In this document: piece after piece, positions 1 through 64,000 of the stretch
Numbering within the stretch: position 1 is the stretch's first letter
Layout: each line of letters opens with the position of its first letter
Source: a virus
Length of the DNA: 64,000 nucleotides
Virus record (IMG/VR): IMGVR_UViG_3300030398_000007
Direction: 5' to 3' (one strand)
The notes under the pieces: model-generated
What the model was told of the DNA's origin: nothing
The model's database searches: none
Seen by the model: only the letters and a program-made list of their open reading frames with translations
Made by a program: the position numbers and the translations under genes

Positions 1-367
1 GAATGAGGGTTTAGAGGATCCTGGCCCTCAGTTCAAACATGGAACAACGCTCAGAAAGGTTGAGAACACAGAAACAAAAGGGAACAACCACCCGACCGTC
101 AAACCGACCGAACTCATGAAATGGCTCTGCGGACTTGTGACGCCTGTCGGAGGAATTGTCCTGGATCCGTTTATGGGATCCGGATCAACGGGAAAGGCGG
201 CTATTCTTGAGGGGTTCAGATTCATTGGAATAGAACGCGAGATAGAATATGTAGAAATTGCAACCAAAAGGATTCAGGCTGTTTGTGACACAAAAAACAA
301 AGACAGGAGATTGCCAAAACCAGATCAACTTGAGTCTGGAAAAGATTTTGACAGAACCATGTTGTGA
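1..367 (+). CDS. DNA methyltransferase (beta-class N6A/N4C), C-terminal part; 5' end lies outside the window
   Basis: Frame-2 translation from nt 2 reads ...HPTVKPTELMKWLCGLV...VLDPFMGSGSTGKAA. This is the HPTxKP motif followed by the FxGSG SAM-binding motif in the order typical of beta-class MTases. Confidence 0.8.
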   Translation, partial: NEGLEDPGPQFKHGTTLRKVENTETKGNNHPTVKPTELMKWLCGLVTPVGGIVLDPFMGSGSTGKAAILEGFRFIGIEREIEYVEIATKRIQAVCDTKNKDRRLPKPDQLESGKDFDRTML

Positions 368-787
368 CTCATGTTCAAAAAAAATCAGTTGAAAGATAAA
401 GAATGTATAATAATCAAGAAGAATATTCATAGGATAAAACTTGTCCAGCGGAGATATAAGGCGTGTTTTGTGTTATACTAAAAGTACTCCAGAAGTGGAA
501 GAGACTCAGGAGCGTACCAACTCATTGACAACTGACGATATCGGTCGACGACAAGAGGCGTCGTCTCAGGACGCGCCTCGCAGTCGAGACCATAAGACGG
601 GTCTCTCTTGCTCGTCGATCGGTTGCCGAAACCTTAAAATCATTTTTCACGACCATTTTTGGAGAACGGCCATGACGGACACCAAGACGCAACGACAGAT
701 AAAAAGAACCACACGCCAAATTGGCGTATGGACCGCTGCGTCTGACGGCGACGATCCGCTCATTTGATTTTTCTCTTTGAGTGATTG

Positions 788-830
788 AGGGCCTCCGGGA
801 CGCAGCTTCCGGGGGCCTTTTTTATTTTGA
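788..830 (+). terminator. Rho-independent terminator (GC hairpin gggcctccgg...ccgggggcc followed by a T-run)
   Basis: Stem-loop plus TTTTTTATTTT read directly in the sequence. Confidence 0.6.
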
Positions 831-929
831 CGATTTTTTGGAATTGTATTGGTTGTAAGATTCCAGAAGCTAATTCCCTCGAATTCTAGGTAATTGGAAA
901 ATCGTCAAACGAAAAAGAAAGGCGTAAAC

Positions 930-1005
930 GGACCCATAGCTCAATTGGTAGAGCTGCCGGCTCATAACCGGAGGGTTGCAGGATCGAAACCTGCTGGGTC
1001 CACCA
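930..1005 (+). tRNA. tRNA-Met/Ile2 (anticodon CAT)
   Basis: Cloverleaf with acceptor ggaccca/tgggtcc, anticodon loop ctCATaa, T-arm gcagg/cctgc, encoded CCA. Confidence 0.8.
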
Positions 1006-1010
1006 ATAAT

Positions 1011-1088
1011 TCTGGCTTCGTCTAAAGGCAGGACGCCCGTCTTTGAAACGGGAAATCGTATTGGGTTCGAGTCCCCGAGCCAGAACCA
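1011..1088 (+). tRNA. tRNA-Gln (anticodon TTG), 8-nt variable loop
   Basis: Acceptor tctggct/agccaga + A + CCA; anticodon stem cccgt/acggg with loop ctTTGaa; T-loop TTCGAGT. Confidence 0.6.
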
Positions 1089-1116
1089 AATTGACAAATA
1101 AATAAAGGTTTTTATC

Positions 1117-1193
1117 GCCCCTGTAACTCAGCTGGCTAGAGTATCCCCCTTGTAAGGGGAAAGTCGAGAGTTCAAATCTCTCCGGGGGCTCCA
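1117..1193 (+). tRNA. tRNA-Thr (anticodon TGT)
   Basis: Acceptor gcccctg/cgggggc, anticodon stem tcccc/gggga with loop ctTGTaa, T-loop TTCAAAT, CCA. Confidence 0.8.
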
Positions 1194-1202
1194 TTTTTAC
1201 AT

Positions 1203-1276
1203 TCGGGATTGATCTAACGGTAGGATAACCGATTCTGAATCGGTTTGTCGTGGTTCGAATCCATGATCCCGAGCCA
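1203..1276 (+). tRNA. tRNA-Gln (anticodon CTG)
   Basis: Acceptor tcgggat/atcccga, anticodon stem accga/tcggt with loop ttCTGaa, T-loop TTCGAAT, CCA. Confidence 0.75.
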
Positions 1277-1286
1277 ATTTATTCAT

Positions 1287-1360
1287 GGGCTGTTAGCTCC
1301 AAGGCGGAGCAACTGGCTTTTAACCAGTGGGGCAGGGTCCGATTCCCTGGCAGCTCACCA
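1287..1360 (+). tRNA. tRNA-Lys (anticodon TTT)
   Basis: D-stem gctc/gagc, anticodon stem actgg/ccagt with loop ctTTTaa, T-stem caggg/ccctg, CCA. Confidence 0.75.
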
Positions 1361-1371
1361 TTGAAATTCAT

Positions 1372-1448
1372 GCCCCCGTAGTTCAGTCGACAAGAACGCC
1401 TGACTTCGGATCAGGAGGTCGCAGGTTCAAATCCTGCCGGGGGTTCCA
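1372..1448 (+). tRNA. tRNA-Arg (anticodon TCG)
   Basis: Acceptor gcccccg/cgggggt, anticodon stem cctga/tcagg with loop ctTCGga, T-loop TTCAAAT, CCA. Confidence 0.7.
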
Positions 1449-1461
1449 TAATTAAAGATAC

Positions 1462-1538
1462 GCTTCTGTAGCTCAGTGGTAGAGCAACCCTCTCGTAAAG
1501 GGTAGGTCGTCCGGGTTCAAATCCCACCAGAAGCTCCA
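1462..1538 (+). tRNA. tRNA-Thr (anticodon CGT)
   Basis: Acceptor gcttctg/cagaagc, anticodon stem accct/agggt with loop ctCGTaa, T-loop TTCAAAT, CCA. Confidence 0.8.
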
Positions 1539-1544
1539 ACATAT

Positions 1545-1619
1545 CCGTGGGTAGTCTAATGGCTGGGCACTCGCCTGATTAGCGAGACTATGGAGGTTCG
1601 ATTCCTTCCCCACGGACCA
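1545..1619 (+). tRNA. tRNA-Ile (anticodon GAT)
   Basis: Acceptor ccgtggg/cccacgg, anticodon stem ctcgc/gcgag with loop ctGATta, T-stem ggagg/ccttc, CCA. Confidence 0.65.
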
Positions 1620-1626
1620 GTTTAAC

Positions 1627-1702
1627 GGGTCACTAGCTCAGCAGGAAGAGCGCCTGTCTCTTAAACAGGAGGTTCCCGGATCAAGACCGGGGCGACCCAC
1701 CA
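1627..1702 (+). tRNA. tRNA-Lys (anticodon CTT)
   Basis: Anticodon stem cctgt/acagg with loop ctCTTaa, T-stem cccgg/ccggg, CCA. One acceptor mismatch and an atypical T-loop ATCAAGA. Confidence 0.65.
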
Positions 1703-1713
1703 GGTTTTTGTAC

Positions 1714-1788
1714 GCCCTTGTATCTCAACGGTAGAGACCGTGCATGGTAAGCACGAGGCTGTGGGTTCGACTCCCTCCGAGGGCTCCA
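1714..1788 (+). tRNA. tRNA-Thr (anticodon GGT)
   Basis: Acceptor gcccttg/cgagggc, anticodon stem cgtgc/gcacg with loop atGGTaa, T-loop TTCGACT, CCA. Confidence 0.75.
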
Positions 1789-1795
1789 GCATTAT

Positions 1796-1871
1796 GCCTC
1801 CGTGGCCCAACGGAAGGGAGACCGTTTCCTAAACGGTTTTTATGCAGGTTCGAGTCCTGTCGGAGGCGCCA
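1796..1871 (+). tRNA. tRNA-Arg (anticodon CCT)
   Basis: Acceptor gcctccg/cggaggc, anticodon stem accgt/acggt with loop ttCCTaa, T-loop TTCGAGT, CCA. Confidence 0.75.
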
Positions 1872-1920
1872 TTTAGTGAAGGCAAAACTTGATCTCGCAA
1901 TTTGCGATTTCAAACTTTAG

Positions 1921-1999
1921 GTTCCCGTAGCTCAACAGGAAAGAGCACTCGTCTACGAAACGAGAGGCTGACCGGGTTCAAATCCCTCCGGGGACACCA
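1921..1999 (+). tRNA. tRNA-Arg (anticodon ACG), T-stem imperfect
   Basis: Acceptor gttcccg/cggggac, anticodon stem ctcgt/acgag with loop ctACGaa, CCA. The T-arm pairs poorly, so this may be a degenerate copy of the Arg-ACG tRNA at 43129-43205. Confidence 0.6.
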
Positions 2000-2052
2000 A
2001 ACATGGAGTAATCATTATGCTTCCCAAATTTCCGCCGCCTTTGTAAATGCAC

Positions 2053-2224
2053 GCCCCTGTAGCCTAAAGGACCAGGCACCCGTCTTCTAAACGGTTCGAC
2101 AGCCAAACTGCCATATGCGTGTTCGTCCGTGCGCAGGAAGAGGACGCGCACTCCGGTCCTCGATCCGCGTTACGGACAGGAGAAGTCCGTTCCTTGGACT
2201 CGGACGAGTCACGCCAGGGGCGCC
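2053..2224 (+). ncRNA. Aberrant 172-nt tRNA-like gene: Arg(TCT)-like 5' half and a perfect acceptor 3' end + CCA flanking a ~105-nt GC-rich insert
   Basis: 5' gcccctg pairs with 3' caggggc-g-cca, the same acceptor as tRNA-Arg at 43129. D-stem gcct/aggc, anticodon stem ccgt/acgg with loop ctTCTaa, then a GC-rich hairpin-rich insert (gtgcgc...gcgcac) with no canonical T-arm. Confidence 0.45.
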
Positions 2225-2272
2225 ACCTTCTTAACAGAACTCTCTTAAGGAAAACTATTATCGAGTAACAAC

Positions 2273-2308
2273 TATTTATTAATTAACGGTTATTTATTAA
2301 TTAACAAA
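2273..2308. repeat. Tandem direct repeat TATTTATTAATTAAC x2 in an AT-rich intergenic region
   Basis: Read directly in the sequence. Confidence 0.6.
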
Positions 2309-2375
2309 TCGCAACAAAATGGGGTAGAAAAAACGAAAACGCAGTGGTAATATTATATATTATTGGAGGGGGCCA

Positions 2376-2417
2376 TGATTCGCAAACATATTCACATGAC
2401 GGCCGAAATTCCATATT
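2376..2417 (+). pseudogene. 13-codon remnant (MIRKHIHMTAEIP*) duplicating the 5' end and RBS of the gene at 42712-43053
   Basis: About 90% nucleotide identity over ~45 nt to the reverse complement of 43013-43060, with its own GGAGG RBS. Confidence 0.6.
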
Positions 2418-2429
2418 GAGCCAAAAGAC

Positions 2430-2936
2430 GTGTCCTGGGTATACACACACGTCGGGACAGAGAATCAAATAGCCATGGGGATCCTGGCTCCAGTCTTGTC
2501 CAATGCGTTCAAGGCCGTCGTGGCAAAATACACGGCAGAAGAATTGATTACGAAAAGGAATCTTGTCAAAGCCGAAATAGACGTCCGTCTGGCCAAAAGT
2601 TTATTTACTTACAAAACGCTGGTGGACGGCGTCAACATTACGAACTTCTCCTTCTCTCCTGAATTCGAAAAGGCAATCGAACGCAAACAGGTTGCCCAGC
2701 AACGGTCCTTGCAGGCACAGTACGAACTGGACAGATCCCGTGTCAAGGCGAAGCAAAAAGTTGTCACGGCCAAGGCGGACGCAGACGCCTTGAAACTCAA
2801 ACAGGCCGTTTTGACACCCATGCTTCTCCAGCTTGAGGCAATCAAACACTGGAACGGTGTGTTGCCCATGGTGACAGGATCTGGTGGCGTTCCCTTGATC
2901 AACATTGGTGCACTAAATGGTCACATTAAACGTTGA
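2430..2936 (+). CDS. SPFH/band-7 (prohibitin/HflC-like) domain protein, N-terminally truncated (GTG start; missing TM/N-terminal part)
   Basis: ELITKRNLVKAEI...FSPEFEKAIERKQVAQQ...QYELDRSRVKAKQ is the characteristic SPFH C-terminal coiled region. Confidence 0.55.
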   Translation: MSWVYTHVGTENQIAMGILAPVLSNAFKAVVAKYTAEELITKRNLVKAEIDVRLAKSLFTYKTLVDGVNITNFSFSPEFEKAIERKQVAQQRSLQAQYELDRSRVKAKQKVVTAKADADALKLKQAVLTPMLLQLEAIKHWNGVLPMVTGSGGVPLINIGALNGHIKR

Positions 2937-2966
2937 GTTTAAACTATTTATTTTGGAGGACACATT

Positions 2967-3239
2967 ATGAACGCAAAAACATACAAATGGTTAAATTTAG
3001 TATATCTGGCCGGGTTCCTGACGTCTATTGTTGGATTATTCAATAATGAAATATTCGCTGTCGCGCTTTGTATTGTAATGAGTCTAATGTCATTGGCAGA
3101 ATCATGTGTTTCCAAACGCCTTGGTGAAGGGTCAACCGGATTAAGAGTTTTTAGATACGTCATAACTGCTGTTGTCGGTGGTGGGATTTTCCTGGTGCTT
3201 TTTGAAACATGGCCAGACTTGCCTCGGAACATACTGTGA
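2967..3239 (+). CDS. Small membrane protein (2-3 TM), hypothetical
   Basis: ORF with GGAGG RBS and hydrophobic segments. Confidence 0.45.
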   Translation: MNAKTYKWLNLVYLAGFLTSIVGLFNNEIFAVALCIVMSLMSLAESCVSKRLGEGSTGLRVFRYVITAVVGGGIFLVLFETWPDLPRNIL

Positions 3240-3599
3240 TTGCTGAGGACCTTGCGCTTTCAGGATTTTTATTCCCCACCGGTTTATGACGGGATTTTGG
3301 CTGCGGCTTCTCTGTTACACCTTCAACCTGGAGAACTGCGGTCAGCCATTGAAAAACTCGTTGGAGCACTGGTTCCTGGCGGTGTGTTGTGCGCGACGTT
3401 TAAACGCGGAGAGGGGCCTTGTGTTGAAAAAGACGGGAGATTTTTCTATAAGGTCACCACAGCAAAACTGGAACAGGTGTTTGGTCTGGTCCCTCATATC
3501 GGAAATTTGTGTTTCGAGGAGACTCTTGGCTCCAGCTCTTTCGCACAGCCCACGAAATGGCTCGTTGCCTATGCGACAAAGTCAAAATGGAGGATCTGA
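3240..3599 (+). pseudogene. C-terminal fragment of a class I SAM-dependent methyltransferase (no N-terminal SAM-binding part)
   Basis: DGILAAASLLHL...LVPGGVL... pattern of a Methyltransf_11/25 C-terminal half. Starts at TTG immediately after the upstream stop. Confidence 0.4.
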
Positions 3600-4276
3600 C
3601 TGTGAATATTCCTGTATGGCATGCCGGACATGCTGATATAGCTGCCTTGTCAGGCCTTGACAACTTGGTTTGGGGCGACAAATGCCCGGAACCAACGGGG
3701 ATTATTAAGTTCTGGAATAACCAGGAAAGACACCGCCAGAAAACTCCATGGCTGGGTGCCAGCCTCAGTATCACGCCCCCGTTTTGTTCACTTCCTGGGG
3801 GCAGTGCGATTGCTGAGTTTAAAAACCGTAATGAAGCTGCCTGGGGCAAAATCATAAAACATGGGTATGTCCTCACCGTGTGGCAATCTGAAACTCTTGT
3901 TGGATCCGTGGCCGTTGTTCTATTTAGATACGGAGGGTCCGTACACGGCAGGGTTCATAAGGTCAGCGTTCACCCGGAGCATAGGTTGTCTGGAATTGGA
4001 ACGGCTCTTATGCGGGAAACTATTCGAATGGCCGATAAACACTCGCTTTCCCTAAGTGTTTCGGCAAATCAGGATAATCCCGCTGCGGTACAACTATACA
4101 GAAAGGCAGGCTTCAATATTCTGAACGGGAATGACTTGTCAAAACATACAAACTTGCTGTCCAACGCGGGAATTGAGTTTTCTTTTCATGCTCAAAAAAT
4201 TCAGTTGGTCAGACCTGTTGGGCACTCAAGAGTGACAACCAGAAGCAAAGAAACATTAACATTGGCGCGCGAATAA
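3587..4276 (+). CDS. GNAT family N-acetyltransferase (start uncertain; ORF open from 3509)
   Basis: VHKVSVHPEHRLSGIGTALMRETIRMA...LYRKAGF is GNAT motif A/B. Confidence 0.6.
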   Translation: MEDLTVNIPVWHAGHADIAALSGLDNLVWGDKCPEPTGIIKFWNNQERHRQKTPWLGASLSITPPFCSLPGGSAIAEFKNRNEAAWGKIIKHGYVLTVWQSETLVGSVAVVLFRYGGSVHGRVHKVSVHPEHRLSGIGTALMRETIRMADKHSLSLSVSANQDNPAAVQLYRKAGFNILNGNDLSKHTNLLSNAGIEFSFHAQKIQLVRPVGHSRVTTRSKETLTLARE

Positions 4277-4329
4277 ATGTGTTCCGCGAAAGGACGAAGA
4301 ATAGTGTTGTATTTTCTAAAAACAGTATG

Positions 4330-4467
4330 ATATACTCTTTAACAGAATGGCGCCGTAATTCTCCGCCATTTATGGAGGGGATATAAGGCGTGTTATCAAA
4401 AGACTCGGGCTGGAGTCTTTGGCGCGTAGCGCCTAGAAGCCCCTTCCTGAAGGAAGGGGAGCAGTCA
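4330..4467 (+). mobile_element. Miniature IS605-family derivative (LE+RE only, MITE/PATE-like) related to the tnpB element at 45190-46455
   Basis: acagaatggcgccgtaattctccgccat... (LE) joined to aaagactcgggctggagtctttggcgcgtagcgcctagaagc...ggggagcagtcac (RE). The same ends flank tnpB at 45238-46389. Confidence 0.75.
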
Positions 4468-4612
4468 CAGTGATTGGTCCTTGTCATGAGAGAAGATATT
4501 GGCCTTCAGAACTGCCAGTTAAAACATTTGAATCCATTTTATTAACCTGTGGAGATCTTCCGAGAACAATAGAAAAATCCATTGAACTGCGCAATAAAAA
4601 TCTGGAAATGCC

Positions 4613-5011
4613 ATGTCGTTAACGAACAAATCCAAAACGCATACAATATCGTTTTCAGAAGCCAAAAACGTCATTACTAAACTCAATAAGTCTGCCACAA
4701 CTCCACAATCTGTTATTGACTTAAAAATTCCAGGAGTTTATTTCCTGTTTAAGGACGATACTCTCGTTTATATCGGCCAATCGACACACGTTCCAACCAG
4801 AATCGCCGCGCACGTCCGGGAAGGGCGCCTGGAATTCGACAAGGTCTCCTTTATTCGCGTTCCTCCGGAACGGCTGCTGGAAGTCGAGGCTTATTACATT
4901 GATCTGTTGTGGCCGGAAGAAAACCAGACGGGTGAACGTGCCGAAATCAGAAAGCAAATCGAGGAGGCCGAATTGAATCTGGTCGGAGAAACAGAAGGAT
5001 TTGACAATTAG
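4613..5011 (+). CDS. GIY-YIG domain nuclease (stand-alone)
   Basis: GVYFLF...LVYIGQS...R...H...E matches the GIY-YIG catalytic motif pattern. Confidence 0.55.
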   Translation: MSLTNKSKTHTISFSEAKNVITKLNKSATTPQSVIDLKIPGVYFLFKDDTLVYIGQSTHVPTRIAAHVREGRLEFDKVSFIRVPPERLLEVEAYYIDLLWPEENQTGERAEIRKQIEEAELNLVGETEGFDN

Positions 5012-5291
5012 TATGATATAAAATATACTGATTGTCATTAAATGAAAAAACTGCAGGAGGAAACACCATGAAAAAATATATACTTACAGGATTGGTCACC
5101 GTTTCTGCAACGGCAACCGTTTACGCCAAATCTCTGGCTTAGGCTTTAGAGAAAAGCAAGGATTTTGAAAAAATGCTGGACAATGGTTGTCGCTTTCCAG
5201 ACGACGAAGTTTGGTTGGTCTCGGAGGTTGACGGAGAAGTTGTTGATATCACCATTGAAGAAACAAACGATTAATTAACAGGAAAATATTC

Positions 5292-5669
5292 ATGAAAATC
5301 AATCTCGTCTCAGATATACACCTGGAGACTTACGACTGGTTCCCGAAATTTTCCGCCAGAAAAGCCACGCAAATGTTTAATGGACTGTTCTCCTGTGACG
5401 TGCTGGTTCTGGCCGGGGATATCGTTTCGAGCCCGCGCATGCTGACCGAATGGCTGGAAACGTCTCCGGTGCCGGTCGTTTATCTGCTTGGTAACCATGA
5501 ATACTACGGAAAAAGTTTTGACAATACGCCAAACGTTTTCAGAACGGTATTGCAAAAATTGTCTCATGTCCACCTGCTGGATCGGGACACGGTTACCATT
5601 AATGGTGTCAAATTCATTGGAACAACACTGTGGACAGATTTCGTTTCAAACAAATTTTTTCAGTTTTAG
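5292..5669 (+). CDS. Calcineurin-like metallophosphoesterase, C-terminally truncated
   Basis: Motifs SDIHLE, AGDIV and GNHEYY are present; the downstream GH motifs are missing. The ORF ends just before tpsB. Confidence 0.5.
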   Translation: MKINLVSDIHLETYDWFPKFSARKATQMFNGLFSCDVLVLAGDIVSSPRMLTEWLETSPVPVVYLLGNHEYYGKSFDNTPNVFRTVLQKLSHVHLLDRDTVTINGVKFIGTTLWTDFVSNKFFQF

Positions 5670-5691
5670 ACCTAATAACATTGGAATATGT

Positions 5692-7263
5692 ATGAAAAAA
5701 GCAAAACGGGTTATATTTATTTTGGCCACGACAACCAGTTTTTTTATGGTTTGGCCATTTTGTGCCTTTGCGAATATTAAATCTTTGCCACATTTTATCT
5801 TTAAAGGAAATACCGTATATTCTTCAAAAATGTTGAATCATATTTGTTCCATGGGCGAGCAAAGTCGTATCAAAAAATCAAAAAATATTCAGACCCAATC
5901 TTGCGCTCAAAAAGTCACACACTTTTATCGTATTCACGGATATCTTCTGACAAAGGCAAAAGCCAGTCGAACAGATACGAGAACAATTATTGTCGTTGAA
6001 GGAAAATACGCCAAAATTATCGTCAAAAGCACCATACCTGGTTCGACAAATTTTCTGCAGTCCTTTTTTCAGAATGAACAATCTGGATCCGTTGTTCAGG
6101 AAGGTCCACTTGATCGCGATCTCCTCCTTTTAAGCGATTTGCCAGGCGTCCATGTTCTTTCGGCCTTTTTGCCAGGACCTGATTATGGAACGACAAATCT
6201 TGGCGTCAGTGTGATTCAGGCCGAAAAGATTTCAGGAGACGTTTCTGTCGACAACTATGGTAGTTCTTATACTGGCGGATTTCGTGTAAATGGCTCCGTT
6301 TCTGCAAACGATCTGTTTCATGAAGGAGACTCTCTTGGGGCGTTTGGCTCTTCTTCCGGACCCGGTTACAACTCTGGCGGGATAAATTATACGGCCACGC
6401 TCAACGGCAAGGGAACATTGGCTGGGGTTCAATATTCGGCCATGGATTACCGTCTCGGATACGGGTGGTGGTCTCCCAATCCGGGTGCTGTCAATTCGAC
6501 CGTTTTGTCGGTTCTCGGAAGCAGCGGCTATGGACAATCGATCGGCCTCTGGATTTCTCAAAACGTTGAAAGAACCAGGAACACTTCTGTGGTTCTCAAA
6601 CTTGAATATACCCATGACATTTATTCGGACACATTTAATTCAGCTTCTGGTGCTTCAAACAACAGGGAAATAGACGGACTGACATTTTCTGTTGTCGGAA
6701 ATACAGAGACGGCGCTTGGATCTTCTCAATTTAACCTGGCATACATGGAATACGATTTGACAGAAACGGGCGGATCCTTTGGCAACCCATATTTCGCAAC
6801 AACGCCTGGATTTCATGATCTGCTGTCAGGATCTATTGCTCAACAGATTCCGCTTCCAGGATTCGGAAACACCATTGGACTGTCGTTAAATGGACAATAT
6901 GCAGCAGAAGGACCCATTGACCCCAATATGGAATATGCCATTGGTGGCGTTAATTCTGTAGCAGCTTATTCAACGGCTATTTTGTTCGGGGTTGACGGTT
7001 ACAGCACAGATTTTTCTGTTCAGCACCAATTTTTGAAGCAAATTTTTGACGGAAACATGATCTTAGGTGGATTTTACGACATTGGTGGCATAACTTTGGG
7101 CAATCAGCTATTAACAATTATGGGTCCAGGTTTGAGAACCTCATGGACGTCTGGACCATGGGCATTACAGTTGACGGTTGCCACACCTGTAGGGGCAGCT
7201 CCTTCAATCGCCGGATATACAGCTCCTGTTGAAGTTTTTGCCGGTTTGAGGAGAACATTTTAA
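5692..7263 (+). CDS. Two-partner secretion transporter TpsB (ShlB/FhaC/HecB family, POTRA + beta-barrel)
   Basis: Signal peptide MKKAKRVIFILATT...AFA, POTRA-like IIVVEGKYAKIIV, and LLLSDLPGVHVLSAFLPGPDYGTTNLGV typical of ShlB/FhaC. Confidence 0.75.
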   Translation: MKKAKRVIFILATTTSFFMVWPFCAFANIKSLPHFIFKGNTVYSSKMLNHICSMGEQSRIKKSKNIQTQSCAQKVTHFYRIHGYLLTKAKASRTDTRTIIVVEGKYAKIIVKSTIPGSTNFLQSFFQNEQSGSVVQEGPLDRDLLLLSDLPGVHVLSAFLPGPDYGTTNLGVSVIQAEKISGDVSVDNYGSSYTGGFRVNGSVSANDLFHEGDSLGAFGSSSGPGYNSGGINYTATLNGKGTLAGVQYSAMDYRLGYGWWSPNPGAVNSTVLSVLGSSGYGQSIGLWISQNVERTRNTSVVLKLEYTHDIYSDTFNSASGASNNREIDGLTFSVVGNTETALGSSQFNLAYMEYDLTETGGSFGNPYFATTPGFHDLLSGSIAQQIPLPGFGNTIGLSLNGQYAAEGPIDPNMEYAIGGVNSVAAYSTAILFGVDGYSTDFSVQHQFLKQIFDGNMILGGFYDIGGITLGNQLLTIMGPGLRTSWTSGPWALQLTVATPVGAAPSIAGYTAPVEVFAGLRRTF

Positions 7264-7658
7264 TGCGCCACTTTAAATTGCCAGAAATATTGTTGTTCTT
7301 GTTGATTTTTACGGGGTGTTCAACTTCTGCAAATTTTCGAGCCACTCTTGTGACAAAAACAAAATTGTATCTGAATCCGGTCAAATATCGTGCAGTTGAA
7401 CAGAACGGACATGTACGTGGATACCATTGTCTTGAAGAACCTTTGTTTATAGACGGAGACATGGAAGAATTCATTCGGACAAACGTCATGTCTTTGTCCA
7501 CAGACGTTTTACCGGGAACAATTGCTGTTCGTAATGTTTTTATCAAAGTTGAAACAAAACATTCAGGATTATTTGCTAAAAGGTGCGTATATTTTAATGG
7601 GACAGCCGTTAAACCATTAATTCTATTGAATAATCGAATCCAAAAATTATACAAATAA
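7263..7658 (+). CDS. Lipoprotein (lipobox LIFTGC), hypothetical, between tpsB and tpsA
   Basis: MRHFKLPEILLFLLIFTGCSTS signal peptidase II motif. Confidence 0.5.
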   Translation: MRHFKLPEILLFLLIFTGCSTSANFRATLVTKTKLYLNPVKYRAVEQNGHVRGYHCLEEPLFIDGDMEEFIRTNVMSLSTDVLPGTIAVRNVFIKVETKHSGLFAKRCVYFNGTAVKPLILLNNRIQKLYK

Positions 7659-7740
7659 AAAACATTATCAATTATTTGTTGCAATTTATAAAAATGGTGA
7701 TATCTATAAATAAAGATATCTTTGTCTCAAAGGAGCAATT

Positions 7741-10700
7741 ATGCAAAAGAAATTCTACGAAAAAACGAATTTAATGACGAAATTTTTATTGTATCTTTTG
7801 TCTTTTCAGTTAATCTTTTTTCCGCTTGAAGCCGAAGCTTTTCCTCACAGTGGAAAAATCGTCAATGGAGCAGGACAAATTAGCGTCAATAAAAACGCTA
7901 TGACGGTCATTCAAAAAACTGCTTCATTGTCAATTAATTGGTCCAGTTTCAATTTGGCAGCCAATCAGATATTAAAATTCATTCAGCCAAATACAAATTC
8001 TGTTGTTTTTAATAATATTTATGGAAATTCGGCTTCAACGATTTTAGGTATTTTGCAGGCGAACGGCCATGTTTGGCTTATGAACCCGTACGGAATTATT
8101 TTTGGCAGAAACGCTCAAATCAATGTCGGTGGGATTGTTGCTGGTGGGCTCGCGTTAGAAAACGGCACCCTGTATGGAAATGGCAGTGTCGTCAATAATG
8201 GAAACATTACGGTAGGAAAAAATGGCGAACTGGCGCTTCTTGGACGAACGGTCTCCAATGCGGGATCTCTCTATTCTGTAGACGGAACCATTCTGTTGGA
8301 GGGAGGCTCCTCTTTTTCAAAAAACGGAAACACATTTCTTATTCAAAATAACGCCTCCGGAAACAGTGTCACAAATTCCGGCAATATTACGAACAATTCT
8401 GGAACGATATTACTAAAGGCCGGAACAAAAGATTCTTTGTTCGCTTCTTCTGTCAATACAACTGGAACAATTATAGACCATTCTGTCGGTTCCGATATCG
8501 GGAACGTTACACTTATTTCGGGTTTGTCTGCCGGAACAACAACTGTCGGAGGAACAATTGATCTGACGCCGGCCGGAACGGGGAATGGTGGTATGCTCGA
8601 CACCTCCGGGAATCGTGTCAACGTTCTGACCGGAACACGTATTTTGACAGACGGAATGAATGGAACAAACGGTATGTGGATAATGGATCCAGCCAGCTTT
8701 TACATTGGTAAAAATACCGGGTCTCCTAATTCAACAGACGGCAACAAAACTGGATATGAGGATATTTCTGGTTCTCAATTAAGTGCTGATTTGTCCACTT
8801 CTTCCATAACGATCGACAGCACGAATGGATCGGGCGGCACTCTAGGGAATGTTTACGTCAACGCACCAATTTCCTGGTCGTCTGGAAACACATTGACGTT
8901 AAACGCTGTCAACAATATCGAGATCAATGCCCCAATCACCAATACGTCAGCATATTCTCCGACAAAAACATTGACCACAGGCGTAACGATTCCAAATACC
9001 CCATTGTTGACACTCAGGTCTGACGACATGTCTCTCGGAGGAACAGAAAATGCCGGCACGGCATGGAACGGGACGTCGCTGACAGGCGTTCCTTCCGGCG
9101 TTGGAACGGTGGCCTTCAATTCCGGAGGCTCGCTCGATATCAACGGCCCGGTCAGTATTTATTACAACCCGACGAACTACATGACGCCCACGACATTTTC
9201 GAATTCCGGCACCGGAACCGTCACAAGTTACATGCTCGTTTCGTCTCCGGAAGATTTCTATTACCTGGATCAGAATCAGAATGCGACGATTCTTGCCAAT
9301 AGCTACGCCATGAATACCAATATTCAATTGCCTTCACCGACGTCGTCTTCCCTGACTGGTGCAGATTTGGCACAGGTTGAATGGGCAACGGCACAAAATG
9401 GATACACCTATTCGGCCGGTTCCTCTACAAACTCCAACTGGACACGGTTTGGAAGTTCTTCAGCGCAATTCTCGGGCAATTTTGACGGATTGGACAACAC
9501 ATTGTCCGGGCTGAACATGACCGACAATGTTCATACAACAATGGGCTTTTTGGGTGGCGCTTCTGGCTTTATTGAAAATACGATAATTGACGCTCCGGTT
9601 ATCAACATGGATTACAATACGACCAGCAGTAATTTTCTTGTTTATGACGGAATCGTTGGTTTTGGAAACGAACTGTATGGAATAAATGTCAAAAATTTGT
9701 CCATGAACCTTATAGAAAATGACACTGGGTACCTTTCTTATTTTACTTCTTTTACCGGAGGAATTGCTGGTAGCGCTGGGCTGATTGCCAACAGCAAATC
9801 GTCAGGGAACATTAATTCTACAATGACCGGAAACCAGTTAAATTATACACAGGCTGGCATTTATCTTGGTGGGCTTGTTGGATACGGAAAAAACATTATT
9901 TCCAGTTCTTCCAGTCTTTCTATGTCAAATGACGCTCCAAGTACATACGTGAACAATAATTATTTTGGTGGCTTGGGGGGTTATTTATACGGTGGGAACA
10001 TACTGGATTCTTACAGCTCTGGAAGCCTGACACTTGCAACTCCATTGTCGTTTGAAAGCAATATTGGCGGGTTGGCAGGTGGTACTGATAACACCACTGT
10101 CAACAATAGCTACAGCACGTCCGTTTTGGATATGACTCAGACTCAACAAGCTTCCACTTATTTCGGAGGACTTTTAGGGGATATATATGGTTCAACCACT
10201 ATAAATAATAGTTATTACAATGGTCTAATAGAAAACCAAACGAGTCATTCTTCTAGTGGATCCATTTCTAGAATTGGTGGAATAATCGGCTTTTCTTATG
10301 TCGCTCCAGCCAAAATCTCCAACGACTATGCCGTCGCTGTTGTATCTGGATTTAGTGGTACGCCGACAATTGGGGGAATTTTTGGAGAAACGGGTTCTGG
10401 ACAAGTCGATTTTTCGCATTCAACCTTCGATAGTTCTACGTCTGGAACAACAGCTGCCATTGGTTTAAACACAGGGGCAACAATAACCGGAACAATATCG
10501 TCGTTTACAACAACCCAATTGCCTTCCGGATTCGTTTTTCCATTTTCTCTTAACACTTGGCAAAATGGTCAATATCAATCGAATGTTTCGACAAATCCAT
10601 GGGTGGAAGGACAGATTTCCGTTCAGGGTGTAAATTACAATGCGCCCATATTGATTCCTGACACGGCAACGGACACCGTTACATTAAAGAACTCGACATA

Positions 10701-11196
10701 TCCATACACAGGTTCGCCATACACTCCTTCAAGCAGCCAGTTGACCCAAACAGTGACCTTTGAGGGGTGGCCGTCCAGTCTCTCAACGATTCCCGTTTCC
10801 GAATTTTCGGTTTCGCCGCAATCCGTGCAACCAGGAACGTATTTGTTGACGCCATTGCCGAGCGGTTACACCCCACTGTTCCAGACGGATATTGGACAAT
10901 TTGTTGAAATGCCAGGTTCTGTCACGATTCTGCCAAAACCAGTTCAGAATCCTGGCCCGGTTCAGAACCCGGTTCAACAACTGCCACCTGTCAATAACAA
11001 CAAGCTTGTCGACACAGATAACACGATCGAAGCATACATAACGGATTCCATGGCACAATCCGGGCAGGACAACAAAGTGGGGTATTTTGGCCTGGACACG
11101 GTTGTTCAGCCAGTCAATGTTTTTGCTATTGGACTTCCGGCTTTTGTGTATACGGGAGTGAATGACGGAACAGTATCGACAACACAAGAAAAATGA
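7741..11196 (+). CDS. TpsA-type large exoprotein / filamentous hemagglutinin-like adhesin (TPS domain + N/G/S/T-rich repeats)
   Basis: N-terminal signal, then a TPS secretion domain (NPYGIIFG...INVGG). Partner TpsB immediately upstream. 1151 aa. Confidence 0.8.
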   Translation: MQKKFYEKTNLMTKFLLYLLSFQLIFFPLEAEAFPHSGKIVNGAGQISVNKNAMTVIQKTASLSINWSSFNLAANQILKFIQPNTNSVVFNNIYGNSASTILGILQANGHVWLMNPYGIIFGRNAQINVGGIVAGGLALENGTLYGNGSVVNNGNITVGKNGELALLGRTVSNAGSLYSVDGTILLEGGSSFSKNGNTFLIQNNASGNSVTNSGNITNNSGTILLKAGTKDSLFASSVNTTGTIIDHSVGSDIGNVTLISGLSAGTTTVGGTIDLTPAGTGNGGMLDTSGNRVNVLTGTRILTDGMNGTNGMWIMDPASFYIGKNTGSPNSTDGNKTGYEDISGSQLSADLSTSSITIDSTNGSGGTLGNVYVNAPISWSSGNTLTLNAVNNIEINAPITNTSAYSPTKTLTTGVTIPNTPLLTLRSDDMSLGGTENAGTAWNGTSLTGVPSGVGTVAFNSGGSLDINGPVSIYYNPTNYMTPTTFSNSGTGTVTSYMLVSSPEDFYYLDQNQNATILANSYAMNTNIQLPSPTSSSLTGADLAQVEWATAQNGYTYSAGSSTNSNWTRFGSSSAQFSGNFDGLDNTLSGLNMTDNVHTTMGFLGGASGFIENTIIDAPVINMDYNTTSSNFLVYDGIVGFGNELYGINVKNLSMNLIENDTGYLSYFTSFTGGIAGSAGLIANSKSSGNINSTMTGNQLNYTQAGIYLGGLVGYGKNIISSSSSLSMSNDAPSTYVNNNYFGGLGGYLYGGNILDSYSSGSLTLATPLSFESNIGGLAGGTDNTTVNNSYSTSVLDMTQTQQASTYFGGLLGDIYGSTTINNSYYNGLIENQTSHSSSGSISRIGGIIGFSYVAPAKISNDYAVAVVSGFSGTPTIGGIFGETGSGQVDFSHSTFDSSTSGTTAAIGLNTGATITGTISSFTTTQLPSGFVFPFSLNTWQNGQYQSNVSTNPWVEGQISVQGVNYNAPILIPDTATDTVTLKNSTYPYTGSPYTPSSSQLTQTVTFEGWPSSLSTIPVSEFSVSPQSVQPGTYLLTPLPSGYTPLFQTDIGQFVEMPGSVTILPKPVQNPGPVQNPVQQLPPVNNNKLVDTDNTIEAYITDSMAQSGQDNKVGYFGLDTVVQPVNVFAIGLPAFVYTGVNDGTVSTTQEK

Positions 11197-11394
11197 AAGA
11201 CGAAAACATGGACAATCGAGACGATTCAAGAATAAGAGGATCCATGCTTGGCGAATTTATGGGACAAGTGGCATTCCGACAAAGGGGCAATCAGCTGTAA
11301 TAGAGTCGGTTCCAAAAAACAGATCAAAAGAATGGTGGCCGAAAAACGGGCATGCGTTGCTGGAAAAATTGCTGACGATAAATGGCGAATAAAG

Positions 11395-11745
11395 TTATTC
11401 TTTGCACGGAAAAATTGCCGATTTTGTTTTTTTATTTTTCAATTCGTCTGACTTCGGAAATCGTCCAGTTGCAAGACAAAATCCTGAAACGTTCTTAAGT
11501 GTTTGTCCGGTGAGTTCTCTTATTTTTTGTGGAAGAATATTCCCTCCATGGCGTTCAAAATCTTCCTTGAACGTACGAATAATAACCGAAATCCCTCTAA
11601 TGAGATCAAAGTTGTTTTGACCGTCGCATGACCACTTTAATTTTTCTGTCAATCCAATCAATTGCGTTATCTGGTTTTTTGAAACTGCCGGGCAATCTAC
11701 GTACACCGCATACAACGCCTCTAAGGCACATATAGCTACAGGCAA
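11395..11745 (-). CDS. Member of the novel paralog family with conserved C-terminal motif (FCLATGRFPKSDEL)
   Basis: C-terminus matches the tail of the 17210-17989 protein (FCLTTGRFPKRKEL) and the GRLP family. Confidence 0.45.
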   Translation of the reverse strand: MPVAICALEALYAVYVDCPAVSKNQITQLIGLTEKLKWSCDGQNNFDLIRGISVIIRTFKEDFERHGGNILPQKIRELTGQTLKNVSGFCLATGRFPKSDELKNKKTKSAIFPCKE

Positions 11746-11752
11746 TGGCCAA

Positions 11753-12055
11753 TCAGGAAAAAAGAGGAATGTTGAGGGCGTTGTATAAAAAAATAACGCA
11801 ATTCATTTTCTGAAACTGGATACGACAAAAATGTATATCCGGACCCACACAAAAATTGATTTGAGGGGATCGAACGTTGTCACGAATGGCGACGCAAAAA
11901 GGAGCTTCCTGGTCTATCCGCGAAAGATAGATCCGTCCAATTTCGTTTTTAAACCGAGCCGGAAAGCGACTTTCGTGCGATTTTTTGTCCGACAGAAAAA
12001 ACTCTTTTCCGAACATGTAAATTTTTTGCTCGTTCATATTTAGATTTTCTGTCAC
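11753..12055 (-). CDS. Hypothetical protein
   Basis: ORF only. Confidence 0.3.
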   Translation of the reverse strand: MTENLNMNEQKIYMFGKEFFLSDKKSHESRFPARFKNEIGRIYLSRIDQEAPFCVAIRDNVRSPQINFCVGPDIHFCRIQFQKMNCVIFLYNALNIPLFS

Positions 12056-12435
12056 AAATATCCACCATGGCTATTACTTGTTGCCATTTTTTTTTCGTCA
12101 GCAACAGATACTTGTACTAATTGTCTGTTCTTGATTGCCTCAAGTTGTCCGATTTGTTGATCGAGTAATCCCCTGAGCATTTTGGCGCCCTCCAGAGACA
12201 GAACAAATCCGCCGACGATCAATCGCTCGTTGATAGGTACAAATGGCGTTTCAATTGTTCCTTGGGGGGTGCTTGGAGTTATGTTCGCCCGGACTTCCAT
12301 ACCGGCATGTCGTGTGCGTTCAACGAACAGTTCCAGGACAAAGGTGTCTGGTCCTGTCGGACCGCAATAAGCGCCGGTGACGGGTTTGTGGTCAAAAATA
12401 TTTGGATAAATGACTTCTGTTTGGACTTTGTTCAT
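12052..12435 (-). CDS. Hypothetical protein
   Basis: ORF with 4-nt overlap to the downstream gene (operon-like). Confidence 0.35.
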   Translation of the reverse strand: MNKVQTEVIYPNIFDHKPVTGAYCGPTGPDTFVLELFVERTRHAGMEVRANITPSTPQGTIETPFVPINERLIVGGFVLSLEGAKMLRGLLDQQIGQLEAIKNRQLVQVSVADEKKMATSNSHGGYL

Positions 12436-12559
12436 GGCTCCTCCTTTAAAATATATTGTAACATGAAGTTTTATTCAGGACTCCTTGACAATTTGTCTTG
12501 CGTCTCTCATGTCTTCCATTTTTACTCCTTTGAATTCATACAAAACTTAATGAGTGTCC

Positions 12560-12877
12560 TTAAACCGTTATCTCAAAAGGAATCGTTTTAATCGTTTCTT
12601 CATAGGCAAAAACAATATCCTTAATAGATAGACTCGGGCAGGCTTTCTGAAATGATTCCAGGGAATTTTCTTTAATGGGCGTTTCCCAGGCCAAATCAAT
12701 AGCGAGATCTTGGTCATAATTGTAAAAAGCTTCCCGGAGAATATCCACTGTGTCCTGACTTTCCACTGGTAAAATCTTTTTTATCGCTTCCGAGAGCTTG
12801 TTAGCAATAATGGTGGTTAAGTTTGAAGAAAATTCAAAGATCTGGTCTTCATTCAATTTAGATAAGTCCGGAAACAT
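12560..12877 (-). CDS. Hypothetical protein
   Basis: ORF only. Confidence 0.3.
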   Translation of the reverse strand: MFPDLSKLNEDQIFEFSSNLTTIIANKLSEAIKKILPVESQDTVDILREAFYNYDQDLAIDLAWETPIKENSLESFQKACPSLSIKDIVFAYEETIKTIPFEITV

Positions 12878-12926
12878 AGTCTTTTCTCCATAACTAGAAG
12901 GTTTTTTTATTGAGAGTTTTCAATGC

Positions 12927-13601
12927 CTATATTTTATACTCAGCATGAAATTTTTTATGAAATTTTTTATCACCCCCATTCTGACTCAGACCTTCCAGGC
13001 AAACCTCGTCAAGATAGGCTTTTTCAGTATATTTTTTAGACAAATAAGAAGCCAAAAAATATCCCAAAGACCAAATAAAAAGGAACCAAAAAAAGAACGA
13101 ATAGATTTTGGAGTCTATTGGATCCATTTCTCGACCTGGAATGAGAATACCAGCTGATCCGGCGACAAAACTAACGAGTGCCAACATGTTTCTGGCCCCT
13201 TCTGTTTCGTTTTTTTTCTCTGGAAATCCGTATAAAAACAACATGTACTCTTTTCTTGTGGGGATTAAGCTCTTTGGTGCAAAAGAGCAAACGGCTGAGT
13301 AGATTTCAGAGTCCGAGAATCCATTTTTTTTAAGTTCCGAGATCTTTCCCATACATAATTCAAGATAAGAAACTATCTGGGCATGCCTAACTCGGGCAAG
13401 ATCAAGTCTCGTGGATTTGGAATTTTCGGCTTGTCGTTTTTCTTCTATTTTTTGCTCAACAAACGTTTGGAAATTTTCTTCAGTCATTGTTTTCTCCATA
13501 TCTAAATTTTTCTCCGCACCACCTAATTTGCAGAAACTCCAATGCCATACAACTCTTTGCAACTGGATTTCCCTTCCGTTTTTAGTCTGGATCACAATCA
13601 A
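12927..13601 (-). CDS. Hypothetical membrane protein (C-terminal TM segments)
   Basis: Hydrophobic C-terminal stretches in the ORF. Confidence 0.35.
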   Translation of the reverse strand: MIVIQTKNGREIQLQRVVWHWSFCKLGGAEKNLDMEKTMTEENFQTFVEQKIEEKRQAENSKSTRLDLARVRHAQIVSYLELCMGKISELKKNGFSDSEIYSAVCSFAPKSLIPTRKEYMLFLYGFPEKKNETEGARNMLALVSFVAGSAGILIPGREMDPIDSKIYSFFFWFLFIWSLGYFLASYLSKKYTEKAYLDEVCLEGLSQNGGDKKFHKKFHAEYKI

Positions 13602-13865
13602 CTTTGTATATTATATCATTTAAACGGGTCTAAAACAACCCCCGTTACAATTGTTTTTTAATTGTTTTTTAAATGTTTTTTACCCAATAAAACCATGAGA
13701 AATAACGGAAATAATTTCCAAGTTTTTTAAAACATTTTTATGAAAATGTTTTTTTGGATCAAAATAAACCCATTCTTCCAATTTTTCCTCCGATATTGTA
13801 TAGTTTATACATATGCTGGATTTTAACATTTTGGTCTTTTAAAAACAAGAAACAAGAGGTCTTTT

Positions 13866-16255
13866 ATGGGCGGAAAAGCCATTAAGCCATTAGCAGAAAA
13901 ACTCGGACGGCCAATCGTCAGACTTTCAAAACAGGGGATCGATCAAATCCAGGACCATATTTCTTTCAGACTTGGAATTCCTTTGATTCAACCAAAATCA
14001 TTTCCGACAAAATCAGATTTTGGGGATTTGGATCTGCTTGGGCAATTTTCAGGAATGAATCCTCAAGTCATACAGGAAAGAATTGGTTCTGTCGGGTTTG
14101 TCCAAAATGGCCCAGTCACAAGCTTTGCCATGCCTGTCGGAGAAAGTTTGTTCCAGGTTGATCTGATTAACGTGCCAGCAAACAAGATTGAATTCACCTC
14201 ACGATATATGGCTTGGGGCGGAGCTGGAAACTTTTTGGGAAAGATTGCGCGGTTTTACGGAATGAAACTTTCAGACGACGCCTTGTATGCCGCCTACAAG
14301 GTTTCAGGAGACAGACATTATCTTCCAATTACAAAAATTTTTTCAGAAGCTCTTGAAATTTTAGGATATGACTATGAAAAATTCGAAAAGGGCTTTTCTT
14401 CAGAACAGGATTTTTTAAAATATGTCAAGGACGGAAAGCTTTTCAAAGAAGAAGCGTTCCTTATTGAAAATTTTCGACACAAAGACCGGGTAAGAGAACG
14501 AAAACGTCCAGCTTTTAAAGAAATTGTTGTTCAAAAAAACACGGTGCTTGAAGGTGAAAAAGAGGAAAAATATTTGACTGAAGACGAATTTAACAAATTA
14601 TCTTTGCGGTACCCGTTACTCAAAGAATCGTTGGTTTTGTTACATAAAAAATTGCAGGAGGAAAAAGACTTCAGCAAAAAATGGAATGGAACCCTGGTCT
14701 CAAACATTACCGGACTTGAGAAGAAAGAGCTTGGTGATTTTATGAGGGATTTTACTTCAAGATTCCATTCTTCCTCTGATTTTCGCAATTGGGTTAAAAG
14801 GACTCCTGATTCAAGTATTCGTTTGGAAATCCTCTCCGAGTATGCGTTCAAGGGAACAAGAGACGATCTGGAACTCCATGTCGTTGGCGGAGCCGTCAGA
14901 AACGCGATTCTTGGGCTAAAGGTCAAGGACATTGACTACGTCGTTTTAGGAGAAACGCGCGAGTCCATGCTTCAAAAAGGGTTTACACTTGTCGGAAAAG
15001 ACTTTCCGGTATTCCTTGGTCCGGACGGACGAGAATATGCTCTGGCCAGAAGAGAACGCCAAACAGGTCATGGTCATACGGCCTTCGACGTCGACACCCG
15101 AAACGTGACACTGGAAGAAGACCTTTACCGGAGGGATCTGACCATAAATGCCATAGCTCTTTCCAGAACCGGAAGAGTAACGGATCCGTTTGGAGGAAGA
15201 GCCGATTTGGAAACAGGTATTTTGAGTAACGTTTCAGACCATTTTTCCGAAGACCCTCTACGTGTTTTGCGAGTGGCAAGATTTTATGCAATTCTCGGAA
15301 GCCACAAAGAGAATGTCAAAATCGCTCCGGAGCTTGAGCACATGTTGTCCTCGATCGTCAATGCAGGCGGATTGGATTCTTTGTCCAAAGAACGAATTTT
15401 TCAGGAGTTGTCCGGCTGTCTCAATACCGACAAGCCGTCATTGGCGCTGAATGTTCTTCATGAGTGTGGTGCACTGGCCAGAATCCTTCCGGAGGTGGCC
15501 AATCTGGACGGAGTGCCCCAATCCCCGCAATGGCACCCGGAAGGCGACGCCTTTGTCCATACGCTGCTGGTGGTCGACAAGGCTGCCGAAATGCACTCCC
15601 CTGCTCCGGTCCGCTTCGCCGCGCTGGTGCATGACGTCGGCAAGGGATTGACACCGAAAGAATTGCTGCCAAAACACCATGGCCACGAAAACAGAGGGGT
15701 TCCGCTTGTGGAGGAAATCTGTGAACGGCTCGGCGTTCCTTCCTCCTGGAAAAAACTGGCGCTGCAGTAACGGAAAATCACCTCAAGCTTCACAAGATTC
15801 CCGAATTAAAGCCAAAAACGATACACGATCTGCTTGAAATGATTGGCGGGTTAAAAAAGGACACACTGACATTCTTCGAGAACGTTATTGCCGCTTGTCG
15901 GGCGGACGATTATGGAAAAAACAGGTTCCAGGAATATCAGCCAGGCGTTTGGGCGAAAAAAATGTCGACGGCTGCCATGTCGATCACCGGAGAGACGCTG
16001 TTGCAAAAAGTGGCTGAAGCTTCGACCTGTGTCCGCGACGTGGACTCGGACGGTCTCGCGAACTACGGCCATAGTTCGGCCTCCGTTGCTTCGGACGTTG
16101 TCCTCGCGAATTCCGACCATAGAACGGTCTCCATTGAAAACGCAACTTGTCCGGAAGGAGAAGAATTTGGCCGAAGACTGCGGGAACTGAGGATTGGTGC
16201 AATCAGGCAACAGAAACATGAACTGAAAAGAATCCTGGAACGGAAACGTTCCTAG
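13866..16255 (+). CDS. cca: CCA-adding tRNA nucleotidyltransferase with HD domain and a ~300-aa N-terminal extension; frameshifted near 15765 (A6 tract)
   Basis: Pol-beta NTase head GGAVRNAILG...DIDYV, RRDLTINA, and HD motifs HTLLVVDKAAEM...ALVHDVGKG. After the stop at 15770 the -1 frame continues TENHLKLHKIPELKPKTIHDLLEMIGG, homologous to the E. coli Cca C-terminus. Confidence 0.7.
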
Positions 16256-16625
16256 TTTTTTGTTCGCAACATTGTTTTAGAGTACAATACTTTCAAAAAT
16301 GGAACATTCAGAAAATTTGTCTGGTGGAGGAAAACATTGACAGAATCAGAAAAAATACTCTTTAAAATTGCCGAAATCTCCAAAAACGCCAGTTTTTTTT
16401 CACCGTCTTTCATTTCAATCCGGAACTGCAATTTTCCACCTTCGGAAGATTCAACCAGGAATTCGTTTTCAGCCAGTTGTTTGCAGGTTGCGGTGAAATA
16501 TTTTGTCGACATATGATTTCTCCAATATTGAATGCTTGTTATTTAAAACCGACTGGCCTTTTTATTAAAAATATTATATTCTAAAAACAAGCTAAAAACA
16601 AAACAACAAAATCAAAGGAGGTCCA

Positions 16626-16763
16626 ATGGACACAAATGCTATTCACCATATTGGTCCCGGTTTCATATGGCTTGTGATTGCGCTTTTGTTCACGACGACG
16701 AGCTTGTTCGCTCTTGGAATTCTGTGGGCATTTGATTTGTGGACCTGGAAGTCTCAAAAATAA
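16626..16763 (+). CDS. Small membrane peptide (45 aa)
   Basis: Strong RBS AAAGGAGG, one hydrophobic TM, followed by a terminator. Confidence 0.4.
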   Translation: MDTNAIHHIGPGFIWLVIALLFTTTSLFALGILWAFDLWTWKSQK

Positions 16764-16781
16764 TATATTATAAATGTTTAA

Positions 16782-16811
16782 AAGGATCCCGTTATAGGGA
16801 TCCTTTTTTTG
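16782..16811 (+). terminator. Rho-independent terminator (aaaaggatccc-gttata-gggatccttttttt)
   Basis: Perfect hairpin plus T-run. Confidence 0.7.
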
Positions 16812-16852
16812 TTTACAGTTTTGTTTTACGAACAAATTAAGTGGAGTACGTT

Positions 16853-17134
16853 ATGGGATACAGTCATTACTGGACACAACGTCGATATTTTACAACGGAA
16901 GAATGGTCGAGCCTGACAAAAGACGTCAAGGTCCTCTTCGATTGTTTGCCACACGAGAAAGTTAAGGCTCCTGGTCATGGTTTTTTGGGCGGAATGAAAA
17001 TTGTTCAACCTGAAATTTGTGGTCCGTTTTCCAAAAAGAACCCGCCTGTCGTCAACGACGAAGAAATCGTGTTTGCCGACAAGAAAGATTACTGGAGAAC
17101 ACAAGTCTTTCGTTTAAACAGGACAACAGAATGA
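16853..17134 (+). CDS. Hypothetical protein
   Basis: ORF with GGAG RBS. Confidence 0.3.
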   Translation: MGYSHYWTQRRYFTTEEWSSLTKDVKVLFDCLPHEKVKAPGHGFLGGMKIVQPEICGPFSKKNPPVVNDEEIVFADKKDYWRTQVFRLNRTTE

Positions 17135-17209
17135 ACGAAGCCGATACATTAAAACAAAATGGCGGCTTGAGGACCAGGACAAAAATAAAAACGAAGAACG
17201 CGAGGAACG

Positions 17210-17989
17210 TTAACGTTCAGGTCCTTCAATAACAAGTTTTTTCTTTTCCAGACCAAGTTCTTTTCGCTTGGGGAATCGACCGGTCGTCAGGCAAAAAGAC
17301 GCGAGCGTTTTGACCGGAACGTCTGTCGGGATTGCCGAATCGTTCATGTTCCAAACGTTTTTGACGAAATCGGAAAAGAAAGGAATCTTTTTTCTTGTCG
17401 TCTCAAAAACTGTCAGCATGGAATAAAAAGTTCGGTCCAGCTCGCCTGGTTTAAATGAAGAAGAATCTATCAAACCGTTCGGTCGAATCGGCCAATCCAG
17501 CGTCTCAAGAATCTCGACGAATGCTGTGTTTATTGTTATTCTGGACAAGTCGATTTTGTCCGAGCCTTGAAACAGTTCCTGTTTCCATAAAGAAAAAACC
17601 ATATTCTCAGGCCAATTCCTGAAACTCGTTCCTGGCACTTGCTCCAGATCCAGGTTGTCTTTTGAATATTCCAGTTCAAGAATATAACGAGCTGGTTGGG
17701 TCCGAGGCTTTGCTGGCATTTTGTTGAGGTACAGATTCATTTTTGAGAACAAGGTCGAAGGAGTACTCTTCTTTTCGTGAATGAATGTCTTTTCAAATTC
17801 AGTCAAACGGCCGGACAAGAGAACAGTCCCATTTAGGCCAAGTCCGTCAAGAACAAAATCGGCTCTGTATCTTTGTTCTGAATTTGTAGAGCCATTGAAC
17901 GTCAGTTGTCGGCTTTTCTGGAACAACGGGATTGTTGTTTTGAATTCAGTAAAATGGCTCTCTCTTTGTGTGTCTTTGTTTGTTGCCAT
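17210..17989 (-). CDS. Member of the novel paralog family (C-terminal FCLTTGRFPKRKEL motif)
   Basis: Conserved C-terminal motif shared with 11395-11745 and related to the GRLP tails. Confidence 0.45.
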   Translation of the reverse strand: MATNKDTQRESHFTEFKTTIPLFQKSRQLTFNGSTNSEQRYRADFVLDGLGLNGTVLLSGRLTEFEKTFIHEKKSTPSTLFSKMNLYLNKMPAKPRTQPARYILELEYSKDNLDLEQVPGTSFRNWPENMVFSLWKQELFQGSDKIDLSRITINTAFVEILETLDWPIRPNGLIDSSSFKPGELDRTFYSMLTVFETTRKKIPFFSDFVKNVWNMNDSAIPTDVPVKTLASFCLTTGRFPKRKELGLEKKKLVIEGPER

Positions 17990-18089
17990 TGTGCTCTTTC
18001 TTTATTCCTGGATTGTCAAAACAGATTGTTTCGGCTAAGATAAAGCAATCTTACAACATAATCTAAAAAATCCAAAAGAAGGAGAAAAT

Positions 18090-18267
18090 AATGCTGCCAA
18101 TCCAGTATTATGTTGCCGCCAAAAGAACAGAACGACATTCTGTTTCAATAGCACTCGATCGTAAAGAAACAGACGATCTTCCTGGCGCTCCAATGGTTGT
18201 TATAATGGTTGCGTCTTTTCTCGTCTTCGCATTTCTGGTAGGTGTTCTGGCTTATAATCTGAGGTAA
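18090..18267 (+). CDS. Small membrane protein (58 aa)
   Basis: AAGGAG RBS, C-terminal TM, terminator immediately after. Confidence 0.4.
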
Positions 18268-18296
18268 AAAAAAGGGGCCAAAAGGCCCCTTTTTTG
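18268..18296 (+). terminator. Rho-independent terminator (aaaaaaaggggcc-aaaa-ggccccttttttt)
   Basis: Perfect hairpin plus T-run; may be bidirectional. Confidence 0.7.
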
Positions 18297-18343
18297 TATT
18301 TTGCGTTGTTTGTGTTCTCTTACACCTTTAAATATTGACCTTT

Positions 18344-18745
18344 TTAACGCATTTCCTCAAGAATATTTTCGGCACAAGTCGAAATAAGCGAAACAACAGG
18401 TATTAATGGCGCTGTTACAAGAAGAATTGCAAAAAACGATTGACCTATCGAGATAGCCAATAAAACGTAAGGAATACAACAGATTATTGCAATTGGTGTT
18501 ACGACATAGGCAATAATTGTTTGTTCCAGCATTTTCCCTGTAATAGAAGTTTTCGTGCAGGCAGATAATGCGGCCGCCGTATCGCTCAAACTTGCCCTAT
18601 GAATAAGCAGTTTAAAGATATTAAACAAGTTTCGTCCGACTACCTTGAACACCGGAATCGTATCAATAATTCCATGCTGCTTTGGCGAATAACGTTTTTT
18701 GTTTTTAATATGGGCAAGAGCATTTGACCAGCAATCTTTATCCAT
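18344..18745 (-). CDS. HTH-like N-domain + C-terminal TM protein (paralog of 18836-19249)
   Basis: Paralogous pair; N-terminal ...ASLSDTAAALSACTKTSITGKML resembles a small HTH, followed by 2 TM helices. Confidence 0.35.
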   Translation of the reverse strand: MDKDCWSNALAHIKNKKRYSPKQHGIIDTIPVFKVVGRNLFNIFKLLIHRASLSDTAAALSACTKTSITGKMLEQTIIAYVVTPIAIICCIPYVLLAISIGQSFFAILLVTAPLIPVVSLISTCAENILEEMR

Positions 18746-18835
18746 TTTTCTCTCCTTTTGTTGTTTTTTGGATTAGATTAAAAGACTCAACAACAATATA
18801 CAAAAATCAGATTCGTGATAACTGCAAGCATTTTC

Positions 18836-19249
18836 TTATCTGGAAACTTTTTTCATTTCTTTGACAACTTCCGACAAAACTTCCGCTATTGAAACGGCTC
18901 CAATGATTATGGGAATGGCAGGAAACAGGAAATAAAATGGAATAATTCCCGTCAAGGAGCCAAAATACGCATAAAGTCCAGCAACCAATAGTACGATCGC
19001 GCTTAAAACATATCCCCCAAAAACGTTTTCCAACATAGACCGCGTGACCGATTGTTCGGTGCACGTGGACAATGCCTCCGCAATCTCCCTCCAGCTGGCA
19101 CCGTTGAGCCGAAATCTTGAAATGGTGAAAAAACGTCGGCCTATGAGCCTGGAAAGGAGAATGGCGTCGCGCATTCCGGCTTGTTTGAATGAAGACCGGT
19201 TTTTGTCTTGAATGTTTTTTAGTGTTTTGACCAAACAATCATTCGTCAT
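18836..19249 (-). CDS. HTH-like N-domain + C-terminal TM protein (paralog)
   Basis: NGASWREIAEALSTCTEQSVTRSML HTH-like, then TM helices. Confidence 0.35.
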   Translation of the reverse strand: MTNDCLVKTLKNIQDKNRSSFKQAGMRDAILLSRLIGRRFFTISRFRLNGASWREIAEALSTCTEQSVTRSMLENVFGGYVLSAIVLLVAGLYAYFGSLTGIIPFYFLFPAIPIIIGAVSIAEVLSEVVKEMKKVSR

Positions 19250-19598
19250 TGTTTTTCACCTTCCTTCGGATTTTCGATAAGGTGTGCTGTGTGGCCAAGG
19301 CCATAACCGCAAACACCTGGTCAATCTCTTCTTCTAACAATGCCGGGTGAAACAGATCGGACATACTGTTGACGAAAATCTTTCGCGGTCTTTTCCACCG
19401 CAGCGGAATGGAGAGTCGTTCCTTATGCAACTGGACGTCCGAAAAATCCCTGCCGAAATAGACAGTCTTGTCGTTTGAAGAGAGTCTTGGCCAGCCTCTC
19501 TCCGCATAACAGTTCCGGCAGCCTTCAGACACTCTCGAGCACCCGGTGACCGGGTTCCAGGTGGCGTCCGTCCATGAGATTCCTGTTTTGTCTGACAT
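19239..19598 (-). CDS. Phage Gp37/Gp68-family protein (DUF5131-like), C-terminally short; probable start MSDKTG at 19598
   Basis: MSDKTGISWTDATWNPVTGCSRVSEGCRNCYAE is the family signature. RBS AGGTGGAG upstream of 19598; the annotated ORF extends in-frame to 19895. Confidence 0.5.
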   Translation of the reverse strand: MSDKTGISWTDATWNPVTGCSRVSEGCRNCYAERGWPRLSSNDKTVYFGRDFSDVQLHKERLSIPLRWKRPRKIFVNSMSDLFHPALLEEEIDQVFAVMALATQHTLSKIRRKVKNNDE

Positions 19599-19833
19599 GG
19601 CCGTTATTTCTCCACCTTCGTTTTTAGTGACCACCAGAAGCCCGCTGGCACAATCGGTGCCTTTCAGCGCCTTGATTGACTTAAATTGACGGACATAATG
19701 GGCTCGAACCGAAACGCATAGATCGTGAGGAACGATTTTGCGTGCCTTGTGTTGTGAAACCAATTCGGAGTCAATGGCTTTAATCGTATTGTGAATTATG
19801 TGTTTGTCTTCTGAATGGTTGTTGTAAATTCTT

Positions 19834-20064
19834 TCAAAACAACGAAAGTTTTTTCCCAACAAAATAACCAAACGACAGCACAAAGGCTGTAACAATTATT
19901 GCCTCAACGAAGAAGATAACAGCATAACTACAAACAGCAGAATCTCCTTTGCTAATATAGGCTATAGCTATAGCCAATATTAGCCAAATTAACGTCGCGA
20001 CAAAGGTAACGTACTCCATTTCGTTTCTCCTTATTGTTTTGATTGTTTCCGGTAAAACTGGCAA
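19834..20064 (-). CDS. Small membrane protein
   Basis: Two TM helices. Confidence 0.3.
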   Translation of the reverse strand: MPVLPETIKTIRRNEMEYVTFVATLIWLILAIAIAYISKGDSAVCSYAVIFFVEAIIVTAFVLSFGYFVGKKLSLF

Positions 20065-20276
20065 ACAAGAAAAAAATTCTGGATCACCACTCCTAAAGAA
20101 ACTGAAAACAGAATCATAATGACGTTTGACAAATCACTAGTCTTCGAACATGTGTTTGAGACGGTCATGAACAGCGTTCCGACAAGCGAAACTATTGAAT
20201 AATAGGCCAACAACGTATTGTCATAGAATCCTTCCTGATCTAACCTTCTTAAAAATCTTTTCGTGTTTTTCTCCAT
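20031..20276 (-). CDS. Small membrane protein
   Basis: Two TM helices. Confidence 0.3.
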   Translation of the reverse strand: MEKNTKRFLRRLDQEGFYDNTLLAYYSIVSLVGTLFMTVSNTCSKTSDLSNVIMILFSVSLGVVIQNFFLVCQFYRKQSKQ

Positions 20277-20279
20277 TTT

Positions 20280-21359
20280 TTAATTAAATTCAGTTCCGCC
20301 TTTTCGTAGCAAATACTCTTCCGAAACAGACTTCAGAATTTTTCTTTCGCCAATCGCCCGAACAACAACCCCTTCCCTCATATGGACTCCGGATCCGGAA
20401 ACGGACTCTTTTCCGCTGGTTAGTTTTTCGATAACAGCCTTTGAAAATGGCCCGACATAAAGAACCGGCGTTTTTTCGGCAATTTTGATCATTTTGGATA
20501 CCAACGATTCTTGATTCCAGACGAATTGACCGTGTTCCTTGGTGGCAACGTCAAACCACCTGAACGAAAGAGTGCCTCCATATGACAAGTCCTGGACGCC
20601 TTTGCCGAACACCTCTCCAAGGACATAAACGGGATTTTCTGAGCGTCCAAACGCTACAAGTAATTGTTCAGATATTTTTTCGACCGCACGAAGGTAAATG
20701 TTATTCTTATTGCGATCGTTGTTTTTAATTGCAAGACCTTTGGCTCCAAGACCCTTGCTAAAAACGGCAATACGTTCGGAGACCAGATTTTCTGAAAAAT
20801 TCGCAGCTGTATCCGGCGGCAAAATAACCAGGCCACAGAAACTGCCATGAATTTTTTCGGTTATTTCGACGCACTCTCCTTCATTGAAAAAATCCGGAAA
20901 CTTCTTGATATTTTCCACGTCGAATGCCAATGTGTTTTCGGTCCCGAGATTGAATACTTCTCCGGCCATTGCCACCGGTATTTCCGGTTCATACTTTTTG
21001 ATACCAAGTTCTGCAGAAACGTCGTCTCCGACTTTTACCTGAATCGTTTTTCCGTCCGGAAGTTCAAGGAGATTGTTTTTTATTGGATAAACAAGTCCCT
21101 GGCTTAACACCCCTCTTAATTTGATTGCCTTGACGCGATTTTTGTTGCTGCCGGCCAGTCGTCCGACAAGACCAAGCTTTTCTATGACCGGCCCCGGCAA
21201 TACGGACGCTTCCGGAATATAAACGGCCATGTCTCCTGATTTGAACATTCCTTTGGCTACAACCGCCCTGTAATCGCCGATCCTGGCCAGATCCAATGCG
21301 TCTGCGTCCGGGTGCGGTTCGATATCAAGTTTGACGACGTCACAAGAAAAGCTGGACAT
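20280..21359 (-). CDS. ATP-dependent RNA ligase (Rnl2/Rnl5-like nucleotidyltransferase) with N-terminal tRNA-binding OB (EMAP/Trbp111-like) domain
   Basis: N-terminal VVKLDIEPHPDADALDLARIGDYRAVVAKG fits the tRNA-binding OB fold; motif I EKIHGSF (KxHG) as in T4 Rnl2 and the DraRnl/NgrRnl ligases. Confidence 0.65.
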   Translation of the reverse strand: MSSFSCDVVKLDIEPHPDADALDLARIGDYRAVVAKGMFKSGDMAVYIPEASVLPGPVIEKLGLVGRLAGSNKNRVKAIKLRGVLSQGLVYPIKNNLLELPDGKTIQVKVGDDVSAELGIKKYEPEIPVAMAGEVFNLGTENTLAFDVENIKKFPDFFNEGECVEITEKIHGSFCGLVILPPDTAANFSENLVSERIAVFSKGLGAKGLAIKNNDRNKNNIYLRAVEKISEQLLVAFGRSENPVYVLGEVFGKGVQDLSYGGTLSFRWFDVATKEHGQFVWNQESLVSKMIKIAEKTPVLYVGPFSKAVIEKLTSGKESVSGSGVHMREGVVVRAIGERKILKSVSEEYLLRKGGTEFN

Positions 21360-21442
21360 TTTTTGTTACCTCCGTTATAATATTAATAATAAAGAACAAC
21401 TTATTAAAAATGTCTTTCAATGAATATATTATATCATAAAAA

Positions 21443-21790
21443 ATGAAAACGCAAGACGAAAAGGAGTTTGCCGTGATTGAAGTTACGGATACAGCCAAAA
21501 AACATATCAAAGAGCTTCTCGACAAAAAACCTGGCTATGGAATTCGTGTTTATGTGTCCGGAGGCGGGTGCCATGGGTTCCAGTACGGAATCAACCTGGA
21601 AGACGTTTCTTCGGAAACAGATACGGTGATTGAAGAAGACGGGTTCAAGATCTTTATGGACGAGGTCACGATCGGATACATGGAAGGAGCAAAGATCGAT
21701 TATCTGGAGAACCTGTACAAGTCAGGATTCACGATTAAAAATCCGAACGCCAAGTCTTCGTGCGGGTGTGGAAGTTCGTTCTCTGTTTAG
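21443..21790 (+). CDS. HesB/IscA/ErpA-family iron-sulfur cluster insertion protein
   Basis: C-terminal SSCGCGSSF motif and family-like length and pattern. Confidence 0.8.
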   Translation: MKTQDEKEFAVIEVTDTAKKHIKELLDKKPGYGIRVYVSGGGCHGFQYGINLEDVSSETDTVIEEDGFKIFMDEVTIGYMEGAKIDYLENLYKSGFTIKNPNAKSSCGCGSSFSV

Positions 21791-21889
21791 TTTTAGTTTT
21801 GAGATCACAAATTGTGATTTCAAGTTTTTGCCACTAGAATGAAAACAATGAAATTTTGTCAAGACAAACTCTTTTGCAGAGGATTCGAT

Positions 21890-22252
21890 ATGTCTAAAAC
21901 TCAATTCTCCGGGTTTACTGAACCAAAATTTATTACGGACCGGCGTGAAAAACTGCGTCTTGAAGCACTGGCCGAAGGCAAAAGGGCATTGGAAGCGATT
22001 CGTGAAAACGGTGGCAACGCCGTCATTTTCGGATCTGTTTTGCGGCCTGGAGAGTTCACGGAAGATTCAGACATTGATCTTTGCTTTTTGACACCAGAAA
22101 AATATCAGAACGAAGACTCGTTCAGGTTCTTTAGGCTTGCCGAATCTGCCGTTCATAATTTCCCGATTGATATTAGCTGGTTTGAAGACTTGAAGGATAC
22201 AGTAAAGGAAAAAGTAATAAAGGAGATCCAAAGTGCTTCCAATATTCGCTGA
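21890..22252 (+). CDS. Minimal nucleotidyltransferase (MNT/MntA-like antitoxin)
   Basis: GSVLRPGEFTEDSDIDL is the GSxxRGxxxxxSDxDL motif. Confidence 0.65.
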   Translation: MSKTQFSGFTEPKFITDRREKLRLEALAEGKRALEAIRENGGNAVIFGSVLRPGEFTEDSDIDLCFLTPEKYQNEDSFRFFRLAESAVHNFPIDISWFEDLKDTVKEKVIKEIQSASNIR

Positions 22253-22284
22253 AAGTTATCACGATTTGAAAAAAAACAAATAAG

Positions 22285-22578
22285 GTGTTAGAAGATCTTT
22301 TAAAGGCAGCTCCATTTTTCGACAAAGAAATTGCTCCAAAAGGAATCCTCGAACATATTCGTGCTGCATGCAACAGGGTTTTTGTTTCAGGTTTTGCCGC
22401 AAAGGTTGAAAAAGTTTATACTGGCATGGAAGCCGTTATAACAAAAATACTGAAGTACACGGACAAAACGGTTCCAGAATGGCAATTTAGATCATGGAAG
22501 AGAACATTAGAGAAAAAAGTGGTTGTTTTTCTTCCGTACGTGTTTTATTGTCATAAAATGCCTTGTTGTCATAAATAA
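22285..22578 (+). CDS. Possible HEPN-like partner of the MNT (weak)
   Basis: Position directly downstream of the MNT; no clean Rx4-6H motif. Confidence 0.3.
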   Translation: MLEDLLKAAPFFDKEIAPKGILEHIRAACNRVFVSGFAAKVEKVYTGMEAVITKILKYTDKTVPEWQFRSWKRTLEKKVVVFLPYVFYCHKMPCCHK

Positions 22579-22780
22579 CGAATCTTTCTTTTTTTGAGAA
22601 ATTCGGCGATTCGGCCAAAATTTTCTTGATAATATGAGGCATTCCAACAGTCCTTCCTGACGGAGAGACTACCATTTTGTCTCCGAATTCATTTTTTATC
22701 TTTGAAGACAGTAACGATTCTTTGTCAATCTTCCTGGTTAGCCTCAAACACATAATATGTCTCCTTTTTGTTTTGACCTG

Positions 22781-23476
22781 TCAAGAACCTCTCCCCCACC
22801 CTTTTTCTGCCGAAATGGACGCTCCGGACATTTCTTCCTGAATGGCTCTACGGTCTCTCATGCTAACGGCCATACCGTCTCCAATGATTACATGATCCTT
22901 GACGGCAACACCGAGCAATGTTCCACATTCAACGAGCCTTTTTGTTAACAGGTAATCGTCACGTGAAGGTTCCGGGTCGCCGGAAGGGTGATTGTGGACG
23001 AAAATGACGGATTTAGCAGAATCCCGAATCACCGGAAGAAAGGCTTCTCGAGGGTGTACGAGCGTCATGGACAACGACCCTTCTGAAATTTTATGTATGT
23101 CCAGAACCCGGTGTTTTGAGTCCAGAGTCATGGCGTAAAAAGCCTCTTTTCTGGCGTCCCGAACTCTTCCGTCAAAAACTTTCAAAACGTCAGACGCCTT
23201 ATAAATCTGCTCGCCGCGAACGATCGGATCGTACGCCAGTCTTTCGCCTAACGTCAGGGCGGCTTTCAGCTTTTTTGATTGTTCCGGAGATAGTCTCAAC
23301 ACGTCTCCAAGTTCCGTTTCTGTCATTCTGGACAGGCTTCTGAGGTTGACGTCTTCCGGGCACAATTTTCCAGTAATCCTGGTAACAAGAGACCAGTCAG
23401 GCTCGTCTTTTATGGACTCGGGTGTAACCGGAGTGTTGTCGAACAGACCAAAGATTGGAGCGGCCTTTCTGGTCAC
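22781..23476 (-). CDS. radC: RadC-like JAB/MPN domain protein
   Basis: VHNHPSGDPEPSRDD JAMM motif and helix-hairpin-helix N-terminus. Confidence 0.8.
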   Translation of the reverse strand: MTRKAAPIFGLFDNTPVTPESIKDEPDWSLVTRITGKLCPEDVNLRSLSRMTETELGDVLRLSPEQSKKLKAALTLGERLAYDPIVRGEQIYKASDVLKVFDGRVRDARKEAFYAMTLDSKHRVLDIHKISEGSLSMTLVHPREAFLPVIRDSAKSVIFVHNHPSGDPEPSRDDYLLTKRLVECGTLLGVAVKDHVIIGDGMAVSMRDRRAIQEEMSGASISAEKGWGRGS

Positions 23477-23876
23477 GATTTTCCCTGTGCGGCCATACGC
23501 CGGCCGATCTCATTGACAATGACGAACGTTTCAAAAGCTTCCGGATCGGTTTCTTTCATGGTGGACAAATTCGACAGGTCGGCGTTGAGCTTTCGGCCGA
23601 GCATTATTTCTAGCGTATTAATGGCGAATTTCTTGGTCAAAAAAGCACTCCTGTTGATTGTGTTTTTGTGCTGGTGATATTAGAATAAAAGAAATAATAC
23701 ACTTTTTGAGACCAGATCACAAATGCCGGAATTTTTTATTATCAAAAGACAACCATTTCGGATACGTAATACCTCACAAGTATTGGCGTTTTTGAGACAA
23801 TGCGAACACGAATAAAGTTTTTTTAATTGTTCTTTAGTCACAAATTTGTTACATTAATGGTTCGCTAGTTTGATTT

Positions 23877-24140
23877 TTGCTTAACGAAACAATCGCCATT
23901 TTCATTTTTGAAACACAGAGGCTCACCATAAACAGGACAAGGATCTTTGGATACGACAACGCTCATGGCGTCAAGACACCTGGAAAGTTCAAATATGCGG
24001 GTCGAATCATGACTCATGACCATACACACCGACACAAAGAGGATAAAGGGGTTCCTTACGAATTTCAGGACGCACAACAATTACTGATCGACTTCTTCGA
24101 GAATGTCGATCGTGTTTTGCGGGAGGCTAGAGAGAAATGA
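23877..24140 (+). CDS. Small toxin-like protein (putative TA partner)
   Basis: 87-aa ORF overlapping the downstream HTH gene by 4 nt. Confidence 0.35.
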   Translation: MLNETIAIFIFETQRLTINRTRIFGYDNAHGVKTPGKFKYAGRIMTHDHTHRHKEDKGVPYEFQDAQQLLIDFFENVDRVLREAREK

Positions 24141-24487
24141 AAGCTATCGTGATCGGGATCATGCCCCAGGAGAAGATTCGGGAGCGCATGCTGGCGATTG
24201 CTCGGGGAGAATACCACCCTTCCCCTGAAGATCCCAAAATTTGGTTCACTTCCATGAAGTCTCTCGCCGAGGTGTTAAGTGACGAGAATCGGGGGCTACT
24301 GAAGGTTATCGCCGAGATTGAACCCCAATCGATTGCCCAGTTGGCTTCCGTGACGGGCCGCAAGCCCAGCAACCTCTCCCGAACTTTGAAGACCATGGCG
24401 AACTACGGCATTGTGGATCTTAAGCGTGTACACAAAAAGGTCCTCCCAGTCGCTCGATCGACCACGTTTCGAATCGTTACCGTCTAA
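24137..24487 (+). CDS. wHTH transcriptional regulator / putative antitoxin
   Basis: IAQLASVTGRKPSNLSRTLKTMANYGIV HTH. Confidence 0.45.
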   Translation: MKAIVIGIMPQEKIRERMLAIARGEYHPSPEDPKIWFTSMKSLAEVLSDENRGLLKVIAEIEPQSIAQLASVTGRKPSNLSRTLKTMANYGIVDLKRVHKKVLPVARSTTFRIVTV

Positions 24488-24570
24488 CACTAAAGGAGAA
24501 TCCCGTTAGCCAATGTGCTCTCAACTCAATTATTGGGTCACCCGAAGCGGCAACATGGTAAATCGAAATA

Positions 24571-25344
24571 ATGACAGCAAATGGCGGAAAAACAATATTG
24601 GCTATTACAGATATTAATAGAGTATTTGGCATTGATATTAAGCCGGAAATACTTAAGCCCATTAACACAAACGTTTCTGTCTCAGATCTATCGGCAAGAG
24701 AAGACTTTTTGGAAATCTTGCCGCTTACGAGGAACATACGCGTGCCGGATCCTGATATTGGCGGAGGACGTATTTCATTTACCGCCAAATTGTCTGTCGG
24801 ATTTCCGATTCTGAAGAGAAATGAAACGGTACAAAGACTAGCTTTTCGGTGTGACATAATTCATGGAAACGTCTCACATGTATTTGAACGAAAATTTTCA
24901 GATTCGTTCTGGCAACGAGAAAACATGGATTTTATGCCGATCGTTGAAAAAATCCTTTTCAAAACAAACAACTCTGCCTTGTTAAAAAGAAGAGCATTGG
25001 GATTTAAATCAACGCTTTCAGTTGCTTCCGTGCTGTCTCCTCTCCAAAGACAACAGAGATTGACAGACAAAGAGGTTTCTGTTCTAAGCGATTTTTTAAA
25101 TACACACAGTGTAACTTATTCAAATTCAGGAAATGAGACAGCTAAAATAAAAGGACTAAAAGTCAGTCCTCCAGTTAAGATTTGTTCAGGATATCTTCCG
25201 AATATATGGACACTGAAAGATCTGGCCGCATGGGTGCTTGTTACGGATAGGTGGCCAACGCTTTCCGAAGCGAGAAAGTTGCAGCGCGAGAATCAGATTA
25301 AAATGAACAGACTAATGGCCGATTTGGAGACCGAAAGGACATAG
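24571..25344 (+). CDS. Novel paralog family member A (C-terminal NIWTLKDLAAWVLVTDRWPTLSEARKL)
   Basis: Conserved C-terminal module shared with six other ORFs in the window. Confidence 0.5.
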   Translation: MTANGGKTILAITDINRVFGIDIKPEILKPINTNVSVSDLSAREDFLEILPLTRNIRVPDPDIGGGRISFTAKLSVGFPILKRNETVQRLAFRCDIIHGNVSHVFERKFSDSFWQRENMDFMPIVEKILFKTNNSALLKRRALGFKSTLSVASVLSPLQRQQRLTDKEVSVLSDFLNTHSVTYSNSGNETAKIKGLKVSPPVKICSGYLPNIWTLKDLAAWVLVTDRWPTLSEARKLQRENQIKMNRLMADLETERT

Positions 25345-25443
25345 AAGGTTTAGAATTTTGTTTTTCACACAACGATTATTGATATTTGTTTTTTAAAACG
25401 ATATAATATATAAAACAAAAAACACAAACAAGAAGGGAACGTC

Positions 25444-26643
25444 ATGGAAAAACTTTATACGGAACTGAAAAACGGAAAACTCAGGCTGTGGGCTGACGTC
25501 AACATGGTCGAATCAGACGCTCTGGCTCAATCTGAAAACGTATCGAGTCTGCCGATACTGGCCGGACCTGTAGCCCTTATGCCAGACGTTCACCTTGGAA
25601 AGGGTGCTACTGTCGGAAGTGTCATTCCGACAAGAAAAGCCATAATCCCTGCTTCTGTCGGGGTCGACATTGGTTGCGGCATGCTTGCTGTAAAATTTAA
25701 CATGCGTGCCAATGATTTGCCTCAAAATTTGTCGTCTGTCAGAAGGGCTATTGAATCTGTCGTTCCAGTCGGGTTTAGCGAAAATACGGAAGAAAAAACA
25801 GATCGTGACGCAAGCCAATTGCTGGCTGGTGGGTTTCGCCGAATAGTCGAAAAAGCACCGGGGTTGTTGGACAACCGAAAAACAAAAGATTCATGGACCA
25901 GACAAATCGGTTCTCTTGGTGGAGGAAACCATTTTGTCGAATTGTCATTAGACGAAGAAGGCTCGGTGTGGCTCATGCTGCATTCTGGCTCACGAGGAAT
26001 TGGAAACGCGATTGGCACCTACTATGTTGAACGGGCAAAGGAGTATTCTTTGTCTATGGGATATAATCTCCCGGACAAGGATCTGGCCTGGCTTGACGAA
26101 GGAACTCCTTTTTTCGACGAATACTGGTTTGCATTGGAATGGGCACAACAATATGCAAGGGAAAACAGGCGTGTCATGTATTCCAGGATCCGTACCGTCT
26201 TAAAAGAGTTTTTTCCGCACATTCAAGTAGAAGGAACAATCGTCAATTGTCACCACAACTATTGCAGTATTGAAAAACTGCCTTCCGGAGAAGAGATTTA
26301 TCTGACGCGAAAAGGCGCAATATCTGCAAAGAAGGACGAATGGGGCATTATTCCCGGGAGCATGGGAACCCGTTCGTTTATCGTCAAGGGACTCGGCAAT
26401 GACGCCTCATATCAGTCCTGCTCGCATGGTGCCGGTAGACGTATGAGCAGAGGAAAGGCCAAGAAAGTTTTTACCCAGGAAGATCTGGCCGAACAAACCA
26501 AGGGAGTAGAATGCCGGAAGGACGCAGGTGTAATCGACGAGATTCCTGGTGCCTACAAAGATATTGACGACGTTATGCGCAGGCAGTCAGACCTGGTGAC
26601 GCCGGTACATGTGCTGAAACAGGTTTTGTGTGTAAAAGGTTAA
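25444..26643 (+). CDS. rtcB: RtcB RNA 3'-phosphate ligase
   Basis: GGGNHFVEL, HSGSRGIGN and C-terminal SCSHGAGRRMSRGKAKK (catalytic His); length 399 aa. Confidence 0.85.
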   Translation: MEKLYTELKNGKLRLWADVNMVESDALAQSENVSSLPILAGPVALMPDVHLGKGATVGSVIPTRKAIIPASVGVDIGCGMLAVKFNMRANDLPQNLSSVRRAIESVVPVGFSENTEEKTDRDASQLLAGGFRRIVEKAPGLLDNRKTKDSWTRQIGSLGGGNHFVELSLDEEGSVWLMLHSGSRGIGNAIGTYYVERAKEYSLSMGYNLPDKDLAWLDEGTPFFDEYWFALEWAQQYARENRRVMYSRIRTVLKEFFPHIQVEGTIVNCHHNYCSIEKLPSGEEIYLTRKGAISAKKDEWGIIPGSMGTRSFIVKGLGNDASYQSCSHGAGRRMSRGKAKKVFTQEDLAEQTKGVECRKDAGVIDEIPGAYKDIDDVMRRQSDLVTPVHVLKQVLCVKG

Positions 26644-26714
26644 GGAAGGAGAAAAGATTAAATACTTCGTTCTTTTTACAAAGAATCAAAAGAGAAGTCA
26701 CTTAAGGGGGAACG

Positions 26715-27160
26715 GTGACGCAGAAAGATTTTTTTGTTTTTGGAACAAGTGTCAAAATGTCACAATTCAGAGTGGACAATGGCGTTTTTGACGACAAAAA
26801 CCTTATTCCTGGACTTGATTCCCCTTTCATGGACGCAGACGGACACATGTGGCGTCTCAAACTTGTTCGTTCAACACTTGGGCAATTTTTATTTATGGTT
26901 TGCCACAAAGAGAAATTTTTTGAGCTGGCCGTTTTCACGTCAAAACGAAACGTTCTGAGACAACCGTTCCAGTTTGCCTTCCCGGTATTACGGGCCTATG
27001 CGGTTGGGCCAGACGGAACAGCCACTCCGACAGCTTTTATGTATGGACTTGCAAAAGACTTCCGACTATGAGAGAAGCAAGGAAACTCCAGACCGAATTT
27101 GGTTTTAGAGGGAGAAATGTTGAAAGAACTTGAGTGGGAATCCTCAATCAAAAATATCTG
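26715..27160 (+). CDS. Novel paralog family member C, frameshifted near 27040-27070 (conserved tail CKRLPTMREARKL lies in the +2 frame)
   Basis: Frame 0 ends AKDFRL*; the +2 frame continues SFYVWTCKRLPTMREARKLQTEF, matching the family C-terminus. Confidence 0.4.
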
Positions 27161-27808
27161 CCCTTCGACAAAAAAGACCCAATTTTTTGGTGTCGATTCT
27201 TATTTCTTGCCACCCAAACCGGATTCACAATTTCAGGAGCTGAAAGTTCCTGGATTTGACGATCCATTTGTGTATGCGCAAGAAACCTCGACAAGGCTTT
27301 TGGCCAGATTTTATACCGGAACCTTGAAAGATCTTCCAAACGTTCTGCAATTCGGAATAATATGTATTAGGGAAGACACGGGAAAATTTCAATTTTCAAC
27401 CATATTTGGAAATATTTCTTGCGAAAATCCTTTTTTGTCGAAAGATCAAAAAAATTCAAACCGTTTTTGGAGGCTCTTGTAAAAAACGACAAACTTCCAG
27501 GAAAAAGTTTTCTGTTTGCTGCAGCCATTATTGGTCACACAAAAGAGGTTTCTTCAACAAAGCCATTATCCGAAAGAGAGATTTCCATTCTCGTTGGCTT
27601 TATCTCCAGTCGTTATTACAATCATTTTATCCCACTAAAGTCTGACGGTATTACACATTTCAGTCTGACTAAAATAGCCGATTCGTTTGGAAGTGCGGGA
27701 GAAGACATACTAGGATATTTGCCAATGGCTTGGTCATTAAAAGATTTGGCCTCATGGCTATTGATTTGCGGAAGGTTGCCGACTATGGAGGAAGCCAAGA
27801 AGTTTTAG
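27117..27808 (+). CDS. Novel paralog family member B, two ORFs (27099-27482 and 27419-27808) joined by a frameshift at T6/A7 tracts around 27425-27455
   Basis: The combined length ~230 aa matches intact members; C-terminus MAWSLKDLASWLLICGRLPTMEEAKKF. Confidence 0.4.
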
Positions 27809-27878
27809 AAGGAATCTATTTTGAGCGCAAGAACTGTCGAACGAGAGTTGTCATAAAGAAAGAATCTAGCCCCCCTTA

Positions 27879-28124
27879 TTAAACAATTTCTGTCACTTTT
27901 GACAAATCTAAAATTTTTTTGACAAACATTTCAGAAATAATTCCAGTCTTGATTTTGTTGACTCTTTCAGCTACAGCCTTTTCTTTGTTGTATACCGAGA
28001 ATTCTTTTTGCCTGTCATACATTTTTTCTGCCATAACTTGTGCAAGATCGTTTACGGCTTCCAGTTCGGCTTTTGTCAATCCATAAGGGTATTCTTTGAC
28101 AATAATATGTTCAGCTTGCAACAT
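27879..28124 (-). CDS. Hypothetical small protein downstream of MTase (14-nt overlap)
   Basis: ORF only. Confidence 0.3.
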   Translation of the reverse strand: MLQAEHIIVKEYPYGLTKAELEAVNDLAQVMAEKMYDRQKEFSVYNKEKAVAERVNKIKTGIISEMFVKKILDLSKVTEIV

Positions 28125-29151
28125 GGCTCTGTTCTTCTAAACGTGGCAGGTATTCAGACAATCTTTGTTTGGCGAAATCACCTGGCTCTTTTTCGTCGCT
28201 TAATCCTAACTCACAAGACACAAAATGAAGACCAGCTTTTGCTGCAGCAATGGAGGCATTTCCGCTTCCGCAAAACATATCCAATAATGTATCTCCAGGA
28301 TTTGAAAATGCGGTGAATACACGTTTTAGAAGTTCAACTGGCTTCGCCGTTTGGAACCCTGGTATCCCTGCCTGATAAAAACCAAGGAAGGACGGAATTT
28401 TTTGGGAATAGGTGTCTCCAATGCTTTGGAAGTAAGAGTTTCCAGAAATGAACTTGCCGTTCAAGCCGCTTTTATCTTTTACTCCTTTAATGAAATACAA
28501 ATTCGATTCGCTATATCCAGGTAACTGTTTGACAAACGAAACATAGCGTTCACTCCCATGACCTTTTTGTGCTGTTCGTTTTTGATACCGTTGGCCGCCG
28601 AACCCGACCGTATTTCGTTCAAGAGACCAGCCAGTTTTTGGAATGCAAACAACTTTTTTCTGGCCAAAGACAATTTCTGTATAATTTTCCATTCTATCTT
28701 CAAGCTTTATACCATAAGGATACCGAGACACTTTTTCTTCTGTTACCGTTATGTGTTCCGGTCTGGAAACAATCTTTTCGTCTGAGGCAACCAGAATGTA
28801 TTCGTGGCAAACGGTCATAATGGAGTTGACATTGTTATTATTGCCTTCCGACTTTGTCTGCCACACGAACGGAGGAGCCACCACATTGAAATTGTCTCGG
28901 AGAAGGTCGGCAAGATCGAATAAAGAATCTTCGGCTATTGAGAAGATAAACGGAGCTGTTGAACTTGAGCGTTTTTTTGCAGCCTTGATACGAATATCCA
29001 TGAAGTCGATCCAATGGCTTCTCTTCCCTTTGTCTGAATACCGAAACTGATTGCCGGTATTGTACGGAGGATCCATATAGACAAGGTCAAAGACTTGTTG
29101 CGTCTTGTTAAGAAAATCCAGATTGTCTCCAATAAAAAGCTGTCCGCTCAT
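28111..29151 (-). CDS. DNA methyltransferase (beta-class; DPPY then FCGSG)
   Basis: LVYMDPPYNTG near the N-terminus and LLDMFCGSGNASIAAAKAG near the C-terminus. Confidence 0.8.
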   Translation of the reverse strand: MSGQLFIGDNLDFLNKTQQVFDLVYMDPPYNTGNQFRYSDKGKRSHWIDFMDIRIKAAKKRSSSTAPFIFSIAEDSLFDLADLLRDNFNVVAPPFVWQTKSEGNNNNVNSIMTVCHEYILVASDEKIVSRPEHITVTEEKVSRYPYGIKLEDRMENYTEIVFGQKKVVCIPKTGWSLERNTVGFGGQRYQKRTAQKGHGSERYVSFVKQLPGYSESNLYFIKGVKDKSGLNGKFISGNSYFQSIGDTYSQKIPSFLGFYQAGIPGFQTAKPVELLKRVFTAFSNPGDTLLDMFCGSGNASIAAAKAGLHFVSCELGLSDEKEPGDFAKQRLSEYLPRLEEQSHVAS

Positions 29152-29381
29152 GAATGTTCCCCTCCTTTTGTTTTTATATTATATATAATATGTTTTAGGA
29201 AAACAACGTTCAGGAGATTTGTTTAGTTGTTTGTTTTGCGAATGGGAATAAAGGAGAAAATAATCGACAATTTCTTTGGTGGAAAATACCCGTTGTTTTT
29301 TATGACATTGTTGGCTTTTCAGAAGGTTACCTTTCTTCGTGAGTCATTTCCCTTCTCCCTGATCCACCAAGAATGAGTTTT

Positions 29382-29879
29382 TCAACAGTATCCAGAACGC
29401 CGTGTTTTTTCGGCGGCAGACAAAACTGCTGCACGAATTTCTGGCCTGACACGAACAAGATTGGCAACGTCCAGAAGATCTTGTGGTCCGCCAGCATAAC
29501 ATTTCAGTGATACGAGGTCTTCCAGGCTGCAAATAGATAGTCCAAAATCTTCAATCGAAATGCCTTTTTCTACACTGCTGTGCGCGACTTGTGGAATAAT
29601 GTCGAATTTTACACCGTCAATATAACCGCGAACAACCCACGGCAAAGGATCACCTGGTTCTCCGAAACTCAATTTTCCGAGTATTCCGTTTTCAGACAGG
29701 ACTTTGACAATTTCTCTTGGAGATCCACTGGCAATAAAATCCACGTCTATTGTTCCACGAACATAACCAAAAGCGGCCAGGGCTAGTCCACCAATTAAGG
29801 CACAGGAATCTTGGCCAATTGCCGTAGCGATTTTTCTGGCACAATCAAGGAGATTCTTTGGCGATTCACGTTCTTTCAT
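29382..29879 (-). CDS. Nucleotidyltransferase (AbiEii/DUF-NTase-like, putative toxin)
   Basis: ALIGGLALAAFGYVRGTIDVDFI is the GG...R.T.DIDF NTase motif. Confidence 0.5.
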   Translation of the reverse strand: MKERESPKNLLDCARKIATAIGQDSCALIGGLALAAFGYVRGTIDVDFIASGSPREIVKVLSENGILGKLSFGEPGDPLPWVVRGYIDGVKFDIIPQVAHSSVEKGISIEDFGLSICSLEDLVSLKCYAGGPQDLLDVANLVRVRPEIRAAVLSAAEKTRRSGYC

Positions 29880-30031
29880 GAACGTCCTTGATTTTTGTCT
29901 TGAATGTCAATGCGAGATCAATTTGCTCTGCTGAAATGCTAGAGCACAATAATAATCTTTCTATGACAGACTCCTTGTCCATAAGGACAGGCTGTTTCGA
30001 TTTGCGAAAATTTAAATTTTCAACGTTCATG
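29869..30031 (-). CDS. Small ORF (53 aa) overlapping the NTase start by 11 nt; putative partner/antitoxin
   Basis: GGAG RBS, translationally coupled overlap ATGAAAGAACGTGA. Confidence 0.3.
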
Positions 30032-30573
30032 AATTTCTCCAAAAATAAGCTACAGCGGGTAGCGAATTTTATTCTCCTGTTGTTTCAATATGGTAATGTA
30101 CAAGACAACTTTAACACAAACTACAAAATTGTAGAACTTGTCCGAAACGGTTTGTGTTGAGAAATGATATTATGATTTAAAATGGAAATTGTTCCATTTT
30201 TACATTTCCTTTTAACAAGGAGGTCTTTATACCCAAAAAAATTTTTCAGGCGGCCATGATTGGTATTATGGCTATTGGATTGTCTTCTTGTAGCACCGAT
30301 TTCCATTATGCTTCTTTATCAGGCAGCTTTTGATTACGAAGCTCAAGAGAAAATTGCAAAATTGCACCTCATTTCCGTAGAAGCCGTAAATGAATTCCTT
30401 GAGCAAATCAATTCAAGAGGAGGCTTGCCGGTTGAATCTACAATTGAAGCGATAAAGTCCATTTGGAGAGATTCAAAAACTCCATGGTCGGTTTTTTATG
30501 TTGAGGGAGAAGCAGATCAAAAACTATCTGTAGAGAGACTTCTTTTCGCAATAAGAAATATATAAACATTCGT

Positions 30574-31362
30574 TTGCCAACAATCTCAATAAAAAACGAG
30601 ACGAAAAATCAAATGTTGTTTATTTTCTATTTTGTTTTATTAAGCTTTTCTGCTTTATGGCCAGGACATTTTTTTCCATTAGGCGTGTTGTTTGTATTAA
30701 CGACAAATTTTGCTGCGTCGATAGAAAAAGCCATTTTAAAAGCCACAACTCTTTTGACCTTGTTGCCACCATTTCTTTTTTATGGACTTTTGTCCCTAAA
30801 TCATTGGCCGTTGATATTCAGATATTCCATTCCATACACAAATGGGGAAACAAAGCTTCCAAGTACAAGTACATGGTTTTATTACTATTTCGACTTTTGG
30901 AATAAGCAAGGGCTCTCTTTTAGAAAGCATTTGGAAATTTTGCACCCCAATCTGGCTGCAGAATACAGCTTGACAATCTTTGTTTTAACAATCGTTTGCC
31001 AATTGTTGTTTTCATTTATTAATCAGAGCATTGAGAAAAAACGATTGGAAAAAATGGAGGTTCTCAAAAAATCAGTTGAATCGCAAAAAAATGACGCTTG
31101 CGTTGTCGCCAAAGAATCCGATTCGGATTTTGAATTAATTGATTATTCTGAAATAAAAAAACCAATTTATTGCGATCTTAGAAAAAAGAACCAAAAATTT
31201 CCGGATTGGGCTATTGGTATACCAAAATGGCTTGACGTAGAAATTGGAAAAAATATTCCTGTGACAAAGAAAAATGGAGCAATCGAATCTGCGATCATTG
31301 GCAAATTTAGAGGGAAAAATAAAAACGGAGATAGATTTTATTATAGATACTACATGGATTAA
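30574..31362 (+). CDS. Hypothetical polytopic membrane protein
   Basis: Four hydrophobic helices followed by a soluble C-terminal domain. Confidence 0.4.
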   Translation: MPTISIKNETKNQMLFIFYFVLLSFSALWPGHFFPLGVLFVLTTNFAASIEKAILKATTLLTLLPPFLFYGLLSLNHWPLIFRYSIPYTNGETKLPSTSTWFYYYFDFWNKQGLSFRKHLEILHPNLAAEYSLTIFVLTIVCQLLFSFINQSIEKKRLEKMEVLKKSVESQKNDACVVAKESDSDFELIDYSEIKKPIYCDLRKKNQKFPDWAIGIPKWLDVEIGKNIPVTKKNGAIESAIIGKFRGKNKNGDRFYYRYYMD

Positions 31363-31385
31363 TAATATTATTTTGGAGCCAAAAA

Positions 31386-31892
31386 ATGCCAGATACCACC
31401 ACAAAACCTCGGCTTCGTGATAAAAACGGAAAAAATTATTCCGACCTGAACGAAGTCGATCCACCATTGAAAATCAATAATCCAGACGATTACCTTTCTC
31501 CTGCTGGCCTTCTTGAAGACTTTTATTATATCACAGACACATTGTTGTGGGACGAAAAGGCCCTCAGCAAATCAGACAAAATATTGAGGCTTTTATATCC
31601 GATCTTTCAGGAAGGAGATTATACCGGATATGACCAGATTGGTGGCTGGCGTATGTATTTTGACTCTGACGCATGGGTTTCATACAATTGGGGCGCTCTT
31701 AAAAGAGACCCGACTTGGGAATCTGAAGATCTTGATTCCTTCCTTGAGGACGATCCTCTTTGCATTCCTACATGTATACCTGTGAGCTTTCTCGCTTCGT
31801 TTATTGTTGTTTACGGTCGTCTTCCAAGTCTCAGGGAAGCCTGGTTACTGGCGTGGAAACACAGGAATCCGGAATTTGTTAATACCCTTTAA
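31386..31892 (+). CDS. Novel paralog family member E (short N-terminus; C-terminal FLASFIVVYGRLPSLREAWLL)
   Basis: Conserved GRLP tail. Confidence 0.45.
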   Translation: MPDTTTKPRLRDKNGKNYSDLNEVDPPLKINNPDDYLSPAGLLEDFYYITDTLLWDEKALSKSDKILRLLYPIFQEGDYTGYDQIGGWRMYFDSDAWVSYNWGALKRDPTWESEDLDSFLEDDPLCIPTCIPVSFLASFIVVYGRLPSLREAWLLAWKHRNPEFVNTL

Positions 31893-32008
31893 CAAACCGC
31901 TCGTTTTTCAAGACTCGTTTATGGGTTTGTTTTGCGAACATGAATAATAGAGCAATTGACAAATCTATAACAATAGTATATATTCTTTGCAGAATATGGA
32001 GGAGATTT

Positions 32009-32548
32009 ATGACGTCTTTTCAACAAAACTTCAACTTTCCACACGAAGATCGTCAATTTGGCGGAAACAGTCTCTTTGTCGACCTCATTCCGGCCACCTC
32101 CTGGTTCAAAAATGTCCGATCGGAAATTCCCAAAAAAGTATGGGATTCCATACGAAAATCTGTTTATGCCAGGGCCAATGATACCTGCGAGATCTGCGGA
32201 AGAACCCCTGCGAAAAAAAACGGAGACAGAATTGAATGTCACGAACGGTGGGAATACCTGCCGGGTCCAAAACCGGGAACGGGCATTCAACGACTCAAAA
32301 GATTCATTGCATTGTGTTCCGCCTGTCATGAGTCCACTCATATGGGTCTGGCAGAAGTCAGAGGCCGGGGAGAAATTGCCAAGGCTCATTTTAAAAAAGT
32401 GACCGGAATGTCGGACCAGGAAGTTCGAAAACACATTAGACAAGCGTTCGAGATTTGGGAAAGAAGATCGGAAATGGAGTGGATACTGGAAATGCCTTTG
32501 CTGGAAGATCTTATCCCGACTATTTCCGGCAACAAAAAGGAATGTTGA
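32009..32548 (+). CDS. Zn-ribbon/HNH-like protein (CxxC...HxxW...CxxCH)
   Basis: CEICGRTPAKKNGDRIECHERWEY...CSACHESTH; RBS TGGAGGAG. Confidence 0.4.
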   Translation: MTSFQQNFNFPHEDRQFGGNSLFVDLIPATSWFKNVRSEIPKKVWDSIRKSVYARANDTCEICGRTPAKKNGDRIECHERWEYLPGPKPGTGIQRLKRFIALCSACHESTHMGLAEVRGRGEIAKAHFKKVTGMSDQEVRKHIRQAFEIWERRSEMEWILEMPLLEDLIPTISGNKKEC

Positions 32549-33276
32549 GCGTGGCTAAAAATGAAGTTACTGACGGTCTTGTGAAACTGTTTGGTCGGCG
32601 ATATAGCTACAGACAACAGAATAGACGCTTTTCGATTGCCGGATTGTCGGAACCTTTTTATTACAAAAAGCCGGATTCGAGAACAAGAACCACTTCTTAC
32701 GTTGAAGACCTTTTTGGTGATTCTCAGTCGGCACTTGCAAAAGCAAAACTGGAGTTTTCAATTGGTGCCGAAGCAGGTGATCTTAAATTAAATTTTTACC
32801 TTTTATCTGCCCCAAAAGACGCAGATTATTATCATTCTTTTACATGGCTTGGACGGTTGCCAGTAGACAATCCCGTTCTTTCCGGAAAAACAACTCACGT
32901 CCGTCAGATTTTCGAATCCAGTATCAATATGTATGGCTCCACTGGCAAGAGCCCTTTTGTCCCTTGTCTGGAAGTTTTGGGGGCGACCGAACTCGGACTG
33001 AATCACTCAGATCTCTCTAAACATTTGCCGAGGCTTTTAACCTGGTGCTTTAGACGTACTCCTATGAGCATGAGAACACATTCAGAATCGTTGCCGGACA
33101 CCACTTCGTTTGCCCTTTATCCTGAAGGTTTTGGCTATATCCCAAAAGAAGCCACATTGAAAGACATTATGATTTTTTTAACAGCTTTGGACAGACTGCC
33201 AAACGAAAGTGAAACACTTGAGTTGAGAAAACGGATTGCGTCAAGGGCAAAAAATGATTTGGATTTTGGCAGATAG
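32455..33276 (+). CDS. Novel paralog family member D (C-terminal GYIPKEATLKDIMIFLTALDRLPNESETLELRK)
   Basis: Conserved tail; the start is possibly at 32542. Confidence 0.45.
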   Translation: MGKKIGNGVDTGNAFAGRSYPDYFRQQKGMLSVAKNEVTDGLVKLFGRRYSYRQQNRRFSIAGLSEPFYYKKPDSRTRTTSYVEDLFGDSQSALAKAKLEFSIGAEAGDLKLNFYLLSAPKDADYYHSFTWLGRLPVDNPVLSGKTTHVRQIFESSINMYGSTGKSPFVPCLEVLGATELGLNHSDLSKHLPRLLTWCFRRTPMSMRTHSESLPDTTSFALYPEGFGYIPKEATLKDIMIFLTALDRLPNESETLELRKRIASRAKNDLDFGR

Positions 33277-33378
33277 AAACTGTCAAACAGATATTGAAAA
33301 TATTTTTATTGGATCTGAGACTTCACTGGGAAAAATTGGACAAGAAATACATTTTTAGAATCAAACTGGAGGAATTTT

Positions 33379-33906
33379 ATGGGTGATTTTTTGCAGGAAC
33401 TTCTTCAATCTCACCTGGCTGCACTGAATGAATCGGAAGCCTTATCCAAAAAACAGGAAAACGATCTGTCCATTAAGAAAATGGAACTCGAATATCATGC
33501 GACTCGAACCATTCAAGAGTCAGAACGGTTTTGGGCAAAGGCTCAGGTGCTGGCAAGCGTTCTTGTCAAAACGGAAGAGGCACCTGAAAGGAAAGAACAA
33601 CAACATGACGATTCAAGAGATAGGGTCACTTTAAGAATGTGTTTGAACGAAATGGCGAACAATATCCATTCTTGTCAGGCAAAAGCCCTGGACTTTCTCC
33701 AGGAGGAAAATCGATCGGCTTCTTTGCGTCAGTCAGTTTCTGCCATTAAGGAACAAATCGAAAAAGAGGAACAAATCACTCGAGAATATCTGAAGACGTT
33801 ACAGGAAAACGAAATTGAACGACTAAGAAACGAACAGCAGCAGCAACAGCAAGCAGAAATGGAGGCACGTCGACAAAGAGAAGCAGAATTGTTAAATACC
33901 CGATAA
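33379..33906 (+). CDS. Coiled-coil protein with poly-Q stretch
   Basis: Heptad-rich sequence ending NEQQQQQQAEMEARRQREAE. Confidence 0.35.
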   Translation: MGDFLQELLQSHLAALNESEALSKKQENDLSIKKMELEYHATRTIQESERFWAKAQVLASVLVKTEEAPERKEQQHDDSRDRVTLRMCLNEMANNIHSCQAKALDFLQEENRSASLRQSVSAIKEQIEKEEQITREYLKTLQENEIERLRNEQQQQQQAEMEARRQREAELLNTR

Positions 33907-33942
33907 TTAGTTCTACGGAAGAATAAACGAAAAAGGAGACTT

Positions 33943-35058
33943 ATGCCAGCAGATTACATGTATGATATCAGGATTTTTGGAACAGACGAACAATTGAAAG
34001 AGGTTGAAGAATGTTTGAACAATGCCAAAATATGGAATTCAGATAGTCTTTTGGTTTACAGATCTGAGGACAGAAGCAATATTCTTTTACATTCAATGAT
34101 TACGACTTCCATTGGAGGCAAATTTCCTATTAGCCCATTGGAATTTGCCTGTTCAATTTCTGAAAAGTATAAAGGTATTCTTGTTGAATATACCGACTGG
34201 TTGGACGATATGTCTGGACATTTTTGGTGTGAAGAATACGCATACATAAGTGAAAAATATGGATATATTCCAGAACATTTTGATTGCACGAAACTTGGAC
34301 CAAAAAAATATATGATTTATCTGAATAACGGTGGTAGTGCTAGATTAATATGGCCAGACGAAGAAATATATGAACTTGCTGATAGCCTGAAAGATCTGGA
34401 CGAAAAAACGTGGAATGAAACAGATAGCAATGAAGAAAAAATGAAAAAACTCAGCATTATGGAATCTGGAGTCGAAAAAGTGACCTCTGGATATTTGGCC
34501 TTATTGGAACTTGCTGGCGCTCGTTATAATATGCGCAACGGAAAGAATAGTCTTTTTGAAGAAAGAAAAATTGTGGCTTTGACAAAAAGGGCCGATTTTT
34601 TAAATTCCTTATCGTATTCAGAAATCCAAAGACTCCGACTAAAAAGACTTCTGGAAATTCAAGATTCGTATCTGAAGGATAAAATATCCAAAGAAGAACA
34701 GGTTCATGCCTTATATTCTTTGGTTGTTTATTTGTTTTATGCAACTCCAAACTGGCGTTATATCCGCCAGGAGGTTCCGGCAGAAGTCGGAGAATACGCG
34801 CTAGCGACTCTTGAAAAAGCGATAGACCTAAATGAGCAAGTTGTTTCGACAGACGACAACAGAAGCCAAATAATTGGCTTACACTTTTCAATATTGTGGG
34901 GTCTGGCCATGATCTCCAAACTAACGCCAGGAAAAGGAAAGGAGGCGAGGCAATATAAGGAACAATTTTTTGAATTCTGGAAGAACAATTTTGCAAACGA
35001 TACATTTCCAGACATTTTATTCACGTTTGAGAAAAAAAGGAGCTTAAATGACATATAA
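33943..35058 (+). CDS. Hypothetical protein (371 aa)
   Basis: ORF with GGAG RBS. Confidence 0.35.
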   Translation: MPADYMYDIRIFGTDEQLKEVEECLNNAKIWNSDSLLVYRSEDRSNILLHSMITTSIGGKFPISPLEFACSISEKYKGILVEYTDWLDDMSGHFWCEEYAYISEKYGYIPEHFDCTKLGPKKYMIYLNNGGSARLIWPDEEIYELADSLKDLDEKTWNETDSNEEKMKKLSIMESGVEKVTSGYLALLELAGARYNMRNGKNSLFEERKIVALTKRADFLNSLSYSEIQRLRLKRLLEIQDSYLKDKISKEEQVHALYSLVVYLFYATPNWRYIRQEVPAEVGEYALATLEKAIDLNEQVVSTDDNRSQIIGLHFSILWGLAMISKLTPGKGKEARQYKEQFFEFWKNNFANDTFPDILFTFEKKRSLNDI

Positions 35059-35437
35059 ATTCGATCTCGCTCTTTATGTAAAAGGCGCCAAAGACAAATT
35101 GTCCGGCAAATATGCCGAAGGCAAAACAAAAGATTCATTCAATGTGGCTTGTGTGTTGAACACGACCACAGACACAGATCAGAAGCTCTTGGCCGTTAAA
35201 GACGGCAAATGGTCAGAAGTCGGAGTTCTCACACCCGTCACGCCATTTTCCGAAGCGGCCGAAGAAAAGATCAATGCCGGTCAGTCTCCTGGTTACAGAG
35301 GAACTATTGATATGACATTGGTCGGCGGAACCTATAAGGGAGAAGTCATTGGTTTCTTGAGAACCGTCAAAGGAAATGGATTCGGAGAACCATTAAAGTT
35401 CTGGTCGTTTCTGGAACCATACAGAAAAGATACTTAG
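35048..35437 (+). CDS. Hypothetical protein (129 aa)
   Basis: ORF overlapping the upstream gene by 11 nt. Confidence 0.35.
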   Translation: MTYKFDLALYVKGAKDKLSGKYAEGKTKDSFNVACVLNTTTDTDQKLLAVKDGKWSEVGVLTPVTPFSEAAEEKINAGQSPGYRGTIDMTLVGGTYKGEVIGFLRTVKGNGFGEPLKFWSFLEPYRKDT

Positions 35438-35491
35438 AATATAACTTTGTTCGTCTTTTGACCTCCGGAAGCTCTTTATTGTTTCTGGAGG

Positions 35492-36811
35492 TCACCTTGA
35501 CGATCGTTCGGAATCGGTCCTTGATTTTTGTGGCCCATGTACATTCTGGAAATTTTTGGATATTTTCTCGGCCAATCCTTTTGGCACCCCACTTTGTTTG
35601 GCTATCTCTGGCCATTGCTGAACGGACTCTTCCACCTCTTGAACGATTCCGGTTATTTCTGTTCTGGAAAAATTAAACTCTTCGCCAAGATTCATAATGT
35701 TTTGCCATACCGGTTTTTTGTATTCTCCCATAACGGAAGTTGAATGCTCTCCGCCTGGACCATACGAGAACAACAAATCATATGCCGGAGAAGCCTTCCA
35801 CTTCCCATTTTTGTCCATAATGAAAGAGAAGTTTCTGGCATGATCGTCACGATTATGTGTGACAATATTGAAGACCATTTGGCGAAACAAAGAAATCGCG
35901 TTTCTTTTGTCTCCGGTTAATTTTGCGGATATTGACAGCAAGTGTTTGTAGTCGCAAACTGACTGCCCTGGTTCCATTCCCAATAGTCCGCCAAGGGTAT
36001 GCTGGTGGACCCGATTACCAAACACATTGTCGGTTCCATTTGAAGAATCTTGAACACGATCAAATCTTTGTATGCAAAATGCCTTTTGCTTCCCCACCTG
36101 AATCAGTCTTGTTTCAGGTATTGTTATACCGGCACGCCTGGCCAAAATAGAATAGGCATATTCCGTTTCGCACTCGTAATGGCCAAGGGCTTCTGATTTT
36201 ACGGGAAATTTGACAATGTGCGGCACATATCCGGCCGGTATGTCTTCCGTTCCCGAAATGACATTGTCATTTGGATCAATTCCGGCCAGTATTTTTGGCC
36301 TTGCACCTCCCGGCGAACCACCAAGTCTGGCGAGTTTTGGCAAAACGTCGCTTGCCGTTCCTTCGTGAACATGTTCTACGCCAGCCAGTAGGTCGGAAAG
36401 GTCAAGCAAGGAAGAAGATTTGTCCGATTCTGACCTGTCCGGATAATAGACGAGAGCGCCCATGCCTCTGCTGCCAATAAGCGCCAGGCGATCCAATGGC
36501 CCGACCTCGGAAGGGGAGAGACCATTTGCTGCAAGAAAACGATCGACGACAAGCCGGCCCCACCCGTCAGAAAGAGATTCCGCAAAGGCAAATGGCAGGC
36601 CCTGAGAATATCGTCCTGTTGGACCAAATACGGGTTGTTCGGAAAGCGGCAACTTAAACGGAGAAATCTGTAAGCCACTTTTGACAAACTCTTTTGAATA
36701 TTGGAAGGCCACTTTCCCGTCCACCAGCGCCAGGATCCCGACAACAATCTCCTTTTCAGGCAAAAACCTTAAACAAACAGACACTTTTTCGAGTTTTTTA
36801 AATGCAGCCAT
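35492..36811 (-). CDS. hipA: HipA-family serine/threonine kinase toxin
   Basis: GSRGMGALVYYP...LARLGGSPGGARPKIL and THNRDDHARNFSF kinase motifs; 439 aa. Confidence 0.8.
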   Translation of the reverse strand: MAAFKKLEKVSVCLRFLPEKEIVVGILALVDGKVAFQYSKEFVKSGLQISPFKLPLSEQPVFGPTGRYSQGLPFAFAESLSDGWGRLVVDRFLAANGLSPSEVGPLDRLALIGSRGMGALVYYPDRSESDKSSSLLDLSDLLAGVEHVHEGTASDVLPKLARLGGSPGGARPKILAGIDPNDNVISGTEDIPAGYVPHIVKFPVKSEALGHYECETEYAYSILARRAGITIPETRLIQVGKQKAFCIQRFDRVQDSSNGTDNVFGNRVHQHTLGGLLGMEPGQSVCDYKHLLSISAKLTGDKRNAISLFRQMVFNIVTHNRDDHARNFSFIMDKNGKWKASPAYDLLFSYGPGGEHSTSVMGEYKKPVWQNIMNLGEEFNFSRTEITGIVQEVEESVQQWPEIAKQSGVPKGLAEKISKNFQNVHGPQKSRTDSERSSR

Positions 36812-37123
36812 TCAATCTCCTTTATGCCTGGCGCGTTTTCTTTCCGACTTGTTTTCTAGAGCAAAAAGATCTGGAATAACCTTTGACTCAAACATTGAAG
36901 ACAGATCGTCCGTTTTATGAATGACAAATGCCAGTTTGACAAGACTTTTCAGAGATATCTGTCCTGATTGCTCAAATTTTTTGAGCGTCCCATGCGAAAC
37001 GCCAGAACGGTTTGCCAAATCCATTTGAGTAAGGTTCATTTTAATTCTGCAAGTTTTGAGGTCTTTGGCTATTTTTAACATGATTTCTTTTTCTGTGAGC
37101 AAAACCGGAAATTCCGTATCCAT
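36812..37123 (-). CDS. hipB: HipB-like XRE-family HTH antitoxin
   Basis: MNLTQMDLANRSGVSHGTLKKFEQ HTH; adjacent and upstream of hipA. Confidence 0.7.
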   Translation of the reverse strand: MDTEFPVLLTEKEIMLKIAKDLKTCRIKMNLTQMDLANRSGVSHGTLKKFEQSGQISLKSLVKLAFVIHKTDDLSSMFESKVIPDLFALENKSERKRARHKGD

Positions 37124-37285
37124 AAAATACTCCGTTTAAAATAACAAAAGACAAAATAATATCTATTAAATTGACGCCTTCACTATTTCGGATATTATTT
37201 TATCAGTAACATAAAGCAAAGTCAATGAGCACGAGCTGTGTACTAAATGAATGAATTGGCTCCTTGTTGGACATTACAAACTCCA

Positions 37286-38404
37286 TTATCTGACCAAATC
37301 AATCTCCCCTTCCAAAACCCTCTCCACCAGCGTCGTGCTTTTTCCACTTCGATAATCCTTCACTAAAGCCGCCGGCGCAAAAACATACGACCGGACCCTA
37401 TGACCAAAGTCTGCTGGACCACCAGCCCGGAGATTGGCCTCCTTTTCTTTTCGCCTGGCAGCTCGTTCTTTCTCCGACAAAAGAGATTTCAGCTTTTCTA
37501 TGGCAATGGCCCTGTTCCGTTCCTGTGTTCGTTCCTCCTGGCAGGTTACGACAATTCCGGTCGGTTTGTGTGTTAGTCGAACGGCCGTTTCGACCTTGTT
37601 GACGTTTTGTCCGCCCTTTCCGGAAGACCGAAAGAATCCGATCTCGATATCCTCCTGCAAGATTTCTGTCCGGCTTTCTTCCAGCGGTTCTGTCCATACG
37701 GAGACTCCGGCAAAGGAGGTTTGCCGCCTCCCTCCCCTGCCGTATGGAGAAAATCGGGACAATCGGTGGGAGATCCGGTTTCAGAAGTAAGATCCGACAA
37801 GAGAATGGTCTCTGATTTCAACAGAACGCGCCTGAATCCTGTCTCCGTTTCTTCTGCGTCAATGATTTGCAGGTCGCGTCTTTTTAACAGAATGGCGCCT
37901 TGTATCTCCGCCATAAATGGCGGAGATACAAGGCGTGTTTCACTATTTTTATTGTAACGCACAACATGATATAATGCTTATCATGAAGAATAAAAAGACT
38001 CGGGCTGGAGTCTTTGGCGCGTAGCGCCTAGAAGCTCCTTCCTTTCAGGGAGGGGAGCAGTCACCCTGGCATAACCAAGATACATGGCGGCCAGCATTTG
38101 CTTCAATCCCTCCCGTTCCGGCCAGAATGGACATAAAGAGATTCTCTTCCTGGAGGGATTGTTTGGCGAAACAAGAATCGAGACTGTTTGATTTCTGATA
38201 TTGGATTAACAGAGGAATTGTTTCGGCAAGAATATTTATGGCCTGGTTCGATTCTCTTTCAAAAAAAAGAATGTTGTCAGAATCCAGATACTGGCATTGA
38301 AGAGCTTCTTTTGCCGTTTCCAGGTCGTCAATTGCGGACGACATACGTTTATGTGCCGAAAGCATAATCGAGGCCTGACGAAGCGTTTTGAGCGGTCTGG
38401 ACAA
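37286..38404 (-). pseudogene. Class I peptide chain release factor gene interrupted by the MITE at 37889-38066 and carrying a frameshift at a T-tract near 37775
   Basis: N-part (38404-38070) contains ILAGTGGIEA (RF2 AGSGGTEA). After the MITE: AEETETGFRRVLL (RF ETGVHRLVRKSPFDS), then in the -1 frame [13 protein letters not shown]...[21 protein letters not shown] (GGQ domain). The first ~20 codons of the 37962 ORF are encoded by the MITE inverted repeat. Confidence 0.65.
37889..38066 (+). mobile_element. Miniature IS605-family derivative (LE+RE), second copy, inserted in the release-factor gene
   Basis: acagaatggcgccttgtatctccgccat... (LE) to ...ggaggggagcagtcac (RE); ~90% identical to 4330-4467. 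Confidence 0.75.
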
Positions 38405-38626
38405 TAGCGGTGTGTTAAATGAGACTGACTTCTTAAGACAAGAGCCTCTAGCTGGGAAAGGTCAAAGACTCCTCCGGAGTTCTCCTCCGAGGGCTAAGAG
38501 TTGAGCGCCTGAAAAATTATTGAGCACTGGTTTCTTGATAGACATGTTCGTACTCCTTTTGATCTTTGAAATGTTGTTCGTAAAAGAAACGACTTTTGTA
38601 TTGTATTCCATTCTAGGCTTTAATGT

Positions 38627-39263
38627 CTATCTGGTAACGGAAAAGTCCTCTGCCTTATCAAGACCGCTCAAAAAATCCTCAATCTGTTTGAAAGATTTAA
38701 CGGCAATGTGAATCCCATATTTCTTTTGACAATTCTCCAAAAATTCTTGAGAGAATGGCTGATATTTTTTCCAGGCCGCTTCAACCGCCTCTTTCGGGAC
38801 ATTGTGCACGTTTGGATATTTTCCGTGCATGTCCAGAATGTCCACGTCATGTCCCAATTTTAAATAGGGAATGAGACTTTCTTCGCCAAGAAAGGTATTG
38901 GCGACAACAACGTTTTCACCTTTTGAAAGGGCTTCAGAAAACCGATTTCAGACACCACTTGTGGGCCTTTCAGGATTTTTCTGGTGTCCAGTTGTATTTG
39001 CCCTTTGTCAAAAAGAAATATTGGTCGGCCTCAAAATGGCGGACCTGAAATTTTTTGGAAAGCCGTTCGGCGGCAGTCGTTTTTCCGGATCCTTGTGGCC
39101 CACGAATGATTATCAAATGTCCTTTTTTGTCCGTTTCTGCTTCTGCTGGTTCCGCTTCTTTTAACGACCTTCTGGAAAATTCTTCATTCAAAATTTTTAA
39201 AACATAAAAATCCGGCACGAGATCCTTTTTTGACGTTAATGAAATCCCAAATCGTTTGGACAA
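38627..39263 (-). pseudogene. P-loop NTPase/kinase-like gene broken by >=2 frameshifts (fragments 38970-39263 and 38627-38935)
   Basis: Walker A IIIRGPQGSGKTT in the upstream fragment; another frame continues GENVVVANTFLGEESLIPYLKLGHDVDILDMHGKYPNVHNV into ORF 38627-38857. Confidence 0.45.
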
Positions 39264-39340
39264 AAATTCACCGATCGCACCCCCGCTTTTGAGGCGGGTA
39301 CGTCTTCCAGTTGCGTCACAAGGGCGATAAAAAAACTGGC

Positions 39341-39679
39341 CTATCGTTCGATCTCGGTGTCTTTCCCGGCATTTTCAAAAGCCAATACAAAATCTTTTGG
39401 AGGAACACGCCGGAAACGCTCAAAATCCTTAATTGTTGCTGGTCTTAAGTCTTTCTTGAGGGCGCTTGTTGGTTCGGCCGGTCCATGGAAGGCTCCTGGT
39501 GCGGCCAAAATACAAAGTCTCACGGAGAAGTAGTCGTTCGGTCCCCTGACTTCTCCGAGATATTTCCCAGTTTCGGTATTTTTAAAAATATATCCAAGGC
39601 ACTCGCCTTTCAAGGCCAAAGGATAAGGAGCAACCACGTATTCGATAGAGTATTTCCCGTCTACGTACGGCAATTCCAT
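39341..39679 (-). CDS. Hypothetical protein, paralog of the C-terminal domain of 39967-40575
   Basis: Shared motifs GECLGYI...AAPG...DLRPATIKDFERF...PKDFV...IER. Confidence 0.4.
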   Translation of the reverse strand: MELPYVDGKYSIEYVVAPYPLALKGECLGYIFKNTETGKYLGEVRGPNDYFSVRLCILAAPGAFHGPAEPTSALKKDLRPATIKDFERFRRVPPKDFVLAFENAGKDTEIER

Positions 39680-39966
39680 TTGTTTACCTCCACCAAGATT
39701 TAGTGACGAACACAACTTCTGTACTCAGTCAAAACAAAAAAGCCGGAAACCCTTTCGGATCCTCGGCTTTTAAAGCCAAAAATGTTTCCGCAAAAGGTTA
39801 AACCATGCTCTCTCCCTCTAGGCTATAGAAATAGCTCGACGGGCTGGATAGACACAATAATGAGAGCAATGATAAATCTTTCACGAAAATCTCCTTTTTG
39901 AAAGACGTTTTAATGAACAAAAACATTATAGCATACTAAAAATGTTGTTTGCAAGCAGACAAACAA

Positions 39967-40575
39967 TTAACGTTCTATTCCGTTTTTCTCTTTTTCTTCC
40001 ACAAAATCCTTCGGACACATGACCTTGAATCGATCGAAGTCTTTTCGTGTTGCCGGTCTCAAATCACTGATATGAACAGAAACAGGAGTATTTTTTGGGT
40101 CAGAGCCAGGTGCCGATAAAACACCAATGGCCACCCATGGACCCTGGTTGTTTTTTCTTTCCTTGTCAATGTATCCGAGACATTCACCGCCCATGGCCAG
40201 AGAATGTTTGGCCACGACATATTTTGTCTTTTCTGGCATTTTATCAAAAACAAGAATCTCCGAATCCGTTAATTGACAAATTTTTTCTGAAAGCTCTTCG
40301 ACGATTCTATTTATTTTTCTGAAAACCTCTTTTGGCACGGCTTTTAACGGAATCTCAACCTCATTGTTAAAAGAGGTGTCTATATTGGACCGATAATCGT
40401 TCATGTCGCATTTGATTGGCCTGGACATTTGGCAGACGCCTTGCGGAGAATCGGCGTTTTCCGAAAGTGTGAATTCAAAAACGGTATGTGGATAGGGCTC
40501 GACGGCAAATGTGTATCTGTCAAAAGTTTTTCCACCATTGTCAAGAATGATAAATGGAACTGATTTTTGTGCCAT
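39967..40575 (-). CDS. Hypothetical two-domain protein (C-terminal domain paralogous to 39341-39679)
   Basis: Shared motifs as above. Confidence 0.4.
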   Translation of the reverse strand: MAQKSVPFIILDNGGKTFDRYTFAVEPYPHTVFEFTLSENADSPQGVCQMSRPIKCDMNDYRSNIDTSFNNEVEIPLKAVPKEVFRKINRIVEELSEKICQLTDSEILVFDKMPEKTKYVVAKHSLAMGGECLGYIDKERKNNQGPWVAIGVLSAPGSDPKNTPVSVHISDLRPATRKDFDRFKVMCPKDFVEEKEKNGIER

Positions 40576-40598
40576 GTGTTTTCTCCAGAAAATAGTTG

Positions 40599-40844
40599 TT
40601 AACGGTTGCCTCTATTGGCACGCTCCAGCAATTCTGGTCGTTCCAGCAAGTATTGACGATATTTTTCGATCACCTCTTCTCGTGTTCCGTCTTTGCCAAT
40701 GGCGAAAGGATTACCCCATTTTGAGGGTCGGCCAATATAGACGCAATCGGAACGGGTTTTGGCGTCCGGATTTTTGTAGAGATTCAATACTTGAGGTTGC
40801 TGAATTTGTTGAGCGGCTAAGTGCCGAGGTAGACTTATCTTCAT
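40599..40844 (-). CDS. DUF4326-like small protein
   Basis: CVYIGRPSKWGNPF...REEVIEKYRQYL signature. Confidence 0.5.
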   Translation of the reverse strand: MKISLPRHLAAQQIQQPQVLNLYKNPDAKTRSDCVYIGRPSKWGNPFAIGKDGTREEVIEKYRQYLLERPELLERANRGNR

Positions 40845-41272
40845 GGAGAGAGAATAACATTATATTCTAAAAAATACAACAATTTTAAGTGTTGGCGACC
40901 TTCGTTTTCTTTATTCTTGTCAAGCTCTGTCAATGTTCTTGATACTATTTGTGTTACAACTTCAGAAACAATAGCGTTTCCGCTAACGTTTCCATTTTTG
41001 AAATAATCTGTTGAAACAACGTAATCCATGATTCCAGGACATTCTTTGACAATTTTTCCGATTGACTTTTTTCGTAAAATAAAATTCGCGACGTCCCTAT
41101 GAACAAAGTCGTTCCATTTTTTAGAATCATTTGTCAGTTGTGCGTATGTGTCTCGTTTTTTATTCGCAAGTCTCTTGATTGTCTCAACTGTCAGATTTTT
41201 GCGGCTCATGCCTTTTACCTTGTTAAAAAACTTGACCTTGCAATTTGCAAGACCAAGTTTAAATTTTGGCAA
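40841..41272 (-). CDS. Hypothetical protein downstream of tnpB (start uncertain, may lie within the IS right end)
   Basis: ORF only. Confidence 0.3.
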   Translation of the reverse strand: MPKFKLGLANCKVKFFNKVKGMSRKNLTVETIKRLANKKRDTYAQLTNDSKKWNDFVHRDVANFILRKKSIGKIVKECPGIMDYVVSTDYFKNGNVSGNAIVSEVVTQIVSRTLTELDKNKENEGRQHLKLLYFLEYNVILSP

Positions 41273-41314
41273 ACTTGACTTCCTCCCCTCCCTGAATGGA
41301 GAGGATTCCTGGTT

Positions 41315-42523
41315 TTAAGCAAATACCAGGTCGGTTCCTGCCAATGCGTAAGACTCTACGTTTGATCCCATGCTTTGGGACTCTCCTTCTGACGAAGGAG
41401 AACAGGCTAACTGGGCGTGTCCCGCCCTTACGGCATTCAATGCGCCGACATAGTCGGCGTTCGCGGTAAAACCGCATTTGACACAGGCAAAGGTCTCTTG
41501 AGTCTTCCGATTGTCCGGAGAGACGTATCTACACGTCTCGACCGGACAGGTCTGACTTGTATACGCCGGAGGAACTCGCAAGAGCTGTCCGCCGTTCCAT
41601 GACAGCTTGTACTCGAGTTGTCTCCGGAACTCTCCCCACCCAAGAGAAAGAATCGCTTTGTTCAGTCCCTTCTTGCCCTTCCCTGATTTCGTCATTTTCT
41701 GAACCTTCAGATCCTCGACGACCACCACCGCGTGGTTTTTGCTGATCGCGGTCGTCGCTTTATGCAGAAAGTCCTTTCTGACGTTTGTAATCTTTTCATA
41801 GAGACGACCAAGCTTTAGCCTGGCTTTTGATCGGTTCTTCGAACCTTTCTTTTTTCTTGAAAGGCTTTGGTGCAGTTGCGTCAGTCGTTTCTCAAACCGC
41901 TCCACGAGGTTAGGGGCGGTGATTCCTTCGTTCTCTCCGGTGGAGAACGCCGCGAAGCGAGCGACGCCGAGATCAATTCCGAGAACTTCGCCTTTTGGAG
42001 TGACAGGATCGATCTCTTGTGCTGTGAGAATGGAAACGTACCACTTCCCGCAGGAGTATCGTATCGTGGCCTGGCGGACGGTGCCTTTCAGGGCACGACT
42101 CTTCCGGTACCGGATCTCACCGAGTTTGGGGAGCGCGATCCGGGAACGCTCTTCGTCGACACGGACGGTTTTCTTGTCCGGAAAGGTAATCGTATCGTTT
42201 TTTCCCTTTTTGTGGAAAACTGGGTGGTCCGCTTCTTTTTTGAAGAAGCGGATATAAGCCGTGGTTAGGTTCTCCACAGCGCATTGCAGGCCCTGAGACT
42301 GGGTTTTTCTGAGCCATTCCGTTTCTGGATCCTTTTTCCAGGAGGTGAGTGTTTTTGCCAAGTAAACATACCCTGGAAAGGGTTTGTTATCCTTGTGAAG
42401 ATCTTCGACCAAACTCAAGGCTTTATTGTAGACAAACCGACAGGAACCGGCATACTGCCGGAGAAGCAAGTCCTGTTGTTTTGTCGGTTCCAGTCTAAAG
42501 GAATAGGCTTTTAATATTTTCAT
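41315..42523 (-). CDS. tnpB: TnpB (IS605 OrfB-family RNA-guided nuclease)
   Basis: 402 aa; N-terminal KILKAYSFRLEPTKQQ, RuvC-like core, C-terminal Zn-finger CPVETCRYVSPDNRKTQETFACVKCGF and RuvC-III NADYVGALN. Confidence 0.85.
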   Translation of the reverse strand: MKILKAYSFRLEPTKQQDLLLRQYAGSCRFVYNKALSLVEDLHKDNKPFPGYVYLAKTLTSWKKDPETEWLRKTQSQGLQCAVENLTTAYIRFFKKEADHPVFHKKGKNDTITFPDKKTVRVDEERSRIALPKLGEIRYRKSRALKGTVRQATIRYSCGKWYVSILTAQEIDPVTPKGEVLGIDLGVARFAAFSTGENEGITAPNLVERFEKRLTQLHQSLSRKKKGSKNRSKARLKLGRLYEKITNVRKDFLHKATTAISKNHAVVVVEDLKVQKMTKSGKGKKGLNKAILSLGWGEFRRQLEYKLSWNGGQLLRVPPAYTSQTCPVETCRYVSPDNRKTQETFACVKCGFTANADYVGALNAVRAGHAQLACSPSSEGESQSMGSNVESYALAGTDLVFA

Positions 42524-42711
42524 ACAAATATTATACTAGAAATTGAGACTTATATCTCCGAGCTGAAGCCAGAAGTTTTTTCGTCTCAGAACGATAAATG
42601 ATCTGTCAATACAGAAAAAGCGATCGCCGATTTCAAGTGCGTTTGGATCCAGTTCAAAACGATTGGGCAATTCTTTCAGCATAGGAGTTCTCCAAAACTT
42701 TAAATGAAAAA

Positions 42712-43053
42712 TTATCTCTCAATGACACTTTCCGGAAACACATTGTCTTTTCGTGTTTGAGTGTTGTCCATAACGGTTGTCAACTCAAATTTTGTTTTTG
42801 CGTGACGTGCGCCAAATGATCGGATTGTGTCGATCGTGGCAGCCAAGTCCATACCCGTGCATTCTCCGGAAATGTCAATAACAAAACTTTCGGCAAAATC
42901 CCAAACTTCGGCCGCAGAAATATTCATTTCGGCAATTGAATTTGTCAATTTTGGCAGAACAGTTTTTGCCCAATCTTCTGCCATAACGTCAATGGCCTTG
43001 TCATTAATAGCAACTGGAATTTCAGCTGTCATGTGAATGTGTTTGCGAATCAT
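42712..43053 (-). CDS. Hypothetical protein (its 5' end is duplicated at 2376-2417)
   Basis: ORF with GGAGG RBS; lies directly downstream of the minus-strand tRNA pair. Confidence 0.4.
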   Translation of the reverse strand: MIRKHIHMTAEIPVAINDKAIDVMAEDWAKTVLPKLTNSIAEMNISAAEVWDFAESFVIDISGECTGMDLAATIDTIRSFGARHAKTKFELTTVMDNTQTRKDNVFPESVIER

Positions 43054-43128
43054 AATACCTCCAAAATAGATTAGATTACCAGAATGTTTTTATTTAAGCA
43101 TTTGTTTTTTTGTTTTTTGTCAAAAACA

Positions 43129-43205
43129 TGGCGCCCCTGGCAGGATTTGAACCCGCGACCCTCTCGTTCGTAGCGAGACGCTCTTATCCTCTGAGCTACA
43201 GGGGC
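43129..43205 (-). tRNA. tRNA-Arg (anticodon ACG)
   Basis: Reverse complement gives acceptor gcccctg/caggggc-g-CCA, anticodon stem tctcg/cgaga with loop ctACGaa, T-stem gcggg/cctgc. Confidence 0.8.
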
Positions 43206-43244
43206 ATTAAAGTTTGGATCGTCCTTCGGACTCCAGAATCTTAT

Positions 43245-43320
43245 TGGTGGGTTGCCTCGGAGTCGAACCGAGAGTCTCGCAGCTTAAAAGGCCGGGGTTT
43301 TGCCATTAAACTAGCAACCC
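43245..43320 (-). tRNA. tRNA-Lys (anticodon TTT)
   Basis: Reverse complement gives acceptor gggttgc/gcaaccc-a-CCA, anticodon loop ctTTTaa, T-stem ctcgg/ccgag with loop TTCGACT. Confidence 0.7.
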
Positions 43321-43572
43321 TTGTTTCTTATGACGTTGCATTCAGACAACAAAAAAGCCACCCAGGTGACATACCCAGGTGGCCTAAGAAACACGAAATT
43401 GTTCGCGATCCGTCATGAGTCCATGGGCATGCCGCACCTTAGGCGTCTTATCTGCCAGGTTGTCGTTTGCTGTTTTTTGCGCTGAATTCTTGTAATCACG
43501 AAAACGTCTCCCGTGCCAAAACTTAAAATTTATTGCGCTAACTGAGCCGATTTGTTGATCTTTTCCGAGGTT

Positions 43573-43863
43573 TTATAGGCGTCGACCATGCCCCCATACC
43601 CAAAGAACAGGTGTGGCAACAAGCCCGATCATTCCTAGAATTCCTTCTTCCTGCTTTACCCAAATATCAGGCGTGGTAAGAAAATCAATTAAAATCCAAA
43701 TGAGACCCCATGAAATGAAATACAAAACAGTAAAGGCAATATCTTTCCCGATCTGGCCAAGTCCATACCAGAAAAACGAAAGAATGGCAGCAAGACAAGA
43801 ATTTTTTGCTGGCTTTTGTACCACAAAAACCTGCCGTGTTGCAGTTTCTTCATTGGAGTCCAT
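43573..43863 (-). CDS. Small membrane protein (3 TM)
   Basis: Hydrophobic ORF. Confidence 0.35.
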   Translation of the reverse strand: MDSNEETATRQVFVVQKPAKNSCLAAILSFFWYGLGQIGKDIAFTVLYFISWGLIWILIDFLTTPDIWVKQEEGILGMIGLVATPVLWVWGHGRRL

Positions 43864-43904
43864 TTTAGTCCTTTTTTTGAATATTTAAACTATACCCGTT
43901 TGGA

Positions 43905-44125
43905 AAAAGCAGGGAGGAAGATCCCATTGGGTGTCTCCCTCCCGCGCCGTCGGTCGAAACCGTACGGGGGATACCGTGCCAGCACAACGGAAGCTCGTCA
44001 ACCGCCCAGAGAGACTCCCCAACTCCTTGTGCCATTGGCACACGAGATATGTGTAAAAGGCAAAAAGCTGGATTCCCTCAATGCTTCTACCGAAGGGCTC
44101 CGCAACTCCTTCCACACATGGTGGG
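43905..44125. ncRNA. Candidate structured non-coding RNA (GC-rich island without credible ORF)
   Basis: Local GC is far above the surroundings, with hairpins such as gggagg...cctccc; both strands show only short overlapping ORFs. Confidence 0.25.
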
Positions 44126-44349
44126 CGAGCTAATTAATATTATAGCACAACATTTCTGAAAGTCAAACCTTACATTTTTTTAATCACGACAATGTTCTTT
44201 ATGTTTTTGTTTTACGAACAAACTTTTGCTCATTCCTCACTCAAACAGTCTATTACAACATAAATATTTCTGCAACCATATTTTCAACAATGTGGAAGTC
44301 CTTGTCGTTTTTGTCAATGATCGTTATAATACAAAAAAAGGGAGAATTC

Positions 44350-44712
44350 ATGGACGAACGAAAAAAGGTCGAACAAAATATTCTGGCCGAAGAAAAAGCA
44401 TTAAAAGAGTGTATGGTTCTTTTCAAAACAGGCCTGGACCCTGCCAACTGGCCAAGATTGCAGCGACGATATATGGCACAGGCTTTTGTTCCGAAAGACG
44501 GTCCTGTCAATCCGGAGCATGCCAAAGGATTGAGACTTATGGGGCTTTTTTATCCTGGCCGTACCACATTTGCTCGTGTGCCGGAATGGGCCAAGGAATT
44601 TCTGGTCGACCGGGATCCGGATATTGAACACATTGCCGAACGAATCCGGGCAGATATGGGAAAACTGATTGAGCATTACAGAGAGGACAGAACCAAATGT
44701 CGGACGAAATGA
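44350..44712 (+). CDS. Hypothetical protein, putative partner of the downstream NTase (16-nt overlap)
   Basis: Translational coupling to the 44697 gene. Confidence 0.35.
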   Translation: MDERKKVEQNILAEEKALKECMVLFKTGLDPANWPRLQRRYMAQAFVPKDGPVNPEHAKGLRLMGLFYPGRTTFARVPEWAKEFLVDRDPDIEHIAERIRADMGKLIEHYREDRTKCRTK

Positions 44713-45224
44713 TCGACAAAGAAATGGCCAAAAAGCTTATGCTGAATGTTGTTAAACAATACAACTCGGCAACAGGAAAAATTCCGCAAGTTTTGTTTGT
44801 TGTCGGCGGAACCGCTATGGCCTTTCATAACATGCGAGAACAGTCTGAAGACGTTGATCTGTTTTTTAAAGATCTGGATTTTGAATATGCTGTAAAACAG
44901 GTAGAGAAAGAAACAGGATATCGTATTGACGTAACTTCAGAAAAGAACTTATGGGGGGATCTCGTTATTCCGGATATCGAAAAAGACGCAAAAGTGACAG
45001 ATTTTTTTGTTTTTGAAGGACACGACGTCCAGATTGCGGCTATTAGTCCAGAAACGCTTGCTGTGATAAAGGCCTCGTCAATGAGAGAAAAAGATCGTCT
45101 CGACATTCCTCTAATTCTCAAAAAAACAACACCGGAAGAAATACTGGCCAGATTTGCTTGTTTGTGGACCAGTCAGAGACCAAGTGTCGCCAAAGAAGCC
45201 CTCAGTGACTGCTCCCCTCCCTGA
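44697..45224 (+). CDS. AbiEii-like nucleotidyltransferase; 3' end fused to the IS right end
   Basis: VLFVVGGTAMAFHNMREQSEDVDLFF (GGTA...R.S.DVDL). The last ~13 codons (SVAKEALSDCSPP) are encoded by the IS RE sequence. Confidence 0.5.
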   Translation: MSDEMIDKEMAKKLMLNVVKQYNSATGKIPQVLFVVGGTAMAFHNMREQSEDVDLFFKDLDFEYAVKQVEKETGYRIDVTSEKNLWGDLVIPDIEKDAKVTDFFVFEGHDVQIAAISPETLAVIKASSMREKDRLDIPLILKKTTPEEILARFACLWTSQRPSVAKEALSDCSPP

Positions 45225-46455
45225 AAGGAAGGAGCTTCTAGGCGCTACGCGCCAAAGACTCCAGCCCGAGTCTTTTTATATTTGTAGCGGCATTTCTGTT
45301 TCTGTCCTGTTTCTTGCCGCATTTTGGACACTTATACACACGGACATTCAAAGGCATTTTCTGCCTATGTCCACAACCAGGTGTAGAACAGTCCTGAGAC
45401 GTGTACGCAGGATCGACTTTCACAAACTCTCGACCAGCTTCTGCCGCTTTGTTCGAGAGTATGGAGAGAAAGGTTCCCCACGCAGTGTCGTATTGCGCAT
45501 TGTTGATCGAAGCATATTCCGAAACCATTTCTGAAGGGGTCAGATCTTCGACCACGATAATTCCGTACTTGCCGACAAGAGATTTTGCTGTTTTATGGAA
45601 AAAATCCTGTCTTTGGTTAAAAACTTTCTCGTGAATCTTTGCAACAATTTTTTTCTTCTTCTCTTTATCTTTGCCGGGATTATTTTTTTGCAGGTCTAGC
45701 CTTCGTTGTTCCTGAGCCAAACGCTTGGCACTTTTTTTGAGAAATTTCGGATTCTGGACGATCGGATCCTCGTCTTCGGAAGTGGTCAGAAATTCTTTGA
45801 TTCCCATGTCGATCCCGACCGATAGAGGACTATTTGACAGACGTTTAGGCTCTACGTTGTCACAAGAAAAACAAACGAACCATTTGCCAGTACTTGTTCT
45901 TTTAATCGTGCAGGTTTTTATTTTTCCTTCAAGACTTCTGTGTGTGAGAACTGAAACCTTCCCAACACCAAAAAGTTTCAAAACATTTCCTTGCAATGAA
46001 AATCCCACGTTGTTTTGTGGGAACGTTAAGGAATCGTACCGGTCTTTACCTTTGAATCTTGGATACCCAGGGTCTTTGGCTCCTTCTTTAAGTCTTCTGA
46101 AAAAAGACTGAAAGGCCAGATCGACTCTTTTGACAACGTCTTGAAGAACCTGTGAATGAACGAACCTCAGAGAAGGTCGAATCTTTTTTAGACAAGGAAG
46201 CATGTTCTGCTGTTCGTGATAAAATAACGAAACGCCATACCATTTCCATGCGTTTTTTCGGTGTTCTAGCATGTAGTTGTAGAGCCACCGGCACTCTTCA
46301 AGCCGCTGAGAGAGAAGTGTCTTTTGATTTTTTGTCGGATACAGCCGATATTTGAAAGTTTTTTTCATAATGAGTATTATATCATACATACACTACAAAT
46401 AGAAGGGGTCGCCTTATATCCCCGCTATGAATGGCGGAGAATTACGGCGCCATTC
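45190..46455 (-). mobile_element. IS605-family (IS1341-like, tnpB-only) element with defined LE (46390-46455) and RE/omega-RNA scaffold (45190-45240)
   Basis: LE gcattttaacagaatggcgccgtaattctccgccat (rc) and RE ...aaagactcgggctggagtctttggcgcgtagcgcctagaagctccttcc...ggggagcagtcac; the same ends form the miniature copies at 4330 and 37889. Confidence 0.8.
45238..46389 (-). CDS. tnpB: TnpB (IS605 OrfB-family RNA-guided nuclease)
   Basis: 383 aa; FKYRLYPTKNQ N-terminus, C-terminal Zn-finger CSTPGCGHRQKMPLNVRVYKCPKCGKKQDRNRNAATNI. Confidence 0.85.
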   Translation of the reverse strand: MYDIILIMKKTFKYRLYPTKNQKTLLSQRLEECRWLYNYMLEHRKNAWKWYGVSLFYHEQQNMLPCLKKIRPSLRFVHSQVLQDVVKRVDLAFQSFFRRLKEGAKDPGYPRFKGKDRYDSLTFPQNNVGFSLQGNVLKLFGVGKVSVLTHRSLEGKIKTCTIKRTSTGKWFVCFSCDNVEPKRLSNSPLSVGIDMGIKEFLTTSEDEDPIVQNPKFLKKSAKRLAQEQRRLDLQKNNPGKDKEKKKKIVAKIHEKVFNQRQDFFHKTAKSLVGKYGIIVVEDLTPSEMVSEYASINNAQYDTAWGTFLSILSNKAAEAGREFVKVDPAYTSQDCSTPGCGHRQKMPLNVRVYKCPKCGKKQDRNRNAATNIKRLGLESLARSA

Positions 46456-46530
46456 TGTTAAAATGCTGTTGAATTTTGTCCATATCTCCTTTTGCTGCAT
46501 AAAGTTCTTCCGAAACGCATTTCTTTTTTC

Positions 46531-47067
46531 TCACGAGTTTTCCCTTTTTACACACACCCCAAGTTCCGAGAACACGTGAACAAATCTGTTCCTTTTTTCT
46601 CCATAATACAAAACAATCTGTCCCTGAAGCGGAGTCCCGGAGGCCGTTCCTTCCGGCGTAAAGAATTTGGTTCTACCCCGCAAGAAACACATGGCCGAAG
46701 CGATTTCTGAAAAAATCGAAAACCAGGACGTCTCCGTGGCGTTGTTTACCAGGACGCAGGCTTCATAGAATTCTTTCCGGACATACTTTTCCGCGAACGT
46801 TTCGGCGAATTGCTTCAGCCATGGCTGACCATATGGCGGATTGAGCCAAACACGACCGAACCAGGGCATAGCGAGGCCATTCTCGGCCAATGTGTAAAAC
46901 CGTTTGGCAGCCACGACCTTGTTGGCAATGTCGGAACTGGCCGGATCCAGGTCGATATCGCCCATGGCCAGCCTGGCCGCCTCGATCAATTTTGGCGGCG
47001 TGTACCATTCGTTGTTGCCGCTGTTATTTGCAACGTGTGGCTTCTTCTTCAGGATAATGTCTGTCAC
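46531..47067 (-). CDS. DNA N6-adenine methyltransferase (phage Dam-type, PF05869-like)
   Basis: GRVWLNPPYGQ (NPPY) motif, ~178 aa. Confidence 0.75.
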   Translation of the reverse strand: MTDIILKKKPHVANNSGNNEWYTPPKLIEAARLAMGDIDLDPASSDIANKVVAAKRFYTLAENGLAMPWFGRVWLNPPYGQPWLKQFAETFAEKYVRKEFYEACVLVNNATETSWFSIFSEIASAMCFLRGRTKFFTPEGTASGTPLQGQIVLYYGEKRNRFVHVFSELGVCVKRENS

Positions 47068-47152
47068 GATTGGATCCTTTTTGTTCGCAAAACATTGGTA
47101 TAAGACGGCTTTTGATTATGTTGTATTTTATCATTTTTTGTGACGCAATGGG

Positions 47153-47181
47153 AGTTGACAAAAAATATCGTATGGTATAAT
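47153..47181 (+). promoter_or_regulatory. Sigma70-like promoter TTGACA-N17-TAATAT upstream of the 47229 gene
   Basis: Consensus hexamers read directly from the sequence; RBS AAAGGAGG follows. Confidence 0.5.
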
Positions 47182-47228
47182 ATATGTTATCAGTTTAGTT
47201 GAACGTCACATTCAAAAGGAGGTCCACA

Positions 47229-47465
47229 ATGTTCCTGTTCCTGTTCCTGTTTCCTGTAGCCTTGGTTCTTATATTGGTTTACGCTCCGATATGGGCCAAA
47301 CGATTCGACAGCCGCGTAGCGCAATTGATTTTCTTGACGTGTGTATTGACATTTGTGGGATCTTTGGCGGCCGGCATGTTAACAGGACAATCGCCGCTGC
47401 AGGCATATATGTCTGGACTGAATGCTTTTACACAGGCTATATCTGACGCAGCTAAAGAAAAATAG
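47229..47465 (+). CDS. Small membrane protein
   Basis: RBS AAAGGAGG; 2 TM. Confidence 0.45.
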   Translation: MFLFLFLFPVALVLILVYAPIWAKRFDSRVAQLIFLTCVLTFVGSLAAGMLTGQSPLQAYMSGLNAFTQAISDAAKEK

Positions 47466-47521
47466 AGAACTATTTATTGACAAAAAAAGACTTAATCCCG
47501 TAACGAAAAAAGGAGAAAAAA

Positions 47522-47803
47522 ATGAACAAAGCCTTTGCAGTAAAGGTTTATAAAAATTTCATTGAAATTATGAGATTCCCATTTTCAGCTTTGTGTTTTG
47601 CAGTAGGAACTACAGCTGTTCTATTGACTTCCGTATTTTTGGTTGGGAAATTGGTCTGGCTTGCAGGTGATTTTTGGTGGTCTCCTGGCCGTGAAAACGG
47701 AGAATTTATCATTTTTTCCGTTGGTCTATTTATTGTTTCTGCACTCCTTGAATCTGTCGTTAGAGCCGTTAATCAAAAGGCAGAAGACATTGTTTTTTTA
47801 TAG
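47522..47803 (+). CDS. Small membrane protein
   Basis: RBS AAAGGAGAAAAAA; 2 TM. Confidence 0.45.
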   Translation: MNKAFAVKVYKNFIEIMRFPFSALCFAVGTTAVLLTSVFLVGKLVWLAGDFWWSPGRENGEFIIFSVGLFIVSALLESVVRAVNQKAEDIVFL

Positions 47804-48013
47804 CCTCATTTTTCTATTCGACGAATATTGTTGGGTTGTCTTTTGGGGTTTCTCCAAAAGGTCCTGTAGAATATATTCAAGCTTTTCTATTTACTCTCTT
47901 AATCTTTGGATTCATGACTTTTGCAATATGTTTGATAAGTGAAAAAACGGAATGAAATAAAGTCTTCATAAAATGGCAACGTTTAAAAAACACTCTTGAA
48001 AGGAGAAACAATC

Positions 48014-48334
48014 ATGAACAGTTGCATGGAAAAAAGTATCGAACAAATTCGTGAAACAAATTTCAGAAACGAAAAAAGAAGAAAGGAGCGTTTGGATTTT
48101 GTACGAAACATTCTCAAGAAAAATGACTGGGCTATTTCTGAACTTGAAAGAGAGGGGGTGGACATGTCCGAAATTGTCAGAATCATAAACAGGTGTGAAG
48201 GTTCTGACATTACGGTTCATGAGGTTGAATGTGTCAAAGACGAACGAGACAGGCTTTGCGAACAAGTATTTCTATTTGTTGTAATTATAGTTTATGGGGG
48301 GGTTGTTGTGTGGTTATACTCAAAATTAATATAA
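48014..48334 (+). CDS. Hypothetical protein with C-terminal TM
   Basis: RBS AAAGGAGAAACAATC preceding ATG at 48014; preceded by the duplicated 80-bp leader. Confidence 0.4.
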   Translation: MNSCMEKSIEQIRETNFRNEKRRKERLDFVRNILKKNDWAISELEREGVDMSEIVRIINRCEGSDITVHEVECVKDERDRLCEQVFLFVVIIVYGGVVVWLYSKLI

Positions 48335-48468
48335 GTGAAAAAACGGAATGAAATAAAGTCTTCATAAAATGGCAACGTTAAAAAAACACTCTTGAAAGGA
48401 GGAACAATCATGAACGGTTGCGCAGTTTTCGTAGTTCTTTTATTTGTGTTTACTGTAGTTTTTGAGGT

Positions 48469-48831
48469 ATGGACTCTTTTACACTTTCACCTCCTTTAGG
48501 TTTTGTAACTGGGGCGTTAATTATGGTGCCGATAACGTATCGCAACCAGTCCTTTACTGAATTTTTAGTGATTTATTCATTTCTTTCCCTACTTTTGGGA
48601 TATATAGAATATGCTAAAGCTCCTCTCTCAATTTCCCAAAAAGCATTTGTTATTTCAGGAGCAGGAAGCGATATAAAAGCAAAAAATGACGCTGTAAAAT
48701 GGATAAGAACTCGCAGAACGGCTTCTGAAGATCAAGTCGTCCTGGAAGAACAGAAACTGGAACAAGAAAGTCAGAGTGATTACGAGAAATCTTTAGTCTC
48801 TCATTATGTCAATAAAAAAGGGAGATCCTAA
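48469..48831 (+). CDS. Hypothetical membrane protein
   Basis: ORF with TM helices. Confidence 0.35.
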   Translation: MDSFTLSPPLGFVTGALIMVPITYRNQSFTEFLVIYSFLSLLLGYIEYAKAPLSISQKAFVISGAGSDIKAKNDAVKWIRTRRTASEDQVVLEEQKLEQESQSDYEKSLVSHYVNKKGRS

Positions 48832-49181
48832 TGCCGTATTGGAAAATGAACATTTTTGATATTCTTGCGCTGCTATGGGTTGGTTCAGGTTTGGGCCTTT
48901 TTTGGGAATCCGGGAATAGTCTGTTGCTGCTTCCTGGACCCTTTTGGTTTTTGATTGGGGGAGTATTCTTGGGGCTTGCAATTCAGAGGACAAACATACA
49001 TGGTGTTTTTTAAGAAAAAATCAAAACTGTTTTTAGGCTTGGGAATTCTTTTTGTCTTTGCCTCCATACTTCTCAAGTCGGCAACGGGTTTATCAGACAT
49101 TATTGGGTGGCTAGGCTTGGCTTTTTCTGGACTGGCTTTTATTGGATTGTGGAACACAAACAACACAGAAGGAAACGACCA

Positions 49182-49372
49182 TGAACATTAAAATTATGGC
49201 TTTAGGTGGGATTTGTGTTTTGGCTCTGGCCGGGTGTGGCAAATTAGACAGAACCGTGGCCCATTACAGAGGGTGGTCCGAGATTTGTATCCACGGAGTG
49301 CAGTATCTCCAGTTTTCGAGTGGCGCCTCGGTAGAATATACGCCGGACGGACATGTAAAAAATTGTCAATAA
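49182..49372 (+). CDS. Small lipoprotein (lipobox LAGC)
   Basis: MNIKIMALGGICVLALAGCGK; RBS GGAAACGACC weak; terminator follows. Confidence 0.45.
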
Positions 49373-49405
49373 ATGGGGCCACTTTTCGTGGCCCTTCTTT
49401 TTTCA
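49373..49405. terminator. Bidirectional rho-independent terminator (ggggccacttttcgtggccc + T-run)
   Basis: Hairpin flanked by A- and T-runs between convergent genes. Confidence 0.6.
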
Positions 49406-49440
49406 ATAAAATTCTACATGTTTTTTATATTCTACTGGCT

Positions 49441-51291
49441 TTATTCGTTGTTCCGATCCTTTATAAACCCAAACGCCATTTTTTCCGCACTTGGAAGTGT
49501 CGAGTCAACACCTGTCAATTCCTTCAAATAAAACGCCTTTACGTCGACCCAGACACTCCTCAAATCCTTTTTCGCCCGCAGCCCTTTCTCGACTGTCTCC
49601 AGCCCGGCATTTAAAAAGGGGACTTTGTCTGGCGTTGTTCCCATTTCTTTGGCAAAACGCTTGTGCATTCTGGCAAAGATCGGATTGGCATGTTCCGGTT
49701 TCGGTCTTGGCGTTTCGATCACTTCAAAACGCGACTGCAATGGTTCGTCTATTTTCAGAATGTTATTGGCCGTCGCAATCAGGTTCAAGCTTGTCACGTC
49801 AATATGCCCTTCAAGAAAGTCGTCGTACAGGTTGCTTGCATTTCGGTCGAGATACGCAAGAAGTGCCTGTTGTGCCGTTCCGTATCTTTCTTCCGTGTTC
49901 TGTTTGTCGATTTCGTCCAGGAGAAACAACGGATTGGCCACGCCGCATGAGGCCACAAAAGACAGTATCCGGCTTGGTTTCGGCTTCTTCCACCACCGGC
50001 TCAATGAGCTGATATATTCGACTGAAGAAGACGCTCCGGCAAAACTAAAGGTATCAAACGGCAGTCCGATAAGCCCCGCAAAGTCGGCCGCCCATTCTGT
50101 CTTCCCAATACCTGGAGGTCCGACCAGCAAAATCGGAGGAATGGTGATAACGGCTTGAGTTTTTGACTGTTCGGCAAAATAGATCCGGCCACGAAGACAC
50201 TGCAGCACCCATGCCGTGATTTTGGACAGCCATGGAAATTCGGTGTCCATGGCTTTTTGAATGTCGGCCAGTTTCTCCGTTCCTCCGGAAAAGGTGGCCA
50301 GTGGAATCCCCTTGCCTAACGGCAAGCTTTCCAGAATCCTGTCGAATTCTCCCTTGCCTGATTCTCCCTCATAAGCGTTTGCGTGTCTGATAAAAATATG
50401 TGTTGATTCAGGCAATGTTTTATTCACGCTTGAGCTTGTTGAGGCTATTTCTGGAGAACTTGACATTGTCATTTTTCCAGAGCTTTTTTGTGTATTATTG
50501 GTTTCCAAAGTGTTGTCGTCTAGAATTTCTTCTAGCCATAGATCATTGTCAGAGCCAGAGCATGGGAATTTGTCTTCCACATATTCTTCTGCCAACCACA
50601 TATTTCCATTTTCTATGACGATTTCTTTTGTTTGTTTCTTGTTGTCAGTATAGGTCGAAAATGAGAACTGATTTTCACTTGCGTTTTGGTTTTTCGTTTT
50701 ATCAATACTGGAGCGCCAGGAAACGGTCTTTTTCGTCAATAGGTTTTTTTCTGTATGCTCCTTTAAGACAAGAACGGCCGCCTTTGTATCATAACCCAAA
50801 GCCAATAAGGCCGTCGTAAACGGTACTGGAAACTCGTAAAGCTCAATACGGCTGTTTATGTAAGTTGCCGCGTTCATGACAATGAGCTTGGGACGGAATT
50901 CGTTGCTCAATGAATCCTGTATTTGTTGTTTAAGTTCTTGTGGAGACAATCCCGGAGATAAGATTTGCACACGAAGATTCTTGCTCGCCAATTTCTTTTC
51001 TTTGACTGAAGCATTCTCTAGAAGGGACTGAAGCGCCTTCGAAATAATCGCTTCTGTTGCTCCGATAGAGATATAAAGGACTTGTGCCGGAGGCTTCTCT
51101 TCCGAATCAAAAATTTCATACAATTGGTTGTTCGCGCCGGCAACGCATGTGGCAATAGCCAGACCGACCAGATTGTTGTCCGAATCGTCCGGAAGAAGAA
51201 CAGTACCAAGAGTTCCCTTTTGGAAACCTGAAAAAATTTCGTCGTCAACATTAGACGAATTGTCGAGGAGTTCTTTAACGTCAATGTTCAT
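49441..51291 (-). CDS. Lon-like AAA+ ATPase without protease domain, N-terminal RecA/KaiC-like degenerate domain (paralog 1)
   Basis: ILLVGPPGIGKTE Walker A, NPLFLLDEIDK Walker B identical to Lon, LIATANN sensor-1, LQSRFEVIETPRP arginine-finger/sensor-2 region; ends ~80 aa after the AAA+ module with no S16 protease domain. Confidence 0.7.
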   Translation of the reverse strand: MNIDVKELLDNSSNVDDEIFSGFQKGTLGTVLLPDDSDNNLVGLAIATCVAGANNQLYEIFDSEEKPPAQVLYISIGATEAIISKALQSLLENASVKEKKLASKNLRVQILSPGLSPQELKQQIQDSLSNEFRPKLIVMNAATYINSRIELYEFPVPFTTALLALGYDTKAAVLVLKEHTEKNLLTKKTVSWRSSIDKTKNQNASENQFSFSTYTDNKKQTKEIVIENGNMWLAEEYVEDKFPCSGSDNDLWLEEILDDNTLETNNTQKSSGKMTMSSSPEIASTSSSVNKTLPESTHIFIRHANAYEGESGKGEFDRILESLPLGKGIPLATFSGGTEKLADIQKAMDTEFPWLSKITAWVLQCLRGRIYFAEQSKTQAVITIPPILLVGPPGIGKTEWAADFAGLIGLPFDTFSFAGASSSVEYISSLSRWWKKPKPSRILSFVASCGVANPLFLLDEIDKQNTEERYGTAQQALLAYLDRNASNLYDDFLEGHIDVTSLNLIATANNILKIDEPLQSRFEVIETPRPKPEHANPIFARMHKRFAKEMGTTPDKVPFLNAGLETVEKGLRAKKDLRSVWVDVKAFYLKELTGVDSTLPSAEKMAFGFIKDRNNE

Positions 51292-51494
51292 GTGGCGCCT
51301 CCAAAATATTACCATAGTAGTTGTTATACGATATAATGATCGTACCACAAACTATTCTGGTTGAATCAAAAAGTGGAGACGTTACAGACTGTTTTAAAAT
51401 AGCGAGCGAATGGAATTTTGAGACAACACCATTGGGGCGGCAAAAAACAAAAGACACTTTCGCCGCCACATGGATTTAACCGGCATGGAGAAGA

Positions 51495-53396
51495 CTAAAA
51501 ACCGATCGTCTTTTTTGTTCCATTTGGCATACGGACACTCGTTCCGGTAATTTCTTCAAGAAACGCGGCTCTCATGTTTTGCCAGATTTTTCGTAGGTCC
51601 TCTTCTTTTGTCAAACCTTGTTCGATTGTTTTGACAACCTTATCTGAAATGTGAATATCTTCTGTATCGACGTTCATTTCTTTAGCCAAACGTTTACGCA
51701 TGTTTTTTAGTATTGGTGGAACATGCTCCGGTCGAGGTCTTGGTGTTTCAATGATCTCAAGTCTGGACAACAATGGTTCGTCAATCTTTGACATGTCGTT
51801 GGCTGTCATAATCATATTCAATTTAGACACGTCGATATAACCTTCCAGAAAATCGTCAAATAAATGAGTGGCGTTTCTGTCGAAATAGGCCAAAAGGGCT
51901 TGTTGTGCCGTACCGGCATATCTGTTTTGGCTTTGTTTGTCGATTTCGTCCAATAAAAGTAAGGGATTGGCGACCTTGCAATCTGCAACAAATGACAAAA
52001 TCCGGCTTGGTGTTGGCGTTTCCCACCACCTGCCAAAAGAAGAAACGTTTGCATATCCAATTGACGTACCGGCAAATCCGAACGTGTCAAAAGGAACATT
52101 CAAATATTTTGCAAATGTTGCGGCCCATTCTGTTTTTCCAATTCCTGGAGGTCCAACCAGCAAAATGGGAGGAACTGAAATAACAACTGGTCGATTGGAT
52201 TTTTCGGCAAAATAAAGTTTCCCCTGCAATGATTGAACAATCCACGTTGTTATTTTTTCAAACCATGGAAATTTTGTGTCCAGTTTGTTTCTTATTTCCT
52301 GGAGCTTTTTTTGACCTCCTGAAAATGTAATAAGAGGAAGTTTTTTTCCGGCAGGAAGATTCATTGTGATTCTTTTAAAATCATGAAATCCATTTCTGCC
52401 AGATTCATACGGTTTAAAGCTTTTGACAAAAATATGTGTCGGCATAGATTGTTCGACTTCTTGCATAGTTGTAGAATCTACATAGACAATCTTGTTTGTT
52501 TGTTCCTCTTCTTTTCTCTCTTCGTTTTTCTTTCCCGATCCTCCTTCGTCGGCACTTCTCTTTGCGGACAATTGGTCTTTCAACTTTTCCATTAAATCAA
52601 GTTTTTGCTTCAATAAGTCGATTTGTTCTTTTGAATAATTTTCTTTCTTGATTGATCTATTAAATTGTTTTGTAACGCGTTTAATCTTTTCATTTTCAAA
52701 CACAAAACTCTCTTCATATTTTTTGTCTCCCTCCCAAAAAAAACATGTGTATTTCATTGGGCTTGCCAGAGCCATGGTGTTGTCCACATACAGTCTCCAC
52801 TCGAATGGAGGCTTGACGGGTCCGGTTTTTTCATTCAACTCCCTCAAAAGAAGAATGGAAGAACCGGTTCTTATCGAAAAAGACAAGAGACCATTAGCCA
52901 ATTTGTTATTGAACCCTTCTTTTTCGACATTGATATTTATATAATCGCTGGCGTTTATGACGACAAGATCGGGAGTGCCTCTTTCTTCGCTTATTGAAAA
53001 AAGTGTTTTGGTTATCTCTTCAGTCGAAATGGTCGGAGACATTGTTTCAACGAAAAACAATTCTTGCAGAATCTCTTTTTGAGATTCCGTAAGGTCATTT
53101 AAAAATCGACGCGTTGCGCTTTTAACTGTGGTTTCTCTGTCTCCAATCGAAATATAAAAAACCTTTCTGGTTCTTGGAGCACTTTTATGTAATGAAAAAG
53201 GTTTTTTGGACGAAAGCATTCCGGCCAATTCCGGGTGGCCTCCCGACGCAGTCAGAGCAATCGCTAATCCAATCATATTTTTGTCCGGACTGTCCCCGTG
53301 GAGAATAACTCCAAGCTCCCCTTTGTAAAACCCAAGAAAAATCTCGTCTTTGACGGGATCCGGTATTTGCAGCAATTTATTGATATCCAGGCTCAT
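51495..53396 (-). CDS. Lon-like AAA+ ATPase without protease domain (paralog 2)
   Basis: ILLVGPPGIGKTE, NPLLLLDEIDK, IMTANDMSKIDEPLLSRLEIIETPRP; same architecture as paralog 1. Confidence 0.7.
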   Translation of the reverse strand: MSLDINKLLQIPDPVKDEIFLGFYKGELGVILHGDSPDKNMIGLAIALTASGGHPELAGMLSSKKPFSLHKSAPRTRKVFYISIGDRETTVKSATRRFLNDLTESQKEILQELFFVETMSPTISTEEITKTLFSISEERGTPDLVVINASDYININVEKEGFNNKLANGLLSFSIRTGSSILLLRELNEKTGPVKPPFEWRLYVDNTMALASPMKYTCFFWEGDKKYEESFVFENEKIKRVTKQFNRSIKKENYSKEQIDLLKQKLDLMEKLKDQLSAKRSADEGGSGKKNEERKEEEQTNKIVYVDSTTMQEVEQSMPTHIFVKSFKPYESGRNGFHDFKRITMNLPAGKKLPLITFSGGQKKLQEIRNKLDTKFPWFEKITTWIVQSLQGKLYFAEKSNRPVVISVPPILLVGPPGIGKTEWAATFAKYLNVPFDTFGFAGTSIGYANVSSFGRWWETPTPSRILSFVADCKVANPLLLLDEIDKQSQNRYAGTAQQALLAYFDRNATHLFDDFLEGYIDVSKLNMIMTANDMSKIDEPLLSRLEIIETPRPRPEHVPPILKNMRKRLAKEMNVDTEDIHISDKVVKTIEQGLTKEEDLRKIWQNMRAAFLEEITGTSVRMPNGTKKTIGF

Positions 53397-53482
53397 ACAA
53401 CCTCCAAAATTCTTAAAATGTTTGTCTTTAATTTTGGTGTAAATATATCATAAACAAATATATTTTTCAAGGATATAAACAT

Positions 53483-54133
53483 TCAGTCCAGAACTAAAAT
53501 CCTCCGGCGCTCCAATTGCCTTTTGCATTCTTCTGTATACACGGGATAGGCTTGTGCAATTGCCGCATAAACCTTTCTTCGGATTTCAGCCAATGCCAAA
53601 GACGCTCCGACCTTTCCGGCAATGATCTCCAGGGAATGGTCATATGACGTCAACTCGTGACGGATAAAATTAACCACAATCCTGTCGAGAAAATTTTTGT
53701 CGTTGTTTTTCTTACTGGCAAATTCGCAATCATGGCCGTATTCCATGCTGATATATGCTTTGTGATCGTTGTATGCGTCAATGGCCAGGCTTTTGACTTT
53801 TTCGAACGGCAAGATTTTGACCTGGATTTTCAGTTTCTTAATTTCGGCCATAAGTGCGTCCTTTTTTGTCGTAACGGCTTTTCGCGCAGACGTTTTTCGA
53901 ACGTCCGCCTTGGCTTTTTCTTCCAGAAATTCTGGTGTCTGGCTGACGAATTGGACTCTTGTTCGAAGAAACAATTTTATTGGAGCGGCTGAGGCGAATA
54001 TTGGGTTTGTGGCGGTTTTATCAGGGGCTTGGAGAAATTTCTGGATCAATTTGTCCGTCCACCCCTCGGCCTTGAGACCTTTCAGGCTGACGTACTGTTC
54101 TTTTTCTTCTTGAGATCTTTTTGGTCGCGCCAT
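53483..54133 (-). CDS. Hypothetical basic protein, first gene of the Lon-like operon
   Basis: ORF upstream of and co-oriented with the two AAA+ genes. Confidence 0.35.
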   Translation of the reverse strand: MARPKRSQEEKEQYVSLKGLKAEGWTDKLIQKFLQAPDKTATNPIFASAAPIKLFLRTRVQFVSQTPEFLEEKAKADVRKTSARKAVTTKKDALMAEIKKLKIQVKILPFEKVKSLAIDAYNDHKAYISMEYGHDCEFASKKNNDKNFLDRIVVNFIRHELTSYDHSLEIIAGKVGASLALAEIRRKVYAAIAQAYPVYTEECKRQLERRRILVLD

Positions 54134-54227
54134 GAGTCTTTCCTTTCAAAACGTTTGTCACAATAAATAGCTTGCTATGATAGTATATAATAAATGAGCT
54201 GTTATCGCATTTCGGAACTCTTAAAAA

Positions 54228-54482
54228 ATGGAAAACTCCATGAAAGGTTGTTGCAAAAAACTGTTGAGAAATTCAGGAGATAATCAAGAAGAATCCAGAA
54301 TTGGTTTCGAAAAACTTGAATCAGGTTGTGTCAAGGTCTTTATTGATTTGCCAGACGGATCCCGACATTGGGTTGAAGGACGTTTGGGTGTGATTGAGTA
54401 TCCCTCCAAAAGAAACGCGACCAGGGTGGTGAAAAGAGTCTTGGCTAAAAAGATTGAAAAGGGTTGTGAGGTTCTGAATTAA
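54228..54482 (+). CDS. Hypothetical small protein upstream of the cas operon
   Basis: ORF only. Confidence 0.3.
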   Translation: MENSMKGCCKKLLRNSGDNQEESRIGFEKLESGCVKVFIDLPDGSRHWVEGRLGVIEYPSKRNATRVVKRVLAKKIEKGCEVLN

Positions 54483-54583
54483 ATGTTGAGTCTGGCATAA
54501 GCAGTTTTATGGGTTTTGTTTTGAATTATGCCAAAAATATAAACGATTTAAATATATATTTGTAAAGCACTTTGTCGTTTCTA

Positions 54584-54612
54584 TTGACTTTTGTTGTCAA
54601 TTATGTTATAAC
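54584..54612 (+). promoter_or_regulatory. Sigma70-like promoter TTGACT-N17-TATAAC with overlapping palindrome TTGAC-N7-GTCAA, ~200 bp upstream of cas8f
   Basis: Hexamers and inverted repeat read directly from the sequence. Confidence 0.4.
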
Positions 54613-54812
54613 CATTGCAACAAATGAGTTTTTGTATGGTTTTTGTGGGTCGTTCCTTGAAGGTTTTTTAGAAACGAAACGGTAGCAAATTTTGTATGAT
54701 ATAATATTTAAAAGATAAGGAATGTTCGCAAAACAAAGGTGTAAGATTTAATTTTTTTGTCTAATCTTTTCTTTTTTTAAAAGTATTTTTAAAAAGTCAC
54801 AAGGAAAAATTT

Positions 54813-55946
54813 ATGGCAAAACCAAAAAATTTTAAAAAATTTGTCGCAAGCAAAGAAGATTGTTTTTCCGTATACAACGCTTCGTTTCACCTTTCCGGAA
54901 GGCTAAATCATTCGGAATCTTCTATTGGTATTCGCTACGGTAAAAACGAGGGAATCCTTTTGCCGTATGTTTGTGCTAGAACAATAATTGGGTCTGGTGA
55001 ACTTGTTCCAACGGATTATTTAAACGGTGTGCACGGAGAATCTTTTGGGCAAAAGGTTAGAGATACATTGCATGTTAGAAATCTTCTACTCGATCCCAAA
55101 CTATCGGACGAGCAAAAGAAGCTCCTTCCAACAGAAGAAACCCAACGGACAATACGTGACGCATGGCTTTCCTGGAACCCAAGCCATAAATCCAATGACA
55201 TAGACCTGTTTGATCCAAATTGTAAACAAATTCTTTTACCAGAGAAACTTTCTGACTTTACGAATTACAAGTCTTACACCCCACTTCCTGCTCCAGGCAT
55301 TTCAAAAATGCTACACATAAAATGCAACGATTTTTCAAATACATTAACAGAGTCTAAGGAAGAGAACAAAGAATCTACAACGAATTGCTTCAAATTCTGT
55401 TCAATAGCTTATGGTGGGACTAAACCGCAAAATGTTACGACAATGAGTATAGTCAGAAGCGCGATTGTTGGATTAGCTCCAAAACATAACAAGACTTATG
55501 CAAAATTGTTACGAGCTTTGTATTCTAAAGAAGTTTTTTCGTTATATAACTTCAAAGAAGTTATGGAATCATATTATTCGTGGTTTTTATCAAGAAATAA
55601 CAAGAACAAACATATTGAAAAAATAGAAAATGTTTTGATTGAAAAAATAGTTAAATCAGTAAGTGAACAAATCGAAACTTTTTATAACTCACTATCACAA
55701 AATTTTGATACAGAAGAGATCAAATATGTCACAAATAAAATAAATGACAGATTGCTGTCTGGGATTTGTGATCCTGCTTCCAGAGATTTTGAATGGTTCA
55801 ATATATTATCTTCTGCAATAGTAGAAGAAATGGCTTCTTTCAAATTCGGAAAAAACGGAGAGACAATCTCGTATTCTATTGTTGATAGGAATCGGGTAAG
55901 AACAATCGTTTATAAAACAATTTTAAAACAATATAGAGAAGAATAA
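54813..55946 (+). CDS. cas8f: Cas8f/Csy1-like large subunit (short, 377 aa)
   Basis: First gene of the operon, 1-nt overlap with cas5f. Assignment rests on synteny with csy2-csy3-cas6f; no strong motif recognised. Confidence 0.5.
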   Translation: MAKPKNFKKFVASKEDCFSVYNASFHLSGRLNHSESSIGIRYGKNEGILLPYVCARTIIGSGELVPTDYLNGVHGESFGQKVRDTLHVRNLLLDPKLSDEQKKLLPTEETQRTIRDAWLSWNPSHKSNDIDLFDPNCKQILLPEKLSDFTNYKSYTPLPAPGISKMLHIKCNDFSNTLTESKEENKESTTNCFKFCSIAYGGTKPQNVTTMSIVRSAIVGLAPKHNKTYAKLLRALYSKEVFSLYNFKEVMESYYSWFLSRNNKNKHIEKIENVLIEKIVKSVSEQIETFYNSLSQNFDTEEIKYVTNKINDRLLSGICDPASRDFEWFNILSSAIVEEMASFKFGKNGETISYSIVDRNRVRTIVYKTILKQYREE

Positions 55947-56815
55947 TGACACAATTTTTGCATGTTTCTCACCTTAAAGTAACAGGAGCAAATGTTTTGT
56001 CTGCCTCCTGGCTTGTAAGTCCAGCGCAGGTAATTCCGGCGCTTATGTTTTCCCACAATATGGGACGCAGAACTGGATTCTCACCAACAGGAGTGGCAAT
56101 TGTTCACCATGACTATAATCTGGTAGGCGAATGGTTTTGTGGTGGATTTGGAGCTTATCAACGAACAGAAATTGGGGCTGGCGTTTCTGGAAACAAGGTT
56201 CGTGGACCAAGCCAACCAACGATACTAGCAGACATGGAGTTGTCTCTTTACATAGAATTTGAAGGGGATCCCCCTTCAGAATCGGCACTAAAAAAATTTT
56301 TCGAAGGTGGCATAAGGTTTTCTGGCGGTACTGCACAGATCAGAAAACCAAATTCTGGATATCGCCAAATTGTTGAGGGGGTTAAAAAAGAGTCTGGATT
56401 TTGGATTGTTGACAGAACGGATCTAGTCGACCCCAAACAACCATTAAATTCTATTGTAAACAATATTGGGTTCAAAAACTTCAATAAAGGAAAAGATTCT
56501 TGGCTGTGTCCAGCAGTTTTGGCGCATGTAATGGCTGAAGGCCCTATTGGTACTGGAAGAGAAGATTATCCGCAATATTACGGAGAACCTTGTGTTGGTC
56601 TTGTCCAATATATTTCCGTACACGAGTATAAGGATTTTTGTTCGTCTCAAACAGAACTGTCAAACAGAACAACGCCAATTTTATGGTGGGGAACAATTCC
56701 TGTTTGGAGAATGAACTGGAATGAAGTTCCGGATCTTGACGAGAATCCAGTCAAGATTTTTTTTGTAACACAATCTTTAACACCCATTAAACGAAATGGA
56801 GATCTAAATGTCTAA
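55946..56815 (+). CDS. cas5f: Cas5f/Csy2-like
   Basis: Position between cas8f and cas7f with overlapping stops/starts; length ~289 aa. Confidence 0.5.
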   Translation: MTQFLHVSHLKVTGANVLSASWLVSPAQVIPALMFSHNMGRRTGFSPTGVAIVHHDYNLVGEWFCGGFGAYQRTEIGAGVSGNKVRGPSQPTILADMELSLYIEFEGDPPSESALKKFFEGGIRFSGGTAQIRKPNSGYRQIVEGVKKESGFWIVDRTDLVDPKQPLNSIVNNIGFKNFNKGKDSWLCPAVLAHVMAEGPIGTGREDYPQYYGEPCVGLVQYISVHEYKDFCSSQTELSNRTTPILWWGTIPVWRMNWNEVPDLDENPVKIFFVTQSLTPIKRNGDLNV

Positions 56816-57953
56816 AAAAATCAAAGATTTGCCAGGGGTTTTTGCTCTCACAAAAAGACTTGTTGTAAGCGACGGCGTTTTCACGGCAACAACAGATAAC
56901 GGTTCAAGACAGCCCGTATTCGTTTTTAAAACAGGGCTTCGGGGAACACAGAATCTAAATCCAATGGCTTCAGACAAGGACGAAGTTGGAAATGTGCAGG
57001 AAACACATGTCGCAAAGCTTCCAAATGATACCAAAAACTATACTGTCACATTTTCATTGGGAGCACTCCCGTTGACAGACGTAATTTCGGCATGCGCACA
57101 AAAGCCTGACGAAAAACATATCGACGGAAACGATATGAGACATGCTATTAATACATTTATGACAAGTAATGATTTCGAGCAACTTGTGCTTGAGATTGGT
57201 TGTCGTTTCGCAAGAAATATAGCAAATGGTAGGTGGCTTTGGAGAAATCGGGCAGAAGCCAACTCTGTTAAAATTTCAGTTGCGGTTTTTGGAAGCGGTC
57301 AATCAAAAGGATCCGAAAACTCAATTGAGGTTGAGTTCTATGCACTGTCTATGCCTTTTTCTGATTTCGAAAATTACTCAGAAGACGAAATAAAAATTGG
57401 AAAAGCTTTAGCCAATGGTTTTTTGGGCATTGAAAGGTTCAAGATACTAGTTTCTGCGACTATTGTTCCGTCTGTCAATGGTCGTATTGGAGTATATCCG
57501 TCCGAGAACTATCTCGCCCACAAACCAAAGGGATTTGCCAGATCTCTATATTATATTCCAGGCATAATTCCGGAAGGAGCTGGTTCCGAGATTTGTCTTG
57601 GACAGGCCGCTCTCAGATCTGAAAAAATAGCAAATGCGCTCAGAACATTTGACACTTGGTATCCTGAGTTTTCAAGTATTGGAAAACCACTGGCTATTGA
57701 AGCGAATGGTGCAAGCCTCGATCACGACAGATTCTTTAGAAAAACCTCTGGTAAAAACAAAGATCTTAGCAATAGCAAAGCTTCGGCCTTTACTCTTTTT
57801 TCTCGTTTGGTTTCCGAACCAGAAACATTGACAAAAGAAGAAAAGCTTTTTCTTGTCAGTATCCTTATTCGTGGGGGAGTCTTTCCTGGTGTAAAAAAAG
57901 AAAAGAGAAATAAAAAAACTGAGGAAGACGAAGAAAATGAATCTTCCACCTAA
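56808..57953 (+). CDS. cas7f: Cas7f/Csy3 backbone subunit
   Basis: ANGRWLWRNR motif characteristic of Csy3; 381 aa. Confidence 0.75.
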   Translation: MSKKIKDLPGVFALTKRLVVSDGVFTATTDNGSRQPVFVFKTGLRGTQNLNPMASDKDEVGNVQETHVAKLPNDTKNYTVTFSLGALPLTDVISACAQKPDEKHIDGNDMRHAINTFMTSNDFEQLVLEIGCRFARNIANGRWLWRNRAEANSVKISVAVFGSGQSKGSENSIEVEFYALSMPFSDFENYSEDEIKIGKALANGFLGIERFKILVSATIVPSVNGRIGVYPSENYLAHKPKGFARSLYYIPGIIPEGAGSEICLGQAALRSEKIANALRTFDTWYPEFSSIGKPLAIEANGASLDHDRFFRKTSGKNKDLSNSKASAFTLFSRLVSEPETLTKEEKLFLVSILIRGGVFPGVKKEKRNKKTEEDEENESST

Positions 57954-57983
57954 AATAAACCGTCTAAGAAAAAGGAGGAGACA

Positions 57984-58541
57984 GTGAAGCCTTTAGCCTA
58001 CGTTGATTTTATTTTATCGGAAGCTGGAGACATGGCGATCCCTGTCCTTGCAGGGAAAGTTCTTGGAATATTTCACAGGGTGTGTTCTTTAGGTCATATA
58101 ACTTATGCAATGTCCTTTCCTCGCATGCTAAAGACGGACGATCCTGCGGAAATATTTGGCACGTTTAGGTTTTTTGGCGAGACCAAAGAGGACTTGGCAG
58201 ATCTTGTTAAAAAAATGAAAAATGATTTTTTGATTAGAGATTATACAATTGTTGGGCGGCCAAGAAGCGCACCTGAAAGTTCAGATACATGGGTTAGCTT
58301 TACTCGTTTTCGTATACCAAAAGAAATTAGATCTGGACGATTAAACAATAGATCTCGTGAATACAGATACAATTTGGCGGCAAGTATGCCGTTTATTCCT
58401 TGTTTTAGTTCGTCCACTCAACAAAATTTCAGGATCTATATCGAGACGTTAACCGAAAAAGACCCAAAAAAAGGTGGCGGCACTTTAGACACCTATGGTT
58501 TGTCACACAAAAGAGATCCAATTTTTTTGCCATTGTTTTAA
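57984..58541 (+). CDS. cas6f: Cas6f/Csy4 crRNA endoribonuclease
   Basis: 185 aa; C-terminus GGGTLDTYGLSHKRDPIFLPLF matches Csy4 ...GGFTCYGLSKGGFVPWF; GTG start with AAAGGAGG RBS. Confidence 0.8.
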   Translation: MKPLAYVDFILSEAGDMAIPVLAGKVLGIFHRVCSLGHITYAMSFPRMLKTDDPAEIFGTFRFFGETKEDLADLVKKMKNDFLIRDYTIVGRPRSAPESSDTWVSFTRFRIPKEIRSGRLNNRSREYRYNLAASMPFIPCFSSSTQQNFRIYIETLTEKDPKKGGGTLDTYGLSHKRDPIFLPLF

Positions 58542-58565
58542 CAAGCATACAAAGGACTTAAATGT

Positions 58566-59585
58566 ATGGGAGACACAAAAACAACAAAGAGAGCCGTACT
58601 CTTATCAAAACGTGCCAATATTTTTCTCCTGGAACGAGTAAAAGTTCAGGTCAACGACAATCGCGTTGTGTATCTGACGGATACAATGGAACCAATCGAA
58701 AAACTTTTTAACATTCCGGAAAAGAACACGATTGTCGTTTTACTTGGGCAAGGAACGTCTATTACGTCAAGAGCTGCCAGAATGCTTGCAGAATCTGGTG
58801 TGCTTGTCGGCTTCTGTGGAACGGGCGGATCTCCATTTCTTTCGGAAGAAGATATGACATTTCTTCCTTACTTCAGCGAATACCGTCCTGTTGAATATAT
58901 GCAGCAGTGGGCAAGTCTTTGGTTCGACGAAACAAGAAGGTTGTCTGCCGCCAAAAAACTTCTTAGTTTGAGATTGGAGTATGCCGAAAACATATGGGCC
59001 AAACTTGGGATCTCTGGAATTGTAGTCCCAGGATCATTATTGGATAAAGTGGAATCAGGTATCGCTGCAGCAAAAACAACAACAGAGCTTTTGTCCATAG
59101 AAGGCAATTACATAAAACAGTTGTATCAATATTTGGCAGAAAAATTTGGCGCCAAAGATTTTGCCCGTGTCCATACACGTACTACTGACAGAGACAAAAT
59201 GCTTGCCTCAATGCCTGTATCTTCACAAAAGGTCAATAAATTGTTAACGATTGGCAATTACTTTGCATATGGAGCCGCCGGGTCTGTATTAACGGCTATG
59301 GGAATCAGTTATGCGTTCCCGTTGTTACACGGAAAAACCAGAAGAGGTGGACTAGTATTTGATTTGGCCGATCCAATAAAAGACGCATTTGTACTACCAC
59401 TTGCGTTTTTCATGCAAAAACAATCTCCTAAAGAGTTCAGAGACGAATTGTCGAGCCGATTTGTGGATCACTTGGTTATGGACGACATGTTTGACTTTAT
59501 TGAAAAGATTTTGGCCAATGACAAAAATAAGAGGGGTTGCGAAACGTTAGTTTCTGGTTTAACCGAAAAAGAAGCGCACACATGA
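58566..59585 (+). CDS. cas1: Cas1 integrase (I-F type)
   Basis: SKRANIFLL...NIPEKNTIVVLLGQGTSITSRAARMLAESGV closely parallels I-F Cas1 SKRANLYYL...NIP.ANTTSLLLGTGTSIT. Confidence 0.85.
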   Translation: MGDTKTTKRAVLLSKRANIFLLERVKVQVNDNRVVYLTDTMEPIEKLFNIPEKNTIVVLLGQGTSITSRAARMLAESGVLVGFCGTGGSPFLSEEDMTFLPYFSEYRPVEYMQQWASLWFDETRRLSAAKKLLSLRLEYAENIWAKLGISGIVVPGSLLDKVESGIAAAKTTTELLSIEGNYIKQLYQYLAEKFGAKDFARVHTRTTDRDKMLASMPVSSQKVNKLLTIGNYFAYGAAGSVLTAMGISYAFPLLHGKTRRGGLVFDLADPIKDAFVLPLAFFMQKQSPKEFRDELSSRFVDHLVMDDMFDFIEKILANDKNKRGCETLVSGLTEKEAHT

Positions 59586-62500
59586 AGATTACATTTGTAT
59601 CCGAATGTCAAAATAAAGCCTTAAAACGCACCAGAAGGGTATTGGACGGTTTTGCCACACGGATAGGGGCAAAAACATGGATCGCACACATAACGTTAGA
59701 CGGGTTGACTTCTGTTAGACAAGAACTTTCAAAAACTGCGACAAAAAATACGGCTGTAGCCGCTTTCGATTTTGGCAAAAAACACGTTGAACTATTATGG
59801 GTTGTTGGAAATGCAGAGGCTTTTTCAGACAAAGGTGTTTATCCAGTGGCTACAATTAGCCGGAAAAGCTCCGGTAGAATTATCTCGCCAGTGTCACGAA
59901 TTATTGGACTTTTAGGTGCCATATGTGGACTCAGTCACGATTTAGGAAAAGCGTCAAATGGATTCCAGAATATGATCCGAAATTCTGTTCCTGACAATGC
60001 CAGGCATGAATGGCTTTCGCTTTGCATGCTGGACTCAATATTTGGATCAGAAAACCGGATTACGCTAGCGCAACAAAAAACTTGGGTCGAACATTGGAAC
60101 AATTTGACTGTCAGGAAGAATGCGCCGGACATGGTAGACAGCGTATTTAAATCCGTACAGGTTATTGTGTCTACACACCATGCACCATATGCTCCAGAAA
60201 AAGACCTTGGTCCACCAGACTCTACGCACCACTTGCGGGAACGTACCATTGATTTAGACAACGAACAGAAAAAGCTTTTTTCAGAAAGCCACCAGGAGGA
60301 CTTCAACAAAATTCTTTCAAAAATAGTAAAAACATTTTTTAGGGCGAACAGACTTTCCAACAACTATCTCGAATCAATAACAAAATGGTCTGTTGCCGGA
60401 TATTACGAAGGAATTACCTTGCTCGCCCGCGCCGGTCTTATTTTAGCAGACCATACAATATCTTCCGGAAAAAGCCCTTTAAAAAAAGAATGCCAGGTTT
60501 GCAAAACGACGACAAAATGGCAATTGTGCAAAACGTGTATCTACGCAAATACCAAACGTAATGGCAATTCCGAAGTAAGGACTCCGGATCAACCTCTTTT
60601 CTGGCACCTTGGCGCTGTAGGAAAGACTGCTGGTGAATACGCGTTTAGATATGGTGAGCTTTTAAACTCAAAAAATGCGTTTCAGGGGTTTTCGGAAAAA
60701 AGTCTTGAAGTCTTGCGTTCAGAGACTGAGGTTCCTGTATTTTTATGGCAAAATGAAGCGGTTAATGCCGTTAGGAAATTTAAAAACGAGAAAAACACAA
60801 AAGGCCCGGTTTTAGTATTTAACCTTGCAGGAACCGGAAGCGGAAAAACTCTTACGAACATGAAATTGGTTGCAGCATTAACGCCTGAAAAAAGTCCAGT
60901 TAGAGCTACAATTGCATTGAATTTAATAACCCTAACGACACAAACAAAGGAATCTCTTGTTGAAAATAGCGGAATTGAAGTTGGAGACGTTGAGAGAATC
61001 GGAGGTTCGTACACAAGGATCCAGCTTTTAAAATACTTAGGCAAAAATGGTGAAGTCAAAGAATCTGAGGACGGAGAACTGTTTTTAGAAAATGAAAAAT
61101 TGTTATCAGGAGAGGTTGAAGAAAACAAAGTTTACCGTCTGCCAGATTGGTTGAAAGATTCGTTGAACCTTGGTCCATATCGTGCATATTATGGACTTCT
61201 CGGAGCCCCATTACTTGTAACAACGACAGATCATATTATTTCTGCCGGAGATTTGTGTGAGCAGGGCCACCACGCACTGTCGCTGATTCGTGTTGCCACT
61301 AGTGATCTTATTTTAGACGAAATTGACGAGTATGATCCAGACGCCTTAATCGCCATTTTGCGTATTGTTAGACTTTCCGCTTTTTTTGGAAGGTCTGTCA
61401 TTTGTTCTTCTGCAACAATTCTTGACTCTGTTGCTAAAGCTGTTTATTCGGCTTTTGAATCCGGACTAAACCTTAGACGGTGTGTTCTTGGAGGCGATTA
61501 TTCCGTCAATGTATCCATTGTAGACGATTTGTGCGAACCTCAAACTTTTTCGTTTCAGTCAGGAAATGAGTCTCTGTTTATAAAAGAATATGCAGTCAGA
61601 CTTCTTAAAATTCGTAAAAAACTTTCAGAAAAATCAGTCACCAGAATTATGGAACTTGTAAATTTCAAGCCTACAAGAGAAGATTTTATCGAATCTATTG
61701 TCGAAACAACAAAACGAATGCACGAGAGACATAAATGGAATGGTACTATTGACGGAGAGATAACGCCCCCTGTATCTTTTGGCGTTATACGTATTGCAAA
61801 TGTCAATACATGTCAAGTTGTTGCTAGTGAAATTGCAAAAAGAATGCAAGAAAAAGCCGTAGTTGCCACATACCATGCTAGAGAAATTTTGCTTCAAAGA
61901 ACACTTAAAGAGGTTGAACTCGACACATTGTTGATTAGAAAAAATCCAGAGGTTTGGAAAAATCTTGGAAGATCTCGTCAAGTTAGAAAAATTTTGGAAT
62001 CAGGAAAATATCCAGAAGGCGTTATTTTTATTGTTGTCGCAACACCTGTTGAAGAAGTTGGTCGTGATCATGATTTTGATTGGGGAATTATTGAGCCCTC
62101 TTCGGCCAGATCTATTATCCAGTTAGGAGGCAGGGTAAACAGACACAGACGCCACGAAATTCTAGAACCAAATATAGGCTTGTTGAAATTCAATATGCGT
62201 CATATAAAAAATCTCGAAAATGGCAAATCTGACGATCGTTGTTTTGTTCGTCCGGGGTTTGAAAATAAAAATGTGTTATATCCACATGACGTCGAGAAGC
62301 TATTTAAATGGTCGAGGGAACAAGTTCTTCCTGTCGATTCCAGATTGGCTGACACCACTATTGAAAATACATTTGCCCATTTGGATAATGAAAGCATTAA
62401 TAAAAAACTTGTAATGGCTGAAAAAGCTAGAAACAAATTCAATACGGTTTCTTTATGGAGCGTTCAAGCTTTTTATAAAGATAATTTGTTGAGGAATATA

Positions 62501-62788
62501 CAAAAACAAGAATCATGGAGATTATCAAGAAATGAAATAGGTGCACCGATTTTACAAAAATTGAAAAAAACCACCAGGGGGTGGGAATATGTAGACGAAT
62601 ACAACTCCAATGTTTATACAGAACCATTGCCAAATATGTGGCTTTATAACGAGGCCGAAAACCTTATTGAGATTGGAGAACAGTATAACAAAAGCGAATC
62701 TTTGGGAGCAAAAATTCAAATATATAATCCTGACTTTAAATATTCGTACAAAATCGGATTTGGGTTTTGCGAAGAAAAAAATTTTTAA
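59582..62788 (+). CDS. cas2-3: Cas2-Cas3 fusion (Cas2 domain + HD nuclease + SF2 helicase), I-F type
   Basis: ATGA overlap with the cas1 stop; N-terminal Cas2-like KITFVSECQNKALKRTRRVLDGFATRIG, HD motif LSHDLGKASNGF, Walker A NLAGTGSGKT, DExD LILDEIDEYD. Confidence 0.85.
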   Translation: MKITFVSECQNKALKRTRRVLDGFATRIGAKTWIAHITLDGLTSVRQELSKTATKNTAVAAFDFGKKHVELLWVVGNAEAFSDKGVYPVATISRKSSGRIISPVSRIIGLLGAICGLSHDLGKASNGFQNMIRNSVPDNARHEWLSLCMLDSIFGSENRITLAQQKTWVEHWNNLTVRKNAPDMVDSVFKSVQVIVSTHHAPYAPEKDLGPPDSTHHLRERTIDLDNEQKKLFSESHQEDFNKILSKIVKTFFRANRLSNNYLESITKWSVAGYYEGITLLARAGLILADHTISSGKSPLKKECQVCKTTTKWQLCKTCIYANTKRNGNSEVRTPDQPLFWHLGAVGKTAGEYAFRYGELLNSKNAFQGFSEKSLEVLRSETEVPVFLWQNEAVNAVRKFKNEKNTKGPVLVFNLAGTGSGKTLTNMKLVAALTPEKSPVRATIALNLITLTTQTKESLVENSGIEVGDVERIGGSYTRIQLLKYLGKNGEVKESEDGELFLENEKLLSGEVEENKVYRLPDWLKDSLNLGPYRAYYGLLGAPLLVTTTDHIISAGDLCEQGHHALSLIRVATSDLILDEIDEYDPDALIAILRIVRLSAFFGRSVICSSATILDSVAKAVYSAFESGLNLRRCVLGGDYSVNVSIVDDLCEPQTFSFQSGNESLFIKEYAVRLLKIRKKLSEKSVTRIMELVNFKPTREDFIESIVETTKRMHERHKWNGTIDGEITPPVSFGVIRIANVNTCQVVASEIAKRMQEKAVVATYHAREILLQRTLKEVELDTLLIRKNPEVWKNLGRSRQVRKILESGKYPEGVIFIVVATPVEEVGRDHDFDWGIIEPSSARSIIQLGGRVNRHRRHEILEPNIGLLKFNMRHIKNLENGKSDDRCFVRPGFENKNVLYPHDVEKLFKWSREQVLPVDSRLADTTIENTFAHLDNESINKKLVMAEKARNKFNTVSLWSVQAFYKDNLLRNIQKQESWRLSRNEIGAPILQKLKKTTRGWEYVDEYNSNVYTEPLPNMWLYNEAENLIEIGEQYNKSESLGAKIQIYNPDFKYSYKIGFGFCEEKNF

Positions 62789-62845
62789 AATGGGTAACTC
62801 TTAAAAAAGTGGCTTTTTCTCATGCCAGTATTGAAACATTCTCCT

Positions 62846-63233
62846 GTTATCCACGACATATGTGGCTTAGAAATATGGTTATGGCGGCATGTATGTGCAC
62901 AATATGTTATCCACGACATATGTGGCTTAGAAATTATGGACTCCAGGTAAAGTTCCCCTGGTTCAGTTATCCACGACATATGTGGCTTAGAAATCGCTGG
63001 TGCGAATAAATAAAGTTTGTTGCACGTTATCCACGACATATGTGGCTTAGAAACTGTTCTGTCCCGAAGACCCGCACGCAAGCCAGTTATCCACGACATA
63101 TGTGGCTTAGAAAGGAACCACAGAAAATGGCATTTGAGAGAATGCGTTATCCACGACATATGTGGCTTAGAAATCTCGGCCTGTTCAGAGTGGAATCCGT
63201 CGGGTGTTATCCACGACATATGTGGCTTAGAAA
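62846..63233 (+). CRISPR. CRISPR array 1: 7 identical 28-nt repeats GTTATCCACGACATATGTGGCTTAGAAA, six 32-nt spacers
   Basis: Repeats at 62846, 62906, 62966, 63026, 63086, 63146 and 63206; I-F-like hairpin and CTTAGAAA 3' handle. Confidence 0.9.
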
Positions 63234-63776
63234 AGAAAAATCACGGACGTCTTCCGGGCGAGACACTTGATATCTGGTCTTTTCTTCTATGTATGGTTCG
63301 GCCCCAAACGAATAAATCCGGTCAAGTGACACAAGTCGATCTCCGAGCCACTGGTTCGAGTGCCTTTTGATTTCGGCAGAATCTTTAAACTCGGGATTGA
63401 TTCTCGTCAGAAATTCTATAATGGCATTTTCTGCGTCGCACTCTTCAAGCCAGAGTCGGATCGATTCGACAGCCTTGTTTTTGTCTGATTCTTTTGTGTA
63501 AATCGTAAATTTTGTATTGGTCGGGTAAAAAGAAACGAATGTTACTTTTTCAGAAATGCGAAAAATACTGATACCGAAACTTTTTGGCACAGAGTCATTG
63601 TCTTTCTCAATTGCTCCGTCAAACAATTCAATTATGTCCGTCTTTTTTTCTGGCGGCGTATTTTTAGCTGTTTTCCCAAAAAGAATTTTCAATGTTTCTG
63701 TTTTTGACGTACCAGGATTCAACTCATGAATTTTTTCTGAAATATCAATTGTATTGACAACCATTTTTTTCGCCAA
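63207..63776 (-). CDS. Hypothetical protein convergent on the CRISPR array (annotated C-terminus overlaps the last repeat; the true stop may be upstream)
   Basis: ORF only. Confidence 0.3.
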   Translation of the reverse strand: MAKKMVVNTIDISEKIHELNPGTSKTETLKILFGKTAKNTPPEKKTDIIELFDGAIEKDNDSVPKSFGISIFRISEKVTFVSFYPTNTKFTIYTKESDKNKAVESIRLWLEECDAENAIIEFLTRINPEFKDSAEIKRHSNQWLGDRLVSLDRIYSFGAEPYIEEKTRYQVSRPEDVRDFSFLSHICRG

Positions 63777-63916
63777 GAAACAACATAAACGTCTGTGTCT
63801 CCCACGGCACCAATGGCCGGATCAATGACTCGGAAGGGAAAAACGGGTATTTAGTGCCGTGTCTGAAAAAAATATGATTTAAGTTAATCCTGGCTCTCAA
63901 ATACGACTCCTTGAAA

Positions 63917-64000
63917 ATTTCTAAGCCGCCTTACGGCGGTAAACGTAGACATGCAGACAAAAAGACTGGTCATTTCTTTCTAAGCCGCCTTGCGGCGGTA
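63917..64000 (-). CRISPR. CRISPR array 2 (partial, runs off window end): I-F-like repeat (rc) CGTTTACCGCCG[T/C]AAGGCGGCTTAGAAA, 31-32-nt spacer
   Basis: Two repeat copies (63917-63944 and 63976-64000) separated by a 31-32-nt spacer; opposite orientation to array 1; one-nucleotide loop polymorphism between copies. Confidence 0.6.

What the first reader, a model, noticed from the sequence alone, without database searches (positions are those of the whole stretch)
930..2224. tRNA array biased to Lys/Arg/Thr/Gln plus duplicate Arg-ACG and Lys-TTT tRNAs, co-occurring with two RNA ligases and a CCA-adding enzyme
Thirteen clustered tRNA genes (Thr TGT/CGT/GGT; Arg TCG/CCT/ACG(/TCT-like); Lys TTT/CTT; Gln TTG/CTG; CAT; Ile GAT), all with encoded CCA. 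Extra copies of Arg-ACG and Lys-TTT sit at 43129-43320. Lys, Arg, Gln and Thr isoacceptors are the classic substrates of anticodon nucleases (PrrC, colicin D, VapC/MazF-type and retron/PARIS effectors). The same window carries RtcB (25444), an Rnl-type ATP-dependent RNA ligase with a tRNA-binding OB domain (20280), and a Cca enzyme (13866). Together this reads as a tRNA replacement/repair toolkit of the kind phages and mobile elements use against tRNA-targeting defence, or as a degenerate remnant of one.
Basis: partly seen in the sequence, partly recalled or inferred. Interest (0 to 1): 0.7.

Follow-up and report, generated by a model that had tools for sequence, protein, structure and literature searches.

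The report
Mobile-element tRNA island plus RNA-repair genes
Twelve spare tRNA genes and one interrupted one sit on a strain-variable, plasmid-like mobile element from acid-mine-drainage bacteria, alongside enzymes that mend damaged tRNAs; this is a known kind of translation insurance for mobile DNA, partly decayed here, with two unusual parts worth a closer look.

Summary
Two tools tRNA genes at 930-1999 and two more at 43129-43320, and all end in an encoded CCA. The "13th" (2053-2225) is called tRNA-Arg(TCT), with a long variable arm, only once an 81-nt T-loop insertion is removed. RtcB and an Rnl5-type ligase are intact. The Cca gene is frameshifted here and is fused to an uncharacterised polymerase-X-like nucleotidyltransferase.

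The sequence is a 42% GC acid-mine-drainage metagenome contig with toxin-antitoxin genes, IS elements, orphan methylases and type I-F cas genes. No housekeeping gene turned up among the ORFs scanned.

A variant contig shows the two tRNA sites are halves of one island (17 tRNAs plus a standalone copy of that nucleotidyltransferase). In the window it is split by about 39 kb and has lost three tRNAs. Another variant lacks the array.

The Cca fusion, RadC and Rnl5 stay together in a 57%-identity relative. The nucleotidyltransferase sits next to a Cca gene in an unrelated element.

The "replacement plus repair" reading is therefore plausible and the co-occurrence recurs, but it is untested. No anticodon nuclease was found. 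Codon compensation and decay remain serious rivals.

Verdict: a new variant of a known kind, of moderate interest.

The parts
930..1005 (+). tRNA, anticodon CAT (called Met; acceptor pairs C4-G69 and C5-G68 resemble E. coli tRNA-Ile2, so it may read AUA); A at position 54; encoded CCA
   Evidence: (63.6 bits); the Ile2 resemblance is from memory of E. coli TilS determinants and was not tested
1011..1088 (+). tRNA-Gln (TTG), encoded CCA
   Evidence: (44.7 bits)
1117..1193 (+). tRNA-Thr (TGT), encoded CCA
   Evidence: (65.9 bits)
1203..1276 (+). tRNA-Gln (CTG), encoded CCA
   Evidence: (59.1 bits)
1287..1360 (+). tRNA-Lys (TTT), encoded CCA; unusual C at T-loop position 55
   Evidence: (45.5 bits)
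1372..1448 (+). tRNA-Arg (TCG), encoded CCA
   Evidence: (68.9 bits)
1462..1538 (+). tRNA-Thr (CGT), encoded CCA
   Evidence: (60 bits)
1545..1619 (+). tRNA-Ile (GAT), encoded CCA; pyrimidine (U) at position 37
   Evidence: (52 bits)
1627..1702 (+). tRNA-Lys (CTT), encoded CCA; A at position 54
   Evidence: (56 bits)
1714..1788 (+). tRNA-Thr (GGT), encoded CCA
   Evidence: (57.6 bits)
1796..1871 (+). tRNA-Arg (CCT), encoded CCA
   Evidence: (51.7 bits)
1921..1999 (+). tRNA-Arg (ACG), encoded CCA
   Evidence: (52 bits)
2053..2225 (+). Interrupted tRNA-Arg(TCT)-like gene. It has an intact acceptor stem, D arm and anticodon arm (anticodon at 2086-2088), a 22-nt variable region (2095-2116), G73 and CCA. 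No tool calls it unless the insertion is removed.
   Evidence: (16.4 bits)
2126..2206 (+). 81-nt G+C-rich structured insertion splitting the T-loop (TTCG|AGT). It is single-copy, matches no Rfam family and forms no bulge-helix-bulge motif.
2375..2413 (+). 39-nt copy of the start of the 113-aa ORF that follows the Arg-ACG2 tRNA. It marks the TCT-like locus and the Arg-ACG2 locus as paralogous 'tRNA-Arg + orf113' units; here the ORF is truncated after 14 codons.
4470..4471 (.). Rearrangement breakpoint. In variant L022, window 2-4470 continues directly into the reverse complement of window about 44131.
4613..5011 (+). 132-aa ORF with a weak GIY-YIG match; a possible homing-endonuclease-like neighbour of the array
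   Evidence: E 0.0016, below the Pfam cutoff; context from PMC8421152
5292..5669 (+). 5' fragment (125 aa) of a calcineurin-like phosphoesterase. Intact copies of 251 aa (L001) and 287 aa (L011) occur on related contigs; in L011 the gene lies directly after the Cca fusion.
13866..15770 (+). Cca fusion gene, frameshifted allele. Residues 1-330 are a polymerase-X-like nucleotidyltransferase domain, followed by the class II CCA-adding head and neck and the start of the HD domain.
15749..16255 (+). Out-of-frame remainder of the Cca gene (matches residues 629-757 of the intact 757-aa form)
20280..21359 (-). Rnl5-type ATP-dependent RNA ligase (N-terminal OB fold plus nucleotidyltransferase domain; motif I lysine read as EKIHG)
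25444..26643 (+). RtcB 3'-phosphate/5'-hydroxyl RNA ligase, full length
37286..38404 (-). Release-factor-2-like gene broken into pieces: a weak PCRF match at 38045-38404 and the GGQ/RF-1 domain at 37286-37762. IS-end-like repeats lie at 37882-38064.
42712..43053 (-). 113-aa ORF of unknown function that follows the tRNA pair
43129..43205 (-). tRNA-Arg (ACG), second copy; 78% identical to the array copy; shares its acceptor stem with the TCT-like gene
   Evidence: (65.7 bits)
43245..43320 (-). tRNA-Lys (TTT), second copy; below 70% identity to the array copy
   Evidence: (54.6 bits)
44005..44131 (.). Segment present twice in variant L022, flanking the 1.8 kb that carries tRNA-Cys, tRNA-Glu, tRNA-Asn and the standalone nucleotidyltransferase. 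It is the other breakpoint of the rearrangement, and the 1.8-kb segment is absent from the window.

Best explanation
The locus is one half of an accessory tRNA island carried by a large, AT-rich (42% GC), plasmid-like mobile element of acid-mine-drainage bacteria.

Proposed mechanism:
1. The 12 closely spaced, same-strand, CCA-encoding genes are transcribed as one precursor and cut into tRNAs.
2. These give the cell a second, element-owned supply of whole isoacceptor families: all Thr, Lys and Gln anticodons, Ile, and four of five Arg anticodons.
3. Translation of element genes therefore continues when host tRNAs of these families are cleaved, modified or otherwise depleted by tRNA-targeting toxins or defence systems.
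4. A second layer, encoded elsewhere on the same element, repairs damaged tRNAs. RtcB rejoins 2',3'-cyclic-phosphate/5'-OH breaks. The Cca-HD enzyme, with its fused polymerase-X-like nucleotidyltransferase, restores 3' ends. Rnl5 seals 3'-OH/5'-phosphate nicks.

In this particular window the kit is partly decayed.

Shown: the genes, their integrity or breakage, the mobile and variable context, and the repeated linkage. Inferred: transcription, charging, the nature of the threat, and every enzymatic step.
For: - tRNA calls and encoded CCA ends.
- The set consists of complete isoacceptor families rather than only the codons the element prefers. It includes readers of AGG (0.14 of Arg codons), CAG (0.38 of Gln) and ACG (0.24 of Thr), while Leu, Ser and Gly, the most used amino acids, have none.
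- The context is accessory and mobile. HipBA, an MntA-like gene, two TnpB genes, four DNA methylases, RadC, DUF5131 and type I-F cas genes are present, and no housekeeping gene was found among the ORFs scanned.
- The array is absent from one variant (L009).
- It is contiguous with five more tRNAs and a standalone copy of the Cca N-terminal domain in another variant (L022).
- The Cca fusion, RadC and Rnl5 are syntenic at 57% protein identity.
- A tRNA-Thr and an intact Metallophos gene flank the Cca fusion at 44% identity.
- The nucleotidyltransferase lies 10 nt from a Cca-HD gene in an unrelated element.
- RtcB and Rnl5 are intact.
- Replacement and repair have literature precedent in phages (PMC10264068, PMC11464382, PMC11555353). 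Plasmid-borne arrays are reported to be induced under translational stress (PMC8421152).
Against: - No anticodon nuclease or other tRNA-targeting defence gene was recognised among the proteins scanned, and the host genome is unknown.
- No host tRNAs were available, so 'divergent replacement copies' is untested.
- No sigma-70-like promoter was detected upstream of the array, and there are no expression data.
- The repair genes lie 12-24 kb from the array, on both strands, among unrelated genes.
- Cca plus nucleotidyltransferase modules occur in elements with no tRNA genes nearby, so they may be independent modules.
- The only AGA reader is interrupted, and the Cca gene is frameshifted in this allele.
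- The enrichment for ANN-codon decoders is also what an AT-rich element in a GC-richer host would need under codon compensation.
Confidence: 0.4

Rival explanations
1. Codon and amino-acid usage compensation. The AT-rich element uses codons that a GC-richer host decodes poorly (AAA, AGA/AGG, ACA, CAA, ATA/ATT), and the array simply tops up those tRNAs. The RNA-repair genes are unrelated cargo.
For: - In 26 ORFs of the window, GC3 is 0.41 and the A-ending codons dominate: AAA 0.75, AGA 0.40 (the commonest Arg codon), ACA 0.41, CAA 0.62, ATA 0.23.
- Eight of 12 array anticodons (9 of 13 with the TCT-like gene) read A-starting codons (p about 3e-4 to 1.5e-3). That is the class enriched in AT-rich coding sequence.
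- The literature assigns a roughly 250-kb putative plasmid with a distinct tetranucleotide signature to Leptospirillum (PMC2745766). Leptospirillum genomes are about 54-58% GC (from my own knowledge).
Against: - The array also carries readers of the element's least-used codons (AGG, CAG, ACG).
- It lacks tRNAs for other heavily used A/T-ending codons in multi-isoacceptor families: GGA, CTT/TTA/TTG, TCT/TCA, GTT, CCA, GCA.
- The variant island adds tRNA-Cys although Cys is 1.0% of codons.
- The AGA reader, the most needed tRNA under this model, is the interrupted one.
- The host is not established.
Confidence: 0.3
2. Decaying or neutral cargo. The locus is the remains of a once larger horizontally acquired tRNA array, kept silent and eroding, with no current function. 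Its co-occurrence with repair genes only reflects the general accumulation of translation-related cargo on large mobile elements.
For: - The tRNA-Arg(TCT) gene is interrupted.
- The island is split by about 39 kb and lacks three tRNAs and one gene relative to variant L022.
- The flanking SPFH and Metallophos genes are fragments.
- The Cca gene is frameshifted and the RF2-like gene is broken.
- One variant lacks the array.
- No promoter-like site was found.
- Several tRNAs carry rare nucleotides: U37, C55, A54.
- Arrays acquired by horizontal transfer are reported as poorly expressed (PMC8421152).
Against: - Twelve of 13 genes keep full cloverleaves with scores well above threshold and intact CCA ends.
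- The array is 100% identical in three further contigs (L012-L014) and differs at 3 positions in a fourth (L020), so it persists in the population.
- RtcB and Rnl5 are intact, and intact Cca alleles coexist with the frameshifted one.
Confidence: 0.2
3. Housekeeping tRNA operon of a 42% GC bacterial chromosome. These would be the organism's only copies of these isoacceptors.
For: The tRNAs are well formed, and some bacteria cluster their tRNA genes.
Against: - No housekeeping gene was found among the ORFs of the 64 kb that were scanned; the content is toxin-antitoxin, IS, methylase, cas and anti-restriction-like genes.
- The array is absent or rearranged in variants that are otherwise near-identical where they overlap the window.
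- Two diverged copies each of Arg-ACG and Lys-TTT lie within one island.
- Neither the interrupted tRNA nor the Cca N-terminal domain was found in 185,579 species-representative genomes.
Confidence: 0.02
4. The element is a large (jumbo) phage, and the tRNAs plus repair enzymes are a phage infection kit of the T4 or huge-phage type.
For: tRNA clusters together with RNA ligases, CCA enzymes, release factors and CRISPR-Cas genes are typical of huge phages (from my own knowledge). An HNH endonuclease is present.
Against: - There was no match in 50,697 phage records or in IMG/VR.
- None of ten unannotated proteins matched a PHROG structural or packaging family.
- Two-partner secretion genes, HipBA and IS605-family elements fit a plasmid or ICE better.
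- The source literature describes plasmids from this site that carry CRISPR loci and, in one case, a tmRNA (10.1101/538918).
Confidence: 0.05

Closest known systems
Horizontally transferred tRNA array units / L-arrays on plasmids, ICEs and phages (Tran et al. 2016; PMC5966550; PMC8421152; Acidithiobacillus ICE arrays, PMC5468388)
   Same: - Dense, same-strand, non-periodic run of supernumerary tRNA genes on a mobile element.
- Strain-variable presence.
- Endonuclease-like neighbours.
- Occurrence in acidophile mobile elements.
- Little sequence similarity between members, which argues against recent duplication.
   Different: - There are only 12-13 genes here (17-18 in the fullest variant), below the formal threshold of 20.
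- The set covers a few complete isoacceptor families, whereas the long arrays described carry 20-43 genes and one Acidithiobacillus segment is reported to hold a complete tRNA set.
- It is accompanied on the same element by RtcB, Rnl5 and a Cca fusion. The tRNA-array papers I text-searched for CCA, RNA ligase or nucleotidyltransferase (PMC5966550, PMC8421152, PMC5468388) returned no relevant mention.
Phage tRNA replacement and repair against tRNA-targeting defence (T4 Pnkp/Rnl1 versus PrrC; T5 tRNA-Lys versus PARIS, PMC11464382; phage tRNAs versus retron effectors, PMC11555353; anticodon-loop variants, PMC10264068)
   Same: - A mobile element carries its own tRNAs for families that known tRNases attack (Lys, Arg, Gln, Thr and others).
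- It also carries RNA ligases able to reseal broken tRNA.
   Different: - The element is plasmid-like, not a demonstrated phage.
- The ligases are RtcB and Rnl5 rather than Pnkp plus Rnl1/Rnl2.
- No polynucleotide kinase-phosphatase was found.
- No cognate nuclease is known.
- Resistance-type anticodon-loop changes cannot be assessed without host tRNAs.
Proteobacterial multifunctional CCA addition/repair protein (E. coli Cca type, NCBIfam NF008137)
   Same: Residues 336-747 of the intact allele align end to end with the family profile (444.6 bits) and include the class II head, the RNA-binding region and the HD phosphohydrolase domain. Identity to annotated proteobacterial proteins is 45-50%.
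   Different: - It carries an extra 330-residue N-terminal polymerase-X-like nucleotidyltransferase domain that the ~420-aa annotated Cca proteins lack.
- It scores just under the equivalog cutoff (451).
- The copy in the window is frameshifted.
Rnl5 RNA ligases (Deinococcus radiodurans DraRnl, Naegleria gruberi NgrRnl; TIGR02306)
   Same: An N-terminal OB fold is followed by the ligase nucleotidyltransferase domain. The protein scores above the equivalog cutoff, and NgrRnl is the closest solved structure.
   Different: The known enzymes seal 3'-OH/5'-phosphate nicks in duplex RNA. No link to tRNA has been shown for them, and none is shown here.
RtcB RNA ligases (RtcBA repair operon; PrfH-RtcB2 ribosome repair; archaeal/eukaryal tRNA-splicing ligase)
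   Same: Full-length RtcB domain (1.2e-120), with Thermus and Pyrococcus RtcB as the closest solved structures.
   Different: - No RtcA, RtcR or archease was recognised among the neighbouring ORFs scanned.
- It scores below the cutoffs of both the E. coli-type and the PrfH-linked equivalogs.
- The broken RF2-like gene is 11 kb away, not in an operon with it.
Intron-containing and structurally non-canonical tRNAs (archaeal bulge-helix-bulge introns at non-canonical positions; bacterial group I introns in anticodon loops; class II and allo-tRNAs, PMC7609411, PMC5389517)
   Same: An otherwise intact cloverleaf is interrupted by a discrete intervening sequence. A long variable arm with G73 is reminiscent of the serine-type class II tRNAs.
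   Different: - The insertion lies in the T-loop of a gene on a bacterial-type element.
- It forms no bulge-helix-bulge motif.
- At 81 nt it is too short for a group I intron.
- It matches no Rfam family.
- The acceptor/T stem configuration is the canonical 7/5, not 8/4 or 9/3.

Membership tests
tRNA (Rfam RF00005), 12 array genes and 2 distal genes | Covariance-model score at or above the gathering threshold (29 bits), plus an independent cloverleaf call | tested here: met
   44.7-68.9 bits; ARAGORN calls all 14
tRNA (Rfam RF00005), TCT-like gene 2053-2225 | Covariance-model score at or above the gathering threshold, or an ARAGORN call, on the sequence as it stands | tested here: not met
   16.4 bits. 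ARAGORN finds nothing, even with its intron option. It calls the gene only after about 81 nt are deleted in silico.
[quoted passage not shown] 2016 definition, as quoted in PMC5966550) | At least 20 tRNA genes in the region | tested here: not met
   12 genes (13 with the interrupted one) in the window; 17 (18) in the fullest variant, L022
[quoted passage not shown] 2016 definition) | Density of at least 2 tRNA genes per kb | tested here: met
   12 genes in 1.07 kb (about 11 per kb); 17 genes in 6.4 kb in L022 (about 2.7 per kb)
Horizontally transferred L-array (PMC8421152) | Supernumerary to the host set, patchy distribution, carried on mobile elements | tested here: inconclusive
   The mobile context and presence/absence among variants are shown. 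Redundancy with the host set could not be tested because the host genome is unknown.
Phage-type tRNA repair pathway (T4 Pnkp plus Rnl1) | A polynucleotide kinase-phosphatase and an Rnl1/Rnl2-type ligase | tested here: not met
   No kinase-phosphatase was found among the ORFs scanned. The ATP-dependent ligase is Rnl5 type. RtcB could replace the whole pathway.
RtcB family | Full-length PF01139 domain | tested here: met
   1.2e-120, profile positions 1-426 of 426; homologous to solved RtcB structures. Ligase activity was not tested.
Rnl5 (TIGR02306, DRB0094 family) | Equivalog score above the cutoff; N-terminal OB fold plus ligase domain | tested here: met
   230.3 bits against a cutoff of 151; PF21189 plus PF09414; NgrRnl is the best PDB match
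Multifunctional CCA addition/repair protein (NF008137) | Equivalog score above the cutoff and an uninterrupted reading frame | tested here: inconclusive
   The intact allele P0002 scores 444.6 against a cutoff of 451, over profile positions 2-406 of 409. The window allele is frameshifted at about 15750.
Archaeal-type spliced tRNA intron | Bulge-helix-bulge motif (two 3-nt bulges around a 4-bp helix) at the exon-intron junctions | tested here: not met
   An exhaustive scan around 2100-2222 found no motif with both flanking helices. The junctions lie in a continuous 13-bp helix with one bulged U.
Group I intron in a tRNA gene | A match to the group I covariance model, a length of about 200 nt or more, and insertion in the anticodon loop | tested here: not met
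   No Rfam match at E up to 10; the insertion is 81 nt and lies in the T-loop
Anticodon nuclease or tRNA-targeting defence system encoded nearby | A match to a known defence or tRNase family | tested here: inconclusive
   Ten proteins scanned against PADLOC gave only weak AAA-type hits. Pfam found no PrrC, RloC, VapC or colicin-type domain in the ORFs scanned. Small ORFs and the rest of the element were not covered.
Family X polymerase-like nucleotidyltransferase (N-terminal domain of the Cca fusion) | Pol-beta-type palm fold with three catalytic carboxylates | tested here: met
   The model has pLDDT 87. Foldseek finds Pol lambda, mu, beta and ASFV Pol X at E about 1e-6, with TM up to 0.57 normalised to the target. 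D54, D56 and D99 are invariant in five sequences sharing down to 37% identity. Activity and substrate were not tested.

The most novel reading that the evidence does not exclude
The 81-nt insertion in the T-loop of the tRNA(UCU) gene is a genuine intervening sequence. On this reading it is excised by an unknown nuclease and the halves are joined by the element's own RtcB. The product would be a bacterial class-II-type tRNA that reads AGA, the element's commonest Arg codon, yet carries the serine-type identity marks (long variable arm and G73). That would be protein-dependent tRNA splicing in a bacterial mobile element, possibly with ambiguous or reassigned AGA decoding.
Probability: 0.03. Interest if true: 0.85.

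Novelty: new variant of a known kind. Interest (0 to 1): 0.5.

Why it matters
tRNA arrays on plasmids and ICEs are widespread, but their function is still argued over: codon compensation, stress response or anti-defence. This locus offers a natural test case.

- A small array made of complete isoacceptor families sits on a plasmid-like element that also carries three kinds of RNA-end repair enzyme.
- Population variants exist with, without and with a rearranged island. Comparing them in the existing Richmond Mine metagenome and metatranscriptome series could show whether the island matters.

Two by-products could open new biochemistry.

- The first is an uncharacterised family of about 270 polymerase-X-like nucleotidyltransferases. 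A gene fusion, a gene adjacency and a position inside a tRNA island all tie it to the CCA-adding enzyme, which suggests a second tRNA 3'-end rebuilding activity used by mobile elements.
- The second is a tRNA gene cleanly interrupted in the T-loop.

If the anti-toxin reading is right, it would extend phage-style tRNA counter-defence to plasmid-like (possibly conjugative) elements.

Tried and rejected
1. Phage origin. There was no megablast match to phage records, no IMG/VR match to the interrupted tRNA or the Cca N-terminal domain, and no PHROG structural hit.
2. Close relatives of the array. Distant blastn against plasmids and phages found only generic single-tRNA similarity of 72-83%.
3. Source genome. 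An exact 30-mer of the interrupted tRNA and a profile of the Cca N-terminal domain found nothing in 185,579 representative genomes. The host therefore stays unassigned, and the planned comparison with host tRNAs was impossible.
4. Covariation test of the interrupted tRNA. All five further copies (L012-L014, L020, L022) are identical or differ by one unpaired base, A2172G, so there is nothing to count.
5. The insertion as a known RNA, an archaeal-type intron, a group I intron or a repeated MITE. I found no Rfam hit, no bulge-helix-bulge motif, and a single copy in the window and in all related loci held.
6. The neighbouring GNAT as a tRNA-acetylating toxin. Only generic acetyltransferase matches appeared.
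7. TpsA as a CdiA-like tRNase toxin. No toxin domain was found in the C-terminal 452 residues.
8. Archease, RtcA or PrfH partners next to RtcB. None was recognised.
9. A sigma-70 promoter for the array. None was found on the + strand.
10. Goltsman et al. 2009, the original description of the plasmid, could not be read in the library.

Full report
**What is there**

ARAGORN and the Rfam tRNA model agree on twelve + strand tRNA genes between 930 and 1999. Their anticodons are CAT, TTG, TGT, CTG, TTT, TCG, CGT, GAT, CTT, GGT, CCT and ACG. Both tools also call two - strand genes at 43129-43205 (ACG) and 43245-43320 (TTT). Rfam scores are 44.7-68.9 bits against a gathering score of 29. Every one of the 14 genes ends in an encoded CCA, and the spacers within the array are 5-49 nt.

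The alignments to the tRNA consensus show ordinary cloverleaves with a few rare nucleotides. Ile-GAT has U at position 37, Lys-TTT has C at position 55, and the CAT and Lys-CTT genes have A at position 54. The two 'duplicate' pairs are old paralogues: the Arg-ACG copies are 78% identical and the Lys-TTT copies less than 70%.

**The thirteenth gene**

Neither tool calls it as it stands (Rfam 16.4 bits). It nevertheless folds into a cloverleaf with these parts:
- a perfect 7-bp acceptor stem, G73 and CCA
- a D arm
- an anticodon loop CUUCUAA
- a 22-nt variable region
- a 5-bp T stem whose loop (TTCG|AGT) is split by 81 nt (2126-2206)

In the unprocessed form the T stem continues as a 13-bp helix. 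Deleting about 81 nt in silico makes ARAGORN call a 92-nt tRNA-Arg(TCT) with a long variable arm.

The insertion is single-copy in the window and in all related DNA I hold. It matches no Rfam family, cannot form a bulge-helix-bulge motif and is far too short for a group I intron.

The flanks show that this locus and the Arg-ACG gene at 43129 are paralogous units. They share the acceptor stem, the downstream spacer and the first 39 nt of the 113-aa ORF. That ORF is truncated after 14 codons in the array copy.

Five further contigs carry the same sequence, with at most one change in an unpaired base, so covariation cannot be tested. My reading is a remodelled, probably dead paralogue. A functional spliced tRNA is not excluded.

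**What the element is**

The window is 42% GC throughout. Its proteins occur on Richmond Mine (Iron Mountain) acid-mine-drainage contigs from JGI and Logan, and in the 'unassigned contigs' deposit ACXJ01. It comes from a 67.4-kb metagenome contig.

Recognisable genes include:
- four DNA methylases and a two-partner secretion pair
- RadC, DUF5131 and an MntA-like nucleotidyltransferase
- HipBA
- two IS605-family TnpB genes with inverted repeats
- two AAA ATPases
- a complete type I-F cas operon

None of the ORFs scanned is a housekeeping gene.

There is no match in phage records or IMG/VR, and no PHROG structural hit. The site's literature describes a roughly 250-kb putative Leptospirillum plasmid with its own tetranucleotide signature (PMC2745766), plasmids that carry CRISPR loci, and one plasmid with a tmRNA (bioRxiv 10.1101/538918). 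I could not read the original plasmid paper. The assignment of this contig to that plasmid, and to Leptospirillum as host, is an inference.

**The island and its variants**

Related contigs give the most informative result.
- Three contigs (L012-L014) carry the array exactly as in the window, and a fourth (L020) differs at three positions.
- One variant (L009) has the same TpsB gene but different DNA upstream and no tRNAs.
- A third configuration (L022) joins window 2-4470 directly to the reverse complement of window about 44131-41274.

L022 holds 17 tRNA genes on one strand within 6.4 kb. These are the 12-gene array and then Cys-GCA, Glu-TTC and Asn-GTT, followed by the Lys-TTT/Arg-ACG pair. 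Between the Asn gene and the pair lies an uninterrupted 383-codon ORF, 55% identical to the N-terminal domain of the Cca fusion.

The window's two tRNA sites are therefore halves of a single island. In this configuration they are separated by about 39 kb of inverted or inserted DNA, and a 1.8-kb segment has been lost between two copies of a roughly 127-bp repeat. IS-end-like hairpin repeats lie near the junctions.

**The repair genes**

RtcB is full length (PF01139, 1.2e-120) and related to solved RtcB ligases. It falls below the cutoffs of both the E. coli-type and the PrfH-linked equivalogs.

The ATP-dependent ligase is an Rnl5 enzyme (TIGR02306, 230 bits against a cutoff of 151). Naegleria NgrRnl is its closest solved relative. 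Its OB domain is the Rnl5 N-terminal fold, not a demonstrated tRNA-binding module.

The Cca gene is more unusual. Residues 336-747 of the intact 757-aa allele align end to end with the proteobacterial multifunctional CCA addition/repair protein (444.6 bits against a cutoff of 451; 45-50% identity). The first 330 residues are an extra domain with no Pfam match. A confident model of that domain (pLDDT 87) resembles family X polymerases, and three carboxylates are invariant.

In the window this gene is frameshifted near 15750 into 634-aa and 138-aa ORFs. An independent Logan assembly shows the same allele, while intact 757-780-aa alleles coexist in the population.

Two further genes fit the theme. 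The 5' fragment of a calcineurin-like phosphoesterase lies at 5292-5669; intact copies occur on related contigs, and in L011 the gene directly follows the Cca fusion. An RF2-like gene at 37286-38404 is broken.

**Is the co-occurrence more than coincidence?**

- A relative whose Cca fusion is only 57% identical keeps RadC and an Rnl5 ligase within 5 kb, as in the window.
- A 44%-identity relative has a tRNA-Thr(CGT) 1.3 kb upstream and an intact phosphoesterase directly downstream.
- The extra domain defines a family of about 270 mostly standalone 330-360-aa hypothetical proteins.
- In an unrelated mobile element that standalone gene starts 10 nt after a 422-aa Cca-HD gene.

Fusion, adjacency and position inside a tRNA island together link this nucleotidyltransferase to tRNA 3'-end metabolism. 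However, those other elements have no tRNA genes within the flanks I fetched. The repair module and the tRNA island may therefore be separable units that often, but not always, travel together.

**Function**

The array is not a random sample of anticodons (post hoc tests).
- It holds all Thr, Lys and Gln anticodons.
- It holds Ile-GAT plus a CAT gene whose acceptor stem resembles tRNA-Ile2. That resemblance is my recollection of the E. coli TilS determinants and was not tested.
- It holds four of five Arg anticodons.

The element's own codon usage favours AAA, AGA, ACA, CAA and ATT/ATA, which fits codon compensation. Three observations fit that model poorly:
- The array also carries readers of the least-used codons.
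- It lacks tRNAs for Leu, Ser, Gly, Val, Pro and Ala, which are used as much or more.
- The variant island adds tRNA-Cys.

Complete families fit better with replacing whole sets of tRNAs.

Codon compensation stands at about 0.3 and silent decay at about 0.2. Nothing in my data shows expression, charging, a cognate nuclease or enzyme activity. I found no sigma-70-like promoter upstream and no defence or tRNase family among the proteins scanned.

**Comparison with what is known**

The locus works like the horizontally transferred tRNA arrays of plasmids, ICEs and phages, including those of acidophilic Acidithiobacillus (PMC5966550, PMC8421152, PMC5468388). It also works like phage replacement-and-repair strategies (PMC10264068, PMC11464382, PMC11555353).

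It fails the formal 'array unit' criterion of 20 genes while meeting the density criterion. It lacks the T4-type kinase-phosphatase and Rnl1. What is new is:
- the combination on a plasmid-like element
- the Cca fusion and its nucleotidyltransferase family
- the T-loop-interrupted class-II-like tRNA

I rate it a new variant of a known kind, with interest 0.5.

Noticed in passing
window 13866-14855; L022 5534-6685 (-); L026 10001-11083; L025 10001-11017: The N-terminal 330 residues of the Cca fusion define an uncharacterised, Pfam-less family of about 270 mostly standalone proteins with a polymerase-X-like fold and a conserved catalytic triad. The family is linked to Cca by a gene fusion, by a 10-nt gene adjacency in an unrelated element, and by a copy inside a tRNA island. 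It may be a new tRNA 3'-end repair enzyme.
   Followed up: partly
window 37286-38404 (-): A release-factor-2-like gene is carried by the element but broken. The GGQ/RF-1 domain ORF (158 aa; 181 bits to prfB positions 193-345) and a weak PCRF-domain ORF are separated by IS-end-like repeats at 37882-38064.
   Followed up: partly
window 54813-62788 (+): A complete type I-F cas operon (Csy1, unassigned 289-aa ORF in the Csy2 position, Csy3, Csy4/Cas6f, Cas1, Cas2-3 fusion) lies on the same mobile element. No CRISPR array was found inside the window.
   Followed up: partly
L022 1-9821 (contig Ga0188182_0219): This alternative population configuration holds 17 tRNAs contiguously, including Cys-GCA, Glu-TTC and Asn-GTT, which the window lacks. 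It shows that the window arrangement arose by an inversion or insertion of about 39 kb plus a 1.8-kb deletion between repeats of about 127 bp.
   Followed up: yes
window 930-2225 and L022: The tRNA set is enriched for decoders of A-starting codons: 9 of 13 in the array and 10 of 16 distinct anticodons in the island (hypergeometric p about 3e-4). In bacteria this is the class that carries t6A37. The array's Ile-GAT gene has U at position 37 and so cannot carry it. Whether this reflects AT-rich codon usage or something to do with modification is unexplained.
   Followed up: partly
window 37990-38064 / 45205-45279 and 37882-37935 / 46410-46463; TnpB genes at 41315-42523 (-) and 45238-46389 (-): Two IS605-family TnpB genes are present, with a 75-nt perfect and a 54-nt imperfect inverted repeat that carry hairpin motifs. 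Similar sequence lies at the L022 junction, so these elements probably mediated the rearrangements of the tRNA island.
   Followed up: partly
window 35492-37123 (-) and 21839-22252 (+): The element encodes HipA/HipB and an MntA-like nucleotidyltransferase (NCBIfam score below the family cutoff). Its downstream 97-aa partner was not recognised as a HEPN toxin. HipA-family kinases target translation.
   Followed up: no
window 5692-11196 (+): A two-partner secretion pair (TpsB, and a 1151-aa TpsA with a TPS domain) lies directly downstream of the array region. The TpsB 5' end marks a recombination breakpoint between variants. No toxin domain was recognised in TpsA.
   Followed up: partly
window 2266-2307: An AT-rich 18-nt tandem repeat (2.3 copies, TAACAACTATTTATTAAT) lies just after the interrupted tRNA. 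It may be a protein-binding or iteron-like site.
   Followed up: no
window 4613-5011 (+) and 31940-32548 (+): A weak GIY-YIG-like ORF lies 2.4 kb from the array, and a clear HNH endonuclease (PHROG 5200, 1.7e-42) lies elsewhere in the window. Homing endonucleases are recurrent neighbours of tRNA arrays in the literature and may move them.
   Followed up: no
window 49441-53396 (-): Two paralogous proteins of about 635 aa have C-terminal AAA ATPase domains and only weak defence-family similarity. A 536-aa AAA protein also lies next to the Cca/nucleotidyltransferase pair in the unrelated element L026.
   Followed up: no

What the first reader, a model, noticed from the sequence alone, without database searches (positions are those of the whole stretch)
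2053..2224. 172-nt tRNA-like gene with an intact Arg(TCT)-type 5' half, perfect acceptor closure + CCA, and a 105-nt GC-rich insertion replacing the T-arm
5' gcccctg pairs perfectly with 3' caggggc-g-CCA, the very same acceptor as tRNA-Arg(ACG) at 43129. The D-arm and anticodon arm (loop ctTCTaa) look canonical. Then ~105 nt of GC-rich hairpins (gtgcgc...gcgcac; gtccg...cggac) intervene, and no canonical T-arm precedes the 3' acceptor strand. This is too short for a group I intron and misplaced for an archaeal-type intron. It could be an att-site scar from an integrase (duplicated tRNA 3' end), an embedded small RNA or mobile insertion, or a split or unusual tRNA.
Basis: seen in the sequence. 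Interest (0 to 1): 0.6.

Follow-up and report, generated by a model that had tools for sequence, protein, structure and literature searches.

The report
tRNA-Arg gene split in its T-loop
This is a real arginine tRNA gene on a plasmid-like element whose T-loop carries a clean 81-base, hairpin-forming insertion that a close relative lacks; it is either a knocked-out copy or, less likely, a kind of bacterial tRNA intervening sequence not described before.

Summary
Window 2053-2225 (+) is a tRNA-Arg(UCU) gene, the last member of a 13-gene tRNA array on a plasmid-like element. A backbone relative comes from acid-mine-drainage biofilm.

The T-arm, however, is not missing. It is GCGTG-TTCG | 81-nt insert (2126-2206) | AGT-CACGC. 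The other ~16 "extra" bases are a conserved long variable arm.

- **In-silico removal:** deleting the 81 nt restores the T-loop TTCGAGT, and ARAGORN then calls tRNA-Arg(tct).
- **Restored T-arm:** the T-arm plus acceptor 3' strand matches >120 ordinary metagenomic tRNA-Arg(CCT) loci exactly.
- **Empty site:** a related array (L200) carries the same gene uninterrupted (Rfam tRNA, 50.8 bits).
- **Occurrence:** eleven other assemblies carry the insert.

The insert is 61% G+C and unique in all DNA I could examine. It has no target duplication beyond a 2-nt CG ambiguity. It matches no Rfam family, no BHB motif and no att-type repeat. It extends the T-stem by 8 bp and sequesters U54-C56, so the RNA cannot decode unless the insert is removed.

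Most likely (~50%) this allele is disabled by an IVS-like insertion. The serious alternative (~30%) is excision, RNase III-style, with or without religation. The att-scar reading is rejected.

The parts
2053..2125 (+). 5' exon of tRNA-Arg(UCU). Acceptor 5' strand 2053-2059; D-arm 2062-2077; anticodon arm 2079-2095 (anticodon TCT 2086-2088); 21-nt variable arm 2096-2116; T-stem 5' strand GCGTG 2117-2121; first four T-loop bases TTCG 2122-2125.
   Evidence: Sequence read directly. The 5' half is 84-87% identical to annotated tRNA-Arg(UCU) genes of Ounavirinae phages and a Tolypothrix plasmid array. It differs at only 2 of 73 positions from the uninterrupted L200 gene.
2096..2116 (+). Long, class-II-like variable arm TCGACAGCCAAACTGCCATAT. 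Stem GACAG/CTGCC has one A.C mismatch; loop is CCAAA.
   Evidence: Present in the uninterrupted L200 allele as a perfect 5-bp stem GGCAG/CTGCC. It is therefore part of the tRNA, not of the insertion.
2126..2206 (+). 81-nt insertion in the T-loop between nt 57 and 58. The register is ambiguous by 2 nt (CG). Its ends (TCCG / CGGACG) pair with each other and with C56-G57. Inside are hairpin A (2131-2170), hairpin B (2172-2190, loop AGGAGAA) and a 10-nt linker (2191-2200).
   Evidence: Exactly this block is absent from L200 in the 13-allele alignment. Its removal restores a tRNA that ARAGORN calls. G+C: the 118-nt interior stretch 2096-2213 containing it is 61%. Fold. No other copy in the window or in related loci. 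No Rfam match at E<=10. No similarity to any tRNA of the window. One polymorphism, A2172G, changes the closing A-U pair of hairpin B to G.U.
2207..2225 (+). 3' exon. Last three T-loop bases AGT 2207-2209; T-stem 3' strand CACGC 2210-2214; acceptor 3' strand CAGGGGC 2215-2221; discriminator G2222; CCA 2223-2225.
   Evidence: Joined to 2117-2125, it is identical to the T-arm and acceptor of ordinary metagenomic tRNA-Arg(CCT) genes.
930..1999 (+). The twelve intact tRNA genes of the same array: Met, Gln x2, Thr x3, Lys x2, Ile, Arg-TCG, Arg-CCT, Arg-ACG. The interrupted gene is the 13th member. The array follows a terminator-like hairpin at 787-820.
   Evidence: ARAGORN; Rfam tRNA 44.7-68.9 bits; terminator scan.

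Best explanation
SHOWN
- Window 2053-2225 is a genuine tRNA-Arg(UCU) gene. It is the last member of a tRNA array on a plasmid-like element.
- Its T-loop is split between positions 57 and 58 by an 81-nt insertion (2126-2206).
- The T-arm is intact on either side: GCGUG-UUCG | insert | AGU-CACGC.
- The gene has a conserved long variable arm.
- A related array carries the same gene without the insert, so the insert is a discrete indel polymorphism. There is no target-site duplication beyond a 2-nt CG ambiguity. Terminal inverted repeats are only 5 nt. No second copy was found anywhere I could look.

SHOWN BY FOLDING
- In the transcript, the acceptor, D and anticodon arms and the variable hairpin form as in a tRNA.
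- The insert's ends pair with each other and with the T-loop halves: U54.G59, U55-A58, C56-G2206, G57-C2205, then 4 more pairs.
- This gives an 8-bp extension of the T-stem capped by a three-way junction of two hairpins.
- That locks up U54, U55 and C56, the bases that build the tRNA elbow with the D-loop.

INFERRED
- With the insert in place the RNA cannot work as a normal decoder.
- The insert has no self-splicing, self-cleaving or bulge-helix-bulge signature.
- The same replicon shows other broken genes.
- I therefore judge it most likely (about 50%) that this allele was disabled by insertion of a small palindromic, IVS-like DNA segment. It would persist as a non-decoding tRNA-like transcript.

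I hold the structural description (what it is) at about 0.95. The stated fate (disabled) I hold at about 0.5.
For: T-arm split and restoration
- In-silico removal of 2126-2206 gives T-loop TTCGAGT, and ARAGORN calls tRNA-Arg(tct), 92 nt.
- The restored 21-mer is found in >120 metagenome loci; 100 carry an ARAGORN-called tRNA-Arg(cct) with an identical T-arm and acceptor.

Empty site
- L200:407-498 is the same gene uninterrupted. It has 2 substitutions in the 92 nt. It scores 50.8 bits on Rfam tRNA, against a gathering score of 29.

Insert-bearing allele
- Present in the window and in 11 other assemblies: L027-L029, L196-L199 and L202-L205. It is therefore not an assembly artefact.

Fold
-.

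No known catalytic or intron motif
- Rfam at E<=10 finds nothing.
- At 81 nt it is far below the 184-nt minimum of the 333 group I introns surveyed in bacterial tRNA genes.
- The junctions lie in a continuous helix, not in bulges.

No splicing endonuclease, RNase III, integrase or Y1 transposase
- None in the 77 of 90 ORFs (>=70 aa) scanned.

Other damaged genes on the same replicon
- A release-factor-like gene is split by an IS605-type mini-element.
- The CCA-adding-enzyme gene is frameshifted.
- The SPFH gene is truncated.

Possible decay in the exons
- All insert-bearing alleles have an A.C mismatch in the variable-arm stem. That stem is perfect in the uninterrupted allele.

Both-strand folding
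- The structure is equally stable on both strands (z = -2.8 and -3.5), as expected for a DNA palindrome rather than a strand-specific RNA.
Against: - The exons are otherwise flawless. None of the 92 exon positions varies among 12 insert-bearing alleles. The surrounding 257 nt of spacer show 4 SNPs and 2-3 indels.
- The insert's G+C (about 61%) matches that of the tRNAs rather than the 42% replicon. This looks like selection for RNA structure.
- Its one polymorphism keeps a base pair (A-U to G.U) on the + strand only.
- It folds as an independent domain and leaves the rest of the cloverleaf intact.
- AGA is the commonest Arg codon in the window (211 of 537). This is the only array member that reads it, and the array otherwise covers whole isoacceptor families.
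- The replicon encodes RtcB and an Rnl-type RNA ligase.
- The interrupted allele is found in 12 of 13 alleles, in two haplotype groups.
- No source element or second copy was found that would show the insert is mobile DNA.
Confidence: 0.5

Rival explanations
1. Processed intervening sequence. The 81 nt are cut out of the precursor, so the allele still yields a working tRNA-Arg(UCU).

Most plausible route: a double-strand-specific cut of the T-stem extension by host RNase III, as for 23S rRNA IVSs. This would leave either a two-piece tRNA nicked between G57 and A58, or ends (3'-OH / 5'-P) that the plasmid's Rnl-type ligase reseals.

A variant: cleavage by a metal-independent nuclease, then sealing by the plasmid's RtcB.
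For: - The architecture is that of an rRNA IVS. A hairpin loop is replaced by an extended helix, and the element is sporadically present among close relatives (IVS properties in PMC8708148).
- In the MFE helix, the two exon/insert junctions in register 0 are offset by 2 bp, which gives 2-nt 3' overhangs. That is the RNase III geometry. All seven T-loop bases remain on the tRNA side. (This is my inference.)
- RtcB (25444-26643) and an RNA ligase (20280-21359) are on the same replicon.
- Exons are perfectly conserved. The insert's G+C is tRNA-like. The single polymorphism is pair-preserving (A-U to G.U). AGA is the top Arg codon. The interrupted allele predominates.
- I could not check whether SRR2080029, the source of L200, is a DNA or an RNA library. 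If it is RNA, the clean absence of the insert would itself be a spliced product.
Against: - No such processing is known for any bacterial tRNA. Known bacterial tRNA introns are group I or II. The group I introns lie in the anticodon loop, and the one group II site named outside it is the D-loop.
- The RNase III geometry holds in only one of three equally possible registers. It follows partly from the palindromic CG at the junction.
- The helix is only 13 bp.
- RtcB, Rnl and a CCA-adding enzyme beside a tRNA array are sufficiently explained as a tRNA-repair kit.
- There is no covariation evidence, because no diverged homologue of the insert exists.
- L200 differs from all interrupted alleles at two exon positions and by ~14% upstream. 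It is therefore a different strain, not simply a spliced copy.
Confidence: 0.3
2. Retained expansion. The 173-nt RNA is the functional product. It would be a tRNA-shaped RNA with an extra structured domain at the elbow, acting outside decoding. Examples: a decoy for a tRNA-targeting nuclease or toxin, or a stable scaffold that displays the two hairpins.
For: - The insert folds as an independent three-way junction while the acceptor, D and anticodon arms stay tRNA-like.
- Its G+C is tRNA-like.
- The context is rich in tRNA- and translation-conflict genes: a tRNA array, RtcB, an RNA ligase, a CCA-adding enzyme, HipA, an RF-like gene and type I-F CRISPR-Cas.
Against: - There is no conserved family, no homologue and no partner protein.
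- The uninterrupted allele shows the gene's ancestral role is an ordinary tRNA.
- The insertion is very recent: the flanks differ by ~1% between alleles with and without it. That leaves little time for a new function to evolve.
Confidence: 0.1
3. att-site scar. The 3' end of the tRNA is a duplicated integrase core and the insertion is what remains of an integrated element.
For: - The T-loop is a classical integrase crossover site (for example mycobacteriophage Ms6, PMC1762012, listed).
- About 20 of the 122 metagenomic matches to the restored T-arm are 3' fragments of tRNA-Arg(CCT), i.e. att-type duplications. This tRNA family is therefore a frequent integration target.
Against: - Nothing is duplicated. 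The T-loop is simply split, with a 2-nt ambiguity.
- No direct repeat of the 3' end exists in the window. The only match is the 3' end of tRNA-Arg(ACG), in inverted orientation.
- The insert is 81 nt.
- No integrase was found among the ORFs scanned.
- Integration normally regenerates an intact tRNA at one junction. That is not seen here.
Confidence: 0.03

Closest known systems
Intervening sequences (IVS) of bacterial 23S rRNA, excised by RNase III
   Same: - A non-coding block of roughly 100 nt replaces a hairpin loop with an extended helix.
- It is sporadically present or absent among close relatives.
- It has no catalytic core and no coding capacity.
(IVS properties from PMC8708148; this element.)
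   Different: - IVSs are known in rRNA, not tRNA. They are 100-200 nt and are not religated.
- Here the host RNA is a tRNA whose loop bases are needed for the elbow.
- Processing is untested here.
- The fold is a three-way junction rather than one long hairpin.
Group I introns in the T-loop of tmRNA genes and in bacterial tRNA anticodon loops
   Same: - An interruption of a tRNA-type gene in Bacteria that hides it from standard detectors.
- tmRNA introns sit in the very same loop, at four subsites (PMC11915505).
   Different: - Those are self-splicing ribozymes. Lengths are 184-894 bp for the tRNA introns (PMC13011429), and intron-form tmRNA genes are at least 545 bp overall.
- They have a U at -1, a terminal G and a P1-P9 core.
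- This insert is 81 nt, has no Rfam group I match, and cannot satisfy the -1 U / terminal G rule while restoring the loop.
Archaeal non-canonical tRNA introns (bulge-helix-bulge, EndA + RtcB)
   Same: - Short introns that can lie outside the anticodon loop, including the T-arm (my own knowledge; the review PMC4090602 appears).
- They are resealed by RtcB, and an RtcB homologue is encoded in the window.
   Different: - There is no bulge-helix-bulge. Both junctions lie inside a continuous helix.
- No splicing endonuclease was found.
- The replicon is bacterial: type I-F CRISPR-Cas, TPS secretion, HipA, a class II CCA-adding enzyme, and genomically encoded CCA ends.
Small non-autonomous palindromic insertions (MITE / REP / IS200-IS605 mini-elements)
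   Same: - Size, stable folding on both strands, and presence/absence polymorphism.
- The same replicon has an IS605-type mini-element that split another gene.
   Different: - Terminal inverted repeats are only 5 nt.
- There is no clear target duplication.
- No other copy was found in the window, in related loci, or among predicted-protein ORFs.
- It has no similarity to the IS605-type mini-element of this replicon.

Membership tests
tRNA (Rfam RF00005), Arg(UCU) isoacceptor | Cloverleaf recognised by a tRNA covariance model or detector | tested here: met
   The interrupted gene itself is missed. With the 81 nt removed, ARAGORN calls tRNA-Arg(tct). The natural uninterrupted allele L200:407-495 scores 50.8 bits (gathering score 29, E = 7e-10), similar to its neighbours.
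tRNA (Rfam RF00005), Arg(UCU) isoacceptor | Conserved tertiary and identity positions: U8, A14, G18-G19, A20, U33, C35, G53-C61, U54-U55-C56, A58, N73, CCA | tested here: met
   All are present by direct reading. Deviations: a C27.U43 mismatch, C instead of A at position 21, and a 21-nt variable arm. All three are shared with the uninterrupted allele.
Group I intron | Catalytic core P3-P9 (Rfam RF00028), length of roughly 180 nt or more, U at -1 and G at the intron 3' end | tested here: not met
   81 nt. No Rfam match at E<=10. No register gives both -1 U and terminal G while restoring TTCGAGT (reading). The survey minimum is 184 bp.
Archaeal/eukaryal protein-spliced tRNA intron | Bulge-helix-bulge motif at the two splice sites | tested here: not met
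   Both junctions lie within an uninterrupted 8-bp helix. The only bulge is U60.
Archaeal/eukaryal protein-spliced tRNA intron | Splicing endonuclease (EndA) available | tested here: inconclusive
   None among the 77 of 90 ORFs >=70 aa scanned with Pfam. The host genome is unknown.
Self-cleaving ribozymes (hammerhead, twister, HDV-like, pistol, hatchet, etc.) | Match to the family covariance model | tested here: not met
   cmscan with permissive filters, E<=10, on 1990-2300 found only a chance miRNA match outside the element.
Integrase att site / att scar in a tRNA gene | Direct repeat of the tRNA 3' segment bounding inserted DNA, with an intact tRNA regenerated at one junction | tested here: not met
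   Junctions share only CG. There is no direct repeat of the 3' end in the window. No intact tRNA is present at the left junction.
rRNA-type IVS (RNase III-excised) | Extended helix replacing a hairpin loop; sporadic among close relatives | tested here: met
   An 8-bp extension of the T-stem plus a three-way junction. Present in 12 alleles and absent in L200.
rRNA-type IVS (RNase III-excised) | Excision by RNase III from the precursor RNA | not testable with these tools
   Only the geometry could be examined. One of three possible registers gives 2-nt 3' overhangs (inference).
MITE / non-autonomous transposon | Terminal inverted repeats, target-site duplication, multiple copies | tested here: inconclusive
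   - The 5-nt inverted repeat is GTCCG/CGGAC, and a 2-nt CG repeat is possible.
- No second copy in the 64-kb window, in ~70 kb of related loci, or among predicted proteins.
- An 18-mer scan of 185,579 genomes gave only scattered single hits.
- The host genome was not available.

The most novel reading that the evidence does not exclude
The 81 nt are a true intervening sequence of a bacterial tRNA, located in the T-loop. They would be removed by protein enzymes rather than by self-splicing: an RNase III-type double-strand cut of the T-stem extension. The product would be resealed by the plasmid's own RNA ligase (Rnl or RtcB), or left as a functional two-piece tRNA. This would be the first non-group-I/II tRNA intron in Bacteria, and it would tie plasmid- and phage-borne RNA ligases to a splicing-like role.
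Probability: 0.25. Interest if true: 0.85.

Novelty: new variant of a known kind. Interest (0 to 1): 0.45.

Why it matters
According to a 2026 survey of complete bacterial genomes, bacterial tRNA genes are interrupted only by self-splicing group I introns in the anticodon loop and by a few group II introns. A short, non-catalytic block in the T-loop falls outside that picture.

If it is dead weight, it is a tidy example of how a small palindromic insertion hides and kills a tRNA gene on a mobile element. It also shows how such genes escape annotation.

If it is removed from the RNA, it extends the rRNA-IVS principle to tRNA, or reveals protein-dependent tRNA splicing in Bacteria.

The case is unusually testable. 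Interrupted and uninterrupted alleles both exist in nature, and two linked SNPs lie 22-27 nt from the junction. A single short RNA read can therefore tell splicing from an empty allele.

Tried and rejected
Searches that found nothing useful
- **Structure-anchored pattern** GTTCGTCCG-N60-90-CGGACGAGT in viral contigs: 18 hits, all unrelated coding sequence.
- **D-arm 19-mer** in the viral, metagenome and genome collections: no hits.
- **Neighbouring tRNA-Arg(ACG) 22-mer** in viral contigs: one unrelated tRNA-Ser.
- **Insert k-mers:** hairpin B 17-mer in viral contigs gave 4 coding-sequence chance hits. Hairpin A 18-mer in 185,579 genomes gave 32 single scattered hits. The best was a 24-nt intergenic hairpin in a Planctomycetota MAG with no tRNA nearby, which I judge to be chance.
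- **Interrupted T-arm pattern** with any 66-96-nt filler in viral contigs: none.
- **BLAST of the element** against the phage and plasmid collections: only the 5' half matches tRNA-Arg genes.
- **Synteny** via the SPFH and methylase neighbours in viral contigs: distant relatives without tRNAs.
- **Six-frame peptides of the insert** against 5.8 billion protein clusters: none.

Hypotheses rejected
- **The insert is a tRNA fragment or a duplicated array unit:** no similarity above shuffled controls.
- **The insert is a relative of the replicon's IS605-type mini-element:** no similarity.
- **Integron attC, hammerhead core motifs and group II boundary motifs,** checked by eye: absent or uninformative.
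- **The 12-nt match at 16041** lies inside a coding region and is chance.
- **The tRNA-like matches at 47253-47313** lie inside a small ORF and are chance.
Full report
**1. What is at the coordinates**

The sequence at 2053-2225 (+) reads as follows:

- acceptor 5' strand GCCCCTG
- TA
- D-arm GCCT/AAAGGACC/AGGC
- A
- anticodon arm CCCGT/CTTCTAA/ACGGT, anticodon TCT at 2086-2088
- 21 nt TCGACAGCCAAACTGCCATAT
- GCGTG TTCG
- 81 nt (2126-2206)
- AGT CACGC
- acceptor 3' strand CAGGGGC
- discriminator G
- CCA

ARAGORN and Rfam find 12 tRNAs immediately upstream (930-1999) and two more at 43129-43320. They find nothing here. A permissive Rfam scan of 1990-2300 at E<=10 also finds nothing relevant.

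The acceptor does equal that of tRNA-Arg(ACG) at 43129.

**2. The T-arm is not missing; it is split**

GCGTG (2117-2121) and CACGC (2210-2214) form a 5-bp T-stem that abuts the acceptor strand. The loop begins TTCG and ends AGT.

Three results support this reading:

- Deleting 2126-2206 in silico gives the canonical loop TTCGAGT. This is the same loop as in the array's own tRNA-Arg(CCT). ARAGORN then calls a 92-nt tRNA-Arg(tct).
- The restored 21-mer GTGTTCGAGTCACGCCAGGGG was used to scan the metagenome collection.
- 100 of those loci carry an ordinary tRNA-Arg(CCT) with the identical acceptor stem and T-arm.

The exons on both sides of the insert are therefore those of a bona fide tRNA-Arg lineage.

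**3. A natural empty site**

The neighbouring SPFH protein belongs to a 90% cluster with 11 variants. Looking up the contigs that encode them gave twelve further alleles of the locus. Eleven carry the insert and one lacks it:

- L027-L029: identical to the window.
- L196-L199 and L202-L205: 96-99.8% identical.
- L200 (Logan assembly of SRR2080029): this carries the end of a related array with Thr-GGT, Arg-CCT, Arg-ACG and Arg-TCT. It is 85.7% identical upstream and 98.5% identical downstream.

In L200 the tRNA-Arg(TCT) is uninterrupted:

GCCCCTGTAGCCTAAAGGACCAGGCACCCGTCTTCTAAACGGTTCGGCAGCAAAACTGCCATATGCGTGTTCGAGTCACGCCAGGGGCGCCA

It scores 50.8 bits on Rfam tRNA, like its neighbours.

In the 13-allele alignment the only length difference inside the gene is the 81-nt block. 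Its register is ambiguous by the dinucleotide CG. There is no target duplication beyond that, and the terminal inverted repeat is only GTCCG/CGGAC.

The 21-nt variable region is present in L200 too. There it forms a perfect 5-bp stem (GGCAG/CUGCC). It is therefore a feature of the tRNA, not part of the insertion.

Caveat: I could not establish whether SRR2080029 is a DNA or an RNA library. L200 differs from every interrupted allele at two exon positions and by ~14% upstream, so it is at least a different strain.

**4. The insert**

- **Composition and copy number.** It is G+C-rich: the 118-nt interior stretch 2096-2213 containing it is 61% G+C, in a 42% window, and it is unique in the window.
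- **Other searches.** It is absent from the other related loci and unrelated to any tRNA of the window. It has no relative in the phage or plasmid collections. k-mer scans of viral contigs and 185,579 genomes gave nothing beyond chance. A peptide search of predicted proteins found nothing.
- **Stability.** The T-arm plus insert folds at -46.6 kcal/mol, z = -2.8, with 0 of 200 shuffles as stable. The complementary strand folds equally well, z = -3.5.
- **Structure.** The T-stem continues through U54.G59, U55-A58, C56-G2206, G57-C2205 and four more pairs. It runs into a three-way junction made of hairpin A (2131-2170), hairpin B (2172-2190, loop AGGAGAA) and a 10-nt linker.
- **Rest of the molecule.** In the full-length fold the acceptor, D and anticodon arms and the variable hairpin form as in a tRNA.
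- **Polymorphism.** The only variant in the insert, A2172G in four alleles, turns the closing A-U pair of hairpin B into G.U.

**5. What it is not**

- **Not a group I or II intron.** It is 81 nt, against at least 184 nt for the group I introns of bacterial tRNA genes, which lie in the anticodon loop (PMC13011429). The T-loop introns known in tmRNA genes are also group I (PMC11915505).
- **Not a known self-cleaving ribozyme**.
- **Not an archaeal-type intron.** The junctions lie in a continuous helix, not in a bulge-helix-bulge.
- **Not an att scar.** Nothing is duplicated, no direct repeat of the 3' end exists, and no integrase was found.
- **Not an assembly artefact.** It appears in twelve assemblies (the window plus eleven).

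**6. Context**

The array follows a terminator-like hairpin at 787-820. It covers whole isoacceptor sets: Gln x2, Lys x2, Thr x3, and Arg TCG/CCT/ACG. The interrupted gene is the only reader of AGA, which is the commonest Arg codon in the window (211 of 537).

The replicon encodes the following:

- RtcB, an Rnl-type RNA ligase and a CCA-adding enzyme.
- A release-factor-like gene and HipA.
- Two-partner secretion genes.
- Two TnpB genes.
- A complete type I-F CRISPR-Cas locus with its array.

Backbone relatives lack the whole module containing the array:

- L075 has a methylase 97% identical.
- L074 is GenBank contig ACXJ01012498, from the Richmond Mine acid-mine-drainage "unassigned contigs" (PMC2745766).

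L074 carries a plasmid-type Rep/primase gene.

Several genes on the replicon are damaged:

- The release-factor gene is split by an IS605-type mini-element.
- The CCA-adding gene is frameshifted.
- The SPFH gene has lost its N-terminal half.

**7. How it most likely works**

With the insert in place, U54, U55 and C56 are paired inside the helix. The T-loop/D-loop elbow cannot form. The RNA therefore cannot decode unless the insert is removed.

*Reading A: disabled allele (about 50%).* It was created by insertion of a small palindromic, IVS-like DNA segment.

- For: no catalytic or recognised splice motif; equal folding on both strands; a replicon with other broken genes; an A.C mismatch in the variable stem of all interrupted alleles.

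*Reading B: processed intervening sequence (about 30%).*

- For: flawless exons (0 of 92 sites polymorphic, against 4 SNPs and 2-3 indels in 257 nt of spacer); tRNA-like G+C; the pair-preserving polymorphism; independent folding; predominance of the interrupted allele; the IVS-like architecture (PMC8708148).
- In one of the three possible registers, the two junctions face each other across the helix with a 2-bp offset. This leaves 2-nt 3' overhangs, the RNase III signature. All seven loop bases would stay on the tRNA side. The result would be a nicked two-piece tRNA or a substrate for the plasmid's 3'-OH/5'-P ligase.
- That geometry is my inference from the predicted fold. It is partly a consequence of the palindromic CG.

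*Reading C: retained expansion with a non-decoding role (about 10%).*

*att scar: about 3%.*

**8. Verdict**

The element belongs to no described class of bacterial tRNA interruption. Without RNA evidence, the conservative reading is an insertion-disabled allele. The interrupted/uninterrupted allele pair and the two linked SNPs make the alternative directly testable.

Noticed in passing
window 2096-2116; L200:450-470: The tRNA-Arg(UCU) of this array has a 21-nt, class-II-like variable arm. The stem is a perfect 5 bp in L200. The tRNA also has Arg-type features (A20, C35, U36, G73). A long variable arm is normally restricted to Leu, Ser, Tyr and Sec tRNAs in bacteria. Which synthetase charges this tRNA is open.
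   Followed up: partly
window 54813-63233: A complete type I-F CRISPR-Cas locus sits on the plasmid-like element: Csy1-like, Csy3, Cas6f/Csy4, Cas1 and a Cas2-Cas3 fusion. It has an array of 7 repeats (GTTATCCACGACATATGTGGCTTAGAAA, 60-nt period).
   Followed up: partly
window 37286-38404 (-): A class I release-factor-like gene (PCRF part and GGQ/RF-1 part) is interrupted by a ~185-nt IS605-type mini-element. The left-end palindrome is at 37896-37935 and the right-end-like block at 37990-38043. The same mini-element occurs at 4335-4448, and its ends flank the TnpB gene at 45238-46389.
   Followed up: partly
window 13866-16255 (+): The CCA-adding-enzyme-like gene has an extra N-terminal nucleotidyltransferase-like region of ~330 aa. 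It stops at 15770 and continues in the -1 frame (…ALQ / VTENHLKLHK…) to 16255. This could be a frameshifted pseudogene, programmed frameshifting or a sequence error.
   Followed up: no
window 20280-21359 (-), 25444-26643 (+): An Rnl-type RNA ligase (PF09414 with an N-terminal OB fold) and an RtcB ligase are on the same replicon as the tRNA array. This looks like a tRNA-repair kit. The 257-aa ORF just upstream of RtcB (24571-25344) has no Pfam match.
   Followed up: partly
window 2405-2936; L201:595-1412: The SPFH/Band-7 gene next to the array lacks its N-terminal half. In the array-less relative L201 that N-terminal part is present, and homology to the window begins at 2405. The array cassette therefore replaced the gene's 5' end.
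   Followed up: partly
window 1287-1360 and 1462-1538; L197, L198: Between haplotypes, the tRNA-Lys(TTT) slot carries a different allele (24 differences in L198). The tRNA-Thr(CGT) has 7 changes clustered at 1487-1507. The array members are being exchanged or are evolving individually.
   Followed up: no
window 530-700: A G+C-rich stretch lies between the methylase gene and the terminator in front of the array (for example GTCGACGACAAGAGGCGTCGTC…). It has no convincing ORF and may be another structured RNA.
   Followed up: no
window 2270-2310: The AT-rich motif TTATTTATTAATTAAC occurs twice in tandem between the interrupted tRNA and the SPFH gene. It is conserved in all alleles and may be an operator or promoter element.
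   Followed up: no
window 43015-43081 vs 2345-2413: The second mini-array (tRNA-Lys-TTT and tRNA-Arg-ACG, 43129-43320, minus strand) shares a ~69-nt downstream flank (82% identity) with the main array. In some haplotypes (L200, L203, L204) the GNAT gene is joined directly to the 44131 region. This indicates structural rearrangement between the two tRNA modules.
   Followed up: no
loci L076-L195 (metagenome hits to the restored T-arm): About 20 of the 122 matches are not whole genes. They are 3' fragments of tRNA-Arg(CCT) starting in the anticodon loop or at the T-stem. These are typical att duplications of elements integrated into this tRNA.
   Followed up: no
window 49441-53396 (-): Two tandem paralogous AAA-ATPase genes (635 and 633 aa) share DNA blocks that are 72-77% identical.
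   Followed up: no

Follow-up and report, generated by a model that had tools for sequence, protein, structure and literature searches.

Short protein-less derivatives of a tnpB-only IS200/IS605 element, probable PATEs, retain a right-end module that covaries across a TnpB clade

PATEs are established elements (PMC3119063), and they often encode omega-RNAs that need TnpB supplied in trans, from other elements (Meers et al., 2023; PMC10055086). [quoted passage not shown] In the ISDra2 system, the omega-RNA has a core of 116 nt, which trimming reduces to about 98 nt; the loop of its stem 1 (−106 to −102) pairs with positions −6 to −2 to form a pseudoknot, stems 2 and 3 are also present, and the loop of stem 4 lies at −20 to −17 (PMC10097598). 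The pentamer TTTAA is the reported TAM of the TnpBs ISAam1 and SisTnpB7 (PMC13639567).

We describe here two short elements, mini A and mini B, from a window of DNA (the whole stretch that was analysed, 64,000 nt; IMG/VR record IMGVR_UViG_3300030398_000007). They share with the known PATEs the protein-less build, the size range, the LE-plus-RE composition and, presumably, the dependence on TnpA in trans. They differ in their host, an uncultured bacterium seen only in metagenomes, in their end sequences, and in belonging to a set of four deletion variants with a single RE-side limit, one of which keeps the tnpB promoter. The concept of a PATE-borne omega-RNA is already published and the present case adds little beyond it. 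The features of the window to which we refer are as follows.

4338–4342, plus strand: TTTAA target or TAM-like motif directly 5′ of mini A (the same pentamer stands at 8/8 copies)
4343–4468, plus strand: mini A, 126 nt, PATE-like (alignment, covariance-model match of 62 bits, fold)
4469–4484, plus strand: predicted 16-nt guide of mini A, AGTGATTGGTCCTTGT, provided that transcription of the RE yields an omega-RNA (analogy with ISDra2; PMC10097598)
37883–37887, plus strand: TTTAA motif 5′ of mini B
37888–38064, plus strand: mini B, 177 nt, inserted antisense in a prfB-like gene (covariance-model match of 67.5 bits)
38065–38080, plus strand: predicted guide segment of mini B, CCTGGCATAACCAAGA
450–470, plus strand: solo LE fragment, GGAGATATAAGGCGTGTT, comprising the 3′ arm of the LE hairpin only, with neither 5′ arm nor RE
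45205–46457, minus strand: parent, a full tnpB-only IS of 1253 nt (ends, ORF, domains, covariance-model match)
45205–45288, 45238–46389 and 46390–46457, minus strand: RE module, tnpB, and promoter region plus LE of the parent IS
46458–46462, minus strand: TTTAA motif 5′ of the full IS
45189–45204, minus strand: predicted guide segment of the full IS, TGAGGGCTTCTTTGGC (minus strand), placed from the RE boundary

The parent is an IS200/IS605-family element of the IS1341 (tnpB-only) type. Its ORF (45238–46389) encodes a TnpB of 383 aa with the Pfam HTH_OrfB, OrfB_IS605 and zinc-ribbon TNB domains and the catalytic triad D194/E281/D362 (D194 and E281 are invariant in alignments, which also show D362); its alignment with ISDra2 TnpB (8H1J; E 2e-56) covers the whole protein, and an exact-protein lookup returned no identical record. 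All close relatives (TnpB 68–94% identical) are likewise tnpB-only, with no tnpA beside them, and the parent shows no substantial difference from the IS1341 group. A repeat finder and alignment revealed that the parent LE and RE recur at 4338–4468 and 37883–38064, with 94% (LE) and 96% (RE) identity to the full element in mini A, and 83% (LE) and 100% over 75 nt (RE) in mini B. The LE 5′ end, TTTAACAGAATGGCGCC, occurs exactly three times (4338–4354 and 37883–37899, plus strand; 46446–46462, minus strand), and a search of the window allowing up to three mismatches, for which ~0.19 sites are expected by chance, found no further site. Three LE and three RE copies are far above chance, in agreement with the initial annotation, which had recognized tnpB-less LE-plus-RE derivatives of the tnpB IS and held that ends failing to align with the tnpB flank would argue against such a family: the LEs align at 83–94% and the REs at 96–100% identity. 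The elements lie where it had placed them but for offsets of 1–2 nt, the REs ending ...GCAGTCAC at 4468 rather than 4467 and at 38064 rather than 38066, with 3′ flanks that begin at 4469 (AGTGATTGG...) and 38065 (CCTGGCATAACC...). An LE fragment that it reported at ~440–470 is real (GGAGATATAAGGCG at 450–463) but holds just the 3′ arm of the LE hairpin.

Both minis lack coding capacity, with just the last 13 codons of tnpB left in the 126- and 177-nt elements. Folds and alignment show that neither LE nor RE is an inverted copy of the other; the elements have subterminal hairpins and no terminal inverted repeats. The LE hairpin starts 7 nt inside the element, and the RE block of ~75 nt consists of three hairpins (H1, H2 and H3) and the tail ...GAGCAGTCAC. 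Mini A comprises an LE with an imperfect hairpin (4343–4394) and the RE module (H1-H2-H3-GTCAC; ~4395–4468), and has a predicted fold of −54.5 kcal/mol (z −4.2). Mini B has a perfect 19-bp LE hairpin at 37895–37935 and its RE module at 37990–38064; it keeps a tnpB promoter remnant, the extended −10 TGATATAAT at 37967–37975, plus the ATG. This fusion of the promoter region and ATG to the last 75 nt marks mini B as an internal deletion of a full copy. Its LE is without the internal loop that relatives conserve, and with that loop lost the copy may no longer be excisable.

The boundaries could be set by comparison with sister strains. An exact RE 26-mer had three matches in metagenome contigs, all in one metagenome (record ACXJ01), and none in viral contigs, and an exact RE 33-mer had none in genome contigs. 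The contig ACXJ01012491.1 (L002) is syntenic with the window over 28.6–40.9 kb at 94–98% identity and carries, at 9245–9340, the empty site of mini B (...TTTCAA|CCTGGCATA) inside an intact prfB-like ORF. The site there reads ...GTCCTTTCAA|CCTGGCATAG..., scarless and in frame, and in the window ...GTCTTTTTAA (C AGAATGG...GCAGTCAC) CCTGGCATAA..., with the element in parentheses; the prfB-like gene of the window comes back into frame (YARLKRRDLQIID) only on removing exactly 177 nt. A Logan contig (L004; TnpB 94% identical) has a full IS at a position corresponding to an empty site near 21842 of the window, with the same boundary, one substitution and zero indels between the pair. A further contig (L001) has a full copy beside window position 30116, a site likewise empty in the window; in this pair the intergenic flank is variable, and an alternative boundary would fit by one indel. 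From the reading frame and the empty sites it follows that the element starts at the C before AGAATGG and inserts 3′ of TTTAA with no duplication. The base after GTCAC varies between copies (A, T, A, G, T, A, C), so the extra base belongs to the left end. The start at AGAATGG proposed initially, after TTTAAC or TTAAC, must accordingly be moved one base upstream, to C4343 and C37888, with TTTAA as the motif: removal of 176 nt leaves the prfB-like gene out of frame, and at the L004 site the AGAATGG start would need an additional indel.

TTTAA stands directly 5′ of 8/8 copies, counting the window and other contigs, including L005, a 79%-identical relative, and none has a target duplication. The initial annotation had seen in the LE copies an insertion 3′ of a target motif resembling that of IS200/IS605, and this stands, given the shared pentamer and the duplication-free empty sites; different bounding target sequences, which it had taken as a sign against an IS-derived mobile family, were not encountered at any of the eight. 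The pentamer is the same as that of ISAam1 and SisTnpB7, with its use as a TAM here read from insertion sites only. The search for further copies that the annotation had suggested yielded full or mini copies in the sister contigs L001, L002, L003 and L004: L002 also holds a third mini, of 126 nt, and L003 an RE with almost no LE. Mini and full copies have moved recently between strains. Taken as PATEs, that is, as mobile internal-deletion derivatives of the tnpB-only IS at 45205–46457, both short elements are in all likelihood correctly classified. The reading of the repeats as host REP/BIME-like intergenic repeats or terminators with a chance likeness to IS ends, for which one could cite the stable hairpins and, in mini B, a pair of terminator-like sites that were flagged on the minus strand, is refuted by the alignments and empty sites and retains next to no probability: the repeats match the tnpB element at both ends with 83–100% identity, mini B has the tnpB promoter and ATG, and the insertions are polymorphic between strains, with one copy inside a coding gene.

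Several observations concern these sites and their surroundings. In two empty alleles (L002 9245–9340 and window 21842–21880; n=2) the pentamer is altered, to TTCAA and TTTCA, where the filled alleles have TTTAA. A weak RE-like covariance-model match at 29963–30033 (minus strand; 11.5 bits, E ~0.9), perhaps a chance one, lies ~100 nt from where the sister strain has a full IS. The release-factor-2-like (prfB-like) gene (window 37286–38600, minus strand; L002 8700–9900) is disrupted in the window, by the 177-nt element together with two or more other frameshifts, and is ~85% identical to that of the sister strain, the adjoining regions being 94–98% identical; in ACXJ01012491.1 it is intact, with the usual programmed +1 frameshift and the tripeptide motif SPY, not SPF. 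Since TGA still ends 8/28 long ORFs of the window, another RF2 gene must exist elsewhere. The host CCA-adding enzyme has matches of 79–98% in metagenomes only, and ~55% identity to the enzymes of Gamma-/Betaproteobacteria.

Elsewhere in the window, a type I-F CRISPR-Cas locus occupies 54813–63233 (Csy3 56808–57953, Cas3f 59537–62788), with a CRISPR array from 62826 that has a 28-nt repeat (GTTATCCACGACATATGTGGCTTAGAAA), 32-nt spacers and at least seven repeats. A motif TTGTTTA...TTTTGTTTTACGAACAAA of ~28–45 nt, which could be an operator or promoter element, stands upstream of several genes (window 16809, 25346, 29215, 31915 and 44195; L001 2798–2829). A cluster of 14 tRNA genes lies at 930–1996 and a tRNA gene pair on the opposite strand at 43132–43320; a 39-nt inverted repeat (92%; 2375–2413 / 43015–43053) adjoins both tRNA sites and starts two homologous ORFs. 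Direct repeats of 91 nt (97% identical; 47935–48025 / 48331–48421), which end in a ribosome-binding site and ATG, are the duplicated leaders of two small ORFs, and 49441–53396 (minus strand) encodes two tandem paralogues of ~635 aa with a Lon-like AAA region and 72–77% DNA identity.

The ends of these elements resemble those of IS608 of Helicobacter pylori in their asymmetric subterminal hairpins, in insertion 3′ of a short motif without duplication, and in a scarless donor joint; they differ in the motif (TTTAA here as against TTAC), in the lack of a local tnpA, and in an LE hairpin with a conserved internal loop. On this likeness, the minis would move as single strands by Y1 TnpA peel-and-paste. 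Y1 probes detected no tnpA in the window, as had been noted at the outset, yet they were positive in four other loci (L012, L050, L080 and L082; 4/~85 loci), where a Y1 tnpA lies directly upstream of a related tnpB; with none in the window, the transposase would have to be encoded outside it. Mobilization by a serine-recombinase TnpA of the IS607 type instead of Y1 would fit a window without a Y1 gene, and tnpB genes do occur in IS607 elements too (PMC10055086). We nevertheless consider it highly improbable, given the asymmetric subterminal hairpins at the ends, the duplication-free insertion 3′ of a 5-nt motif, the scarless empty site, the Y1 tnpA genes next to related tnpBs in the four loci, and an RE that is not a RAGATH-18-type RNA and has no Rfam match.

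With a TnpB alignment as query, species-representative genomes yielded 80 loci at 44–57% identity, from Chloroflexota, Latescibacterota, Leptospirillum, methanogens and others. Nearly all of them have the same layout at the tnpB 3′ end, namely H1, H2, (T)AGAAGC, H3 and GAG-YW-GTCAC, after which the flanks are unrelated. We built a covariance model of the RE module from the relatives; it gave one match per locus at the tnpB 3′ end across 78 fetched loci, and exactly three strong matches in the window (E-values 1e-15 to 1e-18):

45205–45288, minus strand: RE module of the parent IS, 74 bits
37981–38064, plus strand: RE module of mini B, 67.5 bits
4386–4468, plus strand: RE module of mini A, 62 bits

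Among 39 diverse RE sequences, 91.6% of cells were paired versus 36–53% with partners slid, cells changed on both sides numbered 161 versus 54 in shuffles, and compensatory change was present in 16/18 pairs. RNAalifold, run on 200 nt from 41 loci, predicted no conserved structure upstream of H1. The RE had been named as the place where an omega-RNA scaffold is to be expected, and the conserved, covarying module at the tnpB 3′ end of this TnpB clade fits that expectation; the alignment of REs proposed for locating the scaffold end puts it at GTCAC. The proposed covariance search had a divided outcome: Rfam offered no family (the whole window at gathering thresholds, and the IS at permissive ones, gave only tRNAs and noise), while the model from relatives found the three window copies. 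The lack of an Rfam match means only that, to our knowledge, no curated model covers the RE module.

Comparison with ISDra2 (PDB 8H1J, 8EXA) suggests how the module may be organized. The two systems share TnpBs that are homologous over their full length, an RNA module at the 3′ end of tnpB/RE, a last hairpin that resembles stem 4 in having its loop near −20 to −17 (H3 of the window element spans −30 to −10 and its loop lies around −22 to −18), a tail of the form G/U-U-C-A-N before the guide (here A-6 G-5 U-4 C-3 A-2 C-1), and a stem loop able to pair with −5 to −3, in which a G opposite A-2 matches the ISDra2 arrangement. They differ in the size of the module, ~75 nt here versus the 116-nt core, with no counterpart to the long stem 3 or to stem 2 as described for ISDra2, in the motif, TTTAA here (from insertion sites) versus the TAM TTGAT, and in a tail that here ends GTCAC, the ORF stopping just 33 nt short of the element's terminus. 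With its first bases G-G-R-Y, the H1 hexaloop can pair with C-3, U-4 and G-5; this loop–tail pairing is possible in 39/39 sequences, the variation being one-sided and wobble-compatible and the tail invariant. The Gly codon that forms the H1 loop is GGG or GGA in 71/71 non-redundant loci, the next base always being a pyrimidine, whereas elsewhere in these genes 64% of Gly codons have C or T in third position; this codon usage points to a nucleotide-level constraint on the H1 loop. By analogy with ISDra2, we infer that the RE block would form an omega-RNA core of compact build, H1 taking the place of stem 1 and H3 that of stem 4. The tail might instead pair with the GAC codon of D362 (−102 to −100), which is absent from the minis; a scan of the ORF for conserved complements of the tail and the AGAAG linker produced only GU-rich, unconvincing candidates.

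The four mini variants differ in their LE-side breakpoints (~7, 28, 52 and 100 nt of the left end kept), and 4/4 have a common RE-side limit at −73 to −77, just 5′ of H1. It is quite possible, though a little short of probable, that the minis are inert deletion relics, movable by TnpA, in which the RE is kept because TnpA needs it in cis and no functional guide RNA is made. They retain ~75 nt of RE as compared with the 98–116 nt needed for ISDra2, a promoter scan passed none, and the LE of mini B has changed to a perfect palindrome. The common RE-side breakpoint sits in the A-run ATATAAAAAG, and in mini B this A-run is microhomologous to the A-run after the tnpB ATG, so that deletion mechanics, not selection, could account for the RE-side breakpoint. 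The block that is kept nonetheless corresponds exactly to the one structured module that covaries in the clade, its loop nucleotides are constrained beyond coding needs, and a single RE-side limit is found despite the different LE-side breakpoints of the four variants. At IS608-type ends, TnpA needs only the last hairpin and the cleavage motif; if this applies here, H1 and H2 would not be required in cis.

That the minis give functional guide RNAs is likewise a tentative proposition, one we hold at slightly under an even chance. The RE block would be transcribed into the 3′ flank, giving an omega-RNA whose guide matches the copy's own insertion site, and, as in the pseudoknot of ISDra2, the GGRY of the H1 loop would pair with the tail at G-5 U-4 C-3. 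After excision, the cognate TnpB (45238–46389) would cut the TTTAA-flanked empty site, whereupon the element would be restored. For mini B, the TGATATAAT promoter left from tnpB could drive transcription: its extended −10 at 37967–37975, seen by eye, would place the start ~10 nt upstream of H1. A GNAT gene on the same strand ends 67 nt upstream of mini A, and read-through from it would be the only way for mini A to be transcribed. A strict sigma-70 scan found no promoter in or beside either mini.

The initial annotation had envisaged two TnpBs serving the minis in trans. Both ORFs are real, but only the cognate TnpB is a credible partner: the second (41315–42523, minus strand; 402 aa) is unlikely to use the mini RNAs because it is 30% identical to the cognate TnpB and its own RE scores 8.7 bits with the model. 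This second tnpB-only element (41275–42600, minus strand) has an LE containing ...GGAGATATAAGTCTC... and an RE ending ...GGAAGTCAA, a different end family.

A bolder form of the guide-RNA proposal, which we regard as unlikely, would make the ~75-nt RE block a complete, naturally minimal omega-RNA with an H1-hexaloop pseudoknot, the PATEs stand-alone guide-RNA genes (mini B having a promoter of its own) that borrow TnpB in trans for their retention, and the TAM-mutated empty alleles a trace of TnpB-driven selection. The minis are in any case clean natural protein-less derivatives of IS200/IS605, with base-precise ends, a defined motif and recent movement between strains, in which deletion leaves only a ~75-nt module, the one whose covariation extends across a very large TnpB clade. 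Should this module suffice for TnpB cleavage, it would be a natural scaffold shorter than the 116-nt ISDra2 core and, if true, relevant to compact genome editors.
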